A stretch of DNA of 64,000 bases, from assembly GCA_973895155.1 (NCBI GenBank), contig OZ316895.1:16348170-16412169 (forward strand). The letters run 5' to 3'. The notes under the pieces are model-generated. The model ran no database searches, was not told the DNA's origin, and was given only the letters and a program-made list of their open reading frames with translations. The stretch comes from Marsupella aquatica. Taxonomy: Eukaryota; Plantae; Marchantiophyta. This document shows, one piece after another, positions 1-64,000 of this stretch. How positions within the stretch are numbered: position 1 is the first letter of the stretch; the number at the start of each line of letters is the position of its first letter. Both the position numbers and the translations under genes were made by a program.

Positions 1-899
1 TGCCTCCTCTGAGGGGATTTACCCTTGGACTTAGATCTGGATTTAGATCTAAACTGGGTTCTACGGTCCCCAGTTGGTCGCTGCATACTCCTCCCACGGT
101 TAACATTGAGGGCAGCACCAGATGATGAAGGCTGTGATGTGATGTGCATCTTCTGCTGAAGATCATCACTAAGCAGAGAACTTACCACGTCATTGTATGA
201 AATGGTATCCCTATCACGATGCAACAACACTCGTGATAGGGACTGGTAAGATGGAGGTAATGAACTAAGAAGCTGCAGAGCCTTCGTCTCATCATTCAAA
301 GTCTCCCCAAGGTTTTCCAAGTCAACGACCATGTCGTTGAAAGCATCCACATGGTCTTGCAACTTCGTACCAGATTCCTTCATCCTGAAACTCATCAGTT
401 TGTAGGAAGTGTAGAGCCGGTTCGACAACTCCTTGCGGTGATACTTGCTCTGCAATTCCGCAAATAAGGACATGCAATCCTTATGTGCACCCAACTGCTT
501 GATGATGGGAGGCATGAGATAGAGTGTAACACACCACACTCCCTGCTCCTGCATGCGGTCCCATTGTTTCTCATCAACATCGTCTTCACGAGGGCTCAGC
601 AGTTGGCCCATCCCTGACGCATAAAGCACTCCCTTCACCTGCTTCTCCCATAGCAAGTAGTCAGAGCGCCCATCATACTTTGTCACTTCATACTTGCGTC
701 CCCCAAGCTTGAAAGTCCCCATCTTCTTCTTTACCGTGAGCTCCGGTAGTAGTACTGCTTCCTCCACCACACGCCGCACCGGTGATGGTATCGGTGTCAC
801 GTGCTCTTCCTCCTGCTCCTCTCTCTGCCCCTGAAACCTCCGCGGTGACCCTCGTGCTTCAAGTTCCACGTCTTCGAAAAACTCCTCCGAATCACTCAT
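1..899 (-). pseudogene. copia gag, frameshifted
   Basis: ATG at 899 in the same context as the gag ATG at 50846. Gag motifs are readable (KYDGRSDYLLWEKQVKG; KLMSFRMKESGTKLQDHVDAFNDMVVDL; LQLLSSLPPSYQSL) but split across frames. Confidence 0.85.
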
Positions 900-1591
900 A
901 TGAGAAAGTCACAAAAAATGTTGTTTTTCACAACTTCTCAAAAAACTCGAAACTCAACACCGCCGCGTAGCCCACAAAGCTAGGAGTCCAATACTGAAAA
1001 CCAAAATCAAAATCGAAATTTGACGGAAAAGTTATTCAAATTTCGGTCGAGGTGGGTAAAACCTTGGGAAACTCCCCCGTTTTGACCACCTCAGGGAATA
1101 ACCGAAATACCAAGTACAACCCGTTGTCGGAATTGCGATGTGATTGGTGCGCTGCATTGCCAACTTCAATGGCTACGACCTCACTTGTCAACAACGAATG
1201 TTGATCAATTGCACTTGGTGCCGTCACCAAGTCCAACAAGGTAATTGATTTTGCTTAGCCTTCCTCTTTGCATCAAAGAGCCAATCCCGGACTCAAAAAC
1301 AATCGTCTTGCCTCAATCTCTCCGTTGAGTCAAAACACTTGACGCTTCTCCCTCCGAGTCGATTGCCAACTTTCTTCACAAAATCCAGAACGACGAAAAC
1401 TTAGATCTCTCTGCACCACGAGCTCCGTTCAACGATTTCTTCACACCGTTAGAAAGCTCTTGCCCTGATCTATCCGTTGAGCCCATAAACTCCAAGTTCC
1501 ATGCGATGGAACTCTGGAAAATCCACCAACACTCAACGCTGGAAAAACCGTCATGAAATCCCGTCACGAACACACGTCACCTCCCAAGCAT

Positions 1592-1603
1592 GCTCTGATA
1601 CCA
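1592..1603 (-). promoter_or_regulatory. primer-binding site (initiator tRNA-Met)
   Basis: Reverse complement reads TGGTATCAGAGC, 2 nt from the LTR end. This is the canonical plant PBS. Confidence 0.92.
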
Positions 1604-1605
1604 AT

Positions 1606-2080
1606 TGTTGAGCATAGACGACGATCGCAACGGCAAGCCCATGAACCATCCAACGCACAATAGTCGACACAAGAGATACGTGGTTCACCTCCTTGAGGCT
1701 ACGTCCACGGGAACACACAAGAGAGCTTTACTGAACTCTAAGCCCGTCGGCTATACCGAGTCTCCACAGTGTAAGCTCTCCCTATCTCTCAAGTGGCTCC
1801 ATAACAATGAGCCTTGGTTCTACCTCTCCAAGCACACATGCCTCTTATGATATAGTGTGCAACTTAGTTGTACCTAACCACATAGTTGTACCTAACCACA
1901 TAGTTGTACCTAATCACGTAGTTGTACCTAACCACATAGTTGTACCTAATCACGTAGTTGTACCTAACCACATAGTTGTACCTAATCACGTAGTTGTACC
2001 TAACCACGTAGTTGTACCAACCCACGTTGTTGTACCAACCACGTCATACCTAACCTAGACGTAAGAGTAAATACCCAACA
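1606..2080 (-). repeat. 5' LTR (475 bp) of copia element
   Basis: TGTTG/CAACA termini; similar to 41048-41401 and 48895-49239. Confidence 0.9.
1865..2045. repeat. 18-bp tandem repeat (TAGTTGTACCTAAYCACR, about 10 copies) inside the LTR
   Basis: Directly visible; it produces the spurious (VVPNH[IV])n ORF. Confidence 0.95.
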
Positions 2081-2089
2081 GTACCAAAC

Positions 2090-2540
2090 AAGACTATGTG
2101 TGTTTGAGCTAGACAAGTTAAAAAAACAGTTAGGCCTTGTAATTGTACAAACAATGAAAAACTAAAAAGTAACTCTTCAAATAAACAAAGAAAGTAGTGA
2201 AAAGAAAATAACCTTTGGATGGATTGTGATTGATATATCAGTGTTTTCCAGTAGATTGTATGAGTTTTCTATTTAATTATCAATTTTTGGAATAACCATG
2301 GGTAGAAAGAAACGCTTCATATACTATAACATTTACCAAGGTAATGTCAAAAACCCTTCGACTACTATGGACAAAAGAACACCAAGGGAACATAAGGAAC
2401 ACTTCAACTACTATGGACAAAAGAATACCCGGGAGAATACCAAAGGAATGTAAGAAACCCTTCGGCTTCTATAACACATTTTGCATGGCCTCTATGGACA
2501 TAGGAGTACCAAGGGAACTTTGTGCATGGACTACTACCAT
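2090..2540 (+). repeat. old dispersed repeat; a diverged inverted copy lies at about 28300-28790
   Basis: Shared blocks, e.g. CTTTGGATG..TGATTGATATATCAGT.TTTTC and AACATTTACCAAGGTAA, occur in opposite orientation in the two regions. Confidence 0.7.
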
Positions 2541-3414
2541 GAAAATCTACTCTTTTTTCCCTCATCTCCATATTCAAAGCTATTCCAGTCTGCAATTTTT
2601 CATGTGCTCTAACTTAATTTTTGAATAACATCAAACTTAAATAACCAAGGGGTCCTCAAACTAATTTAACCCATTGCCCTCTGTCCCTTGGAATTGAAAC
2701 CCAGGTGGACCTCACTTTTGCCAAAATGCTTGGATGTACTTTTGTAACCTGGATGGACTACAGCAAAACCCTCTCTTGTGCTCACATAGTCTCTATTTAC
2801 GGACCCCCATGTGAAGCTCCTTCCAAAATCTCTAGCACCACGTTGAGCCACATCATCAGGTCCCATCACAATCAGGAATGATGTTTTCAACAAGAAACAA
2901 ACACAACTGTTTGTGTTTGATGCAAGGCAAGGAAAAACAGTTATATCCAATAATGGTGAAAAGATCAAAATAGAAAAATGAAAATTTTAGAACAACAAAC
3001 AATTGGGTAAAACAAATTTACCATTTTGATGTGTTGTCAGTGATATATCAGTGTCTACATCAAAAAAATTAGTTTGTTTAAAGTTTTGAAAAAACAAACT
3101 GATCTACAACTATAATAAGGGATATCGACTTTTTTTGTCCTTTGTCCCAATACAAACAAATGTTTGGGCGAGAAACATCCACAACTGTTGGATTTTATTG
3201 GCTATTTTCCCTTATCATTGATGAAAGAAAGGGGCACCCCTGGTGCATATGTGCTTCCCCACACTGCCCCATAAATGCCCTGGCCCAACTCCCTATGGAC
3301 CGACCCTCCTTGCACTGAGCAACGGACGGACATAGGGCTCGTAGAAATATAATTAGTTAGAACCCCTTAGGCTCCACAGTGTAACACAAAATAATCAATC
3401 TCAATCAATCTCTT

Positions 3415-4115
3415 AGTACATGATAAAATCTGTCAATGTTAGATTTATTAGAAAGCTAGAGAAATTTAGAAACTCATTGCCTCTTTAGCACTTGATATAA
3501 TCTCCCAATGTCATACTCATTGGAAAGGTATTGAAAATTAGACTCTCATAATCTCTTTAATATATATTTTTCAAAATCTGTCAATGTTAGGTTCATTGGA
3601 AAGCTAGAAAAATTTATAGACTCTTGATCTTTTTGGTATTTGGCAAAAACTCCCAATGTCAAACATTAGAAAGCTCGAGAGTTTCAAAAGCTCATGATCT
3701 CTTAGTACTTGATAAAATTTGACATAAATGTTTTCGATGTTGGACTCAATGATAGACAGCTAGAAAAATTCATGAACTCGTGATATTTTTAGGATGTGAC
3801 AAAATTTCTTAATGTCACACTTGAGAGAGAAAAATTCAAAAAACTCATCTAGTACTTGACAAAATTTGTCAACGTGAGGCTCATTGGAAACCTAAAATTT
3901 TTGATAACCTCATGATCTTCTTGGTACCAGACAAAATCTACCAATGTGATGCTCATTTGACACCCAGAGAAATTAAGAAAATCAAGATCTTGTTTCTCAC
4001 TCATATCTCAACGAAACATCTTGTGCTAAATACTTAAAAGCATTTTAGAAAATTGGAACATTGCAAATGAGTCGAACATTGGCAGATTTTGTCATTACTA
4101 ACGAGATCATGAGCC
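3415..4115. repeat. degenerate ~70-bp tandem array
   Basis: Recurring TTGAYAAAATCTGTCAATGTTAG..CATTGGAAAGCTAGARAAATT..ACTCATGATCT, about 8 copies; the last copy (about 4070-4115) is inverted. Confidence 0.75.
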
Positions 4116-4459
4116 CTCAACACATTTGGTTACCATAAGTTTTAGAAATGGGTTGAGGGCCATTTGGACTCAAACTTCCAAGTTACCTACAATAACATGT
4201 TCGGAGCACTAAGAAAAGTGGAGTTGACGCTCCCATATTGGAATCGGGATTGGAATGTTTGGGTTGGGTTCATAATTAAACAATGATGTGGAGACAAGTA
4301 GAAGATATACAACCCAAGTTTGAAGTTGATATAGGCCCTAGCTTCACTGATCATGAAGGTGCAAGCAATTCAAAAGTAGGAGTGCGGCAGGATGAGCACT
4401 AGTATAGAGATCCAAATTCATTCATTTTCCAAGTTGCTTCAAGATCCTACATGCTTGTT

Positions 4460-6010
4460 CACATAAATTGGCGGACCTAGCCACCGAGTGCCCTCATAAA
4501 TCCCAGCACTCACGCCTAAGTGCCCCTGGTGCCCGAACGCCTCCACGGAATACCTCGAGCAAGCACCCTAGTGCCCCTTGCACCGCCAGCGGCCCCTCCC
4601 ATACAAAGCCGCACTTGCTCTACAACACGACTGCTACTCAACGGTCCTCACTGTCTGCACAAGCAACCAAGCACCTCAGTAAGTAACCCTTTAGGTCTTA
4701 GAACTTGCCAAGTGTAGCATCCTAACTCAAGCTCAACAGACATAATTGGTAAATAGGTCAGCGATAGATCCTCCCGATGCCATAAGCCGGAACCAGAACC
4801 CACGCGCGCCCATTGTTCGTCTAGAATAGCTCCTTCCTTGGGCGCGGCCCGGGTTCCCCCTCGTACCTATCCATCACCAACTGACCGCCCTGACCCCAGG
4901 ACATGCTCATGGCCCAAATAGCGTAGCTTGTCCCTACACGTCAGGACCAGAATGGCCCCGACTCTAGCAACCAACTCCCAATTTGCCTCACTGATGGTAT
5001 AGGGGCTGAACACTATTGGAACTCAACCTCCACACCTACTTGGCCTTGCCTCCCCAACGCAAGTTCCCTTGGGAGACTGAACGCGGCTTGGCTACTGTTC
5101 GGCAGGATTTGGCAAGCGAGCGAGTTAACACCAGCAAACCCTGAGAATCCATGGTGCCCCAAGACCCAGTTGAGCTTAGGAGTGCGTAGCCCTTCTCGAG
5201 AGTTTTCCAATGCACCCAAGAAGTCCTCCAATGGACTTCCCGTTGGGAAAATATCACCGTTTCCGTTTGACAGTTTCCCTTAGTGTCGTGACCGCCGCGG
5301 TTCACGACTTCGGCTCGCCCTTAGCCCCCAGGGAGACACCACTCCCCTCATATATGCTTCTGGAGACCTGCCACCCCCAGAGCAGCTTTGGTCCCTAAAC
5401 ATTTGGCCCCCAACCCGGATCCTATCGCGCATAATGGGCGCGCCACCAACTAGCAACGCCCATAACTTTCTCGTTAGGCATCCGCAAGCGGAGTGCCTTT
5501 GCCCGTTGTGATCGGGCCGACCCAGTGCTCATGCCTAGGTCCTCAGGTCTCATCTCCGCTCGGGGCCTCTGATCAGCCCAACCCGGATCGGGCCATAACT
5601 TGCGCCCCAAGCGTCTGTTGCCTATGGCGTCAATTCCATGGGCCTCGGGCCCAAGAGGAGCTCACACTGAAGCCCTGAGAACTCAAAGTCCATCCGGAGG
5701 TTAGGACGATCTTCCTTGAGCCCGACCTATTTCCCTTTGACTCGACCAGCTCTCAGCTAGTCCAAGTCCTTAGTGTGTGTCACTAGCTTGGCTCCTTGCC
5801 TTCGCTAGCGCCATGTCTCGTTGCCCACAAGTCTCCCCATGCTAAGTCCTCCCCGGATGGCCTATCCGGGCCTGGAACATAAGGGAGCTCGACGTCGGAG
5901 TCAACGACGCCGGAGCTAAGTGTTAAGGTAGTCGAGTTCCGCAACTCATAATCATAGGTGGTCATGTACGTAGGACTCATACAACAAGACACTTCGTTTT
6001 GATATAACAC
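4460..6010 (-). mobile_element. degenerate GC-rich LTR retrotransposon (gag-like) remnant
   Basis: GC-rich block with a gag-like SPLEDFLGALEN, eroded GH..REC zinc-knuckle-like codons near 4500-4600, and a decayed PBS-like motif near 6000. No intact ORF. Confidence 0.4.
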
Positions 6011-8413
6011 TTAAAAATATTTCCAAAATACTTCTCTCTCATTGGATTTAAGAATTGCTATAGGGAGCAAGGACTTGTCTCTCATTGAATTTAAGAATTG
6101 TTATAAGGAGATGGGGTCCACTATCTAATTCACCAATATATTAGTGAAATCTAGCAAGAAAACAGCCTGGGAAAACAAGACAGACATCTTTTGGAATTTT
6201 GTAAGTTGATCTCTCTCAATTAAATCAACCTATATGTCCAAGCTTAAAGCCATTTACTTTTTCATTTTGGACAATGATCAAATATCCACTTTCAAATTCC
6301 AAACAACCACATTAGATGATAAGGGAGTACGTAATAGGACACCAATTAAAATTTTCCAATGTTATCTAAATTTAGTTTGAGTATTCTAATGTTGGCATAA
6401 AGGAAAATGATACCGCCATATAGAATCAATTATGTGCTAATGGATACAACTAGGAAACAAAAAACAGGGAGTTCTATTCTATAAGGAAACCCAAAAATGG
6501 GCATTTTAAGGCTGGAGACAGACATGGTATCAAAGAGTTTCCTACATCTCTAAACCCTCTCCAAAAGGGCCTTGTAAAAGGCCCATTATGTGTAGGAAAA
6601 AGTACTCCCATGAGGGCATTCTCCAAAACACGCTGAGAGCTTTGAAACCGGGTCCATAACTAGGAGAACTCATAATAGGGAGGGTGGCACGCTTTAAGCA
6701 TTGGTGATAATCCCAGACTACGTTAGAAGATAAAACTCCTGACAAAAACTGTGGTTAAGAACTACTGTATGTAAAATAGAAAATATCTACAGTAGTGGGC
6801 TGGCCAGGATTGCTGCATGCAGTCATGGTTGTCGGATTGCCTTTATGATTTAATTTGAGGTTATTAAAATGGGCAGTGACTTCATGAGTGACCTCGTTGC
6901 TAGCTCGCTGGTATTTTGCAAGTCTTTCTACGTAGTGTGAGACTCAGAATAAACTCGCAGGGACTCACCTACAAAACATTAAAAACTACAATAAGCACTC
7001 CAGCTTCTTTTGCAGTGGTAGTTTTAGTGGGGGTGGTTTTAGTGGTGGTCCAAAAAAACCTTGGAAGGAATCAAAACAAGGAGGAGACACAAAAAAAAAC
7101 AGGAAAAAGGAAAGGGATGGAGGAAAGGGATGGAGGGGAGAATCAAGTATCCTCCCACCTGTCAGGCCAGTACTTCGGACCAATTGCACAAAGTCCCAAG
7201 TGAACATGATCCGCCTATGTCAACCTTGAGTATCCTCTTTGTGACATTTGTCAAAGACTACAAAAGGAAACTGAAATCATTTATGAGCGTGTCAAGTGGG
7301 GTATTCTTCCACATTTTCTTCTTAAGCCCAAATGGAGCCTCATATTGGCCTATGCCCTAGTGCTTGCCATTGACCTCTTTTATGCAACAATTTCTTTTAC
7401 AATTTATGTCTTTTTGTTCCTGCCATCTTTTATGCAATGTGTTTTACACAATGAAATCCTAAACACAACAATCTCTTTTGTGGAACTATCTCTTTTGTGG
7501 GCAACAACATCGTTTATGTAAGTATCCCTTTCTCTTGTTTCTCCTGTTTATTGGGTCTCCCGCTTTGGAATGTAATTGGTAGAACTAAGGATAATATCTA
7601 GAGAAACCAAAGCAAACTAGAGAACCCAATTAAGGGGAGAAAACAAGTAAAAAACCCATGCCAAATAACAAAAGGCATCAGGCAAGGAGACAAGATCACA
7701 ATAAAGGAGATCCAATATTTGCCTCAAACCTTCTGTTTCCCAATTTTATTGGGCAATCCCCTGTCCAGACCCTCATAAAAAACCCAACTTTTGGGAAAAC
7801 CTTACCTACGGGTCATATCACCCACCCACCAGTTTAACTCAACTTCATCAAAATTTCAAATTTTCTCATTTTCTGAAGTGCACCTAAGCATTTGCACAGA
7901 CCATTTTTTTTTGGTGTGGACACTAGTGCACTGGCAGCCAGAGTTAGTGGTGGTAGCATTTTTGTGAACCAAAGATTTTTGAGCCACTACCTGGCCCACA
8001 ACATTCTGGTCACATGAAACCTCCATCAAACAGTTGGTTTGAGACGCCCTAATCAAGGAGTCCCAACAGGGCATCTCAAACCAGCTGTTTCCCCATTTTT
8101 GGGTCAGCGGCTACAAAAAGATTGTGTGCGTGACTCTGACCCAAACCCAACTTTTGGGCAAATTTATCCTAGTAAGGGAAATTTCAATTTGAGAGGGGAC
8201 ACAACATCTGCCCATGTCATTATCATTGTTTGAAGGGCGGCGACACATATGCACGGGACCTATTTTTGCTGTGGACACCAAAGAATTGACCACCTGGGTC
8301 AGTAAGCATGACATTTTTTGGGAATATAGATTCTCAATCCTCAACCCGGGCCACAACATTCTGGTCAGATCACTGGAAACCTCTGCAGACCAGCTGGTTT
8401 GAGACGCCCTCGT

Positions 8414-8554
8414 AAGGAGGTATATGCTTGTTGAACCACCAAAATAAAAAGTGTTACTTGATGGGACCCTGACCTTATATCAATGTACACAACCTTGGGG
8501 GTCAATCAAGTAAAGCTTTTTACTTTGGGGGTCCATTAAGCAAATACCTCCCTT
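8414..8554. mobile_element. MITE-like foldback (~140 bp); related copy at about 25290-25430
   Basis: GAGGTATATGCTT...CAAAATAAAAAGTGTTACTTGAT pairs with ATCAAGTAAAGCTTTTTACTTTG...AAGCAAATACCTC. The same arms (AAAAGTGTTATTTGAT / CAAGTAATACTTTTCAT) recur near 25310-25405. Confidence 0.6.
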
Positions 8555-9589
8555 CATAAGGGAAGAAAAGAGGAAGAAAAGGCCCTTGTTAAGGTCATCT
8601 GGGTGTTGTTCACTTTTTGGGGCTTTAGATTGCTGTCACTCAAGCACTTTAAGCCATGTTTACACCTTATATAGTTAGAATGTACTTCATATGGTCTTCT
8701 GCATGCAGCACAAAGTTACTTTTGAATCCTCCATCCAAGCATGTTGGCATTAGTCAGTGGATAAGTCAGTGTTTCGAGGTACCTGCTCATTTCACTATAT
8801 GAATTATTTTGCCTCTCGTATGGTCTCCCTGCATACACGGGTTGACATGCAGTAGACAAAATATCTTGTAATGAAAACCAGTAATCCTTGAACTGTATAC
8901 ATAATATGGGGGAGAAAATAAGAGGAAAACCCCGGGTAGTCAAAAGTAAAGCCCCCATCGATTTCCAAAGCTAGGATGGACTGACTCAGAACATCAATAT
9001 CTGCTCGGATAGCATTCTTTACAGTTTTGACTCATATGTGACTTGTAAACTGGCTCCTGACTGTTTGCACGGTGGTCACTCGTGGCTCACACAAACTACT
9101 CAGGGTGACCTTCACAAAAGTGAAGCGTCCTTTCTCAAAATGGTAAGTTGGTGCTCATGCCCAAGTACTGAGGGAATTCTTCACAAAATTGAACTGTCCA
9201 TTGGCGGTTAGTATATTTATAATATTTGACTATCTTTGCACTCATCAGCAATGGAACAAATTGTTTCAGAAAAAAATGAAACTTTGTCAGATAATAAATT
9301 GGACATCAAAGAACATGTTGCAAAATTTTGAGCTGAAATAGAGATCCAAAAGCTGTCCAAATAAATGCACAAGTTTTCTGAAAACTAGCATTTGACAGTT
9401 GGTCGAGACACCTACTTAGAATAACTTCTCGGGGCATCCTTCTCAAAAGTGAAGCGTCCTTCTAACAATAGGACAACAATGTATATTTTGGGTCTAAATT
9501 GAGGCCTTGTGTGTCACAGTCCATGGGGATGGGCAAGGCAAAACAAACCCCTCTGTCCATCTGGGCTTAACTTCCCCCTGATAGTCCTT

Positions 9590-9790
9590 AGTTAATTAAC
9601 TGTACACAAAATAAGGGGGAGAAAATAGGTGAAGAACCCCCCATGAAGAAGTGGGTTAATTAGTTAACAGTATACATAGTAAGGGGGAGAAAATAGAGGA
9701 AGAACCCCCCACGAAGAAGTGGGTTAGTTAACTGAATATATTAGTAAGGGGGAGAGAAGAATAGAGGAAGAAGCCACCATGAAGAAGCGT
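9590..9790. repeat. three ~67-bp tandem units upstream of the kinase gene
   Basis: TTAAC....TAAGGGGGAGAAAATAG..GAAGAACCCCCCAYGAAGAAGTGGG repeated; a fourth partial unit near 8890-8935. Confidence 0.8.
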
Positions 9791-10788
9791 CGTCCACTTC
9801 GACTGTGCGCCGTCGGTTCAGTCGTTCGTCTTTCGGTCGTATTTATTCTGTACTCTGTACTCCCAAGTCTCCACTTCTCCACTTCTCCACTTCTCTGCTC
9901 TGCTCTGCTCTGCTCCAGTCTGAAGTACTGTACAGTAGTTCTTCAGTCGGGTACTCGGGTCCGGGGTCCCCGAGGAATGTCGCGGTCCTCCTGTACTCCG
10001 GAGTACCGTAGCGTACTCTGCTCCAGAACACGCTCGTGGCTTCGTGCGGGTCCCAGTGTGAGCTGTTCTCCTCATTGTACGCACCTCATTACCTCTCGAC
10101 TCCGTTGAAATTAAAATTGTCCATTCTGCCCTTGTGAGTCCTGACTTGTGAAGCTTCGAGCCTGCCACTGAGCTGAGTTAGTGAGTGTGAGGGAGTGAGT
10201 GACTTGTGAAGCTTCGAGTCTGTGATCGAATGAGATAATTAATAGAGGTCTGCAGGTTGATGAGCGCCAGGACAAGGCACAGGGATTTCAGAAACGGGTC
10301 GTGTGAATCGTCCTCTTGTGGACTCTTCCCCTGGAGCGATGGCAATCACTTGACGAGCTGTGAGTGCTAGAAGCACCAGCTGAAGAGAGGAGAGATGCTT
10401 GGCCTCTTGATTTTGTGGATTGGAGCTTAACGCAGCTTTTGAGATTACGGGCCGAATTCTGCAGCTGGAACCGATCAATCAGGATCGTTCTTACAGAACG
10501 GGTGAACGAGGATGAGATTTTGAGGGCGTGCGGACCGACCTACAGTGATTTTGTAGTATCGAGCGGGACTTCAACTTTCACCGCAAGTCTGGAGTGTACT
10601 TGCAGATTTGACGAGTTAGGGCAATGAGCGTGGTTGGAGAAAGGGTGGAAGGAAACATGGAACTGGGGAATTTTTAAAGCAGTCTGAATTGGGTACTGTG
10701 GAACCAGATTGGGAGGCAGGTAGCGAGGAGGGGCTTAAGATGCTGTGAATGAGTGCTTGAAATGAAATGAGATAGCAAGTGGTTGAAT

Positions 10789-13700
10789 ATGGCGTCTCCG
10801 GGGCACAGCAATGAGTCGTCTGGAGGAAGTTTGGTCAACAGATTGGGGACCCCGTCGTCGGACATATTCTCCACTGTGGTCTTCAAGTCGGAAGAGGTTT
10901 CCCCGTATGGCACGGTGGTCCGCAATCCCTCAGCCTCGTCCTCAGATGATGCATTCTCCACCATGGTGGTGCATAAGGTGGATGAGAGCTTTCACAGGAG
11001 AGGAGATAGGAGTAATCCCGCGGCCGGGAGCAGCGGAGGTACACTGAGGCAGCAGCAGCGGAGCAATTCCAATTCCCGTGCCGCTGGCGGCCCTCCTGGG
11101 GAACCGTCGATCTTATGGGAGGCTCAGCAGCGCAAGCCTTCTGTAGTTGCACCACCTGCCAACGAAGCGAGGGAGAGAGCTCGCCAGCGGAACCTCAGGG
11201 GGCCGGTCCATGAGACGGTCACTGTGGAAGATCCGTCCCTCAAGTACGATCTTCTAAACGAGCTCGGTATGTGTAATCTTATTTGTGCACTACTTTTTTA
11301 GCCGTCCAAAAATCACTACCACTGCTCACATTGCGACAGAGGGTCTGCTCCAAAGTTGTCGGTCATCCCATCTAATCCCAAATCATAAACAAAAGCCGAA
11401 TCATAAATGAAACCAGGAAGGTGGAAAATGCAAGATACGATTTTTGAGAAAGGTTTATGCTTTAGTGCTCTCTGAGCCAGCTTTGCATCCTTACGAGTGC
11501 TTCGTTTTCTAGGGAAGGGTTCTTATGGTGCAGTTTACAAAGCAAGGGATAGGAGGACATCGGAGTTGGTGGCAGTAAAAGTCATTTCTCTGTGTGAAGG
11601 AGTAAGCTGCCCCTCCTGAAAAGCTTTGTCAAACTACTATCTGACTTATGACTCAATATTTGTTAGGTGCAACTGTACTGCAAGGAAACGGTCTATCTGT
11701 CAGCGGGGGTTTTTGTCGTATGGGCTTCAGTGAATTTCACTCTTGCACAAGATGGACTCGATGATCATGAATGTTAGAATAGTATCAGGGTCCCTTAGCT
11801 GATCACATCTTTTGTTTGAGCTTAAGATACAGTGTAAGCATTGGTGTGTGTGTCTCAGCTTGATCTGTCAGTGCAGGAGGAGGGTTATGAAGAGATCCGG
11901 GGAGAAATTGAAATGTTGCAACAATGCAATCACCCAAATGTAGTTCGATATCTTGGTAGCTATCAAGGGGAAGACTATCTTTGGGTATGCCGGACCTTTC
12001 TCGTGCTCGTCACTTGCATGCTTTCACCTTTCCAACTCTTCTGGCGGATGATTGCAATTAAGGCCGTTACGTTTGCCAATGACTTTCATCGAAAGGACAG
12101 TAAAGCTATCAAGGATCTACTTATCGGAGAAAAACCTTCCACCTCGCGAAACGTTACCACTAATGTCGTCGCTTCTAATCACCCATTTAATAGTTTAGCG
12201 CCAGTTCTTCCGAATGATGGCAGACTCGTACCCAGTAGACGAGCAATATCTATTGACATCTCGTACTGCTTTAGATTCCCCTATAACTAGGGCTTCGTTG
12301 TTTGACATCCTTGACCCTATAATAAGTAAAATTTGAAAATTTTCGGGCTTGCACATGTGAATATTGTACAATTGCTACGTCTATGCGCAGATAGTGATGG
12401 AGTATTGTGGGGGTGGCAGTGTGGCAGACCTGATGAGTGTAACTGATGAAGCACTCGAGGAGCACCAAATTGGCTACATTTGTAAAGAATCTTTGAAGGT
12501 TTGTACCAATTTCTTTTGGTTTTTAAATTATTTGAAGAGGAGACTGAAATGCACAAGGAAAAGTTTAGTCGAATGCAAGGCTCACCCCCTGCCCAAAACT
12601 GTCACGCAGTTCATCAGTTTTCCGAGAATGTTCTTGAATACTGCAGACCTGGACTTTGCCGTTGAAATCAGATATTGAAAGCGTCATTCAACAGTTCTGA
12701 TGCGGACCGTTCTGGCTTGACATGTTGGTCTAGTCTCTGTTTTAATCGTGGGAAATTCTAGCAATGGGTGCCTTCCATGCATTTCTATAGATTGTTAAGA
12801 ACTCGTCCATCCACTGGACTGTCGTTGACCGTAGGGACCAGCTAGCCCAAATCTCACGCGAAACAAGCGCCTTCTTACATTTGACTACTCTACAAATATT
12901 TTTTAAGTGGTCGTCAAAGACAAGGACACCCTCCTTCCTAGGATTGCAGATCTGCAATTTAAGTCATCTCATCAGGAACTTTGGTTGACTTGAGCAGGGA
13001 TTGGCCTACCTCCATTCGATATTTAAGGTCCACAGAGACATAAAAGGAGGAAACATTCTGTTGACAGAGCAAGGAGAAGTCAAACTTGGTAAGAATTTTG
13101 AATTATATGACTTTGGCACAAGTGGAGTCAGTCAGTCATCATCTCTGCACCGAGATTCGGATCAATTAGTTTTGGACCTTCCTTACTTTTCTCCTGTTGT
13201 ATGATGCAAGTCTTCATCCTTAAGGAACACTTGCCTTCAATTGGGCGTGAAGGGATGTTGCATTAGGGTCACACTATATCATGAACTTATCTTGAATGCT
13301 CATCTTGAAATGCAAAGGTGGTTTGAAAGTTACAGGCGGGAAGTCAGCGTTTGCTTACGTCTCCTCGAGAAGTCAATTGAAATGATCTGTGTCGATTGGA
13401 TTATGTCAGTGTTTTACTTAATTTATCGAGTGAAATGACAGGTGACTTTGGTGTGGCCGCACAGCTCACGAGGACAATGTCCAAGCGTAATACGGTGAGT
13501 CACAGCCTGGCAATTGATACTCTGTTAAGCTTCTTATATGTGGTGTGGTACAGATCTGGAATTTATATTTAGCGACCCAAGTTATTGTTTTTACATTTTC
13601 ACATTGTTAGATTCTTTTTCCAATACTTCTCAGAAACATTTCTTTCTAATTGCTGAATGTCTGCAGTTTATTGGCACACCTCACTGGATGGCACCGGAAG

Positions 13701-16700
13701 TTATACAAGAAAGCCGATATGATGGCAAGGTATGGAGACCATGAAATACTTTTCCGAGTGATTCTCGATACCCTGACCTAGAGTTTACTGTGGTGTGCAT
13801 CTCACCCATTAGTGTATGTTTAAGACTTACAAATATGGTTCGGTAGTCTGCTGCAAATCATAGTTTGCTGCAAATTTTCAATTTGTGCTTTCGAAGTGTG
13901 GCAATAAAAGTAACAATACTTATTCTCTTGGCTCTTGTCCATTTAAATCCTATCATGTTTCTCAGAAGGGGATGACTTTCCCTGAGGGATGGAAAAGCAA
14001 TCGCTCTCTGTCACTAGAATCTTTCGCTGTTATAAGATTCTTGGACTCTCTTTGTGACATGCAGGTCGATGTCTGGGCCCTAGGAGTGTCTGCAATTGAG
14101 ATGGCAGAGGTGAGCTGAATGATGCGTCTTTTGAAAGCTGTTCCCTTTTTCTATGTGGGTACAGTAATGTTGCTCTGATTCAGATGCCAACACCAAGAAA
14201 GTATCTCATAAAGAGGCCTTTCGCATCAGCAATGTCCGTTGGTATAGCAGTACTTTCTGGATGCTAATTCAGGCTCGAATGCAAAGAATGTCAAAGCCGC
14301 TCTGGAGTGTCTATTCTCAATTGCTGTGGTGGCTTGTATTGTCAGACAGTCGGAAGAAAATCCCATGTGCAAAGGAGTAGCAGTGGGATTTGCCGTCTCC
14401 TTTGGATCCATTGTCCTGGTGTTTGCTTTGAACCTATGTGGCAGTCCAATTCTTAACAGTTTATGTATGGTGTTTGTGCAGGGACTTCCACCGCGGTCGA
14501 ATGTCCACCCTATGCGGGTAAGGTTCCACAGAAGCCATGAAAGGGTCCATTATTTCAATTTAACGACAAGTTTTGTCTTAAATTTCCTTTGCATGTCCAG
14601 TATTTTCAATGGACAAAGAATCCCTGGTGGTTGCTTATCTCGTTATGAAGAAAGAAGGTGATGAAAGTTACAGTTAGGTCAGATTTTCTCGTGGCCCTTG
14701 GCGGCGGTCGAAAACGCGATGGTTCTTCGTTGCCGTACACCAGTTCATACCTTGAGTGTACCATTTGTTCTTCCTTTGCAGGTGCTGTTCATGATTTCCA
14801 GAGAGCCTGCACCAATGCTGGAGGATAAGGAAAAGTGGTATGTCCTAGTTAATTGTTCATTTTCAGCATTTAATCTCCAATCTCCTTCTTCGTTAATCCA
14901 CTGGCTGATCATGGGTTGTTACTGCCGACATCTGTGACTGCTTCTAGTTATCAGGTTCCATGGAAGCGATTCATTGCCAGTTCCATAGGGTCGTCGCTCT
15001 TGAGGACATAGCAACCATTAATAGTTCTCCAGTTGGTTTGGAGTCACCAAGCATATCTAAAATCCTTACCGATGTTGATGTGATGAATACGCGAAGGTCA
15101 CTGGTATTTCACGACTTCGTAGCGAAGTGTCTTACTAAAGAGCCAAGAGTGCGACCGACAGCGACTGTGATGCTGGAAGTGAGTATTTCAATTGCTGCAC
15201 CCCTTCGGGTATTTTCTAATTAATATTGTAATTATTTTATTTTCAGTTACTCCTAGCTAACGGGCATTGGTTCAGAACGGGCCTGAGAATATGAGAACTC
15301 ATTGCTTCACGGTTATGCGGGTTGGTACGAAGGGGAAAAACTTTCAGACTGGTATTAAATAGGCTTTTCATAAACTAAATCAATAAGGGAAATATGAAAC
15401 ACTCTGCTATTGCAAGGAAAATTTATACAACTTCAAAGATTTTGACTCATCCACATGTTCATGCTTTGTTGTTTGATCTTCGTTTGTGCAGCATAAATTC
15501 ATCGAACGATGCAAGGGTTCAGCAAGGTCAATGTTGCCAAGAATTGAGAAGGCAAGGGTCGTCAAAGCCGAAATGGTATCTCAGGCCCTTGCCTACAATC
15601 AAGAACAAGGATCGGCTTCATCTGGTGGTGGGGTAAGTTATACATTCTCGGCCCACAAGTGAAGACTTGAAACGCTTCCCTCATCCAAAAGTTTGAGGTT
15701 ACCATGGAGTGGCTGGCTCTTTCTTGAAGTCTCACTGGTTGTTAAGGATATAAGGTCCTGGATTTCTTGTTTTGGTCTTTTATCCTCACTGACAATCCAT
15801 TCACGGTGGTTTATTTCAGCAATGGTCTTGGGAGAAAGGACAAACGGTGAAGATGCACGAGTCGTTTGGAGGAACCATGCTTGTTAGACCTGATGCAGAT
15901 ACCCTCCGAACTGCTGTCTCTCGAGATTCATCTGAGCAAGGAGGTAAAGGAGACATCTTTCCCTGCTCTGTCAAGTCAGTAGGTTTTCCTTGACTGGATT
16001 CCGCTGTGGCTATATAAGGGAGAGATATATAAGTGCCTTAGCGTCTGAAGCTGAATGCCAGAATCTTCATCTTTCTGTTTTTCTAGTGGCTAATTTGTAC
16101 AAGTTTTTGTTTTTCTCAGTAAATTAAGTGACCTGTTTTTGATTGTCAGCTGAAATTGGTGTGGGTTACCTCTCTCGTTTACAGATGGTGAGTTTGGAAC
16201 CATCGTAGTGCATGAAACTAGCTCCAACTTGTTGAATAAGGCCCGAGAACTATATGGTGGAAATGATTTACGCACATCGGAATCAAATGACGGCATTCAA
16301 GCCCCAAGCGACGATATTAGTCCGGAACTGTCTCCCATTGAGACCCCTGAGGAAAGGTGAGGTTCTAATGAAATCTGCATTTGCTTGTAGTCAGCCCGCT
16401 GCTTCGTCTACTTTAATTGTCTTGTCTGGTGATGACATTTCGAAGGGAACACTCGTTTGGTTGCTTCAGTATTCCTCACTTATGTTTGGTTGCATCAGTA
16501 TTGGGTTCCAGTCAACAATAAGAAGCCGAGCATCCACCATTGGAGGGAGTCTTCGTTTAAATCAGCCTGATCCAGGCTTGCATTCTTCATCTGCTTCACC
16601 GTTACAGTCCTCCGTGCACACAATGAAACGAAGCCCGGGAGATGGAGCAACTGGGACACAAGCAACTGCTGCAGGAACGCCCAAAGGCTCAGCGACTATC

Positions 16701-17994
16701 ACTAGGCAGTTTTCTTTGCAGGATAAGGTGAGAAATTCTGACACACTGACCTCCATCCTTAGAGTGCAGCAAGGCAGGCTTTTTGGATGATCAAGTTCTG
16801 CTGAAAATCCATTTGGTAGGTTTCTTTGTTTTCTTAGCTCTCTCAGGTTATGGCCAAATCGGGATGCTTTGGGGATTTCTAGACGTTAGTCAGATCGATT
16901 CTTGGAGAACCATGTCATTCTTAGCCTTTGATAGTCACGTCACAAATCAGTACTTCGGATGGATTGGGCATCATCATTACTTACATACCTTCTTTTGCAT
17001 TCCGTGCAGTTGCTCTCAGTTTATGCTGCAGGGAATACGGTTCCTATACCCTTTCTGAAAGCATCTGACATATCACCAATCGCACTTATATCAGACAATC
17101 TATATGGATGTGGCCAGCCAGATCATAGTGGGGTAGTTGCATTAGAAACCATCCAGGAACTATATAATGGAGGTGGTCTTGGAGATGGCCTACAACGAAG
17201 AGGACGGAAGCCTGCTGGCAATGAGGTACCTCCTGCTGACCTTCAAGCCGTGGTTTGCGTACTCAGTGTGGACGAGATGACGGTTCATTTCTCTTCACAT
17301 TGCCTCTTCGTAATTTGCCACACTTTAGAGATCACATTCTCGGCAGTCAGATGCTTCATGCGGATATCTTTTTGGCAAGATGTAGTGCAGACTTTCTTCA
17401 CCCATATCGCTTTCTCAGCATCTGAAGCCGCTGATGATTTGTTGAAATGACTATCACTTGTGACCCTACTTTTAATTTATTTTCTTGTAATAATATGCTG
17501 GTACAGATGCCACTTCCTCCCAGTGTCTATCAACGATTGGCCACAAGCACAACACTTCCAAATCTGGCCCGGGCATTGGCATATCATAAACTGTAAACAT
17601 CTCTATACTGAACTCAATACGGAGAAAATCTTGTGACCTTGTAGGCAGTTATTTTGATTGTACAAGAAAATCTTGTGACCTTGATCTCTTTGATTGTGTC
17701 TGGAAGTCTATGTCAACTTGAATTCTAGGTCAACCTGGTGTCCAGTTGTTGTGGCTGTCCTCTATACTTCTGTGTATAAATCTTTTATTCTTAGATCCAC
17801 ATTATCATGTCTGGATTCCAGTATGAAGTTGTCTCAAGTACTAACATTTGTCTTCCACAGTCATGGCTGACTGGATTTTCTGGTGGGTAAGCAGTTGTTT
17901 TGAGGAAGTTCCGCTTCAAGGATGGCAGGTGGCTCAGCAGCAACAGATAATTCACAGTCTTTCTGATACACTTAGAACAATACTTCGTCTTTAA
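10789..17994 (+). CDS. SIK1: STE20-family (MAP4K/GCK-type) Ser/Thr kinase, SIK1-like; 18 exons
   Basis: GT-AG exons: 10789-11266, 11513-11601, 11877-11984, 12391-12498, 12998-13088, 13442-13494, 13667-13729, 14065-14109, 14482-14517, 14782-14837, 15097-15178, 15492-15632, 15820-15943, 16185-16356, 16499-16727, 17010-17225, 17507-17592, 17895-17994. Kinase motifs [31 protein letters not shown]-terminus [12 protein letters not shown] ... LARALAYHK ... [11 protein letters not shown] matches plant SIK1 as recalled. Confidence 0.93.
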
Positions 17995-20223
17995 TCTCAG
18001 TGTTTTGATAGCATTGAGATCAGATAGTTTGCCTTGCCTAGCGAGAGATGACAGTATGGGCATTATTGTCTATAGTGTGTGAATATTGAAAGACGTGCGT
18101 GTACAGACGATTTGAGGACATATAAGGAGCGATATATGGAGGAAAGTTCAATCCCGCTGCCCCACTATTTTTTGGAGGCAATTGCTTAGTTAGAATGTAG
18201 TGTGAGCTTGTAATAGAGCCACAGTTTTGCATATCAATGGGCGAAATCTTGCCATTTGAAATGTCTTACTTCAGCATCTTCGTTACTTAGCTTTCGCTCA
18301 GCGGGATACATCGAGTACATCTCGGCAACGTGATCTCCGTCTTTGATCACAACCCACTTTCGAAATGCTGCAGCATTGATTGCATCCCTGCCTGATAAGT
18401 GTCATTGATGAATTACCTCAGTGAAAATTTTCCGCATCCCATAGGAGATGCCTTTAAATGTCCTTATTGGCGTTTTCTTTATAAATACCGCAATACCCGT
18501 CTGTTGCACAGTTGTCAACGTGACTGTTGTTGCTACCGGGTTTTGTGGAAGTGTCGTTGGCGCATGCATGTTTTAAAACAGAATGGGTTGTCATTGTAAA
18601 GGTGTTGTTACTGTGAAAGATATTCAAATGTAGAGGGGGGTAAGGCCAAGCTACAAGATCGGCAATGGCAAACAAAGTTCAAATGCTGTTGCAGTGGTGG
18701 GTGTGCAAAGGACGTGGAGGTTCAGTGCGGTCGTGTTGCATGAAGGCCACGTTGTGAAATTAAAAGATTGCACCTGGAAAGGACACCAAACTGGGCAAAA
18801 GGAAAAAAATGCATGAGTGGCTGGTGGGGAGGAGAGGAAGACGTACAGACGAGGAGGGCTGAAAGAAAAGACAGGAGCTGCACGGATGGGGAGTGGAGTG
18901 AGAAGTTGGAAATATGGGGATGGAGTATGATTAAGTATGGCTCCCCTTGCCACTAATTCTTCTCAGGCCACCTCCAGGCCAAGAAAAATATAGCCAAGGA
19001 AGGAGCCAGACAGCAAAGGCCTCTCTAGGTGGTGACCCCAGGCCTGTTGGTGGTCAGGTGGGTGGCGCTGTGTTTCTTGTCCACCTGGTTCACTTGGTGG
19101 ATGGAGAGCCGTGTGGATGGGGAGTGCTCATTAATATATTTGGTGTGAAACTGTACTGTTAACTCTCATACCTTGTACCCGGCCCATCCTTGCCATTAAT
19201 TGGACTGGCCCCCTTGGGACACGTGTGGGCATACCTGCCCTCTCCTTGTGTAGGTAGTTGGCCTGTAAAAATAGTTGCCTCCCCATGTGTTGAGCCCTGT
19301 ATGAAGATCCAATAGCCAGGAAAAAACATGACTTAAATCGTAGGGTTTGGAAAGGGTAGTGACTCAAAATCTAACTCATAAATTGCAGTCAAAAGCTATC
19401 CCTGGGCCTCCTGTCTAGAGTGGAATCTCTAGACAGTGACTCTACTAGAGGGTGGCATAACTGAAAGTGAGGGTGCTGACCAAAAAACCAGGATGGGGCA
19501 AAGATGAACAGAAAATAGCATAGAATTCTTTTTTCTAAAAGGCTTTTTAGTCTCTTCATCTTTATTTATGTTCAAGGAATGGGTAGTCAGACTAATTTTT
19601 AGTTTTTGTAAAAGGCGTGATTGACTATCACAGTAGTGGCAAGAGATAGTAGAGATTCTTTACTTCAAGGAGAATGCAGGATTAAGTATCACAATATTGG
19701 AGAGAGATAGTAGAGATTCTTTACTTTAAAGAGATACCAACTTATCCCTTTGACCTAGTATGAACAACTGTCTTGGTTGAACGTGCTTAAGATTTATCGT
19801 TTTGAAGATCTATGTGGATTGCTCTAAAATCTATGTGAATTTCTTGGAAATTGAGTTTGTTACCCGTATAATCATACAAAATGAGGGGAAACGTGACAAA
19901 ACAAATAGTCTTAGGGACAGGTTACGAAATTGGTTTAGTAACAAACAGTTTGGGATAAAGGCTCATTGTTTGGGTTCTTCCCCAGTTTTCTTTATCCTTG
20001 AGTGTTTGACTGAACGAAGTGATATAACAGTAGTGGGACCCAAGAACTCTAACCTATATGGTCACTACATATGGAAAGACAGTCAAGCAATAGAAGATAT
20101 TCAGCAGACAGTTCATGGAGTCTTTACTACCAAAGAACTCTTTGATCACAAATTTTATACAAGTGTTTAGCGTTGTCAAAGACAGGGAGAGGGGGTACTA
20201 CAACCTTCACATCTATTAAGGCG

Positions 20224-20490
20224 TATCTACACTAATTCATGTATGCTAGGGTCAAGGATTTACCGCTATTAGGGCTTATCTACACTAATTCATGCATGCT
20301 AGGATCAAGGATTTACCACTGTGAGGTTTTATTGGCTAATCTAGACTAATTCATGCATGCTAGGGGCAAGGATTTACAGCAGTTAGTGCATATCTACACT
20401 AATACACTAATCTACACTAGTTTATGAGTGCTAGGGACAAGGATTTACAGCTATTAGTGCTTATCTACACTTATTTATGCATGCCAGGGC
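20224..20490. repeat. ~55-bp tandem repeat, about 5 copies
   Basis: ATCTACACTAATTCATGCATGCTAGGG.CAAGGATTTAC recurs. Confidence 0.85.
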
Positions 20491-22214
20491 CAAAAGTTAC
20501 CCACCTTTCCAATCTGGTGGGGCAGGCGGTGGAAGAAATCAGGTGTTGCCCGAACTTGCATTGTCCAAGCTATTGTTTCAGATGTCATGCTTGTGAAACT
20601 TAGGTGTTGTGATTGTCTATGAAGACCGTGCTGTACAATTGTGCCATGGCATGAAAAACACGAGACGAATTCAATGGCCACTTAATTCTTCTCAAACAAT
20701 CGCATCTAATACCTTCCACTGGGAGGAACCACAAATCATGAGTGTGTACACATCTTCCCATGAAATCAAGATGAAATTTAGAATGCAAAGTTGATCTCCA
20801 AACAGAAACCTACCGAAGACCCACAGTGACAATGAACGACAAAATAATTCCAATGCAAGACCCTCCTTCCCATCAGGAAAATAAAATAATTCCCAATACC
20901 ATCCAGCTCTGAAGGAAGGCCACTGTTAGCAACAGAGTCACGCAACGAAATACGTGGACAAAACAAAAAGTGAATGTAGTATCTCGTTCAACAATACGAC
21001 CCAGAAATCACATCACAATCTTTAACCAGTTCCTTGGTCAGATAAAAAGATAGCAACACATTCTGACAACATAAATGCGCAATATTCTCAAAGGATCACT
21101 CACATCTTTAACAGAAAAAGATCCCAAGCCAAGTGAAATTTTGCATGTCCACTTAGGTACATAGTAATATCCAGGGTCTCCAGAACAGAGCCTCAATTCC
21201 AGAATTACTCCCCGCCAGAACACAGTAATATCCAGGGTCTACAGAATAGACTCAGTTCCACAATGATTCCCTGCCAGAAGTGCTAGATAGTCCCACAAAC
21301 TGCAAAGTCCAACGAACTATATGGGCTCTCAAGACACCTGAGACTGCTACAAGACCCCACCACTTTCCAGAGTTACTCTACAATCTGCAGTACCTGCTTC
21401 GAATTACTCCACTACCACCAAGGGGTCTCAAGATGAAAATTTCTTCCCAATAGAAGACCTTGACAACGCATGTAGACGATAGGATTACATAATTGTCTTT
21501 TCTAATAAGAGAATAGGCACTTACTGTCTTCTGTAGGGGCGCAACTCGACAATTCAAAAGTTGGAAACAGTCAGGTCCATGCCGATGAACCTAACTGGGT
21601 GATATAAGTATGATTGACAACTTAAACACAATTCTTATGGGGAGGAGCACAAATTCTGACTCGAGAAGAAAGCAGCAGCTGCTGTATAAACTCTCTTCAG
21701 ACATAGAAGCTAAGTAGCATTCGTGTTTCGAGAAGGTCAGAATGCATATCTAGCGTCTGAGTACCTCGCACTGTGCATTGATTGGCACCTAATTCAACTC
21801 CCTGTTCCGATCGACATTTACGAAGGCTGCTTCAAGTATAATGTAACTGGTAATACAAATCATTGTAGCTGACTATCGATCGCATCGTTGAAAGACAAAG
21901 CTCGGGACAGTTTGGACTGAAGTCTTGCACAAATGATAAGTTTCACTGGTGTATGAAACAATCACAGCGAACTGCGGCCCTGTTCATGTGCAAGTAATCT
22001 TCTTGGTGGCGGAGTGAACACAAGTGATGCAGCAACGGCGTCGTGGGAGTGAGGCGTCGCGAGCAGAGGCTCGGATTCGAGACTCTTCTCTCGCTTGAGC
22101 TCTCCCAAACACAGGTAATGATACTGGTCTCCACGATCGAAAATTTAGGATGAGAAACGATCAAAACTCCGTCAGGAACAAACCCTCGTCGCCAAAATTC
22201 AGTAAATTCCGTCA

Positions 22215-23123
22215 CTAGGCCGATTGTTTCCTCTTCTTGACAACACCGTGGTTTTCTGGAATCGACTCACTAGATTCACAGGGTCCACTAACTTGTACCG
22301 ACGTCTGAGGGGGATCAACGCTCAACAAGTCTACTTCCTGCTTGGGAGATATCAATGCTACGGAAGCACCACCAACCCGAGGGCAATTCATCAATCCCCC
22401 GCCATCAAGTTCCTCATCCCCAATCCCTTCAGTTCGTCTGAAGAATGACTCCGCATCCTCATCCGTGAACTCGTCCAGACCGACAGCCGCTAATTCCTCC
22501 GTGATCGACGAAGTTGACTCCCATGACCCCGCCCGGACGAAAAAAGAAGCAGCGTCCTCTCCTTCTCGCACCTTCAAATCCAAATCCACCTCCATCTTCA
22601 CTGGCTTCTTAGCATCAATAGCAGGCTCCAGCTTCAGGGCTTGTCTCAATCTGTTGACCATCTGTTCATCCTTGATCCCATTGGAGCGGGCTAAATACGA
22701 TACGAAGTCTTCATCTGGTCTAGGAGACACGTCGTCAACAAGTCTGGACAGCCGCTCCTGGTTTAAACCACCTTCCCTGGCAAGGAATGAATGGAAGTCC
22801 TCATAAGCGTACAGCTTTGACGTTTTCCAAGGAATTCCGTCCACTACTGCATTGTCGGATCCTACCACTTTCAAGACATTCTTGGTCGCTTCCTGGGACT
22901 TCAGGGGTTTCATAGGTTTCACCTTCTCGAATGCATCTGTTATAAAGGCCTCGGTGGTCTCAAATCCATCATCCTTATCTTTATCTTCGGTCACTACCGC
23001 CTCATAAACCTTTTTCTTCGGTGTCACTTTAGGGCTATGGTTGAAAAGGTCATCGAGCGGCTCAAATTTCAGATGCAACGGGAATTCATTCCACAAATCA
23101 ACGATGTCTTCCGGGATTGCCAT
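22215..23123 (-). CDS. hypothetical acidic protein (302 aa from the ATG) with a 4x internal motif and a C-terminal basic NLS-like patch
   Basis: Long stop-free ORF with protein-like composition, ending VVKKRKQSA*. A CT/GA-rich promoter/UTR-like tract lies at 24240-24480. The true start could be in an upstream exon. Confidence 0.7.
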   Translation of the reverse strand: MAIPEDIVDLWNEFPLHLKFEPLDDLFNHSPKVTPKKKVYEAVVTEDKDKDDGFETTEAFITDAFEKVKPMKPLKSQEATKNVLKVVGSDNAVVDGIPWKTSKLYAYEDFHSFLAREGGLNQERLSRLVDDVSPRPDEDFVSYLARSNGIKDEQMVNRLRQALKLEPAIDAKKPVKMEVDLDLKVREGEDAASFFVRAGSWESTSSITEELAAVGLDEFTDEDAESFFRRTEGIGDEELDGGGLMNCPRVGGASVALISPKQEVDLLSVDPPQTSVQVSGPCESSESIPENHGVVKKRKQSA

Positions 23124-24709
23124 TCTCAGCGGTAGCGGAGGAGGTTCGTGAAACACAGACTACTCAGATACCAAACCAGCCGACTGTTCCGTTGAGCAAG
23201 GAGATGCGATGGCGCGATTTCACGCAGTAGTTAACTTCCTTCCAAACTCAGGATGCGTATCTGAAAACAGGTTCAATGCTCAGAGTAGTCACTACGAAAG
23301 CATAGATGACACATCGCATGCTCTCCGAAAAGAAACACATGCTCTCTGCTCACGCTGGTGGTCCAGTACTCTGACAAAATGTAATGGCGACGCGACAGGT
23401 CAGGTAAAGAGTAACGGTCAAGGCAGGTCTCATCTCAAGGTCATTCGGGGAGGAAAGGAGGAAAGGAGGTCGACGACCAACTGATCCCCGGTGACGTCAC
23501 TAGCCAAGTGGACATCCGAATTGCTTTTTTCACTGCAACTAGAATTGTGAAAGGGAGTGGAAGACCACTCCTTACAAAGAGCCGGCCAAAAGCAAAAACT
23601 TCAAACACATTCCACAGGTTCAAATCCGTACCAATAAACCGAACTTTTCACTCACAAACACATGCAGAGAAAGTAGACACAAAATAAAGCCTGCCATCTA
23701 CAAGACAGAGAAGATACAACAATTAAACGAAGAGCACGACAACATGAATCCACAAAACGGAAAAGACGAGGAAGCAAGGCGCTCCGAGATGTATCACCAA
23801 GTGCGCGAGGTTTCCACCGACAAAACTCGTTTCAAAATGCTCCAGCACACCTATCCATGCAATATCACAACCACAGAAATCACAGGTCTGCCTCTCACCC
23901 GCCGAAGCAGTTCAATAACAAATACACTTCTCGCGATCCCTCCTTTCCCCAGTCCCCCTCCCTCCGAGCTCCAAAATCACCAAACTAATCACCGACTGAC
24001 GGCAGATTTCTACTTTCTCCTCTCTTCCACTCTCAGTTTACAAAGAGATGACTGTACATGAATCGATTTATTCCGTCACATAGGGGAACAACCTCATGCC
24101 GAGCTCCAAAATCCCGAACCTAATCACTGACTGACAGCAGATTTCCACTTTCTATGTTCTTCCTCTCTCCGTTTGCGCAGAGATGACGGTACTTGTATCG
24201 ATGTGTTCGTCACCCACTCCCGGACCCACATCGCTCTTCTGCCCTCCCCTCCATTCCACTCCACCTCTTTTCGTCTCTTTTCTTCTCTTCTCTTCTCTTC
24301 TCTTCTCTCGTCTCCGATCCCCGGGAGGGCTTCACATCCACAAACGCACTCGAGTGCAAATCACTCACTCTCCTTCCTTCAGGAGGAGAGAGCGCAGAAT
24401 GGTCGATTTCTGAATCGTGGCTCTCTCTTTCTCCACTTCACGTTCTGTCTGTTCTGTTCTGTTCTGTTCTGTTCTGCTGGTCAAAAAGGGCAAAAAGGTC
24501 GTAACACGGTAACAGAGACGGCGCACTTTTCCCCTCCAGTTTTTTTTTCTTTGAGGGGCCCTAATTCCACCTCACTGAAAAGTCTGGTGTTTGTCTGGCT
24601 GGAATATGACGGCCATCTTTTTCTCTTTTTTTTTAATTTTTAGGGGACATGTCGAAACTCCATAGAAAGGGAACAGACAATCACAACATTTGAATTAAAG
24701 ACTTGTCTC

Positions 24710-25256
24710 AACTCAAGTGAGCTATCACTCACCCATGTCTCTCTAGGTTTCTGATTGCCATTGTTAAACTCTAGGGAACTACCACTCAGCCATGTCTCTC
24801 TAGGCTTCTGATTGCCATTGTTAATCTCAAGTGAGCTACCACTAGGCCGTCTCTCTAGGATTCTGATTGCCATTGTTAAACTCAAGTGAATTACCACAGA
24901 CTACCACTCAGCCATGTCTCTCTAGGCTTCTGATTGTCATTGTTAAACTCAAGTGAACTACCACTGAGCCATGTCTCTCTATGTTAATCTCAAGTGAGCT
25001 ACCACTCACCCATGTCTCTCTAGGCTTCTGATTGTCATTGTTAAACTCAAGTGAACTACCACTCAGCCATGTCTCTCTAGGTTTCTGATTGTCATTGTTA
25101 TACTCAAGTGAGCTTCCACTCAGCCATGTCTCTCTATGTTAATCTCAAGTGAGCTACCACTCACCCATGTGTCTCTAGGCTTCTGATTGTCATTGTTAAA
25201 CTCAAGTGACCTACCACTCAGCCATGTCTCTCTAGGCTTCTACTTGCCATTGTTAA
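24710..25256. repeat. 57-bp minisatellite with two internally deleted variants, about 10 units
   Basis: Unit AACTCAAGTGARCTACCACTCAGCCATGTCTCTCTAGGCTTCTGATTGYCATTGTTA. Confidence 0.95.
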
Positions 25257-27803
25257 ATCTAGGGTTACCTAATGGTTGGAAATGATTCTATATAAAGAAA
25301 TGTATTCCCAAAATGAAAAGTGTTATTTGATTGGACCTGAGTGAACCTTGAATCAATTGTGCCCAAAATCTCAAAGGTACTAGCAAGTAATACTTTTCAT
25401 ATTGGGGTCCTATCCAGCAAAAACCTTTAGGTGCTGGGCATAAGAGGGCAACAAGGTTCTAATGTCAACAGGTGGCGCACTTTTGCCATGTCACGGCCCT
25501 GGTCTTGACCACTTTTTCTTTTAGGCAAAAAATTAACCTAACTCCACCTCACTAAAAGTCTGGTGTTTTGTCGTGGACTGGCAGGAATCTGACCGCTATG
25601 GTTCAATCAAGCAATATCCAATGATAAAAAATTAGCCTAGACAACGAGAAAATACCGTACTGTGGACAATATCAGGTGGCACACTTTTCCCATGTCACGC
25701 CCCTCATCCAGTTTTTCTTTTAGTGCCAAGTGTTACCCACATTCCACCTCACTGAAAAAAGTCTCCTGTTTGTCTTGGATTAGTGAGAATCTGGCGGATA
25801 TCCTTAAATTGGGCCATATCTGATGGTCAAAAACTAGTATTTGAATTTTAATGTTCCTTAATAAGGTGAATCATTTGTATTAATTTGATTTGTACTAATA
25901 ATCATTGATCTTCTCTAATCTACTGAGCATCTTCTCTTCACATAAGAACGGCAAAAAGGTCCATGTAGACAAGAAAAGGTGGCGCACATTTTCCATGTCA
26001 CGCTCTCTGACTTTTTTTAGTGGCAAAAATTAGTTAGATTCCACCTCTCTCAGAAGTATTAACCACCTTGGGCAAAAGTGGATATCTTTTGTTGTCTTCC
26101 GAGTCAGATTCCCACCTGACCACACACCCTATTACTAACCAGACACCCCATTACTGGGATTCTGATGGTTATCCTTAAATCTAGGGAGATCTGATGAGAG
26201 AAATTAAATAAGGGAAATTAGTAACATTAGCCAGAATCTGACTGCTATCTCTAAATCTAGGAATATCTAATGATAAAAAATTAGATAAAGACCATGCTGA
26301 GCATCGTCTCTTGTCATAAGAAGAGAGAAAAGGCACTCTAGTGATGTAGCAATATCAGGCGGCACACTTTTTCCATGTCATGCCTCTCCTCCATCTTTTT
26401 ATGGCCACAAACCCCATTAGTCACAATCTGAAAATTATCCTAAAATCTAGGGAAATCTGGTGTCACAAATTAATGTAGGGAACTTAGATAAGTAATGTTC
26501 CTAGTATCTTTTACTTAACACAAAGTGACACTTGCCACGGACAAAAACCTTTAAAATTGGTGCCACTGATAAGTCTTAGTCTTCACACTTTTGGCAAAAA
26601 TTTGCTCCGTTCTTTGCCTTGAATAAGGCAGGCATAAGCTAGTTTCCCCACCTAACCACAGACCCAACTAACCAGAATAAGAAATGTATCCTTCAATGTA
26701 TGAATTTTTAACGGACAGCTATTCTTTTTGTAAAAAGATAAAAAAATATGCTGTGGGTGAAGTCCTTTAGAACGGAATTCCCCCTTGGCTAGAAAAAACA
26801 CCTTTAAAATAACCCTCGCCTCCTCGTCATGCTCTGTCCACTACGCTACTCCATTCTGATTCAAAATAAACAGCTTTCAGACATAATTATGCATGCTTCC
26901 ACCCTAACTAGTGTCTCATGTCCTAACCGGGCTTAGTAGCACCCTAACTAGTGCCTATTTGAGGGGGTCATTGTAGCGTGTGAGGGAACAGTAGAATTTT
27001 TTTTTGCATGAGCAAAAATTTTCCTCACATGACCCCTAATTATCTACATGCAATTGCCTCGCTAACAGGAACCTTGTTGATAACATCCATTTTGGGGACT
27101 CCTCTTTTTGCTAGCTATCTTGCTAGTCATCAAAACACACACAAAAAATAGAAAAGCAGCAAAAATCAAAAGAAATATAAAACCATAAGTGTCTCGCTAA
27201 CAATTATACTCCCCTCGCTAACAAAATTCCCGTTTGCTTGCATTATAGAATACCTCTATTTGAGGAGGTAGGTAGCGTGGTATGCCCAAATGCAAACCAG
27301 GCTCTTGAGTATACTAAAACGGTGACTCATCATGCTTGATGTAATGTTTACAATAAGGAAGTAGAGTAAAGAGTTGGAGATGCTCTAAGACAATTGTACA
27401 CTTTAAAAAGTCTATTTCCACACAATGAATTTGGGTATCCCATCTTTAAAGGTTTAATTTGGAGATCCTACCCGAGATCCTACCTGAGCTTATGAGTTAA
27501 TTATAATGAAATGGATGATGTAGATAGAAAAAGACCATTTTCACCCAAAGAATATCATCTTCAATAAAAAAAATTGGATAAAAACTCCGTTAGCTTATGA
27601 CTCATGTATCAGATTTAAGAAAAAGCAGTCCTACCAGATCTAGAGGGGTGGCTTCACAAGTCACGGGCATTTGTGACTTTTTTTAACCAAAGCAAACTGG
27701 AGTGCCACTTCTTATTCCAATTAGTTCGAGGACTCCTTGGTTATGTAAGCTTGTTGCACATTGGAATATATAGATAAGAGTACAAAGATTAAATGAAAGA
27801 TAT

Positions 27804-28095
27804 TGTTAGGAATTGACTCGAGTTCCCGGCTTAGTTAGTTTGGCCTTAGTAGGGTTAGCTAACCCTGGATTACATTAGGACAAGATCCACTTAGTTTAAG
27901 CCCACACATCTCGACCCCCTTGGGGGGTATAGGTTGGAGGGAGAGCATTCTCTCCCTCATTCTTCAGATGTACTTTCTCATGAGCTATGGGTCCTTCAGG
28001 AGTTTCTCCATCATGGTGTCTTGTTGGTGTAGTGTGAAATTGAGAGCTCTCATTTTCCGCATTGTTGTCTAGTTGAGAGCCGATGGTTTCTTACA
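27804..28095. mobile_element. possible short solo LTR (~290 bp)
   Basis: TGTTAGGAA ... TTTCTTACA termini. Flanks GATAT/GATTC match only partly, so the TSD is uncertain. Confidence 0.4.
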
Positions 28096-28383
28096 GATTC
28101 TGAATGAAGTAAACTTTAAAGGTAGTTAGGACAATTTCATTGAAGACAAATAGGAGTACATTCACGGTAATGCCAAGGATAATTGCATGCAAATAGTTTC
28201 CCTTAGTACCTCTATGTTGATACAATACATGTAACATTCCATATAGTTCATGCAAAATATTACTTCGTACATAGTAGTTGAAAGGTCTTAGAGTCCTTTG
28301 ATATTCCTCTACCTATAGTAGTTATGGTGTTTCTTACCTTTGCTTGTTACTCCTCCATCCATAGTAGCCAAAGTGTTTCTTAA

Positions 28384-28570
28384 GTTACCCTTAGTAAATG
28401 TTAAAGAAGTTGAAAAGTTTCTTGGGTTTCTTATGTTACCTTGGTAAATGTTAGAGAAGTTGAAAAGTTTCTTGGGTTTCTTATGTTACCTTGGTAAATG
28501 TTAGAGAAGTTGAAAAGTTTCTTGGGTTTCTTATGTTACTTTGGTAAATGTTAGAGTTGAAGAGTTTCTT
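28384..28570. repeat. 50-bp tandem repeat, about 3.5 copies
   Basis: Unit GTTACCTTGGTAAATGTTAGAGAAGTTGAAAAGTTTCTTGGGTTTCTTAT. Confidence 0.92.
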
Positions 28571-30329
28571 TCTCCTTGTCCTTTCAAAAATGTGTAAATT
28601 GAAACATAATACCAGAAAATACTGATATATCAATCATTACTCATCCAAAGACTGTTTTCTTTCACCCTTATTTTACCCTTTTCTCTGTTGATTTGAAATG
28701 TTATTTTTCAGTTTTCCATTGTTTTACAGTTACATGGACTATCTGTTGTTTTTCTTTGCTTTGTCTCAAACACTAATAGTCAAATTTGGCTCTTCTTGAA
28801 TAACTAACTGTTCTTGTTTGTGACAAATCATGCTAATGTGGCTACACGTGAATTTAGGAATTTTGGAAGGAACTTCCCATGGGAGTCCATGGGAGTCACT
28901 AATAATAGACCCCCACCAAACATCTTCTAAAATGAAATCCAACAAATCCAAATCCCTGGAATGATGGAGCCAAAGTTTGGAAATGCTTGGAACACCTTAC
29001 CAGAGTGTCTATTCTAGACAAAATAAGCTTCACATCAACATATCATGGGGTCCATTGCTTGTCATGTAACATCACTAGACACTGTACCTGAATGGGCCCA
29101 GAATTTTCTTGTAAAGCCAACTCCAGCACTGTCCACTCATTATAATTTAATTTCTGTTTGCCATGTAGGAGAGGCAGACACTATAGCTGAATAGGCCCTG
29201 AGTTTCTTGTAAAGCCAACTGCAGCCCTTTCCACTCATTGTCCAGTCCAGATTCCTACTTAAAGGGAATACAAAGAAGAAAAATGCCCACATGTCTTGTG
29301 ACACGACCTTGAGCTTATGATTGAATCTTAAGTACTATAAAATAGATGTAGACTGAAAAGGACTATTTCCTTCCACTTATTATAAACAGATTTATTATTA
29401 AAGGGAATATAAAAAAGACAATGACCCCATGTGTTGTGAAAAGACCCTGAGATTATGAGTGAATCTTAACTACAGTAAATAGATGTACAATGAAAAAGAC
29501 TATTTCCTCCCAAAGTAATATCTTTGGATCTCATCTTCACTTTACCCAGCATTTCAGTTTGTTGCTCAGCAGGCTTTTGGGCTCTTCAGTGATTCCCTTG
29601 ATTGGATCTTGGGCCCGTTAGTGTTCCTCGTTATTGGGTTTCTGGCTATTGGGATCCTGTCTCCGCTAAGACGCCTTTTATTCTGTTCTATATATATCTT
29701 AGCTTAAAATTCTTCCCATTTTACCTTACGACTCATGTAAATTTGATTAAAACGGTCCTACCGAATCTATGGAATTTGTATCGTGCACGGTTTCCCAGGT
29801 GAAGTCTCCTCGTGCGCTCTGTAGAGCCACAGATCGAAGAGGATGATGAATGATCGATCCGATTTAAGGCAAGTTGTATCGTGCACGGTTTCCAAGCTCA
29901 AGTGTACTCATGCCCTCTGTGGAACCAGACCTCGAAGAGAATGTTGGAACATCGATCCGAGGATTGGAAAGGCGTAAACTTGAATCCTGGGTGAGTGATG
30001 CGGTCATTCCAACTCTTCTGGTTTGCTCGGACGTCAGAAACCACGAAGATGTGACATGGACAGCACTTCTGTATCATTGGATTCTCGCAAGGTAAATGAG
30101 CATTGCCCCTTCTTCATATCGTAAATCTTTAACTGGCCCTGGGAGGGGCAAGGGCCACCTCCAATCACTGACCATTGAATGAGTATACTCGTGGGTCAGT
30201 CCCAAATCTGGCCTGAACCTTCTGGGCCACAACGGCAGCAGCATCACTGCCTCCTATGCAACGATGGGTTTGATCTGAAGCTCGGGTCAGATTAGAGGAG
30301 GGAATTGGAGGTTGAGTGGAGTAAGAGCT

Positions 30330-33300
30330 ATGTCGTCCGAGGGGGAATTGAGCTCTGCTGTCACCAAATGGAGTGGCCAGACAAAGGTGCAAGGCTTTGT
30401 GTTGGTCCTCTTCCAAGTGCTCGTTTGGTTCACGCCCAGCGAAGCCTACATAGTGCCATTTCTCACCCGGGTGAAACATTTCACCAATGAACAGGTGATG
30501 TTAAGCATCCGTCCTTGTGGATTTTCCTTGGGAAGTGAAAGGCCTTTGTGAGCTACTTGTCTTATTTTGAAAACTTCCGAGTCTCCTCCTTTCCATACAA
30601 TGAAATTATAGGCTGAGAAGTCTCTAAAGACTTGCCATATATTTGTAATGCGGTCGAGACGTATTGTAAAGCAAAGAGAACGAATAGAATCATTCTTGCC
30701 TTTCGTCTTTCTCATTTCTTATTTCCTGTGCAATTCTTCTTTGTTCCCGTGAATTTCCAGGATCCGTTGATGGAATGAGCTCTGGGTCCCAGCTTGAAGT
30801 CCTTGCAATGTAGTTGCAAGAATGGACATGATTCCTGACATGTTCTATATGTGCAGATACTTATTGATATATTTCCATATGGAGTATATGCCCAGCTTTT
30901 CTTTACTTTGCTGGCAGCTCCAGCTTGTCATTATTTCACACACAGGGCATTCATTATTATTGGTAGGTGAGTGCCCTTTTTGATTGACTGCGTTTCATAA
31001 AAACATGGCAGGAAGTACAACAATGGGTTATCACTCAATTCAAGAGTTTAGAGTTCTAGTTCTGAAACTTTCAGCGGGTAACGAATTGCAGCTTTGAAAG
31101 GCAGCAACAATTTGGTTTGCCCTTGACACCAAGTAAGATCGATATGCTTGCGTAAAATGAAAGGGACGTGTTCAGTGCACATTCTGAGAAAGCAGTGGTG
31201 TGGTTCTATGAAAACACCTAGAAAGTCCTCCCTGGGCCTGTATTGGTATGTATGAAGTGGCAGAACGTCTCTACATGAGCAAAGAGCCCGCGCTGTAAAA
31301 ATATAATCTCTGGTTGCCTCCATTTTAATGAGCCTAACATTGTCTTGGTGGTTATCAGGCACATTCAGCAAGTTAGCAACTTTTGTCATTCAATATATTG
31401 CAGAACCCGGATTCCTGTTGCCTATGCAACTCACCCAGGTAGCCATCAAACTATATTGCCGTAAAATCATATTAACGCCATGACATGTCTAGAGGTTATT
31501 CACGTCTGTATTTATTGATGGTTATAAAATGTCGTCGATCCTTTTCAATATGTATGGACACCTAATTCGGTTTCGGAGGTGAGCTACATACTGTCTGCAG
31601 CCCAATCTGGGTCCAGGCTGTGAATGCAAAGCTGAGAATTTCTGGGTTCAAAGTTGTGTGTTAGTCCCATGAATCTGGGAACCAGATTCAAAGCAGTACA
31701 TGCCTCGATTGTTTTTCATTTTGTATGAGAAGTCAGGATATTCATAGACTATCTGCCTGTTCTCTTTTCTGCAGATCACCTATGGACTCGGCATGAGTAC
31801 AAATTTGGTGTTTTCATCGTACATTTTCGTAATATTTTCTGAGCAAGACTATCAAGTTATGGTAAGTTAATACCTTGGAAGCAGTCTGCGGCTTGACCTG
31901 TCCACTTGCATTCTAACCACTCGCTCACAGTCATTGCAATAATATTCTAAAGCAATTGTGGTCAATTGACAAGCACATTATCCTCAACTCGTCATTTGGA
32001 TCCAAAAGCACCAGACATGCAAATCCTTCAATGCAATGACTCCGCACATGACCAAACTATCCAATCCTGGATATTTATTAAGAGGACCATCAGACTTTCA
32101 TCTCCCATTCCACCCTTTAAATCTTAGAATTCTCTAAAGGATGAAGTAGGTTGCTCTCGAAGTCATGACGCTCTGAAAGAACTAGTTTATTTTGTCTGGA
32201 AATACTGTGGGGAGAGCTTGCAATTCTTAAAAATAAGGTTTCTAGTTTTGAGCGCATCAGATCGGACTAAGCCCAGGGAGGGTTCAAGTTGAATTTTACA
32301 TCAGAGTTACATGTGGAGAGTATTTAATATAGAGGGTCGAGTGATTCTGGTGGCTGGGTTTCAAGGAGACCCTAAAGATGGGTGTCATAACGTCACACCT
32401 GAAGTCGACAAATAGCCATTATGTTTAACAAGAGGCTCTTCCACTTTTGCTACAATTCGCGAACGTTTGTCTGTTTTTGTTGAAATCCTTTAGTGGTGTT
32501 ACGAGCCATGCCGCTCAGCACTCTTACTCACATTTTTTGTCAGTCACGCAATTCTCTTTTAAGTGCCACCTGAAAGAGCGTGACAGATTCCATTTCAACC
32601 AACATGGGCTTAGCTCCACTTAATTTATTTGGTCCCTGGACTTATTGGAGATGTAACCTTTATTTGTTTGTAGACAAGCTACACTCAGGCAGCTTCACTC
32701 ACTGCCTTTCTGATGGCTGCCGAACTAGGTATGATAGGTTTTTCAAATTTTGTTTTTTATTCAGTTTTTTATAGAGGATCACAAAGTTTTGCTTATACAT
32801 CAAATGTTGACTTTTATCCTGTGGCTACAGCGCAGTTCTTGGTGGATGGAGGTGTATCCCTAGTGATACTTCTTCTGATTACACTGAGCTTTGTGAGCAC
32901 TACCGTTCTTACCATGCCGGAAGTCCCCTTCTCACCATTAGTTTTAATTCATGAAGAATTTGTTGGATAGCTTGAAGCTTTGATTTGCCTACTGAAGTTC
33001 CGCGCAAGTTTCGGGTTGACCTGCCAAGAATATTTCCATGCAGTACATGGAATCCCTTAACGATTGTTCCTGGTTGCTTTTTTAGGCGGGGTTGGCTTGT
33101 TCTGTGTCATTTCTTCTACCAAGAGATGAATCTGGATCTCAAGAAACGCGACTTCTGGGTCTTGAGCAGCACGAAGGAGTCCGGGTAAGAACTTGCACTG
33201 CTTGTTAGCATCTGAGATGTGTCCAACTGACGTTAGTAGTCAGTACCACTTTTATGGCTGAAGATAGAATTATCTGATGATACGTTATATGTTGATTGAT

Positions 33301-35461
33301 GGTGTGATTGTGGGCAGTTTTTGCACAGAAAGTTTCGTTAGAGGGATCAGAAAAGAGTGTTCCAGTGTTCCAACCATTGCTGTGCCAGATAAGACCTCAT
33401 GAATACAGTTGATATTTCAGCTCTTAGTGATGTTTAGGATCTTAGAAAAAGCGGTTGTGTATCTACGCGTCTCACAGCGTTCGTTCAGAAGATCTGGTTT
33501 CAATACCTTATTTGCTTTTAGTCTCAGGAAAAATTCTGGGACGAATTACCTCCTTCAAATGCTGTTTCATTGAAATCAGTTGATTTCTTGTTCCTGCCTA
33601 GAGATTGAGATAGTGTGCATCATCCATAGGATAGGCTACTATTCTCTGCCTACCATTTGGATCCGTGCCACTGGAACAGCACAGTAAAAGCCACCATAAT
33701 TATCGATTTCATTCTTGACTCTCTATCTAAACCTTGTCTTCTACCTCGGGGTTTCTTTCTGCGATGGCTTCCCGTAAAGTATCTCTCACGTGTCCTGCTT
33801 CGGGCTAGAAAGGGAAAGGCAATTTTATTCGTTGTTCATTCATACAGGGAATTGGGGAGGTCATAAAACAAACGTGGAAGGGACGAAGTCTTCGCTTGCT
33901 TTCCTTCTGGTCAGTGCAAACTGCCTTGTCGAAGTTTTCTTATCAGATTAGATATGTTGAGGTCGTCCTCTCTTGTGTTTAGAAACTCAGATGATTGCTT
34001 CATGAGGCATCAATCTTTCAAGAACTCTATTTCAATTTCAGTATTTAGATCGGTTTGCCTATCTCCTACTGAGTTCCTACGAATTACTTTTATCAATACG
34101 CCAACGTATTTGTATATACGAAAGTATGCGGTTGGGGATTTACCGAACCAGTTGTCCCTGCTCGGAGTTTTCAGATGGAAATGGTAAGATGAATCAATTT
34201 CTAAAAACCTTTGAAATCATTTAGCGATCATGGACATTTGTCAGCTCAGGGTTCTGTCTTGACTCATATGTCAGCAAGGGAATTAGCAGACTTTATTAAT
34301 CTTGTGAGATGTGTAGTCGCCCCACTCCTAATTCAGATGTATCTCAATGTAGCCTACTTTATCCACCTACTTTATCCACGTGTTACATTCTGGATTTGAC
34401 GAGCCTAAATTGTGAAAATGCCATTGGTGCAGGGACATGTTTCTGGTGGAAGAGTTGTGAGAATTGTTTTACGTGAATAATCTTTGCAGTTTGTCTGTCT
34501 TTACCTTTCTTACGATCATTGCTGTCTGTGGGTGGAAAGGTGGGTGTTTGGAACAGCAGGATTTTCAATGATATTGAATTATGGCACAAACCTCTTTGAC
34601 AAGATTGATTCAACAACCAACAGTTATGGGCACATAGTAGCAGCTTCACAAGGGGCGGGATCACTTGGTGCATTGGCCGGTGTAAAATTAGCTCCTTTCG
34701 CCTCGCAAAAGGGAGGGCTGGTTTATGTCATTGGAACAGCAGTGTCCGGATTGTGCTGTATAATCATGGGGTGGAGCAACAGTCTTTGGATTGCTTATCC
34801 ATCGTACGTTGTTTCCATAGGAATCAGTCAGCTCCTTCTGTGCCTGATTTACGTACAGTGTGCAAAATGTCTTTCCAATCGCGAATTTGTTCTCCTCTTC
34901 AGCTTCAATGCTGCAGCTGCCCTCCTTGTACAATCAGCAATCCAAGCAGGAGTTGTAAGTTCCTCCATGCCCTGGTCTGTCTAGATTGACCCAAACCTTT
35001 TCACACTTGCCATAATGTAGATTGCATATTTTGTAGCTAGTCAAGATTTCTTGGCTACCTCGTGGTGTTAAACTTAGGTGCATTTACAACAGAATCACAA
35101 CTGAACGTAGCCTTCACAGATTTCCAATTGCATTTTGTCTCATCTTCTTAGAGCGGGTTACTGTTGGTTTGAAGACAGGTAAGTTATGGGACATTTGTTT
35201 GTGCTGAATCGTGAGCAAACCTGCAAGTTTGAGACAGTTATCGACAACGAAGGATCTCTTCGTAACACCAAACTAACGCCAAAATTGTTGGATTCTTCTC
35301 AGGAAATTTTACAGTTGGTGATCGTGGATCAGTTTTATGTGTATGGTGGATACTGCATAGCATTGGCTCTGGTCTTCTTGTTTCTTTGCCATGAGAACTA
35401 TTTGAAGACAGGCACGGTAGAGATCGTTCCATCCAGTGAAGAAAGTACGTTTCTTATGTGA
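30330..35461 (+). CDS. SLC19 / reduced-folate-carrier-family MFS transporter (folate or thiamine carrier-like); 10 exons
   Basis: Phase-consistent GT-AG exons: 30330-30494, 30857-30962, 31359-31438, 31775-31861, 32674-32728, 32831-32892, 33086-33184, 33848-33909, 34540-34954, 35303-35461. Motifs PSEAYIVPFL..KHFTNEQI..DIFP, MQLTQITYG..SSYIF...YQ, LRLLSFWWVFGTAG, LLFSFN and QFYVYGGY parallel animal SLC19A motifs as recalled. Confidence 0.85.
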
Positions 35462-36397
35462 GTTCATTTGCTCGTGCAGAGCCGAGAAGAGAGAATTTAT
35501 CTCTATGGCCAGCTCATTGTCTTGATTGATACCACGATCGATTTAGTTTATGCGGGCCGAAGCGGGCTGAGATAGCAAGAAGGGCCTTTATGACGCTTCC
35601 GTGTTTTTCAGAACCCTTCATTGGCAATCACACGCCACTTAAGAGTTTGATCCGTTTCATTATCTCTCGCTGAATATTTATGACCACTTTCCCTTGTTGG
35701 ATCAAGTGGAGACCTGTTGTTTAATTCTTTATCCTCTGATTTCATGAGGTATTTCCTCGTTATACTTCTGGCCCAGCTACAGTAAGTTGAAGAACACGAG
35801 ATTTTAAGATCAGAGTAACTTGTTTGTGCACCGGTCTAAAGCTCCATTTTCTTCTTCCAGAATCATATCATACTCGTAACAAATTCTCTACTATACATTA
35901 CACTAGTTCCCGAATCAGCTCAGATATCGTCTCTCACTTCATTATTAGCATTTTAAGAAGCTTAAATTTCTGTTCTAGTCTGCCCATTCAGTTCGGATGG
36001 GCTCAGAGATCCGTCACGCCATCTGTGGTCATCGTCTTATATGCTGATGACACATTACTCCCAAACAAACTTCACACAGTTCCTATGTTCTCGCTTGGTT
36101 TGGATAACTAGTTACATCGTCACATATGACGACACCTTTCACTCCACCCAGTTGGTATTTTCTCGCTCGGTTTGAATCACTATATTCACCATCACATATC
36201 GCTGCCATTCCAATTCAATAGCCAAGACCCTGTCTTTTGCAGCGAAGGAAACTTCCTACAATGCTTGAAATACTCCGTTCTGGTACCAGCATTGTGAGGT
36301 ACAATCTTGCCTTTGTTAGCTGGAGTGACCATAGTGACAGCCCTTCTACATGATCGAAGTTTTCAGTATCACACAGAACAATCGGATCCCACCAGTA

Positions 36398-37357
36398 TCA
36401 TACAGAGAAATCAGATCCCAACGACGCAGAATCACGATTCTTGCAACGAGGATTCGCCTGAACAATCCCATCGTAACACAACTGCAGTTGTCCATGAAGC
36501 TGCTGAAGAACCTTGTTTTCTCCGAACGCTGCTATCAACTCCGTTGGGGAGCGATACTTCTTTGCAATCTTAAGCAAAGTCTCGAATGGAGTCTGAAATT
36601 CCGCCGTAAGCCTCCGTTCACTCTGCAGCGATGCGCGGAAACCCGTTACATCAACTATTTCACGAACATCCTTCCACTGGTTCATGAGTTCTGGACTGAC
36701 TCCGTATAAATCCGGATAGACCTTCGGATCCTTCATTGTGCCGGTCAGGCACAACAAAGCGTCTACCACCGGTCGTCCGCGGTGCGCTGCTCGGTCCCCG
36801 CACTTGATGCGCTCGTCGTAATTCGCACATTTGCGCCGTCCCATTCGCCGTCGATGATGCTCCAGGTAACGTAGCCGAACTTCTATGCCGATGTTCCTGG
36901 CCGGGGTCTTCTGCAATTCCTCAAACTTAAGAGCACGGATCTCCTCTTGTTGCAAAACCCTGTCCGCTTCTAACTTTCCAATCTCTTTCCTGGCTTGACC
37001 GAGCTCGACCTGGTGGGAGCGGGCCTTATCCTCAAGCGCGCGGATCTCCTCCTCTTGCCGATGCCTTTCCGCTTCTAACCTTCTAATCACTTCTATTTGC
37101 GAGTTCGCCTCAACCTTAAGTGCACGGATCTCGTTGCGTCGCACCTGCCTTCTTTCTTCTCGATATTCAATCTCTGCCCTCATTCCAGCTAGCTCGGCTT
37201 CGTAGGAAGCTCTCGTTCGAGCTAGCTCGTCTTGGTACGAGCGCACCTCGGACTTGAGTGCACGGATCTCATCGCAGTGCAGCACCTTCTCTGTTTCTAG
37301 CTTTTCATTCGCTTTTCTCACTTGAACTACGTAAGCTTCGAGGCTCTTGTACTCCAT
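36398..37357 (-). CDS. intronless coiled-coil protein (EIRAL[KE] repeats) with a fungal-like C-terminal domain
   Basis: 319-aa ORF from the ATG at 37357. N-terminal coiled coil with repeated EIRAL[KE]; C-terminal GDRAAHRGRPVVDALL...YPDLYGVSP. Confidence 0.72.
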   Translation of the reverse strand: MEYKSLEAYVVQVRKANEKLETEKVLHCDEIRALKSEVRSYQDELARTRASYEAELAGMRAEIEYREERRQVRRNEIRALKVEANSQIEVIRRLEAERHRQEEEIRALEDKARSHQVELGQARKEIGKLEADRVLQQEEIRALKFEELQKTPARNIGIEVRLRYLEHHRRRMGRRKCANYDERIKCGDRAAHRGRPVVDALLCLTGTMKDPKVYPDLYGVSPELMNQWKDVREIVDVTGFRASLQSERRLTAEFQTPFETLLKIAKKYRSPTELIAAFGENKVLQQLHGQLQLCYDGIVQANPRCKNRDSASLGSDFSV

Positions 37358-38194
37358 ACTGATGGGCACGGCAGACTAGTACTGCAGTGAAATTTCGCAA
37401 ACTTCTTGGTATACTGAGGGACTACATCTAATCCGATTCTACATCCCGTAACGCTTCAGTGTATGCAGTATGGTACCGAAATTCCCATCAATGGCTTCAT
37501 TTGCTCATTCAAGCTCGAAGTTAGTCTTGGAGGTTGGGAAATTGGAAGTACGAGAATGCAGCATACGTAGTTGTAGCGAACTTCTCAAACCATCAACGAT
37601 TTCATGATCTTGGTGAGGTCGAATTGTTCACAGAGGCAGCAGAGAAGTGCGATTGACCGGTGATTTGATGACTTTTTTGGTCATTCGACCGGAGACCTCG
37701 TGGTCTTGGAGGTTGGGACTGGGAAGGTTCTGGAGTCGAGGTGATTGGTCAATTGGACAGATGAGATTCGGAGAGAATTTTCTACATCTTTGAGATAAAG
37801 GGCAGAGATGGTGCAGCGTAGATTTGGAGTATGGTGGAGAACATGCAATCGATGATGTTTGATACGAACTTCAAGGTCGAATAATTTGGTCGGTTCGAGA
37901 GCTAAGAGCAATTTTTTGGACTGATCCAGGGATTAGGGGCACTAGGCTGAAGGTTTCAATCGGAAACTTTCCCTTGACGCTATACTAGGCATCTCGCTGT
38001 GTTTGGTTACTGTAAGGAGTAAATCACCTGAATGACTATACCCTATAATCATCCTCCACACTAGAGATCAGTTTCACAGCACCAACGATTACAATCTTGA
38101 ACCCAATAAGAAGATAAGCAACCAACCCAATAGAAATTTGAAACCGTGCATTGTCTTCCAAATAAGCTTCACACCACCATAGACTACAATACTG

Positions 38195-38445
38195 AAATCC
38201 ACAAATCAGCAGCCAACGCAATAGAAAATCAAATCAGCAGCCAACCCAATAGAAAATCAAATCAGCAGCCAACCCAATAGAAAATCGAAACTGTGTATTG
38301 TCTTCCAAATAGAGATCTACCTAGAAATCAGCTTCACACCACCATAGACTACAATACTGAAATCCATTCACGAACCCAGTATTGAAATCCATCCACGAAC
38401 CCAGTATTGAAATCCATCCACGAACCCAGTATTGAAATCCACCGA
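38195..38445. repeat. short tandem repeats (28-bp and 25-bp units)
   Basis: AATAGAAAATCAAATCAGCAGCCAACCC x3; GTATTGAAATCCATCCACGAACCCA x3. Confidence 0.85.
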
Positions 38446-41047
38446 CAACCCAATAGGGACTCAAAATTGTGTTTTAGTCTTCAAAATAAGGATCCAAAAC
38501 CCACACTAGAAATGAGGCTCCACACACGATAGTTTTCCCTTACACTAGAATTAAACTTCACATCATAGTTGATTACATTCTTGAAAACCCAGCCACCAAA
38601 AACCCTAACAGTTTTCCCCAGACTAATCAAATCAGTTTCACACCACCATATATTACAATCTTGAGAAACCAATGACAATCCAATAGAAAGTCAACATTGT
38701 GCATTATTTGCTAAATAAATACAGATCCAAAAAACAAGTGTCTAAAACTCCAATAAAAATGAAGTGTCATTAGTTGGACATGACTTTTTACAGTTTAGTG
38801 GGTTTTGTCACCCAAGCAAGCTCTCCACTAAGGATTGGAGATGATCTTACAAGGCCTAGCAGATCTTACAAGGCCTAGCATATGTGATATGTCAGGTAAA
38901 GCCTGGAAGGTGCTTTCCAGAATAAGTACCCCAGGGCTTTGGAGTAGGATGGTCTTTCGGTTGAGGAACTGTTGAACAAGGAGGGTTCTACCATGTTTTA
39001 AACCTCCACTGTCACCCAAAGCGCAGGGCTTTGGAGTAGGATGGCCTTTCGTTGCAGGAACTCCTGAACATCGAGGTTCTACCCATGTTTAAAATGCTAG
39101 TCCCGGCCAAGCCCACGAAAGAGGGGCCCTCGTTTGGGAGGGAGCTGTGAACTCTTTCAAATAAACTGAGCAAAACAGAGGTTCTGCCCAAACAAGTCTA
39201 GCGTTATTCCTCATCACTAATGTGTTCCTTCTGAATTGTTCAACTAAAGAATTGCACAGAACGCGAATTGAAGTCATGAGGTGATTCTACTTAGGGAAAC
39301 GAGTTAGAGAGGTGCCTTGACTGTATTTCCATGGAGTAGACATGTTCTTGGTCGCTAACAGTTCTCGCTTTACAATGACAGTAACTATTCTATCAAAAAT
39401 CAATGAATTAAGTAGTGCTTCTGCAAAAGATTTAGGCTTTGCACGTCATCTAGGTTCCGATATTTCCTACAGAACACGCCTTCCTCTCGCCTGATCAATA
39501 CGAAGCACGTTCTAAATCCACATTTTAGATGGCCGAGTGGGACCCAAGAGGGATTGTCCATACAAAGCTGGTGATATAGGCAAGCTGTGAGCTCAGTTAG
39601 CAGAAAAGATGGTCGTCATATTCATCAACGTTTTTACGAAATGGTTTGACAACATAAACTACTCCTGGGTTGTAATTTGACCTTGATGGACGGTCCAGCC
39701 GAAAACATGAATTTCCAGCTAGAAACATACATATTTGCTCAGAAGACTGCCTTGTACCATTGACACCGCTCTACACTTATACTAGTTTGTTTGAATGAGT
39801 TGTTGGTCCCGAAGTAATGAACTTTGTCATGACTGTTCTCATGATTTGATTGAAATGATAGAGCATAAACATTGCAATCCATTGAATGCATGTGAAATTC
39901 CCTCTCGTCACATTCTATGGGAGCAGAGTTTATCGGGACTCTATGGCAGCAGAAATTTTGGACAGACAGACAAAGGAAAGTCCATACAAAGGTTTCAAGT
40001 CCGTAGAGACAGAAGGAATGCACATGGAATTCTCTGCCCAAGGAGAAAAACAACAATCTGTGAAAAAAATTGAGAGAGGACATAATTACAGCATGAGCAA
40101 ACATATCTATGTCTCTAAGGGGACGAAGTACAAATGATTGAAGAGATTTCAGCTTTATACCTTTGCTTTAAGAACAGCGTTGCAAGAAACGAAGTCATTC
40201 ACCGCTTTATGACAAACTAGGCGTGACAAAATCTCCAAAATCTCCAGCAATAAAGGACAAGATCCGACGAACTGATATTTTGCATTTTCATTCATTCTCA
40301 GCGTTCTTCCTTCAATTCACTTTCAGGTAGTCCAATTGCTCACAAGTCATTCACAAAAGCATTCTGAAAATAAGGATTTCCATTGCAGCAACATGTTCCC
40401 GAGATATCTCATTAATTGTATAAAACAATGACTTAACATTCAACCAACAGCCTACCAGTTTTCAGCTCAAATTGTTGAACATCAGTCACAACAGTAGGAG
40501 AAAGACCGGAGGAGAAAGACCGGAGGAGAAAGACCGGGAGAACGGCATTTGCTTGACTGGAATCACTTTACTGCCCCGGAAGGACATGATGCGTGCCTCA
40601 ATTGCTGCTCCAAAACAGAATGCACGTAGCATCCATGGCTGAAATCCTAATCCTCTGAGACTTGGAAAACAAGTTCTGACTATGCTCGTATGGATAGGCA
40701 TGGGAGTCTGGGCTTGTGGGTAGGGGAGCCTTTCCTGTGAATATGTGTGGGTATACGGGCCAGATTGTGTTAGGGATCCTCTTAATCTATATTTGGTTTT
40801 GTAACATCTAGAACTCATAATGAGACTGATTGTGATAGTAGCTTTGTTCGGAAATGGAGTGTGAAAAAGTGGGTGAGAATTCGGGTTAACTAGGATTAGT
40901 GAGTTCTGCAAGTACAACCTATGACCAGCTTAACTCCAACAACTCCTGGTGTGTTACAATTAAGATGGTTGGGATCAAACCCAAGGTCACACCTTCCCAT
41001 TGAAGAGCTTGTTGGCCTTTCTATCCTCATGCCCCAGTACCTTTACA

Positions 41048-41401
41048 TGTTAGATATTTACTCAAGGTCTAGGGTTTTGACATGTAATTGTAGTTAGGCT
41101 AACCATAGTCGGAGATGTGATTAGGTCAACTAGAATGCACACTATATGCCAAGCGGCGTTTGCTTGGATAAGTGGAACTTAGGCTCATTATTACGGAGCA
41201 AGTTGAGAGATAGAAAGAGCTTATGTTGTGGAAGCTTGGTATGGTCGGTCGGCCTAAAGTGCATTAAGCTCTTGTGTGTTCTCGTGGACGTAGCCTCATG
41301 TGGAGGTGAACCACTATCTTTCTGTATCGATTGCTTGATCGTTGGATGTGTCATGTGTTTACCGTTGCGATTGTTGTCTATGCTCCCGTCTATGCTCAAC
41401 A
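41048..41401 (+). mobile_element. solo LTR of the copia family
   Basis: TGTTAG...CTCAACA, similar to the other two LTRs; no PBS follows. Flanks TTACA/CTACA are a 5-bp TSD with one transition. Confidence 0.85.
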
Positions 41402-41782
41402 CTACAGACTGCACATCTTGGTCCTCTCTTGGGCCTTCCTTCTATCCTTGTGCGCAATTGATGGCCACTACTCCACTCCTATGAATGGTTGATGCTTTGC
41501 AATGCTCGCCTTTCCCATCACTCCGGCTAGATAATGGTGCTCCAGAACATTCTCTTTCACCCAGAAGTTTGTCATCTGGCTCTAGTACTCAAAGTGACTT
41601 AGCCATAAGCACTGCAGAAAGGCAAACAACAAGTTTCATCATGTATTTGTTGCCCACATATCTGACCAGTGGCCTAGAACTAACTCACCCTGAGTGTATC
41701 ATGCAATTAACAACCATGAGTAAGCCATTAACAGAAAACTCTACTGTTGAACATGCAAGTGTCCTTTCACTATCATGCTAGT

Positions 41783-44700
41783 TGTCACCTGCTTATCAAA
41801 CGATTTACACAACAAATACGTATTTCCTCCTACTAAAATTATTTGTTATCGTATGACGGGAACATGGAGGGACACTATTCGGATTCTATTGCATGTAGGA
41901 TGAGTATGTTTATTTTCGCTCCCGAAAATGTAATTTTTGATCAAGTCTACCGACTAGCCTCTCTGTTTTTGATCAAGTCCTATGGACTACACCACACACA
42001 CTGTGATAGGGCCCCAAACCCGGTAGTAACTTAGTGATGATTTATAATTACGTATATAAGTAGAAAGACAAATAGGTGTAGTAAAAGTGTTTGGATTTTC
42101 AAATTTTTTATTTTTGTTAGTTCCAATAAATTGATGCGACAACCGGAGGCCGGAGTTGAGAGGGGTGTAAGGCGGTGATGGATGACAAGGGAACCATTGA
42201 GGGGGTACAAGGAGGTCACAAAGGTAGCCCAAGGACTTGGAGCCAAGGTGTGGGCATCTTGGAGGGGTGGGGGCTGGTCGGAGGCTCCACGTAAGGCGCA
42301 AAACGGGAAGAATGACCAAAATATAGAAAACATTGAAACTTAAAACAAACGTTTCTGCGCTAGTACTATTCCAAACATGGTCATGTTTGGATTCATTTTG
42401 AAGCCCTCAATGAGCCCCATGTGAAACTGAGGTTCTCTAGTTGATTTTAGGTCTATATCAAATAGTGACATCTCAAGGGACCTCAATGCCCGTAAAACAA
42501 CAAACTAGGCAATCTTGGAGTAGTGATGGTGGGAGGGCCCTTTAGAAGGAAGGGGTTCCCACACTTGTGTTCCCCTTCACCCTTTGTGTGGTCCTCACAT
42601 GGTTTTTTGCTCTCTTTCCCTTCCCCACTCCGTAGAGGGGCACTCCGTAGAAGAACACATCCGTAGAAGGGGCCCTCACACTTTCTTCCTTTCTTTTTTC
42701 TCTATTCTCAATTGTGGGGTTTCCACCCATACCTAAACCCTAAACCCTTTCCCTCTTGTACTTGCTTTCAACGTGTGTACAGACCCGGGTTGTACGAACA
42801 TCAGATTTTTGACCATCTCAAAATCAAGAGTCTACGGGCTCGTTGGAAAGAGCTCGTCAAGCTGAATCCAATGATGTGTCACATGGCCAAAACGGAGCTA
42901 AGACGGGGGAGATACAACATATCATGTTTTTTGAGAATACGGGGGTTTTGAGGTCGTACGGACGTCCGTACGGAAGGAGGTCCCGGATTTGCAAGGGAAG
43001 GAGGAGGTAACAGCACATACGGGGAACCGTGATCCATGTTTTGCAAAGCCGGGGCCCCCTGGTGTTGTACGGACGAAACGGAGAGAGACGGTGCCCCGTG
43101 AAAACTTAAACAACCATATCTTGGCCATTTGACCTCCGTTTTGTGCACCATTTACGGATCCGTGATCAGGAAGAGGAGGGCTCCTCAGATATGTTTTCAG
43201 AAGTGAATTCTGAGAATATTTTAGTTTCGACAATTATAGGGGCCCCCTCCTTTTATGGCGGACCGGTGGTGGCGATCAGGAGGATTGAGGCTGGTCGGCA
43301 GGGTAGATAAATAGGATAGGAGGTGGTGGACTCAAGTGAGTCCTTGTTTAGCGGAGTGGTATTCACTCCAGATGAGAGTGATGAGGAGACCAACTCACGG
43401 GGCTCAAGCGAGGGCACCGTGAGTGAGGAGGAGGACTAGGGTAGCCATACGGACTTGGTCGTACGGCCTCTGGATTTTGAAACTTTTTGGAAAGGTGCAC
43501 TCATGGGCTTGTTGGAAAGAGCTCGCGGAGCTCATTCCAACGGAGCCAGGATGAGTAAGTTAGGGCTCGACGAAGTTGGTAAGTAAGTGATATTGAAACG
43601 GCCATAACTTGGTCGTTCGGTGTCCGTTTCGGGAGCGGTTTTGTGATTCATGATCAGGGGGAGTAGGGTTACCCAGGGGTGAGCTCAGAGGTGCAATCAG
43701 AGTGGCACCTAGTTTCGGCAATTATGGGGTTCCTTGCATTTTTTTACGGTTCACGAAGTGATGATGTTGGGGTGTCGTCGAAGGCACCGTCGGTCCCATT
43801 ATTAGATTAGGGTTTTAGGAACATGTGTGTGCCACATGTTTAGGTTAGGGGTTTCTTTTGTGAAGGGTTTTAGCGGCGCCGCTAGGGTGGCCGCCACCAT
43901 GGTGATCCCGTGAGGGGTGCTTTGGTGTGTTTTTTTTTCAGTATTTAGGGGGAGAGCCCCGGAGCAGTGAAGGGGGGGAACTCAGTCTAGTGTTGGTTTT
44001 AGGGAAGTTAGCTCATAGCCAGAAGAGGGAATCAAGCCAGAGTAGTGAGGTAGAGGTGTAGCACTTGCCCTAGTGAGGCAGGAGTTGGGCAGACGGCAGG
44101 AGGTCGGGTTGTCCTTGCAATGTGTTACGGCGTTTTGCCAAAAGATACGGATTTGGTTTGATTCCTCAAGTTTTGGTGTGACGTTACCTTTTTTGGTTCA
44201 CGATTGTGTTCCTTCCCAAGAAATGTCTAAGGAATCCTTTCACGGTTTGGTCAACCATGTGAGTAGGAGGGGTGGTGATAGCACTCCACCAACGACCAGT
44301 AGGAGTGTGTGTGTGGTGTAGTCCATGGGACTTGATCAAAAGCAGAGGGGCTAGTCGGTAGACTTGATCAAAAATTACATTTCCGAGAGTGGAAATAAAC
44401 ATACTCATCCTACATGCAATAGAATCCGAATAGCGTCCCTCCACGTTCCCGTCATACAATAACAAACGATTTTAGTAGGAGTAAATACGTATTTGTCATG
44501 TAAATCGTTTGATAAGCAGGTGACACACACTCCTGCTGGTCGCTAGTGAAGTGCTATCACCACCCCTCCTACTCACATGGTTGACCAATCCGTGCAAGGA
44601 TTCCTTAGACACTTCTTGGGGAAAGAACACAATCGTGACACAGAAAAGATAACGTCACACCAAAACTTCGATAATCAAAGCAAATCCATATCTTTTGGTG

Positions 44701-46340
44701 AAAAATTGTAACACATTGCAAGGACAACCCGACCTCCTACTGTCTGCCCAACTCTTGCCTCACTGGGACAAGTGCTACGCCTCTACCTCACTACTTTGGC
44801 TTGATTACCTCTTCTGGCTATGAGATAACTTCCCTAAACAAACACTAGACTAAGTTCCCCCCAATTCACTATGGGGCTCCCTCCTAAATACCAAAAAAAC
44901 ACACCAAAGCACCCCTCACGGGGTCACAACGATGGCGGCTACCCTAGCGGCGCAGCTAAAACCTCATTCAAGAATTCCCTAACCTAAATCATGCGGCACA
45001 CACATGCTACCTAGAACCCTAATCTAACTACGGGACCGATGGTGCATGCCTTCGACGGTGCCAAACAACAATCTGGAATCCGTAGTCCTGAGGAAGTGAG
45101 AAGGCCCTCCCATGGTCAAAACCTAAAATATTTCAAACCACTCCCCTGAGTGAAGCCCTGGACAGCCTGCTCCTCCTTATCACGGATCCGTAAACGGCAC
45201 TCAAAATGGATCCCGAACGACCGAGATATGATTGTTTAAATTTTTACGGGACACCGTCCCCCTCCATTTCGTTCGTACAACACCAGGGGGCCCCGGCTTC
45301 TCCCACAACAGGGGTCCCCGGCTTTGCTGCTGTCGTCTCCATTTCTGGGAAAAAACTAGGGTCCCTGGCTGACGGATGTACAGACATCCGTACGGATTCG
45401 ACGTCGAGAGATTTTCATCAAAATGTAATCTAACATATCTTTACCATCTTAGCTCCGTTTTGGCCGTGTGACACATTGTTGGATTCAGCTTGGCTAGTTC
45501 CTTCCAAAAAGCCCGTAAACTCCTGATTTTCAGATGGTTGAAAATTTGATGTTCGTACAACCAGGGTCCGTACACACGTTGAAAGCAAGCACAAGAGGGA
45601 AAGGGTTTAGGGTTTAGGGTTTAGATATGGGTGGGAACCCCACAAGTGAGAATAGAAAAAAGGGAAAGAAGAAAGTGTGAGGGCCCCTTCTATGGATGTG
45701 TCCTTCTACAGAGTGCCCCTTCTACGGAGTGGTTCTTCTACGGAGTGCCCTTCTACGGATGTGTCCTTCTACAGAGTGCCTCTACGGAGTGGGGAAGGGA
45801 AAGAGAGCAAAAACCATGTGAGGACCACACAAAGGATGAAGGGGAACACAAGGGTGGGAACCCCTTCTAAGGGCCCTCCCACCATCACCACTCCAAGATT
45901 GCTTAGTTTTATCATTTTACAGGCATTGAGGTTTCTAAAGATGTCACTATTTGATACAGACCTAAAATCAACTAGGGAACCCTAGTTTTGCATGGGGCTC
46001 ATTGAGGGCTTCAAAATGAATCCAAACATGACCATGTTTGGAATAGTACTAGTGTAGCAACGTCTGTTTTAAGTTTCAACATTTTCTATATTTTGGTCAT
46101 TAATCTCGTTTTGCGCCTTATGTGGAGCCTCCGGCCAGCCCCCACAATGGTTCCCTTGTCATCCATCACCGCCCGATACCCCTCTCAACTCCGGCCTCCG
46201 GTTGTCGCATCCATTTATTAGAACTAACAAAAATTGAAAAATTGAAAGTCCTACACTTTTACTACACCTACTTGTCTTTTTCTTATATACGCAATTATAA
46301 GTCATCACTAAGTTACTACTGAGTTTGGGGCCCTGTCATA
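41783..46340 (-). mobile_element. long solo-LTR-like element A, interrupted by same-family element B
   Basis: TGTCACC...GTCATA ends with a perfect 5-bp TSD CTAGT (41778-41782, 46341-46345). Its halves (41783-42001, 44526-46340) are the reverse complement of B. Orientation is assigned only relative to B. Confidence 0.85.
42002..44525 (+). mobile_element. long (~2.5 kb) solo-LTR-like element B nested inside A in opposite orientation
   Basis: TGTGATA...GGTGACA ends; 5-bp TSD CACAC (41997-42001, 44526-44530); no coding ORF. Confidence 0.85.
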
Positions 46341-48894
46341 CTAGTCATGAAATGCATGCCCTTCAGTGCAGGTGGATCCTCTTCTCAGTGTGACAAAAAA
46401 TCAGACTGTAAATGAATAGACCATTGGTTTTGCTCATGCTCTGTTGGTGTTTGCCCCTTTCATTGCTGCTTGCCTTGTGTGTGGGGCCAGCCCACCTGGC
46501 AGAGCCTTTCTTAGAATCTCGCTTAGAATTGAAAATCTGCAGATGGACCTTCAATCCCAACACCACATTGTGCGCAGTGACAAGAGCAAAGCACAGGGAG
46601 AGCTATCCGGCAGTGAAAGTCACCCTGCCCAAGCAGCAATAAGAGCAAATCAAAGGGCAAGCAATAGAGCAACGAACAAGCCACAACCTTTGCAGAGTGT
46701 GCAACTTGTTAATTCTCTCTCACTTTATGTCTTCTTATAGTTTTCTTTATATGTATTTTTCTTTTCGTGTATGTCTTTACCAAGGGTCTAGTCCTTGTAA
46801 TTTATTGTTTCTGAACTACTTCCCACACCCCCTTGTCTTTTATTAATTCTTGATTGAGATAGTATTTAAGTATCAATTAATTGTTTACAGGGTAGATTAA
46901 GATGCATTGTACTGTTACACTGTACTGGTTCCACAGGGGTATCAGGTGAGTGGTGCACTGCTGAGCTTGGGTTTAAGCCATTGGCATTTCTTCGATCATG
47001 CATCTGACTGACATCCTTGTTCTACCAGAGCTCTATAATATTTGGTTACATTTAACAGCTGCTTCAATTTCAATTTTTTAGTTGCTTGTTATTTGGAATC
47101 TGCACAACTGGAATCTGTGTAATCTTTGAGCTTTACGACTTAATTACCGCAAGAAAGCACTCAATGCCCCAAGAATCCTGCAAACTAACCCTCAATGAAC
47201 ATTTCAATCTGCAAACAAAACTGTCACCCATGCACTTTGATGTTTCTCCTCCTTAGTCTTATGATTAATCAGCAATCCCGAAAAGAAAGTGAAGCAATGA
47301 TTGCCCTTCTGTTGTGGTAGCCCCAGGATGGCAAGTGATGAACTTCTCAATGTTGACATCACTTCCTCTTGGTCCCGTTCACAGCTGCCACTCCCCAGGA
47401 ACCCTGGTCTGAGTGACGGACCTGCCAAGTACCAATTGAGGGTCTCAACCCTCCAAACTTTGAACTCTCATTTTGTAAAGTCGCTCACTTGAAAAGAACA
47501 GCTTGTATAGAATCTTAGTGTCCAAAAAGGAAAATTGGCAGAAAATTGCAAAACTTGTTGACAAAGAACTTGCTAAAACTTGTGCACTACGAAAGACATT
47601 TGTCTATGACAAATTAAGCTACTTCAGTTTTGAGTGCTCCACTGAAGTGCCCTAGGGGGAATTTTGGGGGAATTTTGGGAGAATTTTGACCACAAGGCCT
47701 ATAACCTTTATGAACTACCATTTGATTGTATTCCCCCTATTGCATATGGTGTTTCCAATATTTTGCTTAGCATGTCTTTCTTTGTTATGTAGTGTTTGTG
47801 TGTTGAGACTGAGAATTTTTGAAAAATATGCCTGGATTGACCACCATATTAGGATTGTTAATGACTGAAAATCTTTGATACAGGTGCCCGATGTACCACC
47901 ACTTTATGATTGTGAACTACTAAGAATATTTGGAAAATATGCCTGGATGGACCACCACATTAACTTGACAAAGAACCTGGGTGGACCATCACTGCCCATA
48001 TGAATCTGAATCCTCAAAAAAAAAATATTACTAAGAGCGTACATTTCATTTGCATGAGTGTTCACAGCTGTGGGTTTCAAAAATTGGTGGACCATCATTG
48101 CCCTGATAAATCATCCTCAAAACATTATATATTACACAGAAAATACATGTCCTTTGTATGTGGTTCACAGGTTTGGGGGTCAAAATTGATTGGTCCATCG
48201 TGGTGCTTAGGTCAAACATGATGGTATCAACTCGAAGAATCAGTTGACCAAGCAAAGAAGATAACCATTATACAAAAGGGATCAACCAAATATTAAAAAA
48301 AGAGGGGGAAATAGAGTACAAAGAGGACCATAGAAAAATCTAAGGAAAACATATGATATACAAACCACCAACAAATTTTTTTAAGTATAAATTCTCGTTA
48401 TATGAAAATGACTGTTGATGATGTAGTGAGTAAGGGTGGCTTTACATGAAGTGAAGGGTCATTGTTTCTTTTTATCGCTTTGAGAAGTTCAGGACCATGT
48501 AACGAGTGGAAACAAATGCAGGTGGCTTTACAAAGAACTCATGTCCATTCAAGTATGGTGTTAGGGATGCTACAAGGCAAGAAGTGGGCCCAAGTATATG
48601 TTGATGCTACAAGGTAGAAGTGGAGTCCCTAGTTTGTCTAGAATTTGTCTAATAAATCCAAACATTTTAAATCTTTGGCACCTTCATTCAAAGGGATTTG
48701 TATTTATTGCACTTCATTTCAAAAGATATTTGGTCTAGCAATTTACCTTAGGTGGTCCAATTAAACATTTTCAAACCTTGTTTTCTTTGTTTGTATTTAT
48801 TCAACTTCATTTATTTGGGTTCAGATGTCGCCTTTAGAACTCTAAGCAAGCAGCCTTCCAGTTTGCTTTGGTGAAAAAAATACACAAGTGCACA

Positions 48895-49239
48895 TGTTAG
48901 ATATTGCTCTAGTCTTGTGACTCATGAGCTAACCACAATTAGACTAACTCGGGTTAGGACTTAGCTAATGTTAGCGGTAGTGTTGTTGTGAATATAGCCA
49001 GGGCTGATACCAGACCTTGGTGGAACTTAAGGTTCATTGTTACGGAGCTAGTTGAGAGATAGGGAGAGCTTGTGCTGTGGATGCTTGGTATGGCCGGTCG
49101 GCCTAGAGTGCAGTAATGCTCTTGTGTGTTCCCGTGGACGTAGCCTCATGTGGAGGTGAACCACGTATCTCTCTGTGTTGACTCTTGTGCGTTGGATGGT
49201 TCATGGGCTTGCAGTTGTGAATGTCGTCCTTGCTCAACA
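48895..49239 (+). repeat. 5' LTR of copia element
   Basis: TGTTAG...CTCAACA followed by AG and the PBS. Confidence 0.88.
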
Positions 49240-49241
49240 AG

Positions 49242-49253
49242 TGGTATCAGAGC
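49242..49253 (+). promoter_or_regulatory. primer-binding site (initiator tRNA-Met)
   Basis: TGGTATCAGAGC. Confidence 0.93.
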
Positions 49254-50845
49254 ATGCCTGGGAGGTGACGAGGTTTTTTTGTGACGGGTTTTCCAGCATT
49301 CAGTGTCGGTGTTACATTCGGAGTTTTGTCGCATGAAACTCAAATGTGTGTGGCTGAGCGGATAGGTTAGTGAGAGGGCATTCTAATGGTGGTTAGAACT
49401 CGCTGATCGGTATCCGTGGTGCGGAGGAATCGGAGTTTGTGTCGTTCAGGTCTTATTCATGTTCGACGGGTTTTTGGGGGAGAGACCAGAGTTCACATTT
49501 TTCAATGGTGTGAGCTGTGCGGTGCGGGAGGTGTCGCATGTTGTAGCTCAAGTTGGAGGTTCTGGCGATCTGGTCATTTTGGTGGCTGATATGCTGCCAA
49601 GTTGTTACCGAGTGCGTCGTGACGAGAGAAAGAGACGTTCAGGTTTTTTGACAGGCTATGGAGCTTGTTCCCATCTGAACCGGGTCTCTCTTCGTGACGT
49701 CCGACTCGGTGGAAGAAACGCGAAGTGCTACGGCTCAACGGTTTGATCGCGGCGAAGTGATCGTTTTGAGTATGGAGATTGGCACTTGACGCGGAGAGAG
49801 TGTGACGTGACAAAAGTTTTTTCTTTGTTGGAGCTGCAGACTGTGTCGGTGCAATTTGGCAACATTTCCCGTCAGCGGTCGTCACTTTTCTCGTGTGAAA
49901 CGACATCGGTTTTTGTGAGTAACGCGGTATTTTTTTGTTTTAAAGACAAATTTTGATTTAAGAGGGGGTTAAGGGGCCCTTTTCTTGTGTGTATACACAA
50001 GGGTGTATACACAGACCCTTGCCCCAGCCCCGCATACCTGTTGCTCCCCCTCCCTCTCGAGTATCGGATCGCAGCCGTGACCGGAGGCGCGACGCGCAGT
50101 GCCGGCGGGCGCCTTTTGCATCGTCGCACAACCACCCCAACCCCCGTCGCTCCCCGTTACTTGCTGCCCCACGCCACCCCACCCCTTGCTTTTGCCGGCC
50201 ACACCTCACGCCGACGACCTCCCCGGCCCGGCCGTACGCGTATGCGGTAGCCCTCGCCCCGGCCATATGCCCTCCTTGTACCCTGCCTGGCCCGCCTCGC
50301 ATATGCGCAATGTGGATGCGCGTTTTGGGCGTATTTTTGTTTAAAGGGGCTTAGACCCCCCTTTTAAGGGCCAACATTTGTTTTTTTCCTGGCTCTCCTT
50401 TCATTGGTCATCCCAAGCCTGGTGACCCTCCGTTTTAACCGCTCCGACAGGGGGAATGGCCCCCTGTGAGACCTGCTGTACTGTGCGAGAATATTCCCAA
50501 AAAATAGAGGTTAGTCAAAGATTTTGAGGTCCGAACGGTAATTGTTTCCGGTTGTTTTCGGGAAGGTAGTAGCTATTCGAGTTAGCTACGCGGTGCAGCA
50601 CTCCATTCGTAATTCCAACATTGATTGCCCATTCACATTTTGGAGATTCTTGGAGGTGGTCAAACCAGGGGAGTTTTCCATGGTTTTACCCACCCCGACC
50701 GAAATCTGAATAACTTTTTTGTCAAAGTTTGTTTTTGATTTTTGTTTTCAGTTTTGGACTCCTAGCTACGTGAGCTATGCGGCGGTGTTGAGTTCTGAGT
50801 TTTATGAGAAGTTTTGAAAAAGATATTTTTTCATGATTTTCTCAT

Positions 50846-53450
50846 ATGAGTGACTCGAAGGATACTGGAAGAATCGACCTCGGTGGAGCTTCAGGTTTGC
50901 GACGGTTAGACGGAGAGTCTGAGGTGGAGCTGGTACCGTTTGAGGAGGAACAAGTAATACCGGTACGATCACCGGTGTGGCATGCAGTGGAGGAAGTTGT
51001 TCTACTACCAGAGCTGTCGGTAGTTGGGAAGAAGAGGAGATCGATGGCAAGATTTGGAGGAGTAAAGTTTGAGGTGGAGAAGTACGATGGTCGTACTGAA
51101 TACTTGCTCTGGGAGAAGCAAGTGAAGGGTGTTCTTCGGACCATGGACTTAGCTCATCTGCTCTCTTTGCGATAGCAGTATGATGGAGAGGAGGAGATTT
51201 TTGTGAAGCAGTGGAGATAGGAGCACGTGATTACTGTCAATGCGGTGATGCTATACCTTAAGCCGCATATCATCAAGAAGCTGGATGATTATGACGATTG
51301 CACATCACTCTTCAAGGCCCTAAGAGAGAAGTACTATCGAGAAGATGTGTCAGACCGACTGTACAAGAAGTCTCTCTTGATGAGCCTTAGGCTCAAGGAA
51401 GGGAGCAAGCTACAAGATCACCTGGATGAGTTTGAGAGTCTAGCGATGGATCTGTCAAACCTGTGTAAGGGAGTTGAAGATGAGTATAAGGCCTTGCTTT
51501 TGCTAAGCTCCTTACCGCCATCTTATCAAGGCTTAAAATAGGTGCTCTTGTACAGAGATCTTAAGTCCATTTTGTATAATGAGGTGGTGAGTTCTTTACT
51601 GTGTGATGATGCTCAAAAGAAGTTGGGTCAAGCACAGAAAGCATCTTCTTCTGGCACTGCGCTGAACGTGAACCGTGGAAGACCAGCGCAGCGCACGAAT
51701 GGGCAGAACAAATTTAGATCTACATCATGGGGGAGATTTAAATCCAGAGGGAAATCGCAAGAGAGGAAGCCTCTTACATGTTGGAGATGTGGCAAGCCTG
51801 GCCACATGAAAAGGGATTGTCGGGTAAAGGACCCTACCGCATCAGCTAACGCGGCATCAAGTGCACATGAGATAGATTTACTCAATGATGATGACATTTT
51901 ATGATGCCAAGGTTTTGCTCTCAATGTAGTGTCAAATCCAGGTAGTGATGACTGGATACTAGATAGTGCATGTACTTTTCACATTTTCTCAAGGAGAGAT
52001 TTTTTCAGTTCTTACACAGTTTCCAACGGTTCAGTGTTGATGGGAAATGGAATCCCATGTCAAGTAGTTGGACTTGGATCTGTTAGATTTCAGATGTTTG
52101 ATGGAGTTGTGAGAACGTTGAGGAATGTGAGACATATTCCTAGCATGATGAAAAATCTCATTTCATTTGGAGTTTTAGAAGCAAATGGCCATCGGTTGAG
52201 TTCTGGTAATGGTGTCTTTCAGGTTTCAATTGGTACTAAAGTTGTATTGAAGGGAAAGAGACATAAAAATCTATACGTTTTGGAGGGCAATGTAGTCTGT
52301 GATGAAGCCAATGTAACCTTATCTCATGAGGAGACCGCCCGGCTGTGGCACTTCCGACTGGGTCACATGAGTGAAAAAGGTTTGGCTGTTCTTCAAAAAA
52401 AGGGATTACTTTCTAATTTGCAATCTTGTAAGTTAAAATTTTGTGAGCATTGTGTGCTTGGAAAGCAACACAGGAAACCCTTCAGAGTTGGAACTCGCAC
52501 CAGCAAGGAGGTACTTGAGTATGTACATAGTGATGTGTGGGGACCAGCCCCTACTCCCTCACACTTTGAACTGTTATACTATGTCACGTTCATTGACAAT
52601 TACTCAAGGTATGTGTGGATATACTTTCTACACAATAAGTCTGATGTTTTTGCCACTTTTAAGGAGTGGAAAGCCCAAGTACAAAATCAGACTGGTAATA
52701 AGGTGAGATATCTTTGATCGGATAACGGCGGTGAATACAGTTCTGGTGAATTTGGAACGTATTGTAAGGAGCAGGGGATTACCTACCATCTCACAACAAG
52801 TTATACTCCACAGCAAAATGGTGTTTCTGAGAGGCTCAACCGAACACTATTGGACCGCTCGAGGAGTATGTTGAGTCAATCATGCTTACCACATGAGTTT
52901 TGGGCTGAAGCTGTCAACACTGCAGCTTATTTGGTAAATTTCTCTCCATCAAGTTCTATTGGATTCAAGATGCCATTTGAAATGAGGTACGGGCGTCCAA
53001 CAGATTATTCACATCTGAGGATTTTTGGATGTGATGCTTATGTACTTACACCTTCCCAGCTTCGATCCAAGCTGGAGTCCAAGTCGAAGAAGTGCATTTT
53101 CCTTGGCTATCAGAAAGGTGTAAGGGGTTATAGGTTATGGGATCCAGTACCCTATAAGCTAGTTGTCAGTAGAGGTGTGTCCTTTAATGAATCCAAATCA
53201 TCAAAGGAGGGGAAGAGTTCTTAGGACTCCCATACTGACAAGGGGAAATCCATCCATCCCAGACCGGGTTGAGGGGGAGATTAGTCATGACGTTGTTCAT
53301 GATAGGAGAGATGGAGAAGCTCCGGGCTTGGAGTTGGTTCCTGTGATGGAACAAGAGGAGCAGATTGTTGCTGGGGTACCTAAAGTTCAGCCAGCAGTAG
53401 GAGTAGATCAGCTTGAGTCATCTACAGTTAGAAGAACTTCCAGTTGTCTC
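50846..53450 (+). pseudogene. copia gag-pol (gag, CCHC knuckle, protease, GAG-pre-integrase, integrase) with premature stops
   Basis: CWRCGKPGHMKRDC; WILDSACTFH; LWHFRLGHMS...CEHC; VHSDVWGP, FIDNYSRY, *SDNGGEY, PQQNGVSER; CIFLGY. Several in-frame TAG/TGA. Confidence 0.95.
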
Positions 53451-54055
53451 GGGGGCCTTAGTATACAGAGGCCCCCATACCACGCTCGACGTTTTGGTCC
53501 CTTGTGACCCTAACTTATTAAGTAAAATATTTTTTTCTCCCTCCCTACCATGCTTAGAAGAATTCCAAATCCTTAAATTTTGACCCCTAAAAAAGGTTGA
53601 GTAAATTTTTGTCTTCATTTAAACATACCTTACTAAGAAAAGAAAAGTTCTTTCAAATGCACACCTTTTTTGAGTGTTTGTCAAGATTATTCGAGTCTTA
53701 TTGAAGCCCTCCTATGCTCCTTTGCATTGGCATCCATGATGTCTCATCATAAAAAACTTATAGTATATAGTGTTGATGCTTCCACTAAGAATCTCAATTC
53801 TAGTAGAAGCTTCAGCAATATACAATATGAGTTGTTCATATTTGCAATCTCCTATGTTTACAGTCTCATGTGAAAGGTAGGTGCACCAAAAGGAAATTGA
53901 GTTAACAATCTGAATGAGTGTATGTGGCAGAGGGGAATTGAACCCTTGATTGAGCAAGAAGCTCAAGTATCCAAATCTGCCACCCCCTAACCTATTCCCC
54001 TAACCTATCCCCTGTACCTACTTAAACCACTACCATGACTATGGATACATGCACA

Positions 54056-57000
54056 TCATTCAACTCTAGACATGGTCTCTAGATAAGTATCCAAAGCTTG
54101 TTTGTCAACTCGATCTAACACATACACTAAGCCAATCCCTTGTTTCATGGTCAGAGTAACATTAGTCATCACCATTTCTATATCAATCCATTGTAAATCA
54201 GTAGTATCATAAGTGAATTCAACCTTGCTTGAGCTTGTTGGCTTATACCAATTAAATAAAAATTGACAAATACTCCCTATGTGTCCATGAGGAGGTGTAG
54301 GCCTGTCAAGCAAATCAATAGCAGATCTCACTCTAGTCCATTGTCCCTTAACTTTCTGTCTCATCATCATAATCCGACCAAGCCAAAATTCTTTCTTGGC
54401 TTGAACTTCTAGTTCCTGAGTCCTAGCTTTACCTCTTCCCTTACCTTTCCCCTTCTTTGATCTTGTAGAAGGGCCTGCAGCATTAGCACTGTCAAATGCT
54501 ACTCCACAATCACTCCCAACATCAACAAAACAGGTCACAGTATTTGGATCACATTGTTTCCTCTTACCAAGATTATATGCCACTTGTTTCGCCCTTGTGA
54601 GCCTATCCTTGGACAAATGAGGGTTGCCCACTAGTTGACTCACCAAAGTAGATTTGTAAATTGTTCTGCCCTCATAGGTAACTGTAGGCAACACCTTCCT
54701 CTTTTCCTGTAGAGGGCTCTGAATAGACTCTGTAAGATCAGCCACAACAGAAGACAACACATGACGAACCTCATGCCCCAAAGTATCTATCTCTATAGAA
54801 TGAGGTTTTGGTACATCTAACTCAACCCCATCCTGCAAAACATCGTTAGGAATGGTTAGCTCATCTGTCAACCATGCATCAATTCGATTTAGATCTTCCT
54901 TGAGCAGGGTCTTCAAATTCATGAAACTCTCCTTCTGGACGAGGTCGAATTGGAGATCTATGCTCTACATGGTCTTCAGAATCGTCAACAACAACTGCCT
55001 CTGCTATGACAGCTGAATCTGGCCATGTTTCAACTTCCACATGCCAGGGGTGAGTCCACCATCGCTTTCTTGATGCTGGCAGATCACTTCGGGGAGACAT
55101 TTGCAACCTTCTAAGGAACTCTTTTGCTTCTTCGAATCCTTCTTTCAAGGCTGTAACCACCAACTCATTAGTTTGCACTTTAGAGTAATCAAAAAGATTA
55201 GGTGCATCTTCACCTTCAAGTAAAGGATGAAGCTTGGCCCACACATGATCTTGCTTCTTATGTGATCGAGCTACTTTCAAGCCCTCTGGTCCACATTCTA
55301 ATCCAGCAAGACGATTCAACCCAACAGCACTATCTAACAAAGAGCCAAAGTCATAATTCCTCTCATGGCCACTCATTCCACCTACCTTGCTTAAAAAGAT
55401 CTCACAACAATCAGAACCCAACTCATGAAATAAAATGCACAAGTGAGAAAATTTATCACGAAATGCACATACAAGCAACACAATGAACTGGCAAGACATA
55501 TTAACATCATGAAAAGCTTGGATTGAAATCATATTTTTCTTTGTATGTGAAGCAACATTTCCACCTACAGCATGATCACCATACCTTAACCACAACCTCC
55601 ACAGTCGAAAGAACCAAGAAACTTTGCCTGCCAGTTTTACTCTAGTCCTTAGATCATGTCTCTGGGAGTAGAAACTATCAATATAATCTGCACAGATCTG
55701 CAGATACAACTCTGTCCCCAAGCTTCGTTCATACAACATATCAATTCTTGCATGTAGATCTGTTAAACATTCACGCACCTTGTTTGATGCTATCCTCTGA
55801 GGACCAGCCCAATTCTGACGGTCAGATCTATTTACATCATCCCAATTCAATCCATGTTGATGAATTGGGTAATGATTGTACACATTACAAACATGAAACA
55901 GAGAAGCATGTTGGTCTCCAAGTGCCATTATTGAGGACACTCGATCTAGTGGGTTAATCAATTTTTTCCCACTGTGAGGTTGGTCTTGATCACCAAAACC
56001 ATAGAGGTCCCCATTAGGCAATATGGCAACTGAGTAAGACCATCCTTCCCACCCTACAGAAAATCTAGGGTAAATGCCATTTTCTCCTCTGTAGTCTTCT
56101 AACATCAATTTTCTGCGTCTTGCATCACCATCACTAGCATGCCCAAGCAAAGGACCTACAGAGTCTCTGCAATGCACATCCCAAGATTCCTTCAATTGCA
56201 CCCAATGCTCTCGAACCTATTCTGCCTTGAATTTGTTACATGTTGAAATAGCACAGAGGGCCAACTTTGGCATTCCAACATGCAATGGATTCACAATGAC
56301 AACTCTAGCATACATGCCCTTGTTAAAATCCTCAAATGTATTTACAATCTTGTTATAGCCATCCTCACCGTCACCTACAAGAATTTCTAATCCAAATTCA
56401 TAGGTGTGCCCATCCTTATGGCCACAGAAACCAATCAGAGTGTCATATTTGGCCTCCCACCTGCACAGAGCCCAATGAGAACCAAGTCAGATTCAAAGAA
56501 TTGGTTCAAAACTACATGCATCACAAATAGTCTTCACCTCCAATCACATCATTATGTGCTATTGCAATTGACATACCGTGGGCTTTCCTTGATCCTGGTT
56601 TCATCCTCTGCAAACATGACAGGCACATCCCCTACAATCCCCAACATCTCCTTTGTAGCAGACAGAATTCGAGCCACCTCCTTGAATGTTTCTGGCCTAA
56701 TCCCAACACAAAATTGCACAAATTTTGCTCTATCTCGTTTTAGTGTCTTCAGGCTTGGCCCAGATAAGTTTCTTGCAAAAACATGTGCCACCTGCCGGCC
56801 TCCATATTGAAACATAGCCTGAGCAATGGCTTTTTTTTTTACTGTAGCAAAACCCCCTTGCACTTCTCTCCAAATTTCTACCTACATCCTTCAAGAAATC
56901 CCAAAGACCTTCTTTTCCACCAAATGCACCATTCCTATGACCATTGACAATACTCCTTAAAAAAAGTCTCAAATCTTTTCTATCTGCAGCTACTCCTAAC

Positions 57001-58632
57001 AGTTCTTGCAATTTTCTCTTCCTAGTACTCAGGGCACACACTTTCTGAGTCTGTAGTGCCAACAACCATCTCTCCTTTCTTCTCTTGATATTCAAGCCAT
57101 GCATCTGTGTACTCAACTTTGGACGTGTCAAATAACGTGCATTCAAACCACCCTCTGTGCTTCTTTCCCCTCTCTTTGCTAAAGCCTCCGCTTCCCTGTG
57201 CACCCATCCACGAAAGTCATCTTCTAGTGTTATAGCATGACATCTACTACAAGTTAGGTTCAGAAAACCCCCACCATACAAGGACAACCTACAACAATCT
57301 TTATGCCTAAATAATCCTTCTATATGTACAGTAGAATTTGTGTTAGGATTGTAGACATGAACAGAGATTGTAGCATCCATATTCCACACATGTCCTCCCT
57401 GCTGATCATGCAAGATACCCTTCACAGCATACTTCACATTCTTCCACTCTACATATTCATCCCATATTCCCCAACAGAGCAAACTTAAGCCCACATCAAT
57501 ATCTCTAGACCCACCTGTGCCAGAGCTGTTGCTTGCATTGGAAGCATCCTCCTTTGAAGAATTTTAAGATTGAATTCTGTGAAGGATGTTGATCCCTCTC
57601 ATCTGGCTTCCTTGGTCTTCCCCTCTTTCCAGATCTCAATGCAAGTTCAGCAGTATTCTCTCTGGCTTCAACTACATCCAGGTGACCTCGACTGACCAAG
57701 TGTGTCCTCAAGTTGTGATCCAAAGTCCCTTTCTTACAAACCAAATCCATGATTGCCCCACAGACTTTGCAACGAACCTTATAAAGGAACCACTTGTTTG
57801 CATTATTGGCTGGACCAGGCACACGGGGCACATGAAATAACTCATCATCACCTCCACACTCAACATTCAGATTCTGGACTATCTCTAGGCCAGTTGCTAT
57901 GGCACCCTCATAATCAAACTCAAGCTTCTGTGCAAGATCAGAGGGCTTCAACCCAGTCATAGCAATACCCCTTCTCCTACAGTAATTGTCTTTGTGTTTA
58001 GCAAAGGCAAGGTGCTTGGTCTTAAAATTGCTGAACAAATTAGCAATTGACTTCTTATCTTGGGAATTATCTACTCTCCCATAGACCACTCTACACTCAA
58101 GACACTCCAGATGGCCTCTCACATCCTGTCCTTCATCCCATGTTCGAACTCTCCAATTATGATTTTTATAACCATTCTTCTGAATCCACTTCTCCAGTCT
58201 TGTAAATTCATCATTCCAGACTTTGACAGCCACCTTAGACATCAGAATAGACTCAAAAGAAGCTCTCACAGGGGGAGCTTCTTGAAGCTGTTCACCCTGG
58301 GAAGAGTCCACTGCAACCGATTGGGTGACAGGAGCGGAAACTGATGGGAACCCTGTCCTAGCAAAAGGTAGGGATCCAATTTGTTCAATGACAACAACTT
58401 TCCCATCCAATTCAGACAACTCAGTCATTTTCTCACTATTGACCTTCATGCGACCAGGAAGCCTATAATCCCAGAAATCAAAATCAAAATCAACCAATTC
58501 AGGAATTTGACTTCGAAAATCAGCTAAGGTTTGTCCTTCTTTGAAGGCCAACACAGCTATAGGTTCTTCATCTTTCCCGTCAGTCACCCCATCCCTTTTT
58601 TTGTGCAATAGCTTCACAAACTGGGTAGCCAT
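54056..58632 (-). pseudogene. P-element/THAP9-like DDE transposase with N-terminal C2H2-type zinc fingers and AT-hook; one intron, several frameshifts, one premature stop
   Basis: ORFs 57505-58692, 56730-57494, 56552-56863, 54879-56201 and 54056-54922 join through frameshifts and a GT-AG intron at 56461-56576. Motif order: AEDETRIK, W...DTLIGFCG, ARVVIVNPL, ASDGD, DQPHSGKK, DRQNWAGPQRIAS, GSDCCEIFLS. This parallels P transposase FDEM..., SD.G, DxxHxxK, the GTP-binding insertion and QDxxE.FF. Confidence 0.72.
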
Positions 58633-58887
58633 TTCAATCAACTGGTTCAAGTAAGTTAAAGCATCAAGGGTTCTAAATACAATCACAGACACATATTGAA
58701 CCTGCCATACATAATGAACCTGCCATCCAGCACAGTAAACAACACAATATGAATCAAATTAGAGACTGCTCAAAAAACCTTTTCATAACCACATTTAAAG
58801 ACCAACACAAACAATTCTTGTTGGTTATTGTTCACATGTGATTAGCCCAGTGAAGAAGTTTGCTTTGTACTATCAATTTCACAAACT

Positions 58888-59547
58888 CTAAGACGTATGA
58901 GGCTGAACAGGGACCAAGTTGCCCTCAAATATTGCATGCCTATGACAATAAATGAAACGCCACCCTTCCACATCCCAGTGGTCCCTGCCCTTCACACACC
59001 TCCTGAGGTGTTTCACTCCCCCAGAGGTCTCATCATGACACCAACTTTGAGGGCACCTGCGACACTATACAAAGTCCTTAATCCCATCCTTGTAGACTTT
59101 ACAGTACTCACACCTTGGGCATATTAGGGTTTTTGGATTGGTTGGATGAGACCTCTGAGGCAGTGCCCCAACCATAAGTAGCACCCTAAGGCAGCCAGGG
59201 TGATAATGAGAAAAGCAATCCGAGTGGGCACAATGGAGCACAAGAGATTCCTGTGTAGTGGGATGTTCGAATCTTCCAATGAGTCCACAAGCAAAGCATC
59301 TAGCTTTGTCGGCAGCACACAATTGACAAACCCAGGGTGTCCTCCAGTCATTGTTCTCAGGCAATGTGACAGGAGTGAAAATGGGCCCCTGCATACCTTT
59401 TCCACCAACAAAGTGAAAATGTCTACTACAAGGCCCATCACAGAATACCACATCATCTGTCTCATCACAAAAGAAACAACAAGGGGGATCCATGCAGTGG
59501 TGCTCCTTATGGGAAAATATATCAATCCTTGGCACATCAGAAGCCAT
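58888..59547 (-). pseudogene. EDM2/NSD-type composite PHD zinc-finger gene carried by the transposon
   Basis: CFFCD...FCDGPCSRHFH...CQLC; CFACG...HCAHSDCFSHYHPGCL...ICP. After an in-frame TAG (59065-59067) it reads CRRCPQSW; after a frameshift WEGWRFIYCHRHAIFEGNLVPVQPH. Same succession as the EDM2 PHD module as recalled (CRRCPKSYH ... AWDG...RVLIYC..H.I...L.TP..DH). Confidence 0.8.
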
Positions 59548-59680
59548 CTCGGCTTGCCAGATAGTGAGTTTACCTCTGCACAACAGATCATTCACTTAGA
59601 ATCCATTTTCAGCCCCTCAACATTCAACATTAACTTGGTAGTTATTGGTCAAACAACACATACTTAACATTTAAGCATAC

Positions 59681-60155
59681 CTTTAATGCCTTATCAAGCA
59701 AGAGATGTAGCAAATGTTGTTTGAGGTCTGCTCCTTCCATAGGTTTTTGGATCTGAACTGTGGTATATTGCTGAAGCTTCTGAGATGCCTTCACTATGCC
59801 CTAAACCTATCAGGAAACCAACCCATCCTGCAAGAACAGTTGAGAGCATGTACTAATTTATCAAAAACCTGACTGATTTCAAAGAGACAACCTGCATGCG
59901 GCCAAGTTCATTCTTGGTAGAAATTGAGTCCCTGGTAGAGCACAAACCTGCTTAGATAGGAGACTAAATAGAGAAGGAGGAAAGGCAATTGAACCCCTAC
60001 CATGAAACATCCAATAAGACCAAAAAGAAAAGAAGAATCTGAATGAAATTCAAGCTGAGCTCACTAGATTTTAGCATACCTTGGCAAATACTGGTTCGAG
60101 TTTATAGACTTTAGACAGCTCCTCGACAATCTGCCGTGTAATCTTCTTTGACAAA
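59681..60155 (-). other. putative coding exons of an additional spliced gene, or of the PHD gene's 5' part, inside the transposon
   Basis: Segments 60080-60155 (LSKKITRQIVEELSKVYKLEPVFAK) and 59681-59800 (GIVKASQKLQQ...LLLDKALK) are open and bounded by AG acceptors and GTATGC donors. Confidence 0.45.
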
Positions 60156-61419
60156 CTGCACAACACAATGGCAGATGAATGTCAATCAAAGCTTTCTTTT
60201 TTTGACTGATTTTATCTTGAAACATACAAACACAATGTCAGAATCATAGGATCACAAAAGCAAATCAATTCACCATTCATAAAACAAACTAATAAGCAGA
60301 GCAGTCATTACAAAGCTTCCAAGAGTACTCAGTATTCAACATTGTTTGAGACTTAGTAGACAGCCTCAAGTGACTTCGACAGCAGATTGAACTCCAGCAA
60401 CAAGTTCTCCAACCTCGAGTGAACTTCAGCTCAGATTGAACTCCACCCTCAAGTGACTTTGACAGCAACAAGTTTCTAATCTGAGCGAGAATCTAAGACA
60501 TCTGAGGCAGGATTTGAGGCTTAACCAATGTACATATTTATAAGTTGAATTGACGTAACTGATAATAATTTGATTGGGCCTGTCTACTGTAATTATTTGG
60601 CATTATGTTGATACATTGGAGCTACTTGAAACTGAAGAGACAACGCCAAGATGGGTGCATGCTGCCAACCTAGGATGCTTCTGCCAACTAAGGACTTCTT
60701 TGGATGGAGCTAGTGAGCATCGAGAGGAAGCCCCGGAGGAAGCAATGAAGACAGACCTGGCTGCCCAACTGCTAGCTACATAGAAGCTGACTCTGAAGAT
60801 TGAAGACTATTGACTGAAGACAATTATAAAGAACTGAATCTTGATTTACTGTAGTGATGCTACACTGGATCCTCGGTATCGTTCACTTAGTTACTACTAC
60901 ATTGATAGACTCAAGGTGCTACGCCTACTCTATCGGGAGTGGGCTCAAGATTGATGAGCTTTCCTGTTGGACAGCTGCCACTTTAAACCTTTAAAGTGGG
61001 GCGAAAAGGCAGCAACTAAATTAAAGCTGAAAGATAGATCGACAGAAAACAGATTTGATAGACCTTGATGAGTGCAAGTGGAGCTAGATAGCGAAGGAAA
61101 AAGTAACAACACAGTTATCTCGCAACTCAAAAGCACCAAGATTGAGATAGAGAACTTCACCAAAAGTAGCTGTAGCAGATGAAGCACACCCAACCAAGCT
61201 TGATCAGCTCACAATGAGCACTTGTGCCCAGCCTTGGTTCACCTTGAACTCTCTATTGCAGCCCACAATGCAGCTCGCAACTCAGCACACCCAATCATAG
61301 TATGACGATAGCAGCAACGCTCGGTTCGAACTTGCCCAATCAATAGCCTCGCCAAATCATTGATAGCAGCAACTCCTTCCAAACTCGCCCCCAATCACAA
61401 CCTTCCCCAATCAGAGAAG

Positions 61420-61730
61420 CAATCAACGCCTCAATCAGAGCAGCAATATTAGCGCCTCAATCGTAGCGCCTCAATCATAGCAGCAATCGCAGCACAGCAC
61501 CTCAAGCCACAATCACCATAGCAATCGTAGCGCAACACCTCAAGCCTCAATCGCAGCAGCGCAGCTAGCACCTCAAGCCTCAATCGCAACTAGCACCTCA
61601 ATCACAGCAGCACAGCACCTCAAGCCTCAATCGATCAGCACCTCAAGCCTCAATCGATCAGCAACGCCTCAATCGATCAGCATTGCAGCAGTGCAACGCC
61701 TCAATCAATCAGCATTGCAGCAATGCAGCC
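61420..61730. repeat. low-complexity tandem repeats (CAGCACCTCAAGCCTCAATCG-like)
   Basis: Directly visible near the upstream end of the transposon's genes. Confidence 0.8.
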
Positions 61731-62438
61731 CCTACATCGCAGCCCCCGGCCCGCTTCAAAGCTTTTTCTTTGTAAAAATGTCGATGCAACACCCAGCCCC
61801 CGATCCCCAAATTTTCCTTCACAAGCGCATTCGAATCATGTTCCCTAACCAGCCATCGCAAACTACAGCCGATGGATGGCCCAACAAATGGATGGATGGA
61901 TGGCTGCCCAATTTTACCCTAAACTTGGTGTTGGACGGCTACGGCAACTAGTAACAAGAAACGGTCCCTTCCATGGACCCGAGCGACCAAATATATGGCC
62001 CCATGATTTCACCCAAACGGCTCTAACTAGGATCGACGGACCTAAGTGGCCATCGAGTGGCTACCCTAACCCTTGCTCTCCCCCCCTCCCTGTCCACCTC
62101 CTGCTCACACAAACAATTTGAAATTTTCCCTCAAAACTCTATGAAACCCACATGTTGCCCCTAAACCATGTTTATGCAAGGGAGTGCCACGTGGACCAAT
62201 TAAAGGTTGACGCGTGTCACTAGTATATTTTCTTTCTCAACATACCCTATCTTAAACGTACAACTTATATTGAAGAATTGAGTTTTTACCCATCCCTACC
62301 AAACTTCTAAGTTGCACTATTTATTTTTATACCCCTAAAGTTCTTCAACAAAACTTCTTAAGTCTTCCGCGACATCGAATTAAAAAACCCTATACTTAGT
62401 CGCGCGTGATGGGTTGGAAGGAAATAAGTGAGGACCCC

Positions 62439-62625
62439 GAGTCAGTCGTTCTACTAGAGCTCCTACCAGGTATGATCAATGGGCAGACTCATCTAAGCTA
62501 GATGATATTGACATTGCACCTGATGATGATGATATGGCTTTGATCTTGGAAGAGGGAGAGTCTTCTTCGTACAGTGAGGCTTGTGCTTCAGAGCAGAAGC
62601 ATGAGTGGAATGCAGCAATGCAGAG
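62439..62625 (+). pseudogene. copia pol IN-RT linker fragment
   Basis: SRSTRAPTRY...ALILEEGESSSYSEACASEQKHEWNAAMQR. Confidence 0.85.
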
Positions 62626-63857
62626 AGTTTGGTGTTTGAGGTCCCGGCCGGGGACCTCAAACACCAAACTACAGGGCCCAAACTCTATCGCTCTAATTCC
62701 GGCTTACAAACTATTAAAAAAAGTCTACATGAACTACCTATATTTGACAAAATTGCTACTCACGTTTCAAACGGAAGGAGCTTATATACCAGCTATAGAA
62801 TCTGTCCGACACAAACTTACAAACTCCAGGACTGCGGACTCCGATACGCGCCTGGATGGCATGATAAAATTTGAAAAAACCATTGCCAGACTCGAGATGC
62901 GTAGCGGAGTCCAGTTAAATTTTTCAAATACATACATATGTATATATATATATAAATGGAAAAAATATATCTACCGGTTTTACGAAAAAAAGAGGTGGAA
63001 GGCCTTCGCCCTCCAGGGCATCGTTCAATAAATTTGAACCTGGTGCAATAAATCCTTCGTAGTTTTGAAAACTGAACCAAACGGCTGTTCCAATTCTGTA
63101 TAGTACTCGGAGAAGGCTTTGTATTTTGAATGGATATCAAGCCTTTTCCTACTATATTCTGCCGACGTGAGGCGCATATTTGCTACATCTTATCTTGGCT
63201 GGGAGTAATCCCGGCATTTAGTTATGAATCCATCTCAGGTAAGCTTACATGCATATAATTTGTATCGAAAACGAAAACACCCAAATTTATCTACCTTATA
63301 GCAAAATAAATCTTATTGGACCCTTGTCTGTAAATCCACTTTTACGAAGTTGGCCGTGATGGCGACCTCGACTCCTACCGCCCTTAGGCTCGTTTCTAGC
63401 TCCTTTTGAACCAGGTTCAAGAATCTGTTGTCTCAAATTTTTTGCCGCATGAGGCCTATAAGCACTTGCTTATCTATTTTATTGAAGCATTGCGTTTCAC
63501 CTTCTACGAACCAAACAGTACCCACAAAGTCACAACGTATCTGCTTCAAGCAGGTATGTTGGGAGCGGCCCGGTCAAAATCCATGAGATCCTTAGGTGTA
63601 AAATGTGATGCTGTACCTGGTCGTTTGAATCAAACTTCCATTTTTATTAAACGAGAGGGTGTTAAATACTATGGCCAGTGCAGTTGGAAAGCATAATCCG
63701 TTTTTAACCAAAGCGGTTTGCTAGGGGCAAAACCACAACAAACACGGCTGATGATAAAATACCAGCTAGAGACACGTGGATTATCTCAGGCAACAGCCCG
63801 AGACCCTTTAAGAGGTTCGTAGAAACTATTTCATGGAAGTTCAAAGCGGCTAGTTTA
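62626..63857. mobile_element. 1232-bp non-coding, non-TIR insertion with a perfect terminal hairpin
   Basis: Flanked by AGAG (62622-62625, 63858-63861); removing the insert and one copy restores ATG CAG AGG GAG TTG (MQREL). 20-bp stem with 5-nt loop at 62626-62670. Confidence 0.8.
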
Positions 63858-64000
63858 AGAGGGAGTTGCAATCTCTGAGTGACAACAAGACATGGAAGCT
63901 GGTGGAGCTTCCAAGGGGTCAGCAAGTGGTGGACAGCAAGTGAATTTACAAGTTGAACGACAGTCCTTCAGAGGGTGGAGACAAGATCTACAAGGCAAGG
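63858..64000 (+). pseudogene. copia reverse transcriptase (RVT_2) start
   Basis: RELQSLSDNKTWKLVELPRGQQVVDSK*IYKL...IYKAR. Confidence 0.88.

Follow-up and report, generated by a model that had tools for sequence, protein, structure and literature searches.

A dead, THAP-less P-type transposon with a predicted NSD/EDM2-type PHD module in the liverwort Marsupella aquatica

Results

The window analyzed here, a stretch of 64,000 nucleotides from the liverwort Marsupella aquatica, harbors a decayed copia retrotransposon interrupted by a DNA transposon (Table 1). Domain matches at 51221-53221 (gag, zinc knuckle, protease barrel, pre-integrase and integrase) identify the copia host, and the insertion splits its pol frame, whose phase is identical on both flanks; the nesting proposed in a preliminary description of this DNA is thus borne out. 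The inserted element spans positions 53448-62441 (8,994 bp), with termini in CTCGGGG. Its ends, CTCGGGGGCCT and CTCGGGGTCCT, are identical at 10 of 11 positions, and it is flanked by an 8-bp duplication, CCAGTTGT and TCAGTCGT, in which six positions agree and both mismatches are C/T. A subterminal motif, CACGCGCGAC at one end and CACGCTCGAC at the other (9/10 identical), lies at +34 of each end and recurs at +35/36 in seven of ten ends of relatives. Terminal repeats and duplication alone are satisfied by 16 position pairs in the 44-64 kb interval, which is within chance; together with the subterminal motif, they select 11 pairs in the window and none in five base shuffles. Ten of these pairs come from an unrelated nested inverted duplication (41.8-46.3 kb), the eleventh being the element itself. 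The element terminus also fits the family signature C(T/C)CGGGG, present in related loci L001-L004, L007-L009 and L015, and no other pair in the window that fits this signature has a duplication matching in at least 5/8. The shared termini, motif and duplication, together with the copia phase kept across the insertion, pair 53448 with 62441 and dispose of the idea that the ends stem from different elements. The 9-kb insertion described earlier is therefore real and has a single pair of ends, placed 3 bp off from the 53451 and 62438 originally given.

Table 1. Features of the transposon and its surroundings (positions in the window).
Feature	Position	Strand	Basis
Decayed copia retrotransposon, interrupted by the element between its integrase and reverse transcriptase regions	50837..64000	+	Domain matches
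Target site duplication, left copy	53440..53447	.	6/8 vs right copy
3' element end: 11-bp imperfect TIR, short hairpin, motif at +34	53448..53490	-	Family signature
C-terminal beta-barrel, predicted BAH/chromo-barrel-like fold	54056..54540	-	AlphaFold pLDDT 84
Transposase core, second exon, with helical insertion domain	54909..56460	-	Motifs and fold of relative P0004
Transposase intron, 116 bp, GT-AG	56461..56576	-	Same position and phase in L013
Transposase N-terminal part, with a first domain of ~90 aa, two zinc fingers of C2H2-like type and an HTH region	56577..58632	-	ATG 58632
Exon for predicted NSD/EDM2-type composite PHD module, 228 codons	58888..59575	-	PF22908
Candidate upstream exon, stops in all frames	59664..59827	-	Donor at 59680 or 59663, splice-site inspection
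Candidate upstream exon, canonical acceptor and donor, 25 open codons	60080..60155	-	No family match
Candidate upstream exon, two stops, overlaps internal duplication	60312..60470	-	Donor at 60311, no family match
Tandem degenerate GCCTCAATC-rich repeats in CpG-richer 5' region, likely promoter side	61357..61724	.	Repeat and composition
5' element end: TIR, motif at +34	62399..62441	-	End comparison
Target site duplication, right copy	62442..62449	.	6/8 vs left copy

The transposase gene lies wholly on the minus strand and encodes about 1,480 amino acids. The DDE triad and a D(2)H-type motif, conserved in relatives, were located at 56594-56614 (first D), 56112-56141 (second D), 55962-55991 (D(2)H) and 55389-55418 (E). 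An apparent break between the two coding parts is an intron rather than a lesion, its position and phase being common to relative L013. Genuine decay consists of frameshifts near 57540, 56830 and 54900 and a nonsense codon at 56217-56219; together with a stop in the PHD exon (see below), these lesions confirm that the copy is dead, as first proposed. Pfam gave no matches on pieces of the window transposase, and PDB sequence searches found nothing, whether the query was the core alone or a profile of 20 sequences. A profile from 87 relatives returned as its best PDB match the P transposase structure 6P5A (E 4e-4), to which its first D and E align. Relative P0004 shares 49% identity with the window core; its model shows an HTH and an RNase H fold split by a P-type helical insertion domain, and matches 6P5A with a Foldseek E of 1e-8 and a Z of 24.3 (rmsd 3.3, 378 residues aligned over 6P5A 168-569, 13% structural identity), the runner-up scoring 8.3. 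Helitron and hAT identities were rejected, given the family termini with their 8-bp duplication and the Z of 7.4-8.3 for Hermes, Transib and RAG. Among 48 long relatives, one (P0163) exceeded the Pfam cut-off for a P domain (PF12017) and two gave weak P-type matches; a THAP domain was found by Pfam neither in the window nor in 71 long relatives. Judged by the modelled fold, then, the element is a THAP-less P-superfamily DNA transposon and not a member of the canonical animal P/THAP9 family. The preliminary description had spoken of a cut-and-paste element with a P/THAP9-like transposase: the P-type fold of the relative, the catalytic motifs, the terminal repeats and the 8-bp duplication uphold the superfamily and the likeness of the core, and the THAP part falls away. 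The window protein groups with proteins of Riccia and Calypogeia; related loci in these genera include Riccia sorocarpa R1sor_021468, _021219, _023470 and _001587, R. fluitans R1flu_011303 and _027627, and loci of Calypogeia fissa. All named relatives returned are "hypothetical" or "unnamed" proteins.

The transposase is predicted to end in a beta-barrel, a domain conserved in relatives. In the VIA comparison its best match reached Z 7.3 (rmsd 2.8, 87 residues aligned); BAH domains scored 7.0-7.3, chromo barrels tied at 7.0, and none reached 8. Fifteen of the top 18 rows were BAH domains or BAH-bearing proteins. Foldseek returned nothing at E<=0.001 (top row, the Orc1 BAH domain, E 0.49), and no Pfam BAH match was obtained (0/5). 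We have moderate confidence that transposases of this family end in a conserved BAH/chromo-barrel-like fold, newly seen here, which makes the barrel a second, family-wide candidate reader.

Upstream of the transposase lies an exon whose product, by profile match, is an NSD/EDM2-type multi-PHD module. PF22908 (PHD_NSD) scored 31.6-35.4 bits (cut-off 23.9, E 2e-7), and flanking fingers were seen below cut-off, PF23011 before it (E 0.02) and PF23004 after it (E 0.6). In the Atlas, the module falls closest to clusters of NSD-type PHDs from Chordata and Streptophyta (0.87-0.88). The exon contains one in-frame TAG (59065-59067) and no frameshift in 228 codons. Compared by eye with NSD/EDM2 spacing, most zinc ligands are present, but finger 1 has Gly where its sixth ligand is expected and the finger 2/3 linker has a Tyr; the missing ligands may reflect decay of this copy. 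The last finger and its tail presumably resemble those of EDM2. The PHD frame stops at 58888-58890 and the transposase ATG follows 256 bp on, leaving out the ELP methyltransferase-like, PGR and proline-rich domains. The earlier claim of an EDM2-type module with EDM2 cysteine spacing holds for the type (NSD/EDM2 by Pfam and Atlas) and for most ligands; it fails at two expected ligands and in the linker between fingers 2 and 3, which is a residue too long, and EDM2's ELP, PGR and proline-rich parts are absent.

Inspection revealed canonical splice sites on both sides of the PHD exon, and a phase-2 donor at 59663 that would be in frame both with the PHD acceptor at 59575 and with an acceptor at 58672. 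The 256-bp gap between PHD stop and transposase is rich in AT and resembles an intron, and acceptors occur in it at 58719, 58701, 58672 and 58641. The candidate upstream exons contain five stops in about 120 codons of the favored frame, versus one in 1,479 in the transposase; the PHD gene may have decayed earlier than the transposase, or these exons may be non-coding. With the sequence cut into pieces of 100 residues, Pfam detected the PHD but gave no match upstream of it; read-through frames of 1,200 residues miss the PHD, so that their negatives, including that for the extra region of L001, are uninformative. The notion that the upstream exons are replication-foci (RFTS)-like, which presumes a parallel with EDM2 and DNMT1, gained no support in the Pfam pieces or in further search.

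CpG is depleted to 0.18 of expectation in the PHD exon (7 vs 38.9), against 0.16-0.27 in four transposase stretches and 0.42-1.18 in five other ORFs of the window. The transposase retains 15 CGA codons and no TGA in 1,479 codons, so the CpG loss would be older than the death of the copy. Among 5.8 billion proteins, a weak, word-seeded search brought up no host protein closely related to the PHD (0/66 and 0/14 candidates), which fits divergence over recent capture. Exact look-up of six window ORFs gave no identical entry in the collection searched.

Searches by tblastn and phmmer --max across 25 loci with related transposases (29-52% identity; 137,790 bases in all) found the PHD module in none, a set in which the three nearest or intron-sharing loci lacking long flanks (L005, L013, L019) measure only 1.2-1.9 kb and no nearest-clade locus extends upstream far enough to show the PHD region. 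It was likewise missing from 23 + 48 long relatives. L003 is a complete relative of 6,096 bp with the same termini, a perfect 8/8 duplication and no space for a PHD; the 5' end of L001 has no space either. Both have perfect terminal repeats, longer than those of the window element; the flanks of L001 give no matching duplication, and a 173-codon ORF unrelated to the PHD lies between its repeats. The Riccia and Calypogeia gene models start where the window transposase has its ATG and include no PHD. Intact young copies exist among the relatives (L003; open frames of 1,475-1,530 aa). Among viral contigs no transposase relative was found (0/21). A single 21-residue PHD match in viral contigs (L026) was regarded as chance.

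Discussion

The element shares with Drosophila melanogaster P (6P5A/6PE2; traits in PMC3698922 and PMC7776569) terminal repeats, an 8-bp duplication, a subterminal motif near both ends and an intron-bearing gene, and its transposase shares with that of P the HTH, the split RNase H with helical insertion domain and the DDE with D(2)H-type motif. Unlike P transposase (751 aa, acidic tail), the window protein is about twice as long and ends in a barrel, and its N-terminus bears two C2H2-like fingers and another domain in place of THAP, a domain described as confined to animals (PMC7776569). The C(T/C)CGGGG termini, the extra PHD gene and the land-plant host further set it apart. The PHD module, for its part, resembles Arabidopsis EDM2 and animal NSD1-3 in its tandem atypical fingers, in their order (PF23011-like, PF22908, PF23004-like) and in a last finger ending in C-x2-H (C4HC2H type, PMC3776765). 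It differs from them in lacking the ELP methyltransferase, PGR, proline-rich and SET domains and two expected ligands.

How might these parts have worked together? We tentatively favor, as quite possible, that the lineage of this dead element kept the captured PHD as a helper gene of its own, whose product is predicted to act as a chromatin tether. The PHD module would recognize the tail of histone H3 and in this way anchor the transposition machinery on chromatin, and the element would move by cut and paste, as its likeness to P suggests. One 5' promoter could serve both the PHD protein and the transposase, with alternative splicing deciding which of the two is made, because of the 256-bp gap and a donor (59663) in frame with acceptors in front of each. 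The PHD exon would have resided long in the element under selection, since its CpG level equals that of the transposase and yet it has no frameshift, one stop in 228 codons and a score above the Pfam cut-off. Also counted for the helper gene were the extra ORF of L001 inside its terminal repeats and the accessory chromatin genes of Plavaka, HarbingerS and VANDAL. Counted against it were its absence from the 25 loci, the lack of room in L003 and L001, the Riccia and Calypogeia models without PHD, the two missing ligands, the five stops in the upstream exons, the copia insertion as one event and a splice model by inspection only.

Passive cargo offers another explanation: the element would have picked up a host EDM2-like gene fragment of several exons and introns and carried it along, in the way of Pack-type elements, while it decayed with no function. 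That no relative has the module, that the fragment is without EDM2's ELP, PGR and proline-rich domains (PMC7529245), and that L001 carries another, unrelated ORF all favor this explanation, as do the stops and missing ligands; the 684-bp PHD frame, however, is unbroken by any shift despite deep CpG loss, and a close host homolog was not found. Passive cargo is possible, if somewhat doubtful. Broader still, and rather unlikely in our judgment, is a scenario in which a hitherto undescribed bryophyte branch of THAP-less P elements has a BAH-like reader domain as transposase tail, and a liverwort-associated sub-lineage acquired a PHD gene of EDM2/NSD type within one shared transcript, thereby restoring a BAH-plus-PHD pair of histone readers that would steer cut-and-paste insertion into marked chromatin.

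The PHD could instead be a maintained accessory gene for expression, binding the element's own silenced chromatin and aiding full-length transposase RNA in the manner of EDM2, or competing with the host reader. In favor stand the behavior of EDM2, which includes H3K9me2 binding and promotion of full-length transcription at TE-linked genes (PMC7529245), the heavy CpG depletion, which implies that the element was long methylated, and the VANDAL precedent. The element encodes the reader part only, however, with no sequence-specific DNA-binding or RNA-binding partner, and Marchantia transposons, half of which carry H3K27me3, depart from the flowering-plant pattern (10.1101/827881); we consider this role unlikely. 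Splicing of the PHD exon in frame to the transposase, giving one fusion protein with RAG2-like or chromovirus-like tethering in cis, is very improbable: the intron-like gap offers acceptors, and donors at 58894 and 58882 are in frame with 58672, but both donors are weak and one lies past the PHD stop, the transposase ATG sits where the Calypogeia and Riccia models start, and no long relative has a PHD match.

Returning to the helper gene, DNA transposons with a separate chromatin-related accessory gene include Plavaka (CACTA) with PAG1-3 in red algae, HarbingerS with a SET gene and VANDAL with VANC (10.1101/2025.02.11.637652). Those genes are writers, erasers or DNA-binding anti-silencers present in many copies; here a P element would carry a reader, seen in a single copy. 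Capture of histone-mark readers by mobile elements is also known from the 823 predicted transposon fusions, mostly PHD and chromo, of Grau-Bove et al. (10.1101/2021.11.30.470311) and from chromovirus integrases (Physcomitrium RLG1, PMC7466625); these are fusions, mostly in retroelements and hAT, and the available text of these reports mentions no P elements, EDM2-type modules or BAH-like tails. The precedent invoked in the preliminary description thus exists and is documented more widely than it allowed. Our literature search returned no land-plant P elements and no P element with PHD or BAH; such families may already be recorded outside its scope, in subscription journals, in Repbase reports or in the supplements of bioRxiv preprints, Supplementary Table 6 of Grau-Bove et al. 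being one example.

Among animal transposons, P elements are the classic tool, and a widespread land-plant branch with a different layout of DNA-binding and tail parts would broaden the superfamily. Intact young relatives such as L003 could provide a plant-native P system. Should the PHD turn out to be cargo, the element would still represent an unannotated P family. If the PHD or the barrel reads histone marks, reader-guided target choice by a cut-and-paste transposase would become testable in plants that mark transposons by H3K27me3 as well as by H3K9 methylation.

Element ends and insertion site

The 9-kb insertion proposed in the preliminary description is real and well bounded, with ends that had been drawn three bases too narrow on each side. 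It terminates in CTCGGGGGCCT at one end and, reversed, in CTCGGGGTCCT at the other, between flanks (CCAGTTGT / TCAGTCGT) identical at 6 of 8 positions, both mismatches being C/T. Terminus and flank matches arise by chance at a level of 16 pairs in 20 kb. A 10-bp motif lies at +34 of both ends, and among relatives 7 of 10 ends have it at +35/36; when termini, flanks and motif are combined, 5 shuffles give no pair, and the real window gives the element's pair plus 10 pairs of an unrelated inverted duplication. The terminus signature also closes relatives taken from metagenomes, among them L003, a complete 6,096-bp element whose termini are CTCGGGGG and whose 8-bp duplication is perfect. The surrounding copia, identified by Pfam matches from gag to integrase, keeps the same frame phase left and right of the element, which bears out the insertion site first proposed. 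The subterminal motif, the relatives' signature and the copia phase thus settle the boundaries of a P-superfamily transposon that is dead, as had been stated, its transposase carrying three frameshifts and one nonsense codon.

The same copia hosts a second insertion, which begins with a hairpin and contains a mitochondrial cox2 fragment. Elsewhere, nested inverted duplications with telomere-like CCCTAAA units are flanked by a direct repeat and are perhaps a foldback element within an LTR-like pair.

Coordinates of features in the window
Feature	Position	Strand	Remarks
Host gene, protein kinase	10771-17450		multi-exon
Host gene, reduced-folate-carrier-like	34481-34984
Degenerate tandem-repeat patch	38065-38717		38.1-38.7 kb
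Direct repeat	41181-41314 / 49030-49164
Nested long inverted duplications	41780-46340		arms 40-240 bp, 83-97% complementary
P-superfamily element	53448-62441		8,994 bp
Transposase	58632 (ATG) to 54056	minus	about 1,480 codons
Transposase residues 1-90	58360-58632
PHD module, translated stretch	58891-59574		228 residues; one TAG, no frameshift
Second insertion	62626-63860		about 1.2 kb
Hairpin	62626-62670		perfect, 20 bp
cox2 fragment	near 63575-63690		PF00116, E 1e-11

The transposase and its family

The transposase has one 116-bp intron, common in position and phase to a related locus (L013). A Pfam search of the protein recognised no family. Its own family is large: one search gave 23 long relatives and a second, at E<=0.001, 849 cluster representatives. 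The named members, from Riccia and Calypogeia, are annotated as hypothetical or unnamed proteins. A tree of 89 core sequences places the window protein with one Logan protein (support 1.0), followed outward by three Riccia sorocarpa proteins (0.98) and a Calypogeia clade (0.96). This placement, taken from the transposon alone, makes a liverwort or other bryophyte the likely host. The best match of a profile of 87 relatives is Drosophila P transposase (E 4e-4), which the predicted structure of one relative, P0004 (pLDDT 84.5), also matches (Foldseek E 1e-8; Z 24.3 across 378 residues), as against Z 7.4-8.3 for Transib, RAG1 and Hermes. The window protein contains DDE and D(2)H-type motifs. Of the "P/THAP9-like" assignment, the P-type core therefore stands and the THAP domain does not: none was found in the window transposase, where two C2H2-like fingers occupy the place that THAP has in Drosophila P. 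This agrees with the description of THAP as restricted to animals (PMC7776569).

Residues 1-90 are kept in relatives and look ubiquitin-like by eye, with no Pfam or PDB match. Distant family members carry extra C-terminal parts: a PTM/DIR17-like Tudor (P0023 and P0065; E 2e-8 and 1e-9), a C1 domain (P0125) or a cysteine-rich extension (P0170). Four copies of one relative (L006-L009) are 99% identical, have differing 3' flanks and end in ...GTCCCCGGG, L006 at a variant position; their near-identity and differing flanks are a sign of recent activity. A related P-type element (L001, 308-9065) has perfect 15-bp TIRs between two flanks that are not a duplication, and, downstream of its transposase, an unrelated 173-codon ORF (7003-7524) without match in PDB and Pfam searches.

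The last 150 residues, overlooked in the preliminary description, form a conserved beta-barrel. Its profile, run against 50 long relatives, matches 36 at E<=0.01 (26 of the 40 that were not used for training); for 6 of these 36, the first-listed stretch spans the first strand only. When the window's own barrel sequence is folded by itself (pLDDT 84), the best structural matches are BAH domains (DIM2, Z 7.3; DNMT1 BAH1, 7.1; EBS and ORC1b, 7.0), which chromo barrels equal at Z 7.0; no match reaches Z 8, Foldseek returned nothing significant and Pfam no match. We regard a BAH/chromo-barrel-like fold as moderately supported by these models. SH3-like barrels also terminate retroviral integrases and bind DNA, so that a histone-reader role for the tail is a mere lead.

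The PHD module: maintained gene or cargo

The PHD module exceeds the PF22908 cut-off, with weak NSD-type fingers on both sides of that match, and the Atlas put the part free of stops close to clusters of NSD-type PHDs from chordates and streptophytes (0.87-0.88), which serve as leads only. The EDM2 cysteine spacing first noticed is borne out in part: the final C-x2-H fits the C4HC2H pattern described for EDM2/NSD1 (PMC3776765), and two expected ligands are missing. The ELP, PGR and proline-rich domains described for EDM2 (PMC7529245) are also absent, and the searches returned no EDM2 sequence, so "EDM2-type" denotes a resemblance, which need not imply orthology. Upstream lie at least three candidate exons marked by canonical splice sites, with 5 stops in about 120 codons of the favoured frame and no match in family searches.

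No PHD match was found in 25 related loci (29-52% transposase identity; a defined 5' end in two only, the nearest ones <2 kb) or in 71 long relative proteins, and liverwort gene models begin at the position of the window transposase ATG. These findings count against the module as a family trait. On the other side, the CpG ratio is 0.18 in the PHD exon and 0.16-0.27 in the transposase, as against 0.42-1.18 in other window ORFs; 15 CGA codons survive in the transposase, with zero TGA, so CpG loss is older than the death of the copy. That the PHD exon kept its frame despite this deep loss counts for long residence. A weak, word-seeded search found no close host homolog.

We think it probable that the module was maintained in some form, and tentatively favour an accessory gene for targeting. 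Passive cargo, to which the silence of the relatives lends some weight and which long residence makes harder to accept, is a lesser but serious possibility. Maintenance for anti-silencing seems unlikely, and maintenance as a PHD-transposase fusion more doubtful still.

Proposed mechanism and implications

From the observed anatomy we propose the following steps. The element most likely moved by P-type cut-and-paste, its zinc fingers presumably binding the subterminal motif by analogy with P internal binding sites (described in PMC3698922). Transcription would start from a single promoter in the CpG-richer 5' region, and the transcript would be spliced to either the PHD exon or the transposase exon. 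By binding H3 tails, the PHD protein would then tether the transposition complex. H3K9me2 is not to be assumed as its target, since about half of Marchantia transposons are reported to bear H3K27me3 (10.1101/827881).

Transposons are described as commonly capturing PHD and chromo readers, with 823 predicted fusions (10.1101/2021.11.30.470311); chromatin accessory genes are reported for the DNA transposons Plavaka, HarbingerS and VANDAL (10.1101/2025.02.11.637652), and a chromodomain for a moss gypsy (PMC7466625). Our literature search found no report of land-plant P elements, nor of P elements with PHD or BAH. The element belongs to an apparently undescribed bryophyte branch of the P superfamily; in this copy an NSD/EDM2-type module of predicted reader function, observed this once, is paired with a transposase whose tail may be BAH/chromo-barrel-like.

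Follow-up and report, generated by a model that had tools for sequence, protein, structure and literature searches.

The window (the whole stretch of 64,000 nucleotides that was analysed) carries one copy, no longer functional, of a cut-and-paste transposon that is multi-copy in its host. The transposase family is predicted to have a P-transposase-like fold and very probably belongs to a THAP-less, divergent part of the P superfamily. The analysis demonstrated where the element ends lie, that the element has a TSD and is multi-copy, that one relative is intact, and that the catalytic triad is conserved. The P-type group, which is mainly an animal one, likely extends to liverworts, a fern, and the window host.

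Table 1. Features of the transposon copy and its insertion site in the window
Feature	Positions	Strand	Remarks
Degenerate Ty1/copia retrotransposon	51221..53447	plus	insertion target; resumes at 62442
Left TSD copy CCAGTTGT	53440..53447		8 bp
Whole DNA transposon copy	53448..62441	minus	8,994 bp, non-functional
TIR core CTCGGGGGCCT	53448..53458	plus	element 3′ end relative to genes
P-type transposase gene	54056..58632	minus	two exons, three frameshifts, one stop
C-terminal SH3-like barrel resembling BAH/Tudor/chromo, predicted	54104..54511 (approximate)	minus	VIA and profile
RNase H domain, split by a helical insertion domain	55401..56605	minus	model of homolog and motifs
Intron	56461..56576	minus	116 nt, GT..AG, directly after first catalytic Asp
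Cys/His module (C-W-G..H-x2-C..C-x2-C)	57240..57476	minus	precedes coiled coil and putative HTH
AT-hook-like KRGRPRK	57607..57627	minus	motif
Two C2H2-like zinc fingers	57682..58104	minus	pattern matches
N-terminal ubiquitin-like (beta-grasp) domain, predicted	58378..58632	minus	AF2 and Foldseek
Second gene main exon, NSD-type PHD finger array	58888..59575	minus	stop in frame 59065-59067
Second gene, three tentative upstream exons	60155-60080, 59947-59892, 59827-59681	minus	AG/GT bounded, frame broken
Low-depth interior	59971..62225		tandem repeats 61408-61727
TIR core CTCGGGGTCCT	62431..62441	minus	element 5′ end relative to genes
Right TSD copy TCAGTCGT	62442..62449		8 bp

Element boundaries and copies

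The interrupted copia element was identified by Pfam matches to gag, zinc knuckle, pre-integrase, and integrase regions. On the left, contigs from other copies start at 53447/53448 and have unlike flanks, and on the right, 62441 is the sole position of 7,544 tested with a 10/11 inverted match together with a 6/8 TSD match. The two TSD copies are identical at six of eight positions, both mismatches being C/T, and copia contigs without the insertion carry a single TSD copy (the empty site). The TIR has an 11-bp core and ends in ..GAG-3′, i.e., with a 3′-terminal G, and the start CTCGGGG is common to the window element and the related loci L003, L002, L004, L006, and L014. A 19-bp inverted pair (53805-53823 and 59763-59781) was rejected as TIRs, as it has no TSD and the reads put the end at 53448.

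The element is multi-copy in its host. Read depth of the coding part in run X3 was 11,000-58,000, compared with 28 for the junction contig, figures that do not stand for copy number. In five X8 contigs, a loose end falls at 62378: these have the outer part in common and differ in the interior. The low-depth interior is likely specific to the window copy or its subfamily.

The transposase and its superfamily

With an X inserted at each break, the transposase comes to approximately 1,485 aa, in keeping with the reconstructable protein of roughly 1,500 aa proposed in the preliminary description. The frameshifts lie near 57553, at 56831-56840 (a T run), and near 54901; at the first and the last, other host copies are without the extra bases (one base at 57553, four at 54901). 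The stop expected near 56220 proved to be a TAG at 56217-56219. The proposed intron was also confirmed: its boundaries are GT..AG, homologs are uninterrupted across it, a GT..AG intron occurs at the identical place in L007 and L027, and in another host copy 72 different letters stand there. It may be asked whether the gene is instead a domesticated, immobile host gene of the human THAP9 type, which a long spliced coding region and chromatin-type domains would suit. The TIRs and the TSD, the location inside a retrotransposon, the four lesions, and the existence of many diverged copies make this scarcely conceivable, and domestication is refuted for the window copy.

All motifs listed in the preliminary description are present on the minus strand where it had placed them, including a non-THAP N-terminus with two C2H2-like fingers and an AT-hook. 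Finger 1 (CLEC..HLAFAKH) spans 58104-57994 and finger 2 (CKVC..HLVSRGH) 57771-57682; by pattern, two fingers occur in six of seven long plant-clade homologs and one finger in the seventh. A GRP-type motif follows finger 2 in most long homologs, and the residue order of the Cys/His module is not that of THAP. For the AF2 model of the N-terminus, the top rows in Foldseek, the basis of the predicted folds in this part, were mostly ubiquitin-like or UBX (best E 0.006, no row at E ≤ 0.001). THAP was matched by Pfam in none of the window pieces, 22 proteins, 71 members, and 39 representatives, and by a crude pattern in 0/282 proteins; the Foldseek rows listed for the N-terminal model, which decide little on this point, do not include it. 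At the other end of the protein, the predicted barrel gave VIA scores of Z 6.8 and below, with BAH domains numerous among the rows covering model residues 674-810, and its profile matches 20 of 36 long distant representatives.

With regard to the catalytic domain, the first Asp (EDET) is at 56605 and the second (HASDGD) at 56132, 119 aa apart compared with 73 in Drosophila, followed by DQPH (DxxH, then GKK) at 55985, DRQNWAGPQRIAS (DRQN) at 55823, and the Glu of DCCE (DxxE) at 55403. In a 71-row alignment, the rows with a residue at these places have the two Asp in 44/45 and 57/58, DxxH in 60/60, and Glu in 47/47. For the GTP-binding residues, a D528-like Asp occurs in 44/48 rows and a D444-like Asp in 47/55, residue equivalence throughout being judged by motif and spacing. 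GTP use is uncertain because, as mapped by spacing, the N447-like residue is not Asn and the S409-like residue is Ser in 27/61 rows only.

Fold comparison was carried out on the AF2 model of a Riccia homolog (P0004; pLDDT 84.8) rather than on the broken protein of the window, to whose core it is 52% identical. In VIA, this model matched Drosophila P transposase (6p5a) at Z 24.9 and rmsd 3.5 over 348 aligned residues, the runners-up being RAG-like (Z 8.5) and Hermes (Z 7.8, rmsd 8.1), while Foldseek gave E 3.9e-8 for P transposase versus 1.6e-3 for RAG1. The AlphaFold and Foldseek comparison suggested in the preliminary description, made here on a homolog, has P transposase as by far the best match and an RNase H fold in the model; the insertion that it had seen at the place of the GTP-binding domain corresponds to a P-like helical insertion domain. 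Among language-model neighbours (Atlas), the 10 best matches that bear a family assignment all fall in the family or clan of the TNP-like (P/THAP9) top match.

Sequence profiles reach the family poorly. The Pfam cut-offs for P are reached by none of the window pieces and by hardly any homolog; below cut-off, RNaseH_N matched 2/71 at E ≥ 0.03 and GBD 1/71 at E 0.13. The Tnp_P_element HTH (PF12017) cut-off was passed by one of 39 distant representatives, with a second representative below it and no match in the window piece. Profile searches of PDB sequences (A1, A2) missed P transposase and returned chance rows only. Both measured TSDs (the window and L003, two insertions only) are 8 bp, which fits the 7-8 bp of the P superfamily. 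Fold, Atlas neighbours, the single HTH cut-off pass, DxxH/DxxE, and TSD length thus agree with the P-related reading given earlier.

An improbable alternative is that the family shares a P-like mechanism but constitutes a separate superfamily, sister to P and not nested within it. Identity in the structural match to P transposase is 11-14%, and the failure of sequence profiles, the lack of THAP, the other terminal letters, the longer Asp-Asp spacing, a C-terminal barrel of its own, and the thousands of clusters would be consistent with such separation. On the other hand, one member scores above a P cut-off in Pfam, the weak RNaseH_N and GBD matches are rightly placed, and the Atlas neighbours bear P-family domains. 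In a Repbase account (PMC4455052), convergence in iterated profile searches defines one superfamily.

It is very improbable that the element is of the hAT type, with its 8-bp TSD, short TIRs, and BED-like fingers. TSD length and short TIRs are compatible with hAT elements too, and N-terminal zinc fingers would be in line with them, but the Hermes scores given above fall far behind those of P transposase. The motif past strand 5 is DxxH in every one of the 60 rows, the D(2)H that PMC3698922 names as P-type. The hAT dimerisation domain was unmatched by Pfam in the window pieces, 22 proteins, 71 members, and 39 representatives, and the hAT reading is largely refuted. Kolobok elements have a TTAA TSD, and MuDR elements have a 9-10 bp TSD and long TIRs; both were rejected, the measured TSDs being 8 bp and the TIRs 11-26 bp.

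Compared with known systems, the family resembles Drosophila melanogaster P (PDB 6P5A/6PE2) and the P superfamily (P, 1360, Galileo, zebrafish P-like, and THAP9) in a putative HTH, a split RNase H, a helical insertion domain, a D-D-E site with DxxH and DxxE, short TIRs, an 8-bp TSD, a 3′-terminal G, and a spliceosomal intron (P-element features from PMC7776569 and PMC3698922). It differs in having the predicted ubiquitin-like domain, the two C2H2-like fingers, the AT-hook, and the Cys/His module in place of a THAP, which was not found; the protein is approximately 1,490 aa rather than 87 kDa, the ends are CTCGGGG, a C-terminal barrel is added, the hosts are land plants, and the window host's family has a second gene for PHD fingers. 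RAG1/Transib and hAT (Hermes) transposases likewise have a helical insertion domain in an RNase H fold, but their matches (Z 7.8-8.5, rmsd 5-8) are far under that of P.

Relatives and the second gene

Homologs were found at E 1e-242 to 1e-13 (82 plus 16), and this sequence similarity is not attributable to chance. The 37 species-named homologs comprise 36 from liverworts, one from a fern, and none from seed plants. L003 is an intact relative with a single 1,493-aa ORF, perfect 26-bp TIRs, and a perfect 8-bp TSD. TIRs together with a TSD were detected in one of 19 long-flank loci; truncation or decay affects many of these loci.

The THAP-less lineage extends beyond plants, with 5,480 clusters at E ≤ 0.001 in one profile search (best 150 listed). 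Plant-associated members form one clade, outside which deeper branches lie, in a quick, midpoint-rooted tree of 52 rows that leaves aside short fragments, the distant representatives of the 5,480-cluster search, and canonical P sequences. The land-plant host range suggested earlier holds, among the named plant members, for liverworts and a fern, not for flowering plants, and the possible clade of its own holds for the plant-associated members, inside a wider lineage. P-like transposases beyond animals are known from Amoebozoa and Aureococcus (PMC3985635), with which the family shares a P-type core; the window protein is set apart by having no Ulp1-type protease domain (Pfam). A Basidiomycota cluster without a Pfam label scores 0.94 in Atlas. 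Candidate stretches from viral contigs gave 0/50, and those from prokaryote genomes gave 1/49, a 2.1-kb MAG contig that is likely stray eukaryotic DNA.

The main exon of the second gene resembles NSD-type PHD arrays, with PF22908 (PHD_NSD) above cut-off at E 6e-7; against PDB sequences, only weak rows were obtained (best pygopus PHD, E 0.28), and no methyltransferase-like domain was seen with it. The gene may be EDM2-like. In plants, EDM2 contains 2.5 PHD fingers of an atypical kind and binds H3K9me2 (PMC7529245). A true accessory protein in targeting or anti-silencing, rather than passive cargo, is possible if somewhat doubtful. The gene lies on the same strand directly upstream of the transposase, its main exon is as deep as the transposase in 4/4 runs, and an X3 contig of another copy runs across the spacer (58609-58993) between the 3′ end of the gene and the beginning of the transposase. 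However, it is missing from 33/33 related loci and 282/282 proteins, has no homolog among 124 candidates (a search of longer proteins), would find no room in the complete L003 element, and has its upstream exons in the low-depth part. No relative beyond the host's own family was seen to have it.

Proposed mechanism and implications

By analogy with Drosophila P, the two C2H2-like fingers and the AT-hook, replacing THAP, may bind near the element ends, the HTH would contact the TIR, the D-D-E RNase H site would cut and join, and the target strands would be attacked 8 bp apart. GTP in the insertion domain would likely position the 3′-terminal G, which is kept at both ends. More speculatively, the C-terminal BAH/Tudor-like barrel might read chromatin for target choice, and the PHD gene might derive from a chromatin-reader gene that was captured and then spread along with the host's family.

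A broader proposal, rather unlikely as a whole, is that spore-bearing land plants host a P clade of their own, which seed plants have lost or in which it has been overlooked there. THAP would have been swapped for a ubiquitin-like domain and fingers, the barrel would read nucleosome marks, the EDM2/NSD-like PHD gene would have been recruited in the window host to target heterochromatin or resist silencing, and L003 and other intact members would be P elements active in plants.

The family would bring P into land plants. No description of P elements there turned up in literature listings and the openings of abstracts, a scope outside Repbase, Dfam, and genome-supplement repeat tables; the repeat-annotation tables of plant genome supplements could already contain the family. 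Because they do not reach the Pfam cut-offs, members of the family are labelled 'hypothetical protein' in liverwort and fern annotations. With an intact relative whose ends are perfect, it can be tested whether the whole P superfamily depends on GTP and what takes the place of THAP in recognising the ends, and the family could supply a native cut-and-paste tool for bryophyte genetics. The element ends, TSD, ubiquitin-like domain, C-terminal barrel, and PHD-finger gene are additions to the preliminary description.

Insertion boundaries and the transposase gene

The transposase gene sits within a degenerate Ty1/copia element, which breaks off at 53447 and picks up again at 62442. The left end was located by aligning contigs of four sequencing runs to 53380-53560, where many copies begin at 53447/53448 with dissimilar flanks. 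With this end held fixed, 62441 was the sole position among 7,544 with a 10/11 match. Copia contigs lacking the insertion pass from the left to the right flank and contain the target 8-mer once. Summed contig depth in one run (X3) was 11,000-58,000 over the coding part versus 28 for the junction contig, a ratio that does not equal copy number but indicates a multi-copy family. Mobility is demonstrated by the terminal inverted repeats (TIRs) and 8-bp target site duplication (TSD); multi-copy status is likewise established. Contig depth falls across 59971-62225, which is likely peculiar to the window copy or its subfamily.

An X3 contig crosses the exact insertion junction (53406-53500) with one difference, and the X3 organism therefore has the same insertion. 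X3 contigs also connect 59549 directly with 59763. The internal 19-bp inverted pair may be a subterminal repeat left from an ancestral element that was shorter.

Features of the element and its surroundings (window positions)
Feature	Position	Strand	Remark
Element	53448-62441		8,994 bp
Element ends			CTCGGGGGCCT and, inverted, CTCGGGGTCCT
Target duplication			8 bp; CCAGTTGT and TCAGTCGT flank element; two C/T differences
GC-rich hairpin	53451-53475		overlaps left TIR (GGGGGCCT..AGGCCCCC)
Inverted pair	53805-53823 / 59763-59781		19 bp, perfect, internal
AGGACCC	within 62431-62441		right end
Transposase gene	58632-54056	minus	ATG to TGA; five open stretches
Intron	56576-56461	minus	116 nt, GT..AG
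Frameshifts	near 57553, 56831-56840, 54901	minus	
Stop	56217	minus	TAG
Second gene	59575-58888	minus	candidate further exons up to 60155
Separate insertion	62622-63858		1,237 bp
Hairpin	62626-62670		20 bp, perfect
Long ORF	22215-23159	minus	314 aa
Long ORF	36398-37375	minus	325 aa
Protein kinase gene	~10.8-17.4 kb		
Folate-carrier-family gene	~34.5-35.0 kb		

The preliminary description had reported a P/THAP9-like transposase gene with frameshifts, a stop and an intron. The gene is real, its five stretches joining (with an X at each break) into a protein of ~1,485 aa, and all the motifs named were recovered in place. The three frameshifts and one TAG are likewise present, and this copy is dead; two of the frameshifts are missing from other host copies. 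Homologs are uninterrupted across the intron site. In two related loci an intron occupies this very position, and in a different copy from the host the intron letters are unrelated.

Predicted fold and terminal domains

Pfam yielded no domain in the window transposase pieces; TNP-like RNaseH_N and GBD matched 2/71 and 1/71 family members, respectively, always under the cut-off, and the P-element HTH exceeded it in one of 39 distant representatives. Profile searches of PDB sequences did not retrieve P transposase, while neighbors in a language-model search (Atlas) bear TNP-like domains. An AF2 structure prediction was made for P0004, a Riccia homolog, from an alignment of 71 of the 98 homologs (pLDDT 84.8). 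In Foldseek, the check proposed for the suspected P-type fold, this model matched Drosophila P transposase at E 3.9e-8 versus 1.6e-3 for the next hit, RAG1; VIA, another structure comparison, gave Z 24.9 (rmsd 3.5, 348 residues), against 8.5 for the runner-up and 7.8 for Hermes. The family is predicted to have a P-type fold, an assignment settled by modeled structure with sequence profiles nearly silent. The catalytic residues are conserved, the triad and DxxH being almost invariant among homologs.

GTP contacts of P transposase are listed in PMC7776569; their equivalents, mapped by motif and spacing alone, are conserved for D528 and D444, partly for S409, and not for N447. In the Drosophila P structure, the 3′-terminal G touches GTP, and the same G is retained at both ends of the window element.

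None of the scans detected THAP, in line with the non-THAP N-terminus that had been claimed. A model of residues 1-356 of the window protein (pLDDT 77.6, pTM 0.46) predicts a beta-grasp domain at residues 1-85; its Foldseek list was filled by ubiquitin-like folds, none reaching E 0.001. In the sequence, this domain precedes two C2H2-like fingers, an AT-hook, and a Cys/His module. Among 36 long distant representatives, the profile of the ubiquitin-like region matched none and that of the finger region matched one; an N-terminus of this kind is thus a mark of the plant-associated clade. The C-terminal barrel, present in 20 of these 36, resembles BAH, Tudor, and chromo domains with middling Z (<=6.8), a likeness of fold that does not by itself reveal function. 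In the position of the THAP domain of P elements, the window family has a predicted ubiquitin-like domain, fingers, and an AT-hook, and it carries a C-terminal barrel as well. Additional modules occur in some distant members: Tudor in P0094 and P0103, SAP in P0116, C1 in P0126, a weak PB1 in P0098, and, in P0135, a long insertion inside the core with a weak UCH match.

Distribution and a complete relative

The 98 homologs comprise 82 of 5,575 and 16 of 3,111 candidates; a full profile search found 898 clusters with E<=1e-30, rising to 5,480 with E<=0.001. Among the 37 homologs with species names (35 Riccia, one Calypogeia, one Adiantum), none is from seed plants, and absence there is a suggestion alone because the word-index search is limited in sensitivity and transposons are frequently masked in proteome annotation. 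In a quick tree (52 rows, midpoint root, SH-aLRT support only), a single clade of 41 rows (support 100) takes in the window together with every plant row that bears a name, the window being closest to two proteins without species name and then to four Riccia proteins (98). This clade and the copia context point to a land plant as the probable host. Records on deeper branches are partly marine and high-GC; five loci of a distant branch (L024, L025, L026, L028, and L029) have 62-68% GC, two being labeled marine metagenome.

Independent confirmation of the element came from metagenomes, in which a scan turned up 33 related loci. Of the 19 long-flank loci tested, one (L003) is a complete element of 6,096 bp, with perfect 26-bp TIRs beginning CTCGGGGGGGTCACT, a perfect 8-bp TSD, and an unbroken 1,493-aa ORF retaining D701, D820, and E1062. 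Its terminal motif occurs in 3/33 loci under a strict pattern and, relaxed, close to the 3′ end in two more. In locus L006 (38-56), a family-type TIR immediately adjoins a truncated transposase, which points to a nested insertion.

P-like proteins are known beyond animals in Amoebozoa and Aureococcus (PMC3985635), and the plant TIR superfamilies set out in a review leave P out (PMC10741241). The searchable literature yielded no paper about land-plant P elements; it is rather unlikely that the family is already catalogued in Repbase, Dfam, genome supplements, or Yuan and Wessler 2011.

Second gene, proposed mechanism and neighboring features

The second gene, upstream of the transposase, codes for a series of NSD-type PHD fingers (PF22908, E 6e-7) and may resemble EDM2. 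Its main exon has depth equal to the transposase in all four runs. A contig derived from a different copy also bridges the spacer from one gene to the other. It is missing from all 33 loci, all 282 fetched proteins, and complete L003, and is therefore a feature of the host's own family. Most likely it is a captured chromatin-reader gene; that it serves the element as an accessory protein is possible but the less favored reading.

The transposase would act by cut-and-paste, its fingers and AT-hook recognizing the ends and the target being attacked with an 8-bp stagger, with GTP likely used in the reaction. More speculatively, the C-terminal barrel and the PHD protein might read chromatin.

Elsewhere in the window, the two long ORFs, near the host kinase and folate-carrier-family genes, have no Pfam family over the cut-off. 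The separate insertion, in the same copia element, starts with a hairpin and is skipped by contigs; it is a candidate Helitron-like or other non-autonomous element.
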